Below, one piece after another: positions 1 through 32,000 of a stretch of 32,000 nt of DNA. The position numbers and the translations under genes are program-made. Origin of the DNA: an uncultured Actinomycetes bacterium. GTDB taxonomy: Bacteria > Actinomycetota > Actinomycetes > S36-B12 > CAIYMF01. The notes under the pieces were generated by a model that worked only from the letters and a program-made list of their open reading frames with translations, was not told where the DNA came from and did not search any database. Position 1 is the first letter of the stretch. Every line of letters starts with the position of its first letter. Where the stretch lies: contig CAWJMG010000001.1 of NCBI GenBank assembly GCA_963843975.1, positions 600,001 to 632,000 of the forward strand, read 5' to 3'.

Positions 1-834
1 GTGGTGGCCTTCGGCCTCTGCGTCGTGATCTGGGACTACGGCATGCGCCGCACCGTCGGCGTGGGCGCGAGCGACGCGGTCGCCGGCGCGTTCATCGGAG
101 GTCTCGGCGCGTTCGTCGCGATCGTGGGCACCGTCGTCGTGGTGTACCTCGTGTCGTGGACCGGCTGGATCCTGAGCGACGACGGCTTCTACCGCGACTG
201 GGCCTCGAACAACCCGGCGACCGGGGTGTGGACGCTCGCGCCCGACTGGCTGCGGTCGCTCTGGTACTACCACGGCCAGGCGCTGAACTTCCATCGCGGC
301 CTGTCCTCGCCGCACTCGTACCAGAGCAATGCGTGGAGCTGGCTGCTGCAGACACGGCCGACGAGCTTCTTCTACGAGGGCACGCCCGAGATCCCCGGCA
401 GCGCCTGTGGCTCGACCAAGTGCGCGGCCGAGGTGCTCGCCCTCGGCAACCCGATCATCTGGTGGGCCGGCGCCGGTGCGCTCATCCACCAGGCCTGGCG
501 CTGGGCCGCCCGCCGCGACTGGCGCTCGGGGTACGTCGTGCTCGCTCTGCTGGCCGCATGGGTGCCGTGGCTGGGCTTCCAGGGCCGCACGATCTTCACG
601 TTCTACAGCGTCGTGATGGCACCGTTCGTCTGCATCGCGCTGGCGATGACGCTCGGCTCGATCCTCGGCCCCACCGACGCCGACCCCCGGCGCCGCACGA
701 TCGGCGCGAGCGTCGTCGGCTCGATCGTGCTGCTCGCCGTCGCTGCTGCGTGGTTCTTCTACCCGATCTGGTCCGCGCAGACTCTGCCGTACGACGTCTG
801 GCACCTGCGCATGTGGTTCGACACCTGGGTCTGA
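1..834 (+). CDS. Protein O-mannosyltransferase (PMT / carrier-dependent glycosyltransferase family), C-terminal part; the 5' end is outside the window
   Basis: The frame is open from base 1 to TGA at 832-834. It encodes a multi-TM C-terminal region with a W/Y-rich loop (SPHSYQSNAWSWLLQTRPTSFFYE) that I recognise from actinobacterial Pmt proteins. GC3 bias is strong. Confidence 0.7.
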   Translation: MVAFGLCVVIWDYGMRRTVGVGASDAVAGAFIGGLGAFVAIVGTVVVVYLVSWTGWILSDDGFYRDWASNNPATGVWTLAPDWLRSLWYYHGQALNFHRGLSSPHSYQSNAWSWLLQTRPTSFFYEGTPEIPGSACGSTKCAAEVLALGNPIIWWAGAGALIHQAWRWAARRDWRSGYVVLALLAAWVPWLGFQGRTIFTFYSVVMAPFVCIALAMTLGSILGPTDADPRRRTIGASVVGSIVLLAVAAAWFFYPIWSAQTLPYDVWHLRMWFDTWV

Positions 835-840
835 CCCAGC

Positions 841-856
841 GATTTGGTAGTGCTAG
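841..856. repeat. Left arm of a 16-bp perfect palindrome (gatttggtagtgctag), separated from its partner by the IS
   Basis: It is the exact reverse complement of 1978-1993. The adjacent 858-873 carries a nested gcgtca/tgacgc palindrome. Confidence 0.85.
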
Positions 857-874
857 GGCGTCATGGGTGACGCT

Positions 875-1876
875 CTAGCTGTAGTTCCCCGTGAGGTTGT
901 GAACGCGGGCTGCGGGAACGTCGCCGCCGATGCCGGTGTGGGGTCGGTGGTGATTGTAGGAGTGGATCCAGTCGGCGTAGGTCGCGTCGCGGGCGGCCTG
1001 CGAGGGGTAGGTCTGGGCGTAGGCCCACTCTGAGGCCAGCGTGCGGTTGAAGCGTTCGACCTTGCCGTTGGTCTGGGGCCGATAGGGCCGGGTCCGCTTG
1101 TGCTTGACCTCCTTTCCGAGGGCGGAGGCGAAGTCCTTGGATCTGTAGCAGGGGCCGTTGTCGGTCATGACCGCGGTGACGGTGATGCCGGCCGCGTTGA
1201 AGAACGCCCTCGCTCGCTTCCAGAACGCGGCCGCGGTCTCTTTTCGTTCGTCGGGCAGCTGCTCGGAGTAGGCCAGCCGCGTGTGGTCATCGACGGCGTG
1301 GTGCAGGTAGACGTAGCCGCGGGATGACTTGGCCCCCTGACGCGCGGCTCGGGTCCGTGAGACGCGGGCGCGCTTGTCCTGCTCGGAGCCGCGGCCATAG
1401 GCCCGCCAGCCACCGCCGTCGGGGATCTTCCCGAGCTTCTTGACGTCCACGTGCACGAGGTCGCCCGGAGCGGCAGCCTCATAGCGGGTCGGCTTGGTCT
1501 TGCGGACGGGCAGGCCCGTGGCCTGGTCGAGGTGGGTCAGCAGCGGCATCTGGTAGCGGGCCAGCACCCGCCCGACGGTCGAGCGGGGCACGCCCAGGTG
1601 GTAGGCGATCCGGTGCGGGCCCCACCGACGGGTGAACCGCAGCCCGACGATGCGCTGCTCGAGCCGGCGCGGGCACCGGGTCGGGCTGCGCAGGGGCCGC
1701 GACGACCCGTCGGTCATCGGCATGCCCGCCCGGTAGCGGGCAGCCCACTTCGACGCCGTCGCCGGCGAGCACTGGAACCGCTCAGCGGCCCGGCGGACCG
1801 CCCAGCCGTCCTCGACGATCAGCTTGGCCAGGCGAAGACGACCGACAGGGGTGAGCGGGGCGTTAGCGTGAGTCAC
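875..1876 (-). CDS. IS481-family transposase (N-terminal HTH plus rve/DDE integrase core)
   Basis: 333 aa. The N-terminus (PLTPVGRLRLAKLIVEDGWAVRRAAERFQCSPATASKW) is an HTH. DDE-type blocks are present: VHVDVKKLG, LHHAVDDHTRLAY and RPQTNGKVERFNRTL. Confidence 0.9.
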   Translation of the reverse strand: MTHANAPLTPVGRLRLAKLIVEDGWAVRRAAERFQCSPATASKWAARYRAGMPMTDGSSRPLRSPTRCPRRLEQRIVGLRFTRRWGPHRIAYHLGVPRSTVGRVLARYQMPLLTHLDQATGLPVRKTKPTRYEAAAPGDLVHVDVKKLGKIPDGGGWRAYGRGSEQDKRARVSRTRAARQGAKSSRGYVYLHHAVDDHTRLAYSEQLPDERKETAAAFWKRARAFFNAAGITVTAVMTDNGPCYRSKDFASALGKEVKHKRTRPYRPQTNGKVERFNRTLASEWAYAQTYPSQAARDATYADWIHSYNHHRPHTGIGGDVPAARVHNLTGNYS

Positions 1877-1981
1877 GAAGACCTCCGGGCGAGGGTTGGT
1901 GTGGTAACCCCCTCCGTACCGGAGGTCTTCGCTATCCGTCTACGCCCCGCCGTTCACAACGTCCCTGGGAACTACATCTAG
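875..1981 (-). mobile_element. IS481-family insertion sequence with one DDE transposase, imperfect TGT-initiated terminal inverted repeats and CTAG at both flanks
   Basis: IRL 880-905 (tgtagttccccgtgaggttgtgaacg) matches the reverse complement of IRR 1951-1976 (tgtagttcccagggacgttgtgaacg) at 23 of 26 positions. CTAG lies at 875-878 and 1978-1981. The transposase ORF is intact. Confidence 0.8.
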
Positions 1982-1993
1982 CACTACCAAATC
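1978..1993. repeat. Right arm of the 16-bp palindrome (ctagcactaccaaatc)
   Basis: It is the exact reverse complement of 841-856. Confidence 0.85.
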
Positions 1994-2006
1994 GGGCTTG
2001 TGGGCG

Positions 2007-3710
2007 TCAGATGCCGAGCAGAGTGCGCAGGTGGCGCGGGGGCGGCGAGCCGTGGGCGAGCACGGCGTCGTGCACCTGGCGGTCGCCCCAGCCCGGGTTC
2101 GCCGCACGCACGTCTCCGACGACGTCGGCGACCGCGGTCCAGCCGACGTAGTACGTCGAGAGCTGGGTCGAGGTGAGCAGCGCCCGGCGCCACTTGCCCG
2201 CGGCCTCGCCCTCCTCCTGGTGGCCGCGCACCTGCATGAGGCGCATGCCCTCCTCCTCGGTCATGCCGCGCGAGTGGACGCGCACGTCGAGGATCGCGTT
2301 GATGGTGAGGCGCAGCTGCATCTTCAGCTGCTGCAGGCGGATCGCGAGCGCCGCGCGCTCGCCGAGGCCGGCGTCGTACCCGTGCTCGGCCATGAGCTGC
2401 TCGGCGTAGACGGCCCAGCCCTCGACGAACGGTCCGCTCCAGAACGTGCCGCGCACGCGGCTCGGGATGCTCGGACGCCGCCCGTGAGCCAGCTGCAGAA
2501 CGTGACCGGGCATGGCCTCGTGGATGGTGAGGTTCTGCAGCATGCTCGCGTTGTACTCGCGGTAGAACGACGTCACGCGCTCGTCGTCCCACCCCGCCGG
2601 CGTCGGCGACACGGCGAAGAACGTCGGCAGCGGCCGCAGCTCGAGCGGGCCCGGCGGGTCGCAGTAGGCGACGGCGACACCGCGGTGGATCTCGGGCATC
2701 TCGACGATCTCGACCGGGTCGTCGTGCACGGTGACGAGGTCGTGGTCGCGCACGAAGGCGGTCGTGGTCTCCAGCGCGGAGGCGCAGAGTGCGAGCACGG
2801 TGGTGTCGTCGACCGGTCCCTCCGCGGCGACCGCGTCGAGGGCGCGGCGCACGACGGCTCCAGCGTCGTCCGGCGGGGGCGTCGACTCGCCCAGGAACTC
2901 GGCGGCGGCGCGGGCGATCTCGCCCTCGATGCGCGCGAGGTCGGTCTCGGCGCGGTGCAGGACGTCGTCGGGCGTGAGGTCGGCGTCGAGGGTGGCCCAC
3001 AGCTTGGCGGCGAACTTCTCCGAGCCGAGGCGCGGCTCGCGGGTCGCGCGGCCGCCCTCGAGCCGGTCGCGCAGCCAGCCGAGGTGCGCCTCGATCGCTC
3101 CGGCGGCCGCGTCGCGCGCGGGCTCCACGAGACGGCGCAGGGACGGCTCGGCCGCAAGCGCCGCCTCGACCTGGCCGTCGAGCAGGTGACGTGTGCCCTC
3201 GAACTGGCCGATCGCGGTCTCGACGTGCACCTGCGGCATCTCGCCGAGCATCTCGCGCGCGACCGTCAGCGCCTCGGGCACGGCCGCGAGACGGCCGGCG
3301 AGCGACGTGAGCCGCTCGGCCAGCGGCGCGAAGTCGCGCGCGAGGAGCACGTGCAGGTCGCTGCCCGGGTTGGCGACGAGCGGGTTCCACTCGGCCTCGC
3401 GGATCGTCTCGATGCTCAGCTTCTCGGCCGCGAGCTTGGCGCGCAGGATCTCGAGGTCGACGGCGGAGGCGTGCCCCAGGGCGAGGTCGTCGATCTGGTC
3501 GACGGCCGAGAGGTCCTCGTCGATCGTGCTCAGCGTCTCGCCGAGGCCGTCCTCGCTGAGGTCGGAGAGCCGGTCGTCGAAGCGGTGGTCGCCGAGGCCG
3601 GAGGCGAGGCCCGGGCTCCGCGCGAGCAGCCCGTCGATCACGTGGTCTGCCAGCGCCGCGAAGGTCTGCTCGACATCGCCCGATCGGTCGCCGAGCTCCC
3701 AGTCCGTCAT
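2007..3710 (-). CDS. DUF885 family protein (putative metallopeptidase-like)
   Basis: 567 aa. The block NLTIHEAMPGHVLQLAHG (HExxxH-like) and the overall layout are what I recognise as DUF885. The plus-strand ORFs across this span are Arg/Ala-rich shadow ORFs. Confidence 0.75.
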   Translation of the reverse strand: MTDWELGDRSGDVEQTFAALADHVIDGLLARSPGLASGLGDHRFDDRLSDLSEDGLGETLSTIDEDLSAVDQIDDLALGHASAVDLEILRAKLAAEKLSIETIREAEWNPLVANPGSDLHVLLARDFAPLAERLTSLAGRLAAVPEALTVAREMLGEMPQVHVETAIGQFEGTRHLLDGQVEAALAAEPSLRRLVEPARDAAAGAIEAHLGWLRDRLEGGRATREPRLGSEKFAAKLWATLDADLTPDDVLHRAETDLARIEGEIARAAAEFLGESTPPPDDAGAVVRRALDAVAAEGPVDDTTVLALCASALETTTAFVRDHDLVTVHDDPVEIVEMPEIHRGVAVAYCDPPGPLELRPLPTFFAVSPTPAGWDDERVTSFYREYNASMLQNLTIHEAMPGHVLQLAHGRRPSIPSRVRGTFWSGPFVEGWAVYAEQLMAEHGYDAGLGERAALAIRLQQLKMQLRLTINAILDVRVHSRGMTEEEGMRLMQVRGHQEEGEAAGKWRRALLTSTQLSTYYVGWTAVADVVGDVRAANPGWGDRQVHDAVLAHGSPPPRHLRTLLGI

Positions 3711-3749
3711 CCCCCGACCGTACCCGTCCGAGGTGGAGGCCCGACCGGC

Positions 3750-4454
3750 TCAGTCAGGAACGCCCTCGGCCGCCCGGACCCGGGCGCGGTAGTCGCGCAC
3801 CGAGGCGCGCAGCGCCTGCTCGGCGTCGACGCCGTCGGCGCGGGCCTGCGCGACCAGGGCGAGCAGGAGGTCGCCGTACGCCGACTCCGCGTCCGGGCGC
3901 GAGGCGGCGACCGACGCGACGGCGGCCGCGGCCACCTGGGCGGCGTCCTCGGCGGCGGGCTGGACGTCGACGCGCTTGGCGCGCGACATGAGCTTGGCGG
4001 CGAGCACGAGGGCGGGCAGCGCCTGCGGCACGCCGTCGGTGATCGAGGCGCGGCCCTTCTCGGCGGCCTTGAGCGCAGCCCAGTTGGCCTCGACCTCAGC
4101 CGCCGTCGCGGCGTCGACGTCGGCGAACACGTGCGGGTGCCGGGAGACCAGCTTGTCGACGATGCCGGCGGCGACGTCGTCGATCGACCACGGCTCGTCG
4201 TGCTCCTCGGCGATCCGCGCGTGGAACACCACCTGCAGGAGCAGGTCGCCGAGCTCCTCGCGCAGCGCGGCGTCATCCGAGGTCTCGATCGCCTCGACTG
4301 CCTCGTAGGCCTCCTCGACGAGGTACTCGACGAGGGACTCGTGGGTCTGCTCGGCGTCCCACGGGCAGCCGCCCGGCGAGCGCAGCCGGTCCATGACGGC
4401 CACGAGGTCGAGCAGCCGCTCGCCGGGGCGCGGCGAGGAGGGCCGGTCGGTCAC
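3750..4454 (-). CDS. mazG: Nucleoside triphosphate pyrophosphohydrolase MazG
   Basis: 234 aa. Contains LRSPGGCPWDAEQTHESLVEYLVEEAYEAVEAIE and a second EExGDLLLQ-type block. The position downstream of mfd matches other actinobacteria. Confidence 0.85.
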   Translation of the reverse strand: MTDRPSSPRPGERLLDLVAVMDRLRSPGGCPWDAEQTHESLVEYLVEEAYEAVEAIETSDDAALREELGDLLLQVVFHARIAEEHDEPWSIDDVAAGIVDKLVSRHPHVFADVDAATAAEVEANWAALKAAEKGRASITDGVPQALPALVLAAKLMSRAKRVDVQPAAEDAAQVAAAAVASVAASRPDAESAYGDLLLALVAQARADGVDAEQALRASVRDYRARVRAAEGVPD

Positions 4455-4486
4455 GTGGGCACGCCCTCGCCGCGGTGCACCAGCGC

Positions 4487-5128
4487 CTACTCGGTGGCGG
4501 CGGGGCCGAGGGGGAGCGTCGACAGGTCGTCAGGAACCGGCGCCAGCGCGACCGACGCGGCATTCCACGTGCCGAAGCGCGGGGCCACCTCGGCGCCGAG
4601 CTCGGCGGACAGCTCGCCCAGGTACTTCACGAGCGCCGCCGACACCTCTTCGGCGCTGCCCTGAGGGGCAAGCTTCTCGCCGAGCTTCTGCTGGAGCAGG
4701 AAGTCGCGGGCGAAGTCCGAGACCTGCGAGGCCGGGATGTTCTGCTGGACGGCGAGCTGGGTCTCGAGGGCCGCCATGTCGCCGCCGAAGTTATTCGCGG
4801 CGGTCGAGCGGATGACGGTGTCGACGTCGCCCTGCGTCACGACGATGCCCTCGCGCCGAGCGGCCTCCTCGAGGAGCGCGCTGCGCATGAGGCGGTCGAC
4901 GTTGGACGCCGTCGCGGCACCCTGGTCGAAGGGCTCCTGCTGGTTGGTCGGCGCCAGCTGGTCGCGCAGCTCGGTGACCAGCCCGGCGAGGTCGGAGTCC
5001 GACACCGTGGTGCTGCCGACCGAGAGTGCGTTGCCCGCGAGGTTGCTGCCGCAGGCGGCGAGGAGGGCCACGAGGACGGCGGCGCCGGCCGCTCGGGTCA
5101 CGACACGGAGTCGGGGGGCGGTGCTCAC
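4487..5128 (-). CDS. Secreted lipoprotein with a SurA N-terminal-like chaperone domain
   Basis: A lipobox (LLAACGS) follows a hydrophobic signal peptide. I moved the start to GTG at 5128 because GAGAGGA lies 5 nt upstream and the longer ORF (to 5227) would overlap the mfd 3' end with an implausible N-terminus. Confidence 0.6.
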   Translation of the reverse strand: MSTAPRLRVVTRAAGAAVLVALLAACGSNLAGNALSVGSTTVSDSDLAGLVTELRDQLAPTNQQEPFDQGAATASNVDRLMRSALLEEAARREGIVVTQGDVDTVIRSTAANNFGGDMAALETQLAVQQNIPASQVSDFARDFLLQQKLGEKLAPQGSAEEVSAALVKYLGELSAELGAEVAPRFGTWNAASVALAPVPDDLSTLPLGPAATE

Positions 5129-5138
5129 GGCAGTCCTC

Positions 5139-8729
<3,591 letters not shown>

Positions 8730-8870
8730 GGTTCCTTCCCTGCGCACGCCCGTAAGCCCCGCTCCTCGGCGAGGGCGGGGGTGGTCGCGTGCGACACCTC
8801 GACTCTACGACGTGCGGCCGACAGAGGCGACCGCCCCCGGGGCGTCGGCGGACGGGTGCAGGATGCGCGT

Positions 8871-9617
8871 GTGACCGAGACGACGCCGCTCCCCCCGATC
8901 GACTGCAGCTTCAAGGACCTCTGCCTCGACGCCGTCGACTCCGGCGTCCTGGCCCGATTCTGGGGCGGGCTGCTCGCGCGCGCCGTGCAGGACACCAACG
9001 ACGGCGGCTTCGCGGTGGAGCCACGGGGCGCGCACGGCGAGCACATGTGGGTCGACCCGGTCCCGGAGCCGCGCCGGGTCAAGACCCGCGTCCACCTCGA
9101 CGTACGACTGCCGGCTCACGACATCGCGCCCGTGCTGGCCGCGGGGGCGAGCCTGGTGAGCGAGTACTCCGACGAGCAGCACTGGTGGGTGCTGGCCGAC
9201 CCGGACGGCAACCTCTTCTGCGCCATGCCGCCGGCCCCGCCCGAGTACGAGCAGGCCGAGGTGGCGGTGCCCACGCCGTTCGAGCTCGTCGTCGACTCGA
9301 CCGACCCCGAGGCCCAGGCGACCTGGTGGGCCGACCGCACGGGTGGCACCGCGCTGTCGCGGCCCGGTGCGCCGTACTCGTGGATCGAGGGCGCTGCCGG
9401 CTTCCCCTTCGGCTACTGGGTCTTCAACAACGTGCCCGAGCCCAAGACGGTGAAGAACCGCATGCACTGGGACGTCGAGCTGCCGAAGGGGGTCGACTCG
9501 CCCGCGGCGCTCGTCGAGGCAGGCGCGACGGTGCTGCGCGAGCCCGACGACGAGATCCGCTGGTGGGTGCTGGCAGACCCCGAGGGCAACGAGTTCTGCG
9601 TCTTCACCCGGGCCTAG
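8871..9617 (+). CDS. VOC (glyoxalase-like) family protein with two tandem domains
   Basis: Only the last 248 codons of the 1626-aa plus-strand ORF look real. There are two repeats, each ending in WWVLADPDGNLFC / WWVLADPEGNEFCV, typical of Glyoxalase-like VOC domains. GTG at 8871 is in frame. Confidence 0.7.
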   Translation: MTETTPLPPIDCSFKDLCLDAVDSGVLARFWGGLLARAVQDTNDGGFAVEPRGAHGEHMWVDPVPEPRRVKTRVHLDVRLPAHDIAPVLAAGASLVSEYSDEQHWWVLADPDGNLFCAMPPAPPEYEQAEVAVPTPFELVVDSTDPEAQATWWADRTGGTALSRPGAPYSWIEGAAGFPFGYWVFNNVPEPKTVKNRMHWDVELPKGVDSPAALVEAGATVLREPDDEIRWWVLADPEGNEFCVFTRA

Positions 9618-9624
9618 CCCCGCC

Positions 9625-9747
9625 TTACGGCTGGTCGCCCGGCTCGTCGTCCTCGCCACGGCGCGGCGCGGGGACGACGACCAGCGCGAGCACCTCGACC
9701 GGCAGCTGCGACCACGCGTCGGCGTACATCCGGGTCAGTGCGTCCAT
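9625..9747 (-). CDS. Possible 40-aa small protein (MDALTRMYADAWSQLPVEVLALVVVPAPRRGEDDEPGDQP)
   Basis: It is below the ORF-track cutoff. It runs from an ATG to a TAA, and nearly every third codon position is G or C. No convincing SD is present. Confidence 0.25.
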   Translation of the reverse strand: MDALTRMYADAWSQLPVEVLALVVVPAPRRGEDDEPGDQP

Positions 9748-9840
9748 GCCTCGACGCTAGGTCTGCGCCTGCGCCGGCGTCGTCGGGGACGCTCCCCCAC
9801 CCCACCCTGATCCGACCCCCACCTGGGGCCGGCAGCTGGA

Positions 9841-10077
9841 TCAGCCAACGACGACGAGGCGCTGCTGGCGCAGCGACATCACGAGCGCGACGATCCAGCC
9901 GATGATGGTCCAGCCGAGCAGCAGGTTGACCCAGAAGACGCCCCAGTGCTTGACGTCGCGGACTGCGGCGACGGCCCACGGGGCCATGTAGCCGCCGGTG
10001 AGGACGGCGACGACGATGGCGACGACCTTGGTGGCGGTCCACGACCTGTCGCGGGGCTCTACCCGCACGGCGCTCAT
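9841..10077 (-). CDS. Superinfection-immunity-like small membrane protein (Imm_superinfect family)
   Basis: 78 aa with two TM helices. The motif YMAPWAVAAVRDVKHWGVFWVNLLLGWTIIGWIVALV matches the LLGWT..GW signature I associate with this family. Confidence 0.6.
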   Translation of the reverse strand: MSAVRVEPRDRSWTATKVVAIVVAVLTGGYMAPWAVAAVRDVKHWGVFWVNLLLGWTIIGWIVALVMSLRQQRLVVVG

Positions 10078-10149
10078 GGCACCGATGCTAACGACGGACG
10101 CCGGACCCGCCTCCTGGCAGGCCCGGCGTCACGTCCGGTGGTCCGCGTC

Positions 10150-12108
10150 CTAGACGCTCGCGGCCACCACGTCACCCTGGAGCCGGCGTGCAGCCTCCTC
10201 GTCGCCGAAGCGGGCTGCGCGGCGGAGCCACTCGGCGGCACGCTCGGTCTGGCCGCGACCCTCGAGCAGCGTGGCGATGCGGTTCATCGACGGGGTGTCG
10301 TTGAGCATCGCCGCGCGGCCGTACCACTCCTCGGCCGTCTTCAGGTCCTCGCGGTCGGCCGAGAGATCGCCGAGGGCGCGCATCGAGAGCGCGTGGTTGT
10401 GCTCCTCCGCCGCCTCGGACCATGCCTGCTGGGCGGCCCGGCGGTCGCCCGCCGACGCGAAGGCCGTCCCGCGTGCGAACAGTGCCTCGCCGCTGATGCC
10501 GGTCTCGACCGGGGCCGGTGCGTCGCCGTCCGCCGCAGCCGGGCTGATCGGCGCCGAGACGACGTGCTGCTGGAAGTAGAGCTCGTCGGGGTAGGCGACG
10601 GCGCGGCCGTCGGCGACGGTGAGCTCGTGGGTCACGCGGCCGTGCTCGACGACCGCCGCGACCTCCCACTCGGGGTTCGTGACCGAGATCGACCACAGCA
10701 GCACGGCGCCGCGGAGGTCGTCGGGCAGCGAGGCGAGCATCTCGTCGAGGCGGTCGAGCGCGACGAGCGCGCGGGCCACCGGCGAGCCGTGGCCGCGGGC
10801 GGCGTCGGCGAAGAGGTCGGCGGCCTGACGGGCGAGGTCGACCGAGTCGCCGTCGCGCCAGGTGGCCCAGGACGCGGCGTCCGCACCGCGCACGGCGCCG
10901 ACCTCCGCACCGGGATAGCCGGCCATCGCGCTCGGCCAGTGCCAGGCGCAGGCCCACGCGGCCCCGGCCTGGGTCTGCCAGACGACGTCGCTCGACGCGC
11001 TGCACGGGCCGTCGCGGTCGACGGCGGCGCAGGTGGGGTGACCGGCGTCGAGCACGGCCGCCACGGCGGCGAAGTGCAGGTCGCGCGGGTCGGGCTCGGG
11101 CTCGGGCTCGGGGACGACCTCGGCGACGGGCTCCTCGGCGACCTCCTCGACAGCCTCGGGGAGCTCGGCCACGGGCTCGGCGACCTCCGCGTACGGCGCC
11201 TCGGCCTCGACCGCCTCGACCGCCTCGACCGCCTCGACCGCAGGCTCCTCGACGACCTCGGCCAGCTCGGCCACGGGCTCCTCGACGACAGGCTCCTCGA
11301 CGAGCGGGGCGGCGTTCACGTCGGCGACGAGGTCCTCGACCACGGGGGCCACGGGCTCCTCGACGGCCTCGGCCGGGAACACCGTCTCGGCGGGCATCGC
11401 GAACGGGTCGTCGTGGTGCTCGGCGACGGCGACGGCGGCGGCCGCCGCGGCCGCGAGGGCCAGACCGCCGATCTCGGCGGGCTCGGGCTCGGGCGCCGTC
11501 TCGGCCTCGACGAGGTCGGCCACCGCGACGTCGGCTGCCACCTCGGGAAGGACCGGACCGTCCGGAAGGACGACGGGCGGCAGGTCCTCGAGCGCGACGT
11601 GCTCGACGACCGGCTCGGCCTCGACCGCCGGCTCCAGCGCCGGGAGCTCGTCCTCGACCAGGGGCTCGAGGGCCGGGATGTCGGACGCAGCAATGGCCTC
11701 GAGCACCGGCTCGGCCTCGGGCACCGGCTTCGCCTCGAGGTCGGGCTCGGTCTCGAGCTCGGCCACGGCCTCCTCGACGGAGGCAGCGGGTGCCTCGCCG
11801 GCGAGGCGCAGGATCATGCCCGGCAGCGGGTCGTGGGCCGGGTCGTCGACCAGGGGCAGCGTGAGGCGCCACTCGGGCAGGCCCTCCACCACCTCGGCGC
11901 CGCTGTCGACCAGCCGGTAGACGCGGACGTCGCGCACGGCTTCGCCGTACACCTCGCGCAGCGCGGCGGACACGTCCTCGCCCTCGGCGAGGACGAGGCG
12001 TACGCGCGCCGAGTCGATGCAGATGCGCTCGTGCACGGCGTAGGTGTCGCCGCCCGCCACGACCGTGGAGAAGCTCGCGCTCGGGTGTGTCGGTCCAGTG
12101 CTCAGCAC
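10150..12108 (-). CDS. Hypothetical protein with a small N-terminal domain, a long acidic E/A/V/P low-complexity repeat region, a central Cys/Trp-containing domain and C-terminal TPR/Sel1-like repeats
   Basis: 652 aa. The C-terminus (AEEWYGRAAMLNDTPSMNRIATLLEGRGQTERAAEWLRRAARFGDEEAARRL) is Sel1/TPR-like. The start is uncertain: GTG at 12108 lacks an SD, whereas an out-of-frame ATG at 12148 has one (see findings). Confidence 0.6.
   Translation of the reverse strand: MLSTGPTHPSASFSTVVAGGDTYAVHERICIDSARVRLVLAEGEDVSAALREVYGEAVRDVRVYRLVDSGAEVVEGLPEWRLTLPLVDDPAHDPLPGMILRLAGEAPAASVEEAVAELETEPDLEAKPVPEAEPVLEAIAASDIPALEPLVEDELPALEPAVEAEPVVEHVALEDLPPVVLPDGPVLPEVAADVAVADLVEAETAPEPEPAEIGGLALAAAAAAAVAVAEHHDDPFAMPAETVFPAEAVEEPVAPVVEDLVADVNAAPLVEEPVVEEPVAELAEVVEEPAVEAVEAVEAVEAEAPYAEVAEPVAELPEAVEEVAEEPVAEVVPEPEPEPDPRDLHFAAVAAVLDAGHPTCAAVDRDGPCSASSDVVWQTQAGAAWACAWHWPSAMAGYPGAEVGAVRGADAASWATWRDGDSVDLARQAADLFADAARGHGSPVARALVALDRLDEMLASLPDDLRGAVLLWSISVTNPEWEVAAVVEHGRVTHELTVADGRAVAYPDELYFQQHVVSAPISPAAADGDAPAPVETGISGEALFARGTAFASAGDRRAAQQAWSEAAEEHNHALSMRALGDLSADREDLKTAEEWYGRAAMLNDTPSMNRIATLLEGRGQTERAAEWLRRAARFGDEEAARRLQGDVVAASV
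11205..11240. repeat. Four perfect tandem copies of the 9-bp unit cctcgaccg, in frame within the acidic-repeat gene
   Basis: Read directly. It encodes AVEAVEAVEAVE on the minus strand. Confidence 0.9.
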
Positions 12109-12347
12109 CGACCATGCGGACTCGCCGCGTCCCGCTCTCGAGTGCCATCAAGGCCTCCGGCCCAGTACGACCCGTGCCGTCCACGAGTGTCATGACTGCG
12201 GATCGACCCTGGTCGCCGCGGTCTTGATGGGCGGTCCGGGGGATGCGCGCGGGCCTGGATCGTGCGGGGCCTACCGCCGCCGTCACCCGTTCGGAGCAGC
12301 GTGCCTGCCTTGTTGCGTCACCGGTCGTAGTGCCCGGTGCTCCGCGG

Positions 12348-14372
12348 TCAGCGCACGCTGCTGGCCGGAACGGCCCGGCCGAAGAGCCAGCCCTGCGCGT
12401 GCTGCCATCCGTGCGCGGCGAGGACGTCGGCCTCGCTGCGTGTCTCCACGCCCTCCGCCACGGTGTCGAGCTCGAGACCGCGGGCCAGCCCGGCCAGGGC
12501 CTGCACGATCCGCTCGCTGGTGACGTCGCCGTCCCCCAGCCCCGCCGTGAACGAACGGTCGAGCTTGAGCCCGGAGACGGGGAGATCGCGCAGGTGAGTG
12601 ATCGACGAGTAGCCCGTCCCGAAGTCGTCGACGTACCAGCGCACACCCTCCAGGGCGAGCGCGCGCATGGCGGCCTGCACCTGGTCGGTCACGTGCACGA
12701 GGGCCGTCTCGGTGATCTCGAGGTGCAGCCGGGACGGCGGGACGCCGGCGTCGGCGAGCACCTTGAGGACGTGCTCGGCGAGGTCGGGCGCCGCGAGGGA
12801 CTGCGCCGAGACGTTGACGGCCACATGCCGGTCGTCGTCCAGGCGCGCGAGGAGCACGACGGCGTCGCGCAGCACGGCGCGGTCGAGCGGGAGGACGAGG
12901 TCGCTGCGCTCCGCGAACGGGATGAAGGAGTCCGGCTCCTCCATCGAGCCGTCCGGGTGCTCCCACCTCACGAGCGCCTCGTAGCCGACGACCGTTCCGG
13001 CCGGCAGCGACACCACGGGCTGGAACCACGCACGCAGATGACCGGCGGCGATGGCGTCGCGCAGACGGGTGCGCAGGACCATGCGGCTGCGAGCCTGGTC
13101 CGAGGTGACCGGGTCGAGGAACTCCCACCGGCCCCGGCCGCGGGTCTTCGCCTGGTGCAGGGCGAGCGAGGCGTCGGCGAGAAGGGCCTCGGCGTCGAGA
13201 CCGTCGGAGCTCGCGATGCCGATGGACACCGAGATGTCGAGGTCGTGCACGCCGAGCCGCATCGAGCCGCCGACGACGTCGAGCAGTCGGCCGGCGAGCA
13301 CCGCTGCCGCCTCAGCGTCGCCGAAGCCGGGCATGAGGACGGCGAACTCGTTGCCCGCCACGCGGGCGACGTTGTCGCGCACGCCGATCGCACGGGAGAG
13401 CCGCTCCCCCACGACCATGAGCACCCGGTCGCCGGCCCGGTAGGTGAGCGCCTCGTTGACCTCCTTGAGGTCGTCGAGCCCGACGGCGAGCACGGTGAGC
13501 GGACCGGCACCCGGCGCCGCCGCGACGCGCTGGATCCGCGCAGCCAGGGCCAGTCGGTTCGCGAGCCCGGTGAGCCCGTCGTGGTCGTACTCGTGCTGCA
13601 GCGCCTCGCGCACCTCGACCTCGCGGTCGATGTCGCGCAGGACGTCGACGCCTCCCACGAGCTGGCCGTCGGCGTCGCGCAGAGGCTTGCCGCGCACCCG
13701 CATCCAGCGCCAGCCGCCCGCCTTGGTGGCGAAGCGCATCTCCACCTCGCCGCGCTCGGCGCCCGAGGCGAGCAGCTGGCGCTGCACCTCGCGGACCCGG
13801 ACCATGTCGCCGGCGTGCGCGAAGTCCCCGACCCGCTTGCCGACGAAGTCCTCGACCTCCCAGCCCAGCGCCTCGGTCACCGACGGAGAGACCCACGAGA
13901 CGACGTGGTTGACGTCGGCGCGGTAGACGACGTCGAGGGAGTTCTCCGCGATCATCCGGTACAGCTGCTCGGCCTCGACGAGGTCCTGCTCCGTCCTGCG
14001 GTGCGCGGTGATGTCGCGGGCGGCGCCGTACAGCACGATCGAGCCGTCGTCGCGCTGGACCTTGCGCAGGCGCTCCTGCATCCACACGGCGCGACCGTCC
14101 GTGCCGATCCAGCGCACCTCGAAGTCGTACGAGCCACCGATCGGCACCTCGTCGACCCCGGTGAGCACCGGCAGGTCGCGCGGGTCCACGATCGCCTGGA
14201 TGAGCAGGGGGTCGGCGTACACGTCCTCAGGCGTGTAGCCCACGTGCGCCGTCACGGACGGGCTCATGTACTCGCAGCAGGCGTCGGGCCAGATGCGGTA
14301 GACGAACAGGACGTCGGTCGTCTCCGCCGCTACGAGCGCAGCGAGCTCGATGCCGTCCTGCTGCTCGGTCAC
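12348..14372 (-). CDS. PAS-PAS-GGDEF-EAL signalling protein, probably a c-di-GMP phosphodiesterase with a degenerate cyclase domain
   Basis: 674 aa. The GGDEF domain is recognisable (DGLTGLANRLAL) but its signature reads AGNEF. The EAL domain has EALVRW, DDFGTGYSS, KLD, EGVE and QGWLFG. Confidence 0.85.
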   Translation of the reverse strand: MTEQQDGIELAALVAAETTDVLFVYRIWPDACCEYMSPSVTAHVGYTPEDVYADPLLIQAIVDPRDLPVLTGVDEVPIGGSYDFEVRWIGTDGRAVWMQERLRKVQRDDGSIVLYGAARDITAHRRTEQDLVEAEQLYRMIAENSLDVVYRADVNHVVSWVSPSVTEALGWEVEDFVGKRVGDFAHAGDMVRVREVQRQLLASGAERGEVEMRFATKAGGWRWMRVRGKPLRDADGQLVGGVDVLRDIDREVEVREALQHEYDHDGLTGLANRLALAARIQRVAAAPGAGPLTVLAVGLDDLKEVNEALTYRAGDRVLMVVGERLSRAIGVRDNVARVAGNEFAVLMPGFGDAEAAAVLAGRLLDVVGGSMRLGVHDLDISVSIGIASSDGLDAEALLADASLALHQAKTRGRGRWEFLDPVTSDQARSRMVLRTRLRDAIAAGHLRAWFQPVVSLPAGTVVGYEALVRWEHPDGSMEEPDSFIPFAERSDLVLPLDRAVLRDAVVLLARLDDDRHVAVNVSAQSLAAPDLAEHVLKVLADAGVPPSRLHLEITETALVHVTDQVQAAMRALALEGVRWYVDDFGTGYSSITHLRDLPVSGLKLDRSFTAGLGDGDVTSERIVQALAGLARGLELDTVAEGVETRSEADVLAAHGWQHAQGWLFGRAVPASSVR

Positions 14373-14470
14373 GGCGTCGCCTCCTGCGGCCGGAGCACGG
14401 GCAGTCCCGCGCCCCCGAGCACGAGGCTAGGCACACCTCCGTCGGGAGTCGCGGCAGGCCGGCGCCGTCG

Positions 14471-15844
14471 TCAGCGGGCGAGGTAGCCGAGCAGGTCCTG
14501 ACGGGTGACGACGCCGGCCGGCAGGCCGTCCTCCACGACGATGGCGGCGTCCGCGGTCTCGAGCGCCGCGACGGCCGCGGCGACGGGCTCGCCGGCGCCG
14601 ATCATCGGCAGGGCCGCGCTCATGTGCTTCTCGACCGGGTCGGCGAGCTCGGCCCGACCTGCGAAGAGGGCGTCCAGCAGGTCTCGCTCGACGACCGAGC
14701 CGACCACCTCGGCCGTCTTCACCGGCGGCTCGGCGCGCACGACGGGCATCTGCGACACGGCGAACGTGCGCAGGATGTCGATGGCCTCGCGAACGGTCTC
14801 CTGCGGGTGCGTGTGCACGAGCTGCGGGAGCTCGCCACCCTTGGAGCGCAGGACGTCGCCGACGCTGCGCTCGGCCGAGGTCGACAGGAAGCCGTAGTCG
14901 GCCATCCACTCGTCGCTGAACACCTTCGACAGGTAGCCGCGGCCGCCGTCCGGGAGGAGCACCACGATCACGTCGTCCTTGCTCGCGCGCGCGGCCACCT
15001 CGAGCGCGGCCTGCACCGCCATGCCGCAGGACCCGCCGACGAGCAGGCCCTCCTCGCGCGCGAGCCGGCGGGTGACGAGGAAGGAGTCGCGGTCCGAGAC
15101 CGCCACGATCTCGTCGGTGACGGTCTGGTCGTACGCCGTCGGCCAGAAGTCCTCGCCGACGCCCTCGACGAGGTACGGCCGTCCGGTGCCGCCCGAGTAG
15201 ACCGAGCCGACCGGGTCGGCGCCGATCACCTTCACCGTGCCGCCGCTGACCTCCTTGAGGTAGCGCCCGGTGCCGCTGATCGTGCCGCCGGTGCCGACGC
15301 CTGCCACGAAGTGCGTGATGCGACCCTCGGTCTGCGCCCAGAGCTCGGGGCCCGTCGTCTCGTAGTGCGAGCGCGGGTTGTTCGGGTTGGAGTACTGGTC
15401 GGGCTTCCAGGCACCGGGGATCTCGCGCATGAGCCGGTCGGACACCGAGTAGTACGAGCGCGGGTCCTCGGGGTCGACCGCGGTCGGGCAGACCACGACC
15501 TCGGCGCCGTACGCCTTGAGGACGTTCTGCTTGTCCTGGCTCACCTTGTCGGGGCACACGAACACGCAGCGGTAGCCCTTGGTCTGCGCGACCAGCGCGA
15601 GGCCGACGCCGGTGTTGCCGCTCGTCGGCTCGACGATCGTGCCGCCAGGCCGCAGCGCGCCGCTCTGCTCGGCCGCCTCGATCATGCGCGTGGCGATGCG
15701 GTCCTTCACCGACCCGCCCGGGTTGAGGTACTCGACCTTCGCCAGCACGAGCGGGGCATCCGGGCCCAGGTGGGCCGTCACCGAGCGGAGGCGGACGAGG
15801 GGCGTGTTGCCGATGAGGTCGACGACGTTGTCGTAGTACTGCAT
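14471..15844 (-). CDS. cbs: Cystathionine beta-synthase (PLP-dependent domain plus a C-terminal CBS-domain pair)
   Basis: 457 aa. Contains NTPLVRL, the PLP-lysine block NPGGSVKDR, the GTGGT loop and C-terminal CBS repeats. Confidence 0.85.
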   Translation of the reverse strand: MQYYDNVVDLIGNTPLVRLRSVTAHLGPDAPLVLAKVEYLNPGGSVKDRIATRMIEAAEQSGALRPGGTIVEPTSGNTGVGLALVAQTKGYRCVFVCPDKVSQDKQNVLKAYGAEVVVCPTAVDPEDPRSYYSVSDRLMREIPGAWKPDQYSNPNNPRSHYETTGPELWAQTEGRITHFVAGVGTGGTISGTGRYLKEVSGGTVKVIGADPVGSVYSGGTGRPYLVEGVGEDFWPTAYDQTVTDEIVAVSDRDSFLVTRRLAREEGLLVGGSCGMAVQAALEVAARASKDDVIVVLLPDGGRGYLSKVFSDEWMADYGFLSTSAERSVGDVLRSKGGELPQLVHTHPQETVREAIDILRTFAVSQMPVVRAEPPVKTAEVVGSVVERDLLDALFAGRAELADPVEKHMSAALPMIGAGEPVAAAVAALETADAAIVVEDGLPAGVVTRQDLLGYLAR

Positions 15845-15892
15845 GCCGCGACCCTAACCGGGACCGGTTACGCGGCGGCAAACGTCGGACGG

Positions 15893-16798
15893 GTGGGTGA
15901 TCATGGGGTCATGGTCCGCGGCGTCCCCAGCCTGCCGATCCGCGACGAGCGGGTGCGGCAGATCGCGGTCGCCGCGGCGAAGGGCGGCGGCGGCCTCCTC
16001 GGCGTGGGCACGGCCCTCGCGGGCGCCGGCATCGGCGCGCTGGTCCTGCAGGCGCGCCAGGCGCGCAAGGAGATCGGTCCCCGCACGACCGTCCCGCCGT
16101 ACGCCGACGGCCGCTACCTGCCGCTGGGCCAGGACGTCGCCCGCGGCACCTCGCTGCGGTTCGCCGTCCTCGGCGACTCCGGCGCCGCGGGCCTCGGCGC
16201 CGTGGATGCAGCCGGCACCCCCGGGGGGGCGCTCGCGGCCGACCTGGCCGCTGCGGCCGGCCGCCCTGTGCTGCTCACCAACGCCGCGGTGGTCGGTGCC
16301 CGCAGTGCCGACCTGGCCGCCCAGGTCGACCGCGTCCTCGCCGTACGCCCGCACGTCGCCATGATCATGATCGGCGCCAACGACGTCACCCACTCCGTCC
16401 GGCCGCAGCGCTCGGCCCGGCTCCTCGCTGACGCCGTCCGCCGCCTGCGCGAGGGGGGCACCGAGGTCGTCGTCGGCACCTGCCCCGACCTCGGGACGGT
16501 GCAGCCCCTAGGCGCGCTGCTGCGGCGCTATGCGAGGCGCACCAGCCGCGAGCTCGCCGCGGTGCAGGCGATCGTCGTGCGCGAGGCGGGCGGCCGCCCG
16601 GTGCCGCTCGGCCAGCTGCTCGGCGAGCTCTTCGACCACGCGCCCGAGCTCTACTTCTCCGCCGACCGGTTCCACCCGTCGGCGCTCGGCTACCAGGCCT
16701 GCGCCGAGGCGATGCTGCCCGAGGTGCTCCGGGCAGTAGGGCTGCTGTCCGAGGACGACGGCGGTCGGCCGGCGCTGCCGGCGTCGCCCTCGTCCTGA
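15893..16798 (+). CDS. SGNH/GDSL hydrolase family protein (secreted or membrane-anchored lipase/esterase-like)
   Basis: This is the C-terminal part of a long plus-strand ORF. It has an N-terminal TM/signal segment, the FAVLGDSGAAGLG block (GDS), GANDV and a C-terminal DRFHPS (DxxH). The start is either GTG at 15893 or ATG at 15911. Confidence 0.75.
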   Translation: MGDHGVMVRGVPSLPIRDERVRQIAVAAAKGGGGLLGVGTALAGAGIGALVLQARQARKEIGPRTTVPPYADGRYLPLGQDVARGTSLRFAVLGDSGAAGLGAVDAAGTPGGALAADLAAAAGRPVLLTNAAVVGARSADLAAQVDRVLAVRPHVAMIMIGANDVTHSVRPQRSARLLADAVRRLREGGTEVVVGTCPDLGTVQPLGALLRRYARRTSRELAAVQAIVVREAGGRPVPLGQLLGELFDHAPELYFSADRFHPSALGYQACAEAMLPEVLRAVGLLSEDDGGRPALPASPSS

Positions 16799-16803
16799 CG
16801 CTG

Positions 16804-17181
16804 CTACAGCCGACGTCGAAGATCGAGCAGCTCGTCGGCGAGAGTCGCGAGCATCGCCACCACCGCAGGCGCGTCGAGCCGGGTGGAGGACGCCTCCAGC
16901 AGGTCGCGGCCGCACACCGCGACCTGGTCGCCCACGGCACTGTCGGCCAGCCGCGGCAGGGCTCGGCGCGGCTCGCCCTCGAGCGTCGCTGCCGCATCGG
17001 CGAGCCGCTGGGCGAGGCCGCGGGCTGCGTCGGCCCGGGTCGGCTCGGGCTCGAACGATGCGGTAAGCCGGGCGATCGCGAGCGACCGGAGGCGGTCGAC
17101 GGTGCGCCCGAGCTGGGCGGCGTACACCTCCGCGGCGGCGTCGTCCGAGGGTGGCGACGACGGCTGTCCGGGGTGCTCCAC
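16804..17181 (-). CDS. Hypothetical protein
   Basis: 125 aa with a GTG start, good GC3 and a non-repetitive helical-looking sequence. I recognise no family. Confidence 0.45.
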   Translation of the reverse strand: MEHPGQPSSPPSDDAAAEVYAAQLGRTVDRLRSLAIARLTASFEPEPTRADAARGLAQRLADAAATLEGEPRRALPRLADSAVGDQVAVCGRDLLEASSTRLDAPAVVAMLATLADELLDLRRRL

Positions 17182-17312
17182 GACCCGAGACTAGGCCGGT
17201 CAGGAGCGTGGCCCGGACCACGTCCGCCAATCGAGCCGAAGTCTTGCATCGGCCTGGGTGAGGAGGTCTACGGTGAAGCCCAGACGAACCCCAGATGCTG
17301 AGGAGACGCGCC

Positions 17313-17540
17313 ATGATCCGTCACTCCGAGGAGACCCACCAGCAGCTCGTCGAGCGCCTCCCCTCCGCCACCGGCCGTGACGTCAAGGACTGGATGCGCG
17401 CGCTCGAGGACGGCCCCGCCTTCTCCCGCTTCGAGGAGAAGGTCAACTGGCTCCGCGACGAGCACGGCCTCTCGCACGGCTTCGCGACCGCCGTCGTCCA
17501 CGAGGCCGACATGGTCCGGGCCCACCGCAAGCTCGGCTGA
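17313..17540 (+). CDS. DUF4287 domain protein
   Basis: ATG at 17313 is preceded by GAGGAG with a 6-nt spacer. The C-terminal WLRDEHGLSHGFATAVVHE resembles the DUF4287 signature. Confidence 0.6.
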   Translation: MIRHSEETHQQLVERLPSATGRDVKDWMRALEDGPAFSRFEEKVNWLRDEHGLSHGFATAVVHEADMVRAHRKLG

Positions 17541-17555
17541 CAGGCTCCACGCAGA

Positions 17556-17587
17556 ACGCCCCCCGCCTCCCCGAGGTCGGGGGGCGT
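17556..17587 (+). terminator. GC-rich hairpin downstream of the DUF4287 gene (putative intrinsic terminator without a U-tract)
   Basis: acgcccccc (17556-17564) pairs perfectly with ggggggcgt (17579-17587). The inner gcctc/gaggt extends the stem. It begins 16 nt after the stop codon. Confidence 0.5.
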
Positions 17588-17682
17588 GCTCGTGATGCGG
17601 TGGGTTTGCTGGTCTCCGGTTACGATTTCCGGGACGCCGCGGCCGGGAGGCCGTGGCGCCGACCACATAGGAGGAGACCCCC

Positions 17683-18402
17683 GTGGCCAACCAGATGCTC
17701 GCCGAGGTGCAGAAGGCGCTCGAGACCGCGCCGGTCGAGGAGCGCCTCGCCCTGCCCGACGTCATCGTCACGACCACCGCGTGCCTCGGCCTCGCGGCCA
17801 TCGCCGCCGTCCCCGGCTGGATCTACCTGAGCGGCAGTTTCGGCCTGTACCTCGCGCTGATCATCGGCCTGATGTTCTTCGGCATCTACGTCGCGCGCCG
17901 CTCGCCGGTCAAGGCGCCGCTCGCCCTCGTCTACAGCGCGGCGCTCGGCCTCATGATGGGCGCGTTCTCGCACATGGCCGTCGGCCAGGGCGGCAACATG
18001 GCGCTGATCACGCAGGCGATCATCGGCACCGTCGCCGGCACCATCGGCATGCTCGTCGTCTACTCCACCCCGTGGGGCAAGAAGGCCTCGCGCGCCTACA
18101 AGCTCTTCGGCGCCCTCGCCATCGGCTACCTCGTCCTGGGGCTCGCGAACGTCGTCGCCGTGCTCTTCGGCGTCGGTGGTGGCTGGGGCTTCTACGGCGT
18201 CAGCGGCATCGGCCTCGTCCTCTGCGCGATCGGCGTCGCGATGGCCGCGTGGTCGCTGCTCATGGACATCGGCCGCGCCGACATGATGATCCAGTCGGGC
18301 GCCCCGCGCTCGTGGTCGTGGTCGCTCGGCATGGCGCTCTGCGCCTCGATCGTCTGGCTCTACATGGAGCTGCTGCGCTTCCTGTCGATCGCCAACCGCT
18401 AG
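17683..18402 (+). CDS. Bax inhibitor-1/YccA-like integral membrane protein
   Basis: 239 aa with about 7 predicted TM helices. The C-terminal SIVWLYMELLRFLSI resembles the actinobacterial BI-1/YccA family tail. Confidence 0.55.
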   Translation: MANQMLAEVQKALETAPVEERLALPDVIVTTTACLGLAAIAAVPGWIYLSGSFGLYLALIIGLMFFGIYVARRSPVKAPLALVYSAALGLMMGAFSHMAVGQGGNMALITQAIIGTVAGTIGMLVVYSTPWGKKASRAYKLFGALAIGYLVLGLANVVAVLFGVGGGWGFYGVSGIGLVLCAIGVAMAAWSLLMDIGRADMMIQSGAPRSWSWSLGMALCASIVWLYMELLRFLSIANR

Positions 18403-18413
18403 TCCTGCACTGC

Positions 18414-18451
18414 ACGAAGGCCGCGTCCACCCTGGTGGGCGCGGCCTTCGT
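18414..18451. terminator. Perfect 12-bp-stem hairpin between convergent genes (putative bidirectional terminator)
   Basis: acgaaggccgcg (18414-18425) pairs with cgcggccttcgt (18440-18451). The loop contains a nested ccacc/ggtgg pair. Confidence 0.6.
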
Positions 18452-18462
18452 CGTACGACGGC

Positions 18463-19158
18463 TCAGGAGGGACGGCGGCGCAGCAGGTCTGCCGGCACGC
18501 GGCCGACCGGCTCGCGGAACGCGGCGCGCGGGAGCGGCCGGGCCTCGCCCGAGAGCCAGGTCGAGTGCCCGACGCCGTCGAGCCCGACCTGCTTCTGCAT
18601 CGCGGGCGTGAACTCGACGTACCCGTGCCGCTGCGACTTGTCCTGGCTGGTGAACCAGCGCACGAGGACGTCGGAGCCCTGGTCGGCGACGACCACGACC
18701 GGCCGCACCTTGGAGGTGGCGCCGCGGTCCTCGTCGTTGGGCATGTCGGCCCAGAGCACCGCGCCCGCCTCGAGCCGCGTCGCTGCGCCTGCGCCACCCC
18801 GGACGAGGTCGACGACGAGCAGCACGAGTCCGAGCACTGCCGCCGGGGCCGACAGCAGCCAGGCGAGGACGACCTTGGCCCAGGTGCCGCGGCCGGGCTG
18901 CGCCCGGTCGAGCAGGACGAACGCGACCACCGCCCCGAACGGGAGCGCGACGGAGATGGCGAGCACCAGCACCGCGCGACCCGCGCCGGGCGTGGTCAGC
19001 AGCACCCACGCGAGAGCCGCCAACGGCACGAGCAGGAACAGCGCGAGCAGCAGCAGCGCGGCCTCTCGGTAGGTACGCCGCCGGCGCGTGCCGTGCGGGT
19101 AGTACCGCCCCCGCGCCGCCGCCCACAGCGACCCGACGCGCACCCTGATCGACCCCAT
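18463..19158 (-). CDS. Membrane protein with a C-terminal PemK/MazF-like (SH3-fold) domain
   Basis: After three or four TM helices, the C-terminus (GAVLWADMPNDEDRGATSKVRPVVVVADQGSDVLVRWFTSQD) matches the PemK-like pattern G.i.wa..P....g..K.RP.vVv....l.v...TSq. I chose ATG at 19158 (MGSIRV...) because the upstream 75 codons are Arg-rich and implausible. Confidence 0.5.
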   Translation of the reverse strand: MGSIRVRVGSLWAAARGRYYPHGTRRRRTYREAALLLLALFLLVPLAALAWVLLTTPGAGRAVLVLAISVALPFGAVVAFVLLDRAQPGRGTWAKVVLAWLLSAPAAVLGLVLLVVDLVRGGAGAATRLEAGAVLWADMPNDEDRGATSKVRPVVVVADQGSDVLVRWFTSQDKSQRHGYVEFTPAMQKQVGLDGVGHSTWLSGEARPLPRAAFREPVGRVPADLLRRRPS

Positions 19159-19410
19159 GCCGCAGAACCTAGCGACAGCTGGGTTCGTGGCGACCCGAGA
19201 CTGCGGCATGGGTCGCCGCCTCCGGCGTCCGCGCTCAGCATCGGGGCGCCTTTGTCGCACCCCGGGCCGCACGCCACGGCAGACTGCTCCGGGCAGCGCA
19301 CGCCAATCCCCCCGGGTGCGAGTGTCGGCCGGACGTCCGCACGACGTGGCAGTGACAGCCACGAGCTCGGACGCGTGGCTCACGACGCCCCTGAACGAGA
19401 GGGTTCCACG

Positions 19411-20630
19411 ATGCCCGAGGCAGTCATCGTCTCTGTCGCCCGCTCCCCCATCGGCCGTGCGGTGAAGGGCAGCCTCGCCGCTCTACGTCCCGACGACATG
19501 GCGGCGCAGATGGTGCGGGCAGCCCTCGGCCGCGTGCCGGAGCTCGATCCCGCCACTCTCGACGACGTCATGCTCGGCTGCGGACAGCCCGCGGGCGAGG
19601 CCGGCTACAACCTGGCCCGCGTCACCGCGCTGCTCGCCGGCCTCGACGTCCCCGGGACCACGGTCAACCGGTACTGCGCCTCGAGCCTGCAGACCACGCG
19701 CATGGCGTTCCACGCGATCAAGGCCGGTGAGGGCGATGCCTTCCTCTCCGTCGGCGTGGAGGCGGTGAGCCGCTACGCGCAGGGCGCGAGCGACGGCTCG
19801 CCCGGCACGAGGAATGCACGCTTTGCGGAGGCCGGGGCCCGCACGGCCGCGCGCTCGACGGGAGGAGCGGAGGTCTGGACCGACCCCGCACTCGACGGCA
19901 TCCTGCCGGACGTCTACATCGCCATGGGGCAGACCGCGGAGAACGTGGCGCAGATCCGGGGAGTGAGCAGGCTCGCCCAGGACGAGTTCGGCGTACGCAG
20001 CCAGAACCTCGCCGAGGCAGCGATCGCCAACGGCTTCTGGGCGACGGACATCGTGCCGCTCGAGCTTCCCGGACGGCACCGTGGTGTCGGCCGACGACGG
20101 ACCTCGCCCCGGAGTCACCCTCGAGAAGGTCTCCGCGCTCGCACCGGTCTTCCGCCCCGACGGCACGGTGACCGCCGGCAACTGCTGCCCGCTGAACGAC
20201 GGTGCCGCAGCCGTGGTGGTGATGTCCGACGTGCGTGCCGCCGAGGCTCGGCATCACGCCGCTCGCGCGCATCGTCTCCACGGGGGTCAGCGCTCTCTCG
20301 CCGGAGATCATGGGCCTCGGCCCCGTGGCAGCGACGCAGCAGGCGCTCGCACGTGCCGGCATGACGATCGACGACGTCGACCTCGTCGAGATCAACGAGG
20401 CGTTCGCCGCTCAGGTGCTCGCCTCGGCGTGGGAGCTCGGCATCGACGTCGACCGGCTCAACGTCAACGGTGGTGCCATCGCCGTCGGCCACCCCTTCGG
20501 CATGACGGGCGCGCGGATCACGAGCACGCTGCTCAACTCGCTGCGCTTCCACGACAAGCAGATCGGCCTCGAGACGATGTGCGTCGGCGGCGGTCAGGGC
20601 ATGGCGATGGTCGTCGAGCGCCTCTCCTGA
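19411..20630 (+). pseudogene. Acetyl-CoA C-acyl/acetyltransferase (thiolase) interrupted by two +1 frame disruptions
   Basis: Thiolase sequence continues across three frames. The first runs from MPEAVIVSVARSPIGRA through NRYCASSLQ to IVPLELP. The second, from about 20071, reads [57 protein letters not shown]. The third, from about 20243, reads [14 protein letters not shown] through NEAFAAQV to [16 protein letters not shown]. The span is 1220 nt, which is 2 mod 3. Confidence 0.85.
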
Positions 20631-20643
20631 GCGCCTCTCCTGA
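20618..20643. repeat. Perfect tandem duplication of a 13-bp unit (gcgcctctcctga) that includes the thiolase stop codon
   Basis: Read directly: 20618-20630 equals 20631-20643. Confidence 0.9.
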
Positions 20644-21139
20644 GCGGCGATCGTCGGCCTCGGACGCGAGATCCGGCAACGGCTCGGTCTCTCCTGGCGC
20701 TCGACCTCTAGCCCCAGGCTGCTGCGAGGCACACGGTCGAACGCATCTGCGGCGGACGCCAGCGGCCGCGCGCGCCCGGCAGGCCCGTCTCGACGTCGTA
20801 TGCACGGGCGCCGGCGGGCAGCCTACGGCCGAGGGCGGCGGGATGCGCCCGGCAGGGGCCGTCTCGGCTGGCCAGATCGGCGCCCGAAGGCGAGTGGGCG
20901 GGAGCGGCCTTCGGCCGCGGGCGGCCGGGTGCGCTGGCGGGGCGCGGTGCGCGGTGGTTCCTCCCGAGCCCTGCCGTGTAGCGGGCAGTGGGTGCGGCGC
21001 TACGCGCCGAGCAGAACCGCGTGTGCACCTGAGTGGTCTGCTTTCACACCCACCCAAAGCGGTCAATAGCCTCACGAAGGCGCTCGAGCGTGTTGCTCAC
21101 GTCGACCGACCCGTCAGGGTGCCGCTCCACTCGTTGGAG

Positions 21140-21476
21140 ATTCAGCAGCCCAACACCAAGCTTCCAACCGAGCCGGGTTGATGCCCTCGTCGATGCCTAT
21201 GCGGCCGGTGCGAGCCTGAGTCAGTTGGGTCAGCAGTTCGGAATCCATCGGCAGACCGCCCAGGCTCACTTGCAGCGTCGCGGGGTCGCGATCCGCAAGG
21301 AGCTGGCGGCGCTGACCGGCGAGCAGATCGACGTGGCAGCGGAGCTCTACCGTCACGGCATGTCCACCAGCAGTATCGGCGCCAGCCTTCAAGTCGATGC
21401 CAGCACTGTCGCGAGGGCCTTGCGACGTCGAGGAGTTGCCATACGACCGCGGGGTCGCCCAGCAGCTGGTTCGTGA
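21140..21476 (+). pseudogene. Tandem HTH-domain fragment, probably the remnant C-terminus of a recombinase/resolvase-type protein with no catalytic domain upstream
   Basis: Two repeats fit the pattern Y..G.S...L....G....T....L.RRGVAIR ([40 protein letters not shown] and IDVAAELYRHGMSTSSIGASLQVDASTVARALRRRGVAIRPRG). The expected preceding KLPTEP is in the neighbouring frame; removing one G from the GGG run at 21174-21176 (within ccggg, 21172-21176) joins them. The ORF's own N-terminus (from 21033) looks non-coding. Confidence 0.35.
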
Positions 21477-21591
21477 ACTGAACCCGCGGGCTACCCGGAC
21501 GTCGACACGCCGGACGACCGAGTGGACGGTTGGGGGTGTGTCTGGTTTCATTACCTCAATCGAGGAAGTAAAACCTGACACAGGAGGCGTC

Positions 21592-22278
21592 GTGGCGATC
21601 CAACAGCCCCAGCCGTGGGGCCGGGGCGCAGATCAGCGTCTTCGTGCCGAGTTCGACCTTACCGTTGCGGACGTCCACGATCGGATCTTGAGGCGCTCCC
21701 AGGCCAGCGCCCGCGAGTATGCGAACAACCTTTACCCGCCCGGCTCCCCGGGGCAGGTTCGGTATCTCCACCACGTGCGGAGTCTGTCGGAGGTGTTGCT
21801 CCCGAAGCCCGGTTGGGTCCGCGACGACACGAACAACATCCCGAAGCTTGTGCACGCGGGCCGCGGCCGGCTCCTCGTCGTTACGAGCGGGGACTCCCTC
21901 ACCGGTGTGCCCTGGAGCGTCCAGCGCAAGCACCCGTGTTCCAAGTACCCCAAGGGCAGCGCTACGCACTCTGCCGTTCTCCGCAATGGACAGCTGGCCC
22001 TCGACCTTGGGCCGGAGGTCGCCGACACCGCACCGTCTTCATCGCTCGATCTATCAGCCGTCGAGACGTGGTTCCTGATGGTCTATGTCGATCAGCACCA
22101 GATTCGGTGCGAGGTCTCGTGCCCGTCGGGAATCGACACCCGTGGTCGCGTCGCCGACTGGTCCGACCGCATCCTTCTCCCCTCGCTCCCGAACGACGGA
22201 ACCGCGATCGACATCGAGATTGACGACAACCCGGACGAGCCTGAATCCGCCATCGACATCGAGATTGATCCTCTGTGA
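21592..22278 (+). CDS. Hypothetical protein, a candidate toxin/effector partner of the downstream HTH-ImmA gene
   Basis: GTG at 21592 has GGAGG 4 nt upstream. The stop overlaps the next start in GTGA. I recognise no family. The C-terminus carries a direct repeat AIDIEID(x8)AIDIEID. Confidence 0.55.
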   Translation: MAIQQPQPWGRGADQRLRAEFDLTVADVHDRILRRSQASAREYANNLYPPGSPGQVRYLHHVRSLSEVLLPKPGWVRDDTNNIPKLVHAGRGRLLVVTSGDSLTGVPWSVQRKHPCSKYPKGSATHSAVLRNGQLALDLGPEVADTAPSSSLDLSAVETWFLMVYVDQHQIRCEVSCPSGIDTRGRVADWSDRILLPSLPNDGTAIDIEIDDNPDEPESAIDIEIDPL

Positions 22279-23399
22279 CTCAGGAGGCCTTCTCCCTCAC
22301 TCCGCGGCGACTCACCTTGGCCCGCCAACGCCGTCGCATGACCCTGACAGGGCTCGCGAACGCCATGGGTGTGTCAGCGAGGACTGTGACCCGTTGGGAG
22401 TCCGATCCCGTCTCTCCCGAACCGGAGACGATCGAGCGGCTCGCCGCCGTTCTCGACTTCCCAGTCGCGTTCCTGACGGCCGATGACCTCGAGGAGTTGC
22501 CTCTCGAGGCCGTGAGCTTCCGAGCGTTGACGAAGACCGGAGCCGGCCTACGTCACTCGGCCCTGGCCGCCGGCTGCATCGCTGCCGATCTGTCCCGCTG
22601 GGTAGGCGAACGCTTCCGCCTGCCGGCGCCAGACGTGCCCACGCTTCCCGGCTATGAGCCGGAGACGGCGGCTCAAGCGGTGCGAGAGAGATGGGGGTTG
22701 GGCACGGCCCCTATCCCTCACCTATTGGACCTGCTGGAGTCTCGGGGGATTCGAGTCTTCAGTCTCGCGACGGATGTGAGCGAGATCGATGCCTTCAGCT
22801 TCTTCCGCCGCGGAACACCGTTCGTTTTGGTCAACACCGGGAAGACAGGAGAACGCCAGCGTTTTGACGCCGCGCACGAGCTGGGTCACCTCGTGATGCA
22901 TTGCGAGGACGAGGCGCCCAGCGGCCGTGAAGCCGAACTGCAAGCGCAGAGGTTCGCAGCCGCCTTTCTGATGCCTCGCGAGGACGTCATGGGGAGGCCG
23001 CTCTGGAATGTTGACGCGAGAACGATCATTCGCGCTAAAGCCCGGTGGAGAGTCGCGGCGATGGCGCTCACGCATCGACTGCGCGAGCTCGAAATGCTCA
23101 CGGAGTGGGGCTACCGCGACGCTTGCGTGCAGCTGTCTCAGGCCGGCTACCGGCGGGGGGAGCCTTTCGCTCCGATTGTTCCCGAGACGTCGCAGATCCT
23201 GAGAAAGGTCTTCAGTTCACTGCGTGATCAGGGTGTGACAGCGCACCAAGTGGCAAAGGACCTTCACCTGACTGAGGCTGAGTTGAACAGACACATCTTC
23301 GGACTCGTACCCGTGGCTCTTGACGGCGATGGACAGGGGGGAGGCTCGAAGTCCAACCTGAGGCTGGTTCCCACTCCCCAGGACGTCCCCAACTACTAG
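22275..23399 (+). CDS. XRE-family HTH fused to an ImmA/IrrE (COG2856, M78-like) zinc metallopeptidase domain
   Basis: 374 aa. The N-terminal LTLARQRRRMTLTGLANAMGVSARTVTRWESD is an HTH_3-type motif. The central FDAAHELGHLVMH supplies HEXXH, followed by AAAFLMPRE. Confidence 0.85.
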   Translation: MTQEAFSLTPRRLTLARQRRRMTLTGLANAMGVSARTVTRWESDPVSPEPETIERLAAVLDFPVAFLTADDLEELPLEAVSFRALTKTGAGLRHSALAAGCIAADLSRWVGERFRLPAPDVPTLPGYEPETAAQAVRERWGLGTAPIPHLLDLLESRGIRVFSLATDVSEIDAFSFFRRGTPFVLVNTGKTGERQRFDAAHELGHLVMHCEDEAPSGREAELQAQRFAAAFLMPREDVMGRPLWNVDARTIIRAKARWRVAAMALTHRLRELEMLTEWGYRDACVQLSQAGYRRGEPFAPIVPETSQILRKVFSSLRDQGVTAHQVAKDLHLTEAELNRHIFGLVPVALDGDGQGGGSKSNLRLVPTPQDVPNY

Positions 23400-24124
23400 C
23401 GACCGCTGTTAGGCACCAAGTAGTGCGGACCGATGAAGCCCACGTGCACCTTGCCCGTGGCACCGCCAGTGTCGTCGTGAAAGTAGATCCGCGGCGCGAG
23501 GTCGCCCCCGCCCTCTGAGATCTTGAGGTGCGCCTCCATGTAGACCTCGCCATCAGGGCGGACGGCAGGGTCAACCGGGAGCAATCTGGCTGCCCACAGC
23601 TTCTTGTTGTTGCGGAGAGTTTCAGATTCGACCATCGAGAGCTTCTTTGGCGTCGCCGGCCACGACAGCGCGTCTCCCCGCTGGCACCACTCCCAAAACC
23701 CACCAGCGAACCCGGCCCGCCTGGCCCTCGCGTAGGCGGCCAACGCTCGTAGTCCGCGCCACGCTGTCTGCCCCCATACCCGTGATTCGGCCGCAGTGTC
23801 CAAGCGGATCACGTCACGGATCGCCGCGTCCGGCAGTCCCAAGTCATCGGCGAGGTACTCCTGCGCGAGTAGGGCTGCGTGGCTGACATCCTCCGCCTCA
23901 TCGGGTTGCGAATCCGTGGGCGATTGATTGAACCAGACGACTTCCTCAAGCCCACGAACCTGCAAGTCCGTCTGGATGCGGTCAAGCACTCCTCGAAGCT
24001 GGGAAAGCTCGGCCGACAGTTCTTCCTGATCCGCCGCAGCTGCGAGATACAGATCCTCGAAGCTTCTCCTCAAGGGCGATCGGAGAAGCCGCCGGCTCCG
24101 CCTCAAGCGAAGTTGCGGCGCCAT
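23396..24124 (-). CDS. Hypothetical protein, either the C-terminal part of a split ~529-codon gene or an independent gene starting at GTG 23989
   Basis: A coiled-coil-like segment (FEDLYLAAAADQEELSAELSQLRGVLDRIQTDLQ) precedes a C-terminal domain ending YMEAHLKISEGGGDLAPRIYFHDDTGGATGKVHVGFIGPHYLVPNS. It overlaps the upstream ORF by 143 nt in another frame. Confidence 0.5.
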   Translation of the reverse strand: MAPQLRLRRSRRLLRSPLRRSFEDLYLAAAADQEELSAELSQLRGVLDRIQTDLQVRGLEEVVWFNQSPTDSQPDEAEDVSHAALLAQEYLADDLGLPDAAIRDVIRLDTAAESRVWGQTAWRGLRALAAYARARRAGFAGGFWEWCQRGDALSWPATPKKLSMVESETLRNNKKLWAARLLPVDPAVRPDGEVYMEAHLKISEGGGDLAPRIYFHDDTGGATGKVHVGFIGPHYLVPNSGR

Positions 24125-24983
24125 CAGCGTGTGAAGCCGCTAGCCGAGATGCTGCTGCTTCCCATGACTCGGGAGGCCGACGCCGGGCCATTCGCGGGGC
24201 GATCTGGTTGATCAGCAGGCTGGCAATCTTCGTGCTGTCGGAGCCAAGCCGGTAGTGCGGAACGTAACGATGACGCCAACCGTCCGTTGAGCGATCCAGG
24301 GGTGCGGGCACATAGGTTCGCACTGCTCCGCCCCAGACCGACAGGTCCGACAGCTCACTCGAGAGGGCTTGCACGGCCTCGAGGTCGAGGGTCCGCACTT
24401 CCGCCAGCCCCGAGAGCCGCATAGCTACGGCGTCGGCCCGCTTCAACCAGAAGTCGTTGCGTGTCCCGGGTGCTTCCGTGAAGACCACCACCGGTAGTAC
24501 TCGCTGGCCGTCCCGAAGATGCTCGACGAAATGTTGGACGCCGCCCGCTCTCACAGGTCGCGCGTGGTTGTAGAGGCGGGACGAACCCAACCGAGGACGA
24601 CCGACATCCATGAGAAGCCGACTCACAAGTCTCGGCGCGCCCAGATCGACTCGCGCGAAGGCATCATCGGCAGCGAGAGCAACGTCGACCCAAACCCAAT
24701 GACTCTCCTGATCAGACCAGGATCTCAGTGTCGTCGTCCACGTAGACGGGTCACCCGACGAACCGGCCTGTTCCTCGATCAGCCCAGCGACGAGCACAGC
24801 GTCGTTGCCGTCACCAGCCCGGAGGACTGCGCCTTGGGTCGAGTCAACCTTGAACGACGCGATCTCACCCGAATCCCACGCCGCTCCCAGCTTGGTCTGG
24901 ACCCAGTCCCGAAAGGCTGCAAGGGCGCTGTCAGCGATGCCGGGGTCGCCGCTGTCCCAGATGGCTCTGTAGACGATCGCCAC
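23982..24983 (-). CDS. Hypothetical protein, the N-terminal part of the same split gene or an independent 333-aa protein
   Basis: GTG start with GGGGGA upstream. The sequence is non-repetitive and globular-looking up to about IALEEK, after which the tail (GSVSRSCGGSGRTVGRAFPASRSA) looks out of frame. I recognise no family. Confidence 0.5.
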   Translation of the reverse strand: MAIVYRAIWDSGDPGIADSALAAFRDWVQTKLGAAWDSGEIASFKVDSTQGAVLRAGDGNDAVLVAGLIEEQAGSSGDPSTWTTTLRSWSDQESHWVWVDVALAADDAFARVDLGAPRLVSRLLMDVGRPRLGSSRLYNHARPVRAGGVQHFVEHLRDGQRVLPVVVFTEAPGTRNDFWLKRADAVAMRLSGLAEVRTLDLEAVQALSSELSDLSVWGGAVRTYVPAPLDRSTDGWRHRYVPHYRLGSDSTKIASLLINQIAPRMARRRPPESWEAAASRLAASHADGAATSLEAEPAASPIALEEKLRGSVSRSCGGSGRTVGRAFPASRSA

Positions 24984-25223
24984 AAGTCCCCCAAGTCGGA
25001 TCTCAGTGACGCAAGGGTAGCGTCGACATGCGACGGGCCGCCGTCACCGAAGCGCTCGCGTCGATGCATCGGCGGGCCGTCCTGCCGGCTCGAACGCAGG
25101 GTCCGCGGCCACTGGTCACGTCGTCCAATAGCGGAGATGGCGAGACGCTACTCGAACCCGACAGAACACCTCGCCACCCTGCTTCAAGAGCTGCAAGAAG
25201 GGGCACTGATCGTTGCCGAACAC

Positions 25224-25721
25224 CTACTGACTGTTGCGAATGTCGATTGCCTCATCGACCCAGGTCCCCAAGTTGGCCTTGATGTGGTCGTAAACGTAGG
25301 TGCTTGTGGTGAACGGTGGGTCGTAGGTCTTCACGATCGATGACAGCTGCACCGATCCGTTCTTGAGCGTAAACGAGCTGAATGGGTTACTGCCCTTGGA
25401 CGACTGCTTCTGGTGCGAATCCAACAAGTTGTGAATGTAGATCCCAACGAGACCCTTCTTGGAGTTCCAAGCCTTCTCAATCTCGTAGTCGATCCACTTC
25501 CTGCCGGCCGTGCTGGAGCCGATGAGAACGACCGCGCAAGAGCGACCAGACATCTGGGAATCGATCCATGCCTTGATGGCGTCGTCTCCCCCACTAGTCA
25601 CCTCTTCCCAGTCGTTGTCGCTCACCGGCGCGTTGCCCTCAAGCACGCCACTGTTGCGAACCTGCGATGCACGCCACGCGTCGGCCGCGTAGTGGAAGCT
25701 GTAGAACGCCTTCCTCGCCAT
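25224..25721 (-). CDS. ThsB-like TIR domain protein (TIR-like/DUF1863 type), copy 1
   Basis: 165 aa. MARKAFYSFHY...VRNSGV...AIKAWIDSQMSGRSCAVVLIGSSTAGRKWIDYEIEKAW...GLVGIYIHNL...SKGSNPF matches my memory of Bacillus ThsB (FFSFHY, VRN, VLIG, W..YEI, GI.I, KG.NPF). The YEI glutamate is retained. GGAGGA lies upstream of the ATG. Confidence 0.8.
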   Translation of the reverse strand: MARKAFYSFHYAADAWRASQVRNSGVLEGNAPVSDNDWEEVTSGGDDAIKAWIDSQMSGRSCAVVLIGSSTAGRKWIDYEIEKAWNSKKGLVGIYIHNLLDSHQKQSSKGSNPFSSFTLKNGSVQLSSIVKTYDPPFTTSTYVYDHIKANLGTWVDEAIDIRNSQ

Positions 25722-25740
25722 GGGGTCTTCCTCCGGTTAG

Positions 25741-26235
25741 TCACTCATGTGTGTTGTCAGCTGTCGAACCGCGATCGTCGGACCCTGACTCGTCTTGAGA
25801 GCAGGCAAGTCGAATCCTTGCGGCGACGTCCCCCAGGTCTGCGTCTTCATAGATGCTGCCGGTCGGCCAAATGTGGCCGAAGCCATCCCGCTCCCAGCGG
25901 GGAACCACGTGGAAATGCAGGTGGAAGACGGTCTGTTCGGCCGTTTTGCCGGCCGAAGTGATCAGATTCATTCCCTCTGGTCGTAACGCGACGTCTATCG
26001 CCCGACCAACGTGGATTGCGGCCTGGATGAGATCGTCCGCTATCGGTGGTGCCACGGCCCAGAGGTCAGCAACATGTGTCCGTGGGATGATCAAGGTGTG
26101 CCCGGGGGTGGCAGGACGGAGCGGAAAGAAGGCAACCCACGTCTCGCCTTCGCAGACCATCTCGACGGACGTGTCTCGGCCACGAGCAATGTCGCAGAAG
26201 TCGCAACCCTCCTCGTACTGCGTAGAGTCCATCAT
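25741..26235 (-). CDS. HIT (histidine triad) family nucleotide hydrolase/transferase
   Basis: 164 aa. Contains CDFCDI near the N-terminus, PGHTLIIPRTHV and an intact triad, VFHLHFHVVPR. The start ATG overlaps the stop of the upstream TIR gene (ATGATG/TGA). Confidence 0.85.
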   Translation of the reverse strand: MMDSTQYEEGCDFCDIARGRDTSVEMVCEGETWVAFFPLRPATPGHTLIIPRTHVADLWAVAPPIADDLIQAAIHVGRAIDVALRPEGMNLITSAGKTAEQTVFHLHFHVVPRWERDGFGHIWPTGSIYEDADLGDVAARIRLACSQDESGSDDRGSTADNTHE

Positions 26236-26672
26236 CGACCTGCGGCCTTCGCCGCAGCCTCGATCCAGGCGCCCATGTTGTTGTACCCGTCATCCTTGTT
26301 CCACAGATAGAACGGGTAGCCGTCTGGCAACTTGCCGCACCTGTCGCTCGTCCTGTGCCTGAAGTCTTCGATCTTGCTGATGTCTATGCCGAGCAAGCCG
26401 TGGCCCAGAGCCTTGCTCTTGTCGATCTCGTACTTGACCCAACGGCTCGAGCAAGTGGCGGCACCCACCAGGACGACGGTCACCGAGGTCCCCACTAACT
26501 GGCCATCAATCCACGCCTTGATCGCAGTGTCACCGCGCTGTTTGAGCTTCTCGAAGTCCGCAGCGTCAACGAACCCAGCCGCTTGCCGACCCTGCGTTAC
26601 CCAGCTATTTCGCACGACCATCGCGCGAGAGACGTCGCTGTATTCGAAGCTGAAGAAGACGTTGCGAGCCAC
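26232..26672 (-). CDS. ThsB-like TIR domain protein, copy 2
   Basis: 146 aa from GTG at 26672: (M)ARNVFFSFEY...VVRNSWV...AIKAWIDGQLVGTSVTVVLVGAATCSSRWVKYEIDKS...GLLGIDI. The motif set matches copy 1. The GTG overlaps the TAG of the upstream membrane-protein frame. Confidence 0.75.
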   Translation of the reverse strand: MARNVFFSFEYSDVSRAMVVRNSWVTQGRQAAGFVDAADFEKLKQRGDTAIKAWIDGQLVGTSVTVVLVGAATCSSRWVKYEIDKSKALGHGLLGIDISKIEDFRHRTSDRCGKLPDGYPFYLWNKDDGYNNMGAWIEAAAKAAGR

Positions 26673-27077
26673 TACTTGCCCCCCTTGATTGCAATGATTG
26701 CGATGACATCCACAACGATGATCGAACCGTAGAAGGCCCAGAGATGGGGTCGCAGGCACGTCGCAAGCCAGCGACGTATGGCGTGCTCCTTGTCGATCTT
26801 CATCGAGAAGTTGATCTCGGCCTCTGGCGTCATCGCGACCTCGTTGTGGAAGCTTTACAAAGCCCCGCTCGAGCCACAGGTAGTAGCCATCGAGGGCCCA
26901 AAACAAGGCAGTCGTCACCAAGGCGATCAGGAGCAGCGCGCGCCGGGTTTCAATCGCCGCAAATCCGGCTAGCGCAGCAGCAATCGTGATGGACCAGCCC
27001 TTGAACAGGAAGGAGTTGTTCGCCATGCGAGCGATGGCCGCCTGTATGAAGTCGAGATGCTTGAGCTTGGCTTCCAT
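26672..27077 (-). pseudogene. Small (~134 aa) three-helix membrane protein, frame-disrupted near 26850-26859; candidate effector of the TIR cassette
   Basis: Frame 1 reads MEAKLKHLDFIQAAIARMANNSFLFKGWSITIAAALAGFAAIETRRALLLIALVTTALFWALDGYYLWLERGFVK. The +1 frame continues with a credible sequence, SFHNEVAMTPEAEINFSMKIDKEHAIRRWLATCLRPHLWAFYGSIIVVDVIAIIAIKGGK*. Frame 1 itself runs on as an implausible linker (PQRGRDDARGRDQ...CGCHRNHCNQ). The span is 406 nt, which is 1 mod 3. Confidence 0.6.
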
Positions 27078-27080
27078 CTC

Positions 27081-30000
27081 CTATTCGCCCCCTTCAGCGC
27101 TCAAGCCGAAGAAGCGTTCGAAGTACTCACTGAGCTTGGCGAGTACACGTTGCTTCTTCTCGCTATGCCCTCCTTCACTCGAGAACCGTGACGCTGGCGG
27201 AAGCACGCGGGTGATGGAGGTTCCTGTTGTCTGGATTGCGCCATCGCGGAACGCACGAGTGACGAACTCGTGAGTCTCTTTGGCGCGCAGGCCCTCATCC
27301 TCGATGAGCTGGCTCAGTTCCGCTGTCCGACGCTCGGCTACATATTCATTCCACTGCTGATCCACGGCGCCAGCTGCCGATACACGGTCGACGAAGGCCT
27401 CGATCAGGTCGCTCTTGTTTCGCAGCGTCGGGCTGGCGTCGACCGCGCGTGAGATCGTCGCGCGCAACTCCATGTCGTCACCGTTACCGTGCTCATCGCG
27501 GTACTTGGTCACGAGCATGAGTATGTAGTCGACGTTGATCTCGACCTGTCTTATGAGCTCAATCTCGAAGACTAGGTCGTCGTTGATCGACTCCTTCTCG
27601 GCCTCGTCGCCCTTGCGGAACTCGGCGTATAGGTCAAGGTAGATGCTGCGGTAGTCCTGCGCCTGGCGTTCGGTCAGGATCTCGTTGCCGGCAAAGTCAT
27701 CGAACGATGTCAGGATGTTCTGCAATCGCAGGATGGCACCGAAGAGCGCGATGAAGTCCTTCTGGGCGCTCTCGCCGACGATAAGTTGTCCCAGCGGAAA
27801 GCGCTCGAGAAGCTCCTGAACCTTTGCGGTGTAGTCACCGTAGTAGTCGGCGTAGGGCTTGAGCAGAACGACGCCACCCGCCTCCTTGTTGCCGAACAGC
27901 GCGATCGCGTCGTTCGTCTCCTGCTCGAGGTTCCGGAAGCTGACGATGTTCCCATATGTCTTCACGGAGTTGAGGATTCGGTTGGTTCGCGAGTAGGCCT
28001 GCACCAACCCATGGGATCGCAGGTTCTTGTCGACCCAGAGCGTGTTGAGCGTCGTGGCGTCGAAACCCGTCAGGAACATGTTGACGACGATCACGAGGTC
28101 GATCTCACGGTTCTTTAACCGAAGCGAGAGGTCCTTGTAGTAGTTCTGGAACTTGTCCGAGGTTGTATCGAACGAGGTTCCGAACATGTCGTTGTAGTCC
28201 TGGATCGCGTCGTCCAAGAACGACCGAGCATCAGTTGAGAGCGCGTCTGTCTCGAAGCCCTCCTCGTCGAGGTAGTCGTCATCCACCGCGGCGTTCGGCG
28301 CGTACGAATAGATGAGCCCGATCTTCAGCTTTTGATCAGGAGTGAGGTCACGCTGCTGCAACTCGAAATGGTTGTAGTACATGCGGGCGGCCTCAATAGA
28401 GGCGGTCGCGAAGATGGCGTTGAATCCGTTCACGCGGCGGTCCTTGAGCGTGTAGTGCTCGCTGCGCCGGGTCTTCTGGTCGAAGTGCTCCAAGGTGTAG
28501 GCGACAACCTGACTTACGCGCTCTGGTGCAAGCAGGGCTCGCTCGGTGTCGATGGCCGACACCTTCTTGTCCGAGATGCCTTCAGGCAGTTTGATCGTGT
28601 TGACGTAGTCGATACGAAACGGCAGGACGTTCTTGTCACTGATGGCGTCCACGATCGTGTACGTATGCAACTTCTCGCCGAACGCCTGTTCCGTGGTCTT
28701 GAGCTGGGGGTTACCACCGGTGCCGGCGTTCGCAGCAAAGATGGGTGTGCCAGTGAAGCCGAACAGGTTGTATCGCTTGAACGCCCTGGTGATGGCCGTG
28801 TGCATGTCGCCAAACTGCGAGCGATGACACTCATCGAAGATGATCACAACGTGGCCGTCGAAGATCGCATGACCCTTGTTCGCCGGTGAGCCGATGAACG
28901 TCGAGAGCTTCTGGATCGTCGTGATGATGATCCGAGACTGCGAGTTCCCTAGCTGCTTCTTCAGTACTGCCGTCGAGGTGTTTGAGTTGGCCGCACCCTT
29001 TTCGAATCGGTCATACTCACGCATCGTTTGGTAGTCGAGGTCCTTACGGTCCACAACGAACAGGACCTTGTCGACATCCGGCAACCGGCTGACGAGCTGC
29101 GCCGCCTTGAAGCTCGTAAGGGTTTTGCCAGATCCTGTGGTGTGCCAGACGTACCCACCCGCTGCGACGGTGCCAAGTTGCTTGTAGTTCGTTGAGATCT
29201 CGACCTTCTGCAAGATCTTCTCGGTCGCGACAATCTGATATGGCCGCATGACGAGGAGCATCCGGTCGGCCGTGAGAACGCAATAGCGCGTCAGGACCGC
29301 GAGCAACGAGTGCTTAGCGAAGAAGGTCCTCGCAAAACCAGTGAGGTCCTGGATGGGCTTGTTCGTCGAATCGGCCCACCACGACGTGAACTCGAACGAA
29401 TTCGACGTCTTCCGGAAACGCTTCTTACCCCGAGCGTCCTCGATGTGCTGGCGACGCGTCGTATTGCTGTAGTACTTCGTCAGTGTGCCGTTGCTAATGA
29501 CGAACAACTGCACGTAGTCGAACAGACCGGAGCCAGCCCAAAAGCTGTCGCGTTGATAGCGGTCGATCTGGTTGAACGCTTCACGAATATCGACGCCGCG
29601 TCGCTTCAGCTCCACATGGACAAGCGGAAGGCCGTTCACGAGCACGGTGACGTCGTAGCGATTCGACCGCGCTGCACCTCCTTCACCCTGGCCGACCTCG
29701 TACTGATTGATGACCTGCAAGCGGTTGTTGTGGATGTTCTTCTTGTCGATCAAAGACACGTTCTTCGTTGAGCCATCGTCCCGAGCCAGGAGCTGGACGT
29801 GATCCTCCTGAATTCGAACGGTCTTCTCCGACGCGCCCTCGTTCACACCGGCCACAGATGTGGTGAAGAACCGAGCCCACTCTGCATCCGAGAACGTGAA
29901 GCCGTTCAGAAGCTCGAGTTGTGTCCGAAGGTTCGCCACCAAGTCCGCTTCGTTCCTTAGCGGCAAGTACTCATATGCCTGCGAGCGGAGTAGACGGATG

Positions 30001-30131
30001 AACTCCGCTTCCAGCGCTGCCTCCGACTGATAGGCGGAGGCCCCAGCGTCATCCGACTTGAACTCGGCAACAACAGTGCTCTCCGAGCTCAAGGCAATGG
30101 GCTCGTAACGGCGAGGAGTCGAGTCGCTCAT
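27081..30131 (-). CDS. hsdR: Type I restriction enzyme, R subunit (HsdR)
   Basis: 1016 aa. Contains an N-terminal nuclease region, helicase motifs (TGSGKT, IIFDECHRSQ, FTGTP), QAYSRTNR and a C-terminal helical domain. It overlaps hsdS in ATGA. Confidence 0.92.
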   Translation of the reverse strand: MSDSTPRRYEPIALSSESTVVAEFKSDDAGASAYQSEAALEAEFIRLLRSQAYEYLPLRNEADLVANLRTQLELLNGFTFSDAEWARFFTTSVAGVNEGASEKTVRIQEDHVQLLARDDGSTKNVSLIDKKNIHNNRLQVINQYEVGQGEGGAARSNRYDVTVLVNGLPLVHVELKRRGVDIREAFNQIDRYQRDSFWAGSGLFDYVQLFVISNGTLTKYYSNTTRRQHIEDARGKKRFRKTSNSFEFTSWWADSTNKPIQDLTGFARTFFAKHSLLAVLTRYCVLTADRMLLVMRPYQIVATEKILQKVEISTNYKQLGTVAAGGYVWHTTGSGKTLTSFKAAQLVSRLPDVDKVLFVVDRKDLDYQTMREYDRFEKGAANSNTSTAVLKKQLGNSQSRIIITTIQKLSTFIGSPANKGHAIFDGHVVIIFDECHRSQFGDMHTAITRAFKRYNLFGFTGTPIFAANAGTGGNPQLKTTEQAFGEKLHTYTIVDAISDKNVLPFRIDYVNTIKLPEGISDKKVSAIDTERALLAPERVSQVVAYTLEHFDQKTRRSEHYTLKDRRVNGFNAIFATASIEAARMYYNHFELQQRDLTPDQKLKIGLIYSYAPNAAVDDDYLDEEGFETDALSTDARSFLDDAIQDYNDMFGTSFDTTSDKFQNYYKDLSLRLKNREIDLVIVVNMFLTGFDATTLNTLWVDKNLRSHGLVQAYSRTNRILNSVKTYGNIVSFRNLEQETNDAIALFGNKEAGGVVLLKPYADYYGDYTAKVQELLERFPLGQLIVGESAQKDFIALFGAILRLQNILTSFDDFAGNEILTERQAQDYRSIYLDLYAEFRKGDEAEKESINDDLVFEIELIRQVEINVDYILMLVTKYRDEHGNGDDMELRATISRAVDASPTLRNKSDLIEAFVDRVSAAGAVDQQWNEYVAERRTAELSQLIEDEGLRAKETHEFVTRAFRDGAIQTTGTSITRVLPPASRFSSEGGHSEKKQRVLAKLSEYFERFFGLSAEGGE

Positions 30132-31381
30132 ACGGCCAGATCCTCGAACTTGAGCAGGCGATCTCGATAGAACTCATACTGACGACTGCGCGCGTTCATC
30201 TCTGCGGAGATGTCGCTGCTGAGGCCGTTCGTTAGCGATTCGAAGCGGTCGAGTACGGATGCGATTCGCCGCTGCTCGGCAAGCTCTGGGATGGGAACCT
30301 GCACCTTGGCCAGCCGAGCCTTGGAAACGTTGAAGCGCGTTACACCGCTGGCCGTTCGGACGATTTGCGATCGCAGCTCTGCCGAGCGGAACAGGTGCTT
30401 CGCAAACTCTGGCTCGAGAATGTGTGGATCGTCCAGGCGCAATCCAAAGCAGAAGCTGTTCAGATACAGCGGCTCGTCGACGTCTGAGGTCACCACCGAA
30501 GACATGCCTACCTCGTCTGCCGTCTCGGACGAACCGGTAAAGAGGATGTCGCCTTTCCGTAGGGATCGCTGCTTCTCACCTGGCTCAACGTGAACCAGGT
30601 CTTCGATGTCACGATCGACGGCCAGGTTGTTGAAGACGTTGACATAGGAGACGTACCGCGCGTTGCCGCCGGTGAAGTCCGCCTTGGACTTTCCCGAGAG
30701 TCCGCCGAAGAACTTCCCAAGGTCGGACATAGACATCCGGCGGACACTTTCATCCGGGAACGCCATGAGCGAATCCCGATAGAACTCGTACTGACGGCGC
30801 CTTGCGGCCAACTCCGCTTCGAGCTCCTCACGTAGCCCGGCGTGTAGCTCCGTGAAGTGATCCAAGACGTCGACGATCTCCCTCTGCGCTTCCAACGGCG
30901 GAAGCGGGATCTTGAACTCCTTGACGGCCCGGTCCGTGATCGCCGGATAGCTAGCGCCTCGCTCGTTTGCTTCGACGTAGGCGTAGAAGTCCGCGGTTCC
31001 GAGCAAGTGAAAGAGGAACCCAGGGACGATCTCTCGCTGCTTTGGTCGAAGTACGCAGTAGCCCGTACTCGCTACCTGCCCGTCGTACTCCGCTTCGACG
31101 AGAACGTAGCGCTTGAGCATCGGCCGCGTCGTGGCGAAGAGGACGTCACCTTCGCGCACCAGTTGTTGGGCCCTACTCGGAGCATCATCGCTCGTGATAC
31201 TCGTCGCGGTACGGATCCGGTGAGTCAGGCGATCGACCGACGTCAAGTCGATGTAGAGGAACTCCCGCCCGGGAACCTCAGCCCATCGGACGGTTGAGCC
31301 ACGCTCCACGACAGAGCCCATGGACACGGATTTGACGCCTTGTGGGCACAGCTCTCTGATCAGCTCATGGATACGACTCAT
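30128..31381 (-). CDS. hsdS: Type I restriction-modification specificity subunit (HsdS) with two target recognition domains
   Basis: 417 aa. Two variable halves are each followed by the conserved coiled-coil repeat (ARRRQYEFYRDSLMAF and ARSRQYEFYRDRLLKF). It sits between hsdM and hsdR with overlapping stop/start codons. Confidence 0.9.
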   Translation of the reverse strand: MSRIHELIRELCPQGVKSVSMGSVVERGSTVRWAEVPGREFLYIDLTSVDRLTHRIRTATSITSDDAPSRAQQLVREGDVLFATTRPMLKRYVLVEAEYDGQVASTGYCVLRPKQREIVPGFLFHLLGTADFYAYVEANERGASYPAITDRAVKEFKIPLPPLEAQREIVDVLDHFTELHAGLREELEAELAARRRQYEFYRDSLMAFPDESVRRMSMSDLGKFFGGLSGKSKADFTGGNARYVSYVNVFNNLAVDRDIEDLVHVEPGEKQRSLRKGDILFTGSSETADEVGMSSVVTSDVDEPLYLNSFCFGLRLDDPHILEPEFAKHLFRSAELRSQIVRTASGVTRFNVSKARLAKVQVPIPELAEQRRIASVLDRFESLTNGLSSDISAEMNARSRQYEFYRDRLLKFEDLAV

Positions 31382-32000
31382 TACGCGCTCTCTAGGTCGG
31401 CGACAATGGCGTCGATCCCGGTGCGGAGTTCAGCTTGTCGGTCGACCATTCGGGCGATCTGTTCGTTGAGCGCCGAGATGTCCGTCGCTTCGCGAGTGTC
31501 CTCCGCCTCGACGTAGGACGAAACGGAGATGTTGTAACCGTTGGCCTCGAGGTCACTCGCCGGCACGAGCCGCGCGAAGTGTTCGATGTTCTCGCGCACC
31601 GTGAAGGCACTGAGGATCTTCTGCTGAAACTCTGGCAGGAGCTTGTTCTTGTTGCCGCTGCGAACACTGAGCGCCGACGCATCGATGAAGAGGACAGCGT
31701 TGTCCGTCTTCGACTTCTTCAGGACGATGATGCAGGTGGCAATACCTGTGCCGAAGAACAGGTCGGGCGGAAGCTGGATGACCGCGTCGACGTAGTTGTT
31801 ATCGATGAGGTACTTGCGGATCTTCGCTTCAGCGCCGCCTCTGTACAGAACGCCCGGGAACTCGACGATGGCCGCCGTTCCGTTCACCGCCAACCAGCTG
31901 AGGATGTGCATCGTAAAGGCGAGATCGGCCTTGGACTTCGGCGCAAGCACGCCAGCCGCAGCGAATCGCGGATCGTTGATCAGCATTGGGTTGGAGTCGC
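31381..32000 (-). CDS. hsdM: Type I R-M N6-adenine DNA methyltransferase subunit (HsdM), C-terminal part; the 5' end is outside the window
   Basis: The frame stays open to the window edge (the codons before the listed Met read DSNP). KADLAFTMHILSWLAVNGTAAIVEFPGVLYRGGAEAKIRKYLIDNNYVDAVIQLPPDLFFGTGIATCIIVLKK is typical of the post-NPPF region of HsdM. Confidence 0.88.
   Translation of the reverse strand, partial: DSNPMLINDPRFAAAGVLAPKSKADLAFTMHILSWLAVNGTAAIVEFPGVLYRGGAEAKIRKYLIDNNYVDAVIQLPPDLFFGTGIATCIIVLKKSKTDNAVLFIDASALSVRSGNKNKLLPEFQQKILSAFTVRENIEHFARLVPASDLEANGYNISVSSYVEAEDTREATDISALNEQIARMVDRQAELRTGIDAIVADLESA

Follow-up and report, generated by a model that had tools for sequence, protein, structure and literature searches.

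Gene content and setting of the cassette

The window analysed here, 32,000 nucleotides of DNA from an uncultured Actinomycetes bacterium, carries on its minus strand a compact cassette of four genes directly after hsdR, and the open reading frames (ORFs) bear out the content and order given in the first-pass annotation (membrane, TIR, HIT, TIR). The cassette begins with the gene for a small membrane protein (26672..27077; ATG at 27077, stop TAG at 26674-26672), which encodes 134 residues when an extra T is left out. It is followed by a ThsB-type TIR gene, TIR2 (26232..26672; GTG at 26672, ending at 26232; 146 aa, catalytic glutamate E83), by a gene for a HIT-family enzyme (25741..26235; ATG at 26235, ending at 25741; 164 aa) and by a second ThsB-type TIR gene, TIR1 (25224..25721; 165 aa, catalytic glutamate E80). 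How tightly are these genes joined? The junctions can be read directly from the DNA. The hsdR stop TAG (27083-27081) is followed by GAG and then by the ATG of the membrane gene, leaving a 3-nt gap; the membrane gene and TIR2 overlap by one nucleotide in TAGTG; the TIR2 stop lies over the HIT start in ATGATGA; and the spacer between HIT and TIR1 is 19 nt long, ctaaccggaggaagacccc, with GGAGGA inside. The cassette genes are translationally coupled. Homologous loci repeat the 1-nt overlap of membrane gene and TIR2, and start/stop overlaps at both the membrane/TIR and the TIR/HIT junctions recur in many close-clade genomes.

The cassette forms the 3' end of a type I restriction-modification (R-M) operon, as had been noted from its position against hsdR, and it lies in a low-GC defence island between this system and RosmerTA. 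On the minus strand hsdR (27081..30131) matches NCBIfam TIGR00348 (E 5e-163), hsdS (30128-31381) matches PF01420 Methylase_S, and the 3' part of hsdM runs from 31381 to the window end (32000), a 512-aa gene that was assigned by position and has no family match on record. A second contig (L001), which aligns with the window over 2,293 bp at 100% identity, runs past the window end and covers 921 bp beyond it, which were assigned to hsdM. No promoter- or terminator-like site was found between hsdR and TIR1. hsdR is no functional part of the Thoeris module but probably provides its transcriptional context. In six other loci (L054, L078, L003-L005 and L088) the module likewise adjoins type I R-M genes.

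Canonical Thoeris needs a ThsA effector, and the first-pass annotation had seen none here. PADLOC scans of the tested window ORFs agree, with neither a SIR2/SLOG nor a Macro ThsA among them, and thus the ThsA with SIR2 and SLOG domains that marks type I Thoeris was not found among the window ORFs scanned. These comprised the ORFs tested at 21033-27077 (the low-GC island side) and, outside that stretch and the hsd genes, the 10 longest of the remaining ORFs; hsdR itself was compared with NCBIfam only. The gene downstream of the cassette (23396-24983), put forward earlier as a possible member of the system, lacks homologues among some 160 related loci. This 528-aa gene was also considered as a common component together with a 552-aa gene upstream of the cassette in locus L003, and the idea was dropped as the two are unrelated to each other.

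One feature of the window complicates the picture. The membrane gene is frameshifted by one surplus T at 26850, and a mechanical reading gives a single ORF of 281 aa (26232-27077) in which the membrane gene reads on into TIR2. The source contig (NCBI/ENA) also has the surplus base, and the gene calls there include only a 53-aa fragment of the membrane gene. Is this a fusion, a broken gene or an artefact? An independent assembly (L167) aligns with the window over 8,388 bp with 0 substitutions, every aligned base being identical, and it lacks the T at 26850, which leaves an intact membrane protein of 134 aa. The sole differences are three insertions of 1 nt each in the window (26850, 25193 and 24064), two of which break otherwise intact, conserved ORFs, namely the membrane gene and the downstream gene that had been described as split; both splits are single-base insertions not present in the independent assembly. 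Because the aligned DNA has no substitutions at all, consensus indel errors explain the insertions better than decay, and the comparison indicates that the frameshift and the downstream split are probably assembly errors. Should the T at 26850 be genuine, the source strain would have a broken membrane gene. The 281-aa ORF was rejected as a true membrane::TIR fusion: its homologues are separate genes of 133-134 aa and 146 aa, and the independent assembly is free of the extra base.

The four proteins and their families

Both TIR proteins match the ThsB families far beyond chance, in agreement with their original description as ThsB-like. Pfam ThsB_TIR (PF08937) finds TIR2 with E 2e-20 and TIR1 with E 2e-25, and among the PADLOC models ThsB1 gives E 4e-54 for TIR2 (PDLC00431) and E 3e-73 for TIR1 (PDLC00433), and PDC-M50B gives E 6e-65 for TIR1 and E 5e-43 for TIR2. 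Among solved structures, TIR1 matches PDB 8WCF (E 3e-44), for which the literature search gave nothing relevant, and the ThsB structure PDB 6LHY (E 1e-15). The glutamates E80 of TIR1 and E83 of TIR2 align with E85 in the 'RRWVRYEI' segment of Bacillus cereus ThsB (PDB 6LHY), and the statement that both TIRs keep the catalytic glutamate holds. E85 is reportedly the catalytic glutamate of this ThsB, from the 2021 work of Ofir and colleagues. TIR2 is 61-79% identical to the TIR encoded directly after the membrane gene in close-clade genomes, which marks it as the conserved core TIR within the trio of membrane, TIR and HIT genes.

The enzyme encoded between the two TIRs belongs to the HIT family (Pfam HIT, E 6e-20; PADLOC ThsC2, E 2.6e-12). 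Its histidine triad, H105-x-H107-x-H109 in HLHFHVV, is intact as first reported, and the closest solved structures are the Hint-branch entries 3IMI (E 3e-25) and 1Y23 (E 2e-24).

The membrane protein was described at the outset as a three-helix protein of about 134 aa ahead of the TIRs, and this is what the intact 134-aa gene of the independent assembly encodes. It matches PADLOC PDC-M50A over its full length (E 1e-39) and has 593 homologues of about 133-134 aa. The protein starts with an amphipathic helix bearing a KLKHLxFIQxxIxRM motif, followed by three hydrophobic helices; the AF2 model (pLDDT 80.6) places helices at residues 2-42, 46-82, 99-107 and 110-133, and hydrophobic segments lie at 45-65 and 111-134. 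Across phyla 11 columns of the family are invariant, most of them polar or aromatic. This constancy takes in the N-terminal motif as well as several charged residues: K4, H7, Q12, R17, D63 and E70 are invariant across phyla and K26 is nearly so.

To which known family could this small protein be related? The first-pass annotation had suggested a likeness to SLATT proteins, but none of 40 diverse family members matches any Pfam SLATT model at E<=1, and the identity was dropped at the sequence-profile level. No significant match to the membrane protein was found among solved structures. Sub-threshold Pfam matches to DUF3278 in 24 of the 40 members serve as a lead only. PF10028 (DUF2270) gives collinear sub-threshold matches in 10 of the 40, the best with E 2.8e-3 and 17.7 bits against a cut-off of 25, and the best sub-threshold alignment pairs residues 27-103 with profile positions 23-98. 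A profile search in which the HIT columns were kept (286 positions) returned 25,173 matches and was swamped by generic HIT proteins, which makes it uninformative on distant relatives of the membrane module.

Kinship with type XI Thoeris and other TIR systems

What, then, takes the place of ThsA? Work of Yirmiya et al. (bioRxiv 10.64898/2025.12.03.692087, December 2025) validated type XI Thoeris, composed of a TIR and a "HIT hydrolase" effector, ThsL. Of the two published systems one defended in E. coli and the one from Sinomonas did not, and the signal matches neither His-ADPR nor any known cADPR isomer (10.64898/2025.12.03.692087). The locus could be recovered: three contigs (L087-L089) encode a TIR with 100% identity to the published one that defended in experiments, with a HIT-membrane ORF directly after it in L087 and L088, and L089, a contig of 1,356 bp, ends past the HIT part. 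In the recovered locus the validated ThsL (287 aa) consists of a HIT domain at the N-terminus and, fused to it, a membrane domain at the C-terminus, and PADLOC assigns residues 3-107 of ThsL P0121 to ThsC2-HIT (E 2e-21) and residues 152-275 to PDC-M50A (E 1.3e-20). The published label "HIT hydrolase" masks a highly conserved membrane domain of the type XI effector. The HIT enzyme of the window is 44% identical to residues 5-153 of ThsL P0121 (E 1e-35), and the membrane protein is 33% identical to residues 151-275 (E 4e-15). On these alignments the window HIT is a homologue of the first half of ThsL and the 134-aa membrane protein a homologue of the second half, and because ThsL fuses homologues of both, the HIT and membrane pair can be read as the "missing ThsA". 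The HxHxH triad does not vary among 36 ThsL sequences, and the window protein has it too, which suggests that HIT catalysis has probably been retained.

The TIRs lead to the same system. With the two published type XI TIR domains TIR1 has 42-44% identity, and its best model, PDLC00433, is also that of the validated type XI TIR; the best model of TIR2 is another one. As far as family assignment goes, TIR1 thus belongs to the subfamily of the validated type XI TIR, as an accessory paralogue. The window and type XI have in common the TIR subfamily, the HIT triad and the membrane family, together with an actinobacterial range and type I R-M genes close by. The validated system, however, has the order TIR then HIT::membrane and an effector made as one 287-aa protein, whereas in the window the effector consists of two polypeptides, the order is membrane-TIR-HIT-TIR and there are two TIR paralogues. 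The membrane protein of the window also belongs to a clade separate from that of ThsL and more conserved, with ~70% identity among members. Of the features common to Thoeris systems, the window has ThsB-type TIRs with the catalytic glutamate and, as homology suggests, an adjacent gene related to the effector ThsL; of those particular to type XI, it has the TIR subfamily (in TIR1) and a HIT protein with an intact triad, and a single-polypeptide effector with HIT and a C-terminal membrane domain after the TIR was not found in the window. Such a fusion may not be a strict criterion of type XI, since HIT and membrane genes are separate in 25 of 51 type-XI-like contigs.

A wider census shows which of these parts travel together. 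Membrane, TIR and HIT genes occur together in 17 of 19 close-clade genomes, the conserved co-occurrence that had been proposed as a check, and 12 of the 19 have at least two TIRs; several close-clade genomes (L009, L012, L015, L016 and L018) have the membrane-TIR-HIT trio and no second TIR. Among the 61 type-XI-like contigs with room downstream, 51 encode a HIT protein, each of them together with the membrane module (in 26 as one ORF, in 25 as a separate one); HIT without the membrane module was found in 0 of these 51, and the membrane module without HIT in 5 of the 61. In 61 distant genomes the membrane gene is paired with a ThsB-type TIR in 39 and with HIT in 0. In ten loci the TIR model used found no TIR, and in 8 of them TIRs of other families (TIR_2, SEFIR, CAP12-PCTIR, WD40-Roc-TIR_2) are encoded beside the membrane gene. 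Homologues of this gene are found in 76 plasmid records of E. coli and Klebsiella, and an E. coli IncI conjugative plasmid that was examined has the membrane-TIR pair and no HIT. The membrane domain is the more widespread TIR partner, with a range that extends from Actinomycetota to E. coli and Klebsiella conjugative plasmids. Since none of the 51 contigs has HIT apart from the membrane module, and this module frequently accompanies TIRs of several families where there is no HIT, it is probably the module that forms the signal-gated core effector, with HIT as an addition. Comparative genomics thus points towards the earlier suggestion that the small membrane protein is the effector module.

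Is a HIT protein without precedent among TIR systems, as the first-pass annotation had supposed? The type XI system of 2025 has one, and so does an older PADLOC set: Payne et al. 2021 (PMC8565338) reported ThsC, a HIT protein, in 167 Thoeris systems and proposed that it makes or degrades the signal, as an off-switch. PADLOC 'Thoeris type II' (ThsA, ThsB, ThsC) resembles the window in the linkage of a HIT gene to ThsB-type TIR genes, but there ThsC is an extra gene where ThsA is present, whereas no ThsA was found among the window ORFs scanned and HIT travels with the membrane module. Of note, 'ThsC' in the 2025 nomenclature is another protein, the type II Macro effector (Yirmiya et al., 10.64898/2025.12.03.692087). 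PDC-M50 is a computational candidate for which the literature search found no paper, defined in PADLOC as a membrane protein (PDC-M50A) and a TIR (PDC-M50B) encoded together. Both are present in the window, matched over their full length, adjacent and overlapping, and the membrane-then-TIR order and the tight coupling are those of 39 of the 61 distant genomes; the PADLOC model, however, is without HIT, and the lineage of the window adds a HIT gene after the TIR.

Two further types offer looser parallels. Type V ThsF is a DUF2270 protein with three transmembrane helices, predicted to form a heptameric channel gated by 3'cADPR (Yirmiya et al., 10.64898/2025.12.03.692087). A small three-helix membrane protein beside a ThsB-type TIR is also what the window has, but the PF10028 matches of the window family all lie below the Pfam cut-off and leave homology unproven, and 3'cADPR is not made by the type XI TIR (10.64898/2025.12.03.692087). 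The type II effector combines a Macro domain with transmembrane helices and is gated by His-ADPR (Yirmiya et al., 10.64898/2025.12.03.692087). Here the likeness lies in a nucleotide-handling enzyme fold fused or coupled to a module, downstream of a TIR, that disrupts the membrane or in the window would do so; the soluble domain, however, is Macro in type II and HIT in the window, and the membrane domains are unrelated. A possible identity of the membrane family with the "3TM" putative effector class (Yirmiya Table S1) was also considered, but two TIR sequences of that class gave only weak matches to TIRs of the collected loci (25-40% identity, E 1e-7 or weaker).

Candidate mechanism and competing readings

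Taken together, we consider it fairly likely that the cassette is a Thoeris-family TIR-signalling anti-phage system of the type XI / PDC-M50 lineage with its effector encoded in two pieces. It would be a variant of an already known system, with the HIT and membrane effector split into two genes. How could such a system work? Infection would trigger one or both TIRs, the two paralogues probably broadening the range of phages sensed, and the TIRs would turn NAD+ into an ADP-ribose-derived signal. This signal may bind the cytoplasmic face of the membrane protein, predicted to bear K4, H7, Q12, R17, D63, E70 and K26, which would then oligomerise or open, so that the membrane collapses and infection is aborted, by analogy with types II, V and VII. 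HIT would be an accessory that is able to catalyse and is docked on the membrane receptor or joined to it by fusion. There it would most likely hydrolyse the nucleotide signal, acting as a threshold or self-limiting switch; a role as a second enzymatic effector seems less likely. That the membrane protein is the signal-gated killer of the whole type XI / PDC-M50 lineage, with HIT as a receptor-tethered signal hydrolase, is a tentative proposal, which we hold to be possible rather than probable. If this is true, TIR signalling would have in HIT a threshold or off-switch of its own, much as type III CRISPR has in its ring nucleases, and the naturally split cassette would let the killing and hydrolase activities be parted genetically.

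Might HIT be the killer instead? The TIR signal would then turn on HIT, an essential nucleotide would be destroyed and the membrane protein would be only an anchor or scaffold. Yirmiya et al. (10.64898/2025.12.03.692087) do label the type XI effector a HIT hydrolase, the catalytic triad is invariant, and HIT and membrane domain are fused in many systems. Nevertheless, 39 of the 61 distant genomes, 5 type-XI-like contigs and at least one conjugative plasmid of enterobacteria have membrane and TIR genes but no HIT, HIT does without the membrane module in none of 51, and 11 columns invariant across phyla make for an unusually conserved anchor. Hint-branch HIT enzymes are not known to be toxins either, and we regard this scheme as unlikely. 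It is more improbable still that two independent systems lie side by side with no cross-talk, PDC-M50 (membrane and TIR2) and a minimal type XI (HIT and TIR1). Such an arrangement would suit the facts that each effector-like gene adjoins its own TIR, that the best model of TIR1 is that of the validated type XI TIR and TIR2 matches another, and that Thoeris operons with two effectors are known (Yirmiya et al., 10.64898/2025.12.03.692087). But the validated type XI effector itself includes a membrane domain, the TIR2 stop overlaps the HIT start, and in several close-clade genomes with a single TIR (L009, L012, L015, L016, L018) HIT has no TIR of its own.

Could the cassette not work at all, or not work in immunity? 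We give very little weight to a decaying remnant, in which a genuine frameshift of the membrane gene has left the system inactive in the source organism: the window and the NCBI/ENA contig do carry the extra base, and only the 53-aa fragment is called on the latter, but the independent assembly is identical over 8.4 kb except for the three 1-nt insertions, two of which break conserved ORFs, and the lack of substitutions is a pattern typical of consensus indel errors. Hardly credible is a housekeeping or plasmid-maintenance role for the HIT and TIR-like proteins. It would sit well with the names 'HIT family protein' and 'Molecular chaperone Tir' at NCBI/PDB and with the occurrence of the membrane gene on conjugative plasmids, where it lies beside a TIR gene when examined; against it stand the experimentally defensive homologous type XI system (10.64898/2025.12.03.692087), the position in a low-GC island between type I R-M and RosmerTA, the recurrence of the cassette inside R-M loci elsewhere and the conserved catalytic glutamate of signalling TIRs.

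For the preferred reading, a type XI / PDC-M50 cassette with a two-piece effector, the separate HIT and membrane genes and the two TIR paralogues offer a handy genetic handle: they could tell the killing part from the one that reads or edits the signal, and reveal the nature of that signal. The surplus bases carry a lesson for annotation as well: in a long-contig assembly, indels of one base can lend an intact defence system the look of a pseudogene or a fusion protein.

Layout of the cassette and the membrane-gene frameshift

The cassette follows hsdM (31381 to the window end; the 3' part, assigned by position), hsdS (30128-31381) and hsdR (27081-30131; NCBIfam TIGR00348, E 5e-163), all on the minus strand. 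The membrane gene runs from an ATG at 27077 to a TAG at 26674-26672 and precedes TIR2 (26672-26232, GTG start, 146 aa), the HIT gene (26235-25741, 164 aa) and TIR1 (25721-25224, 165 aa), likewise on the minus strand. Read from the window sequence, the tight junctions listed in the first-pass annotation are all correct: the hsdR TAG and the membrane-gene ATG are 3 nt apart, the membrane-gene TAG and the TIR2 GTG have one base in common, the TIR2 TGA overlaps the HIT ATG, and the HIT-TIR1 spacer of 19 nt includes GGAGGA. No promoter-like or terminator-like site was found between hsdR and TIR1, which is weak evidence as the scan relies on the sigma-70 consensus.

Are the proteins what they seemed to be? 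Both TIRs match Pfam PF08937 (ThsB_TIR; TIR2 E 2e-20, TIR1 E 2e-25), and TIR1 aligns with B. cereus ThsB (PDB 6LHY, 9B7D; E 1e-15) across the RRWVRYEI motif. The glutamate of this motif, E85 in ThsB, is invariant in an eight-sequence alignment and corresponds to E80 in TIR1 and E83 in TIR2, in agreement with the earlier reading that the catalytic residue is retained. The HIT protein (PF01230, E 6e-20) has its nearest structures in the Hint branch (3IMI and 1Y23, E about 1e-25) and carries the intact HxHxH triad already noted from the sequence (H105/H107/H109). TIR1 also matches PDB 8WCF ('Molecular chaperone Tir', 160 aa) over its full length (E 3e-44); a literature search found no relevant paper citing that entry. 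PADLOC-DB v2 models match all four components: the membrane protein matches PDC-M50A over its full length (E 1e-39), TIR2 and TIR1 match ThsB1 (E 4e-54 and 3e-73) and PDC-M50B (E 5e-43 and 6e-65), and the HIT protein matches "ThsC2, HIT family" (E 2.6e-12).

In the window sequence as it stands, the reading frame of the membrane gene continues into TIR2, giving a 281-aa ORF. The repaired protein is matched along its whole length by 593 standalone homologues (about 133-134 aa, ~70% identity). An exact-protein look-up with TIR1 found L167, an independent 8,388-bp contig from the Logan assembly of run ERR12037365, which aligns with window positions 29733-21343 with 0 substitutions and exactly three 1-nt insertions in the window: an extra T at 26850 in the membrane gene, an extra C at 25193 between genes and an extra A at 24064 in the gene downstream. 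Two of these (26850 and 24064) break ORFs; L167, which lacks them, has an unbroken 134-aa ORF for the membrane gene and a single 528-aa ORF in place of the downstream "split gene" (23396-24983, minus strand), while the 1.4-Mb NCBI/ENA source contig of the window has fragments of 53, 333 and 197 aa. Zero substitutions together with ORF-breaking single-base insertions favour consensus errors over decay, and both the membrane-gene frameshift and the downstream split are probably indel errors of that source contig.

A split counterpart of the type XI effector

The first-pass annotation knew of no described TIR system with a HIT partner, a claim that two reports contradict. Payne et al. found the HIT protein ThsC in 167 Thoeris systems (2.4%) and suggested that its role is to make or degrade the signal (Payne et al. 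2021, PMC8565338). Yirmiya et al. presented a catalogue of 29 putative Thoeris types, with validation of seven that were new; their type XI comprises a TIR and a "HIT hydrolase" effector, ThsL (Yirmiya et al., bioRxiv 10.64898/2025.12.03.692087). Of two type XI systems, the one found on an Actinobacteria metagenome scaffold gave E. coli protection and the one from Sinomonas gave none; the TIR produced none of the known signals.

Scanning metagenome contigs with the TIR-domain sequence published for the validated type XI system returned three contigs with a 100% identical TIR (L087-L089). In L087 and L088 the next gene encodes the 287-aa ThsL, of which HIT is the N-terminal half; L089, of 1,356 bp, stops after the HIT part. 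The C-terminal half of ThsL in L087 and L088 matches our membrane-protein HMM (E 5e-16). This HIT::membrane make-up is independently confirmed by PADLOC models matching separate halves, ThsC2 at residues 3-107 (E 2e-21) and PDC-M50A at residues 152-275 (E 1.3e-20, model positions 4-123 of 134). Fused proteins of this family are frequent in Streptomyces, Nocardioides and their relatives, under no other annotation than "HIT family protein". The window HIT protein is 44% identical to the first half of ThsL (E 1e-35) and the window membrane protein 33% identical to the second (E 4e-15), and thus, by sequence, the window encodes this effector in two separate polypeptides. As a variant of type XI, the cassette differs in gene order and in its split effector, and it overlaps the PADLOC candidate system PDC-M50. 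Beyond the published description, then, ThsL by these profile matches contains the PDC-M50A membrane domain, and a natural split version of the effector exists. The earlier reading that no ThsA is recognisable agrees with the PADLOC scan, which found none in the ORFs scanned between 21033 and 27077 or in the ten longest ORFs elsewhere in the window; with the HIT-membrane pair as the type XI effector, ThsA is not needed.

The membrane family is unusually well conserved: in 40 sequences from many phyla K4, H7, F10, I11, Q12, R17, G27, W28, W60, D63 and E70 are invariant, most of them in the N-terminal amphipathic helix or just past the second hydrophobic helix. The N-terminal HIT fusion in ThsL suggests that these positions face the cytoplasm. 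An AlphaFold2 model from a 56-sequence alignment is confident (mean pLDDT 80.6) and all-helical, with helices at 2-42, 46-82, 99-107 and 110-133. The first interpretation stands as regards a Thoeris-like system with the membrane protein as a plausible effector; its novelty gives way to type XI, and the SLATT-like idea is not supported at the profile level, as none of 40 family members matches a Pfam SLATT model (E<=1). Sub-threshold matches occur to DUF2270 (collinear, 10/40 members) and DUF3278 (24/40). The type V effector ThsF belongs to the DUF2270 family, which our family matches only below threshold, and a link to ThsF is a lead rather than a result.

Effector or switch: the place of HIT

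Which component is the constant partner of the TIR? From 210 species genomes of the GTDB set with a confirmed membrane-protein homologue, 80 were taken for a neighbourhood census. Among the 19 close-clade genomes (identity of 54% or more; mostly Solirubrobacterales, Acidimicrobiia and Kribbella) the co-occurrence that had been put forward for checking was borne out, membrane-TIR-HIT or membrane-HIT-TIR-TIR being found in 17/19, with two or more TIRs in 12/19. In the distant clade (38-48% identity, 61 genomes of many phyla) the membrane gene accompanies a ThsB-type TIR in 39/61 and HIT occurs in 0/61. Where the ThsB model found no TIR, another TIR family adjoins the membrane gene in 8 of 10 distant loci and a SLOG domain in 1 of 10; TIR_2 was seen at one further locus outside these. 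The alternative families are TIR_2, SEFIR, CAP12-PCTIR and a 1012-aa WD40-Roc-TIR_2 protein. In the Solirubrobacteraceae MAG locus L002 / L007:2940-5978, this last protein (WD40 beta-propeller, Roc/Ras GTPase, TIR_2) lies immediately before the membrane gene, with neither a ThsB-type TIR nor HIT present; here the partner of the small membrane module is a large fusion of sensor and TIR. In Chitinophaga dinghuensis (L031:5149-5922) the gene right before the membrane gene is SLOG cluster-3 (PF18180, E 8e-27), not a TIR.

A second set comprised 61 contigs that continue for at least 1 kb past a type-XI-like TIR. HIT is present in 51/61, always with the membrane module (51/51; in one ORF in 26/51), five of the 61 have the module without HIT, and none has HIT without the module. 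The PDC-M50A membrane domain, not HIT, is thus the constant TIR partner, which again goes beyond the published description. The pattern agrees with a membrane module that is the receiver of the TIR product and to which HIT was added later. Within the close clade TIR2 (61-79% identity) varies together with the membrane gene; the nearest relatives of TIR1 (53-61% identity) are scattered, which suits an accessory sensor paralogue.

Homology, gene linkage, catalytic residues and genomic context are what the data show; the mechanism follows the scheme that Yirmiya et al. give for Thoeris types I, II, V and VII. On that analogy, infection would activate the TIRs, which would make an ADP-ribose-derived signal that gates the membrane protein and so disrupts the membrane. 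What would HIT then do? The main rival to a membrane effector is HIT itself, which the published type XI label treats as such. We favour instead that HIT acts catalytically on the signal where it meets its receptor, serving as a threshold or self-limiting switch, because close relatives of these TIRs operate with just the membrane module, HIT never occurs by itself and its histidine triad is invariant in ThsL sequences.

Island context and mobility

From about position 21000 onward the GC content drops from about 0.73 to 0.57-0.65, just past the end of a thiolase gene at 20630, which places the cassette in a horizontally acquired island. The sole tRNA of the window, tRNA-Ser (CGA) at 14525-14619 on the plus strand, is ruled out as a boundary mark by its distance of ~6.5 kb from the GC drop. 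The membrane/TIR module has type I R-M genes directly before it or close by in unrelated lineages too: the membrane gene follows HsdR-HsdM/S in a Roizmanbacteria MAG (L054:842-5890) and HsdS in a Polyangiaceae MAG (L078:3116-5988), and at the validated type XI locus (L088:9474-12440) an HsdR gene lies 2 kb downstream. HsdR is also found upstream of the module in L003-L005.

For the 528-aa gene, proposed earlier as a possible member of the system, no homologue turned up at about 160 related loci; it is therefore an independent island gene, unrelated to the cassette. Its product has no Pfam match and weak PADLOC matches to HEC-07 (residues 110-269, E 2e-15) and, at its C-terminus, NsnC (E 9e-5). 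Convergent with it is a RosmerTA-type defence pair (21397-23399, plus strand): RmrT (about 21397-22278, E 4.5e-42 by PADLOC; the L167 gene call suggests a start upstream of 21397) and RmrA (22275-23399, E 1e-138), with HTH and peptidase M78 domains. At the island boundary, a small tandem-HTH protein (HTH_38 / HTH_23; 21033-21476, plus strand) shares 36% identity (E 7e-15) with an HTH protein of 143 aa whose gene (L006:7345-7776, minus strand) adjoins a membrane-TIR-HIT cassette at a related locus; L006 has another gene of this kind at 9794-10219. The gene may encode a regulator or be linked to mobility, and may travel with the cassette.

Plasmid records of E. coli and Klebsiella with a membrane-gene homologue number 76; no phage record has one. 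One E. coli IncI conjugative plasmid (L168; NZ_CP083514.1, 16506-17812) carries the membrane-TIR pair as a 141-aa homologue followed by a TIR-domain gene that may be split, since its annotation consists of a 110-aa protein and a hypothetical protein of 179 aa. On Streptomyces angustmyceticus plasmid p1 (L169, 133233-135852) a 140-aa homologue overlaps the end of a 581-aa hypothetical protein and is convergent with a 146-aa HIT gene, with no TIR among the annotated neighbours, so that the HIT-membrane pair occurs here in a further arrangement.
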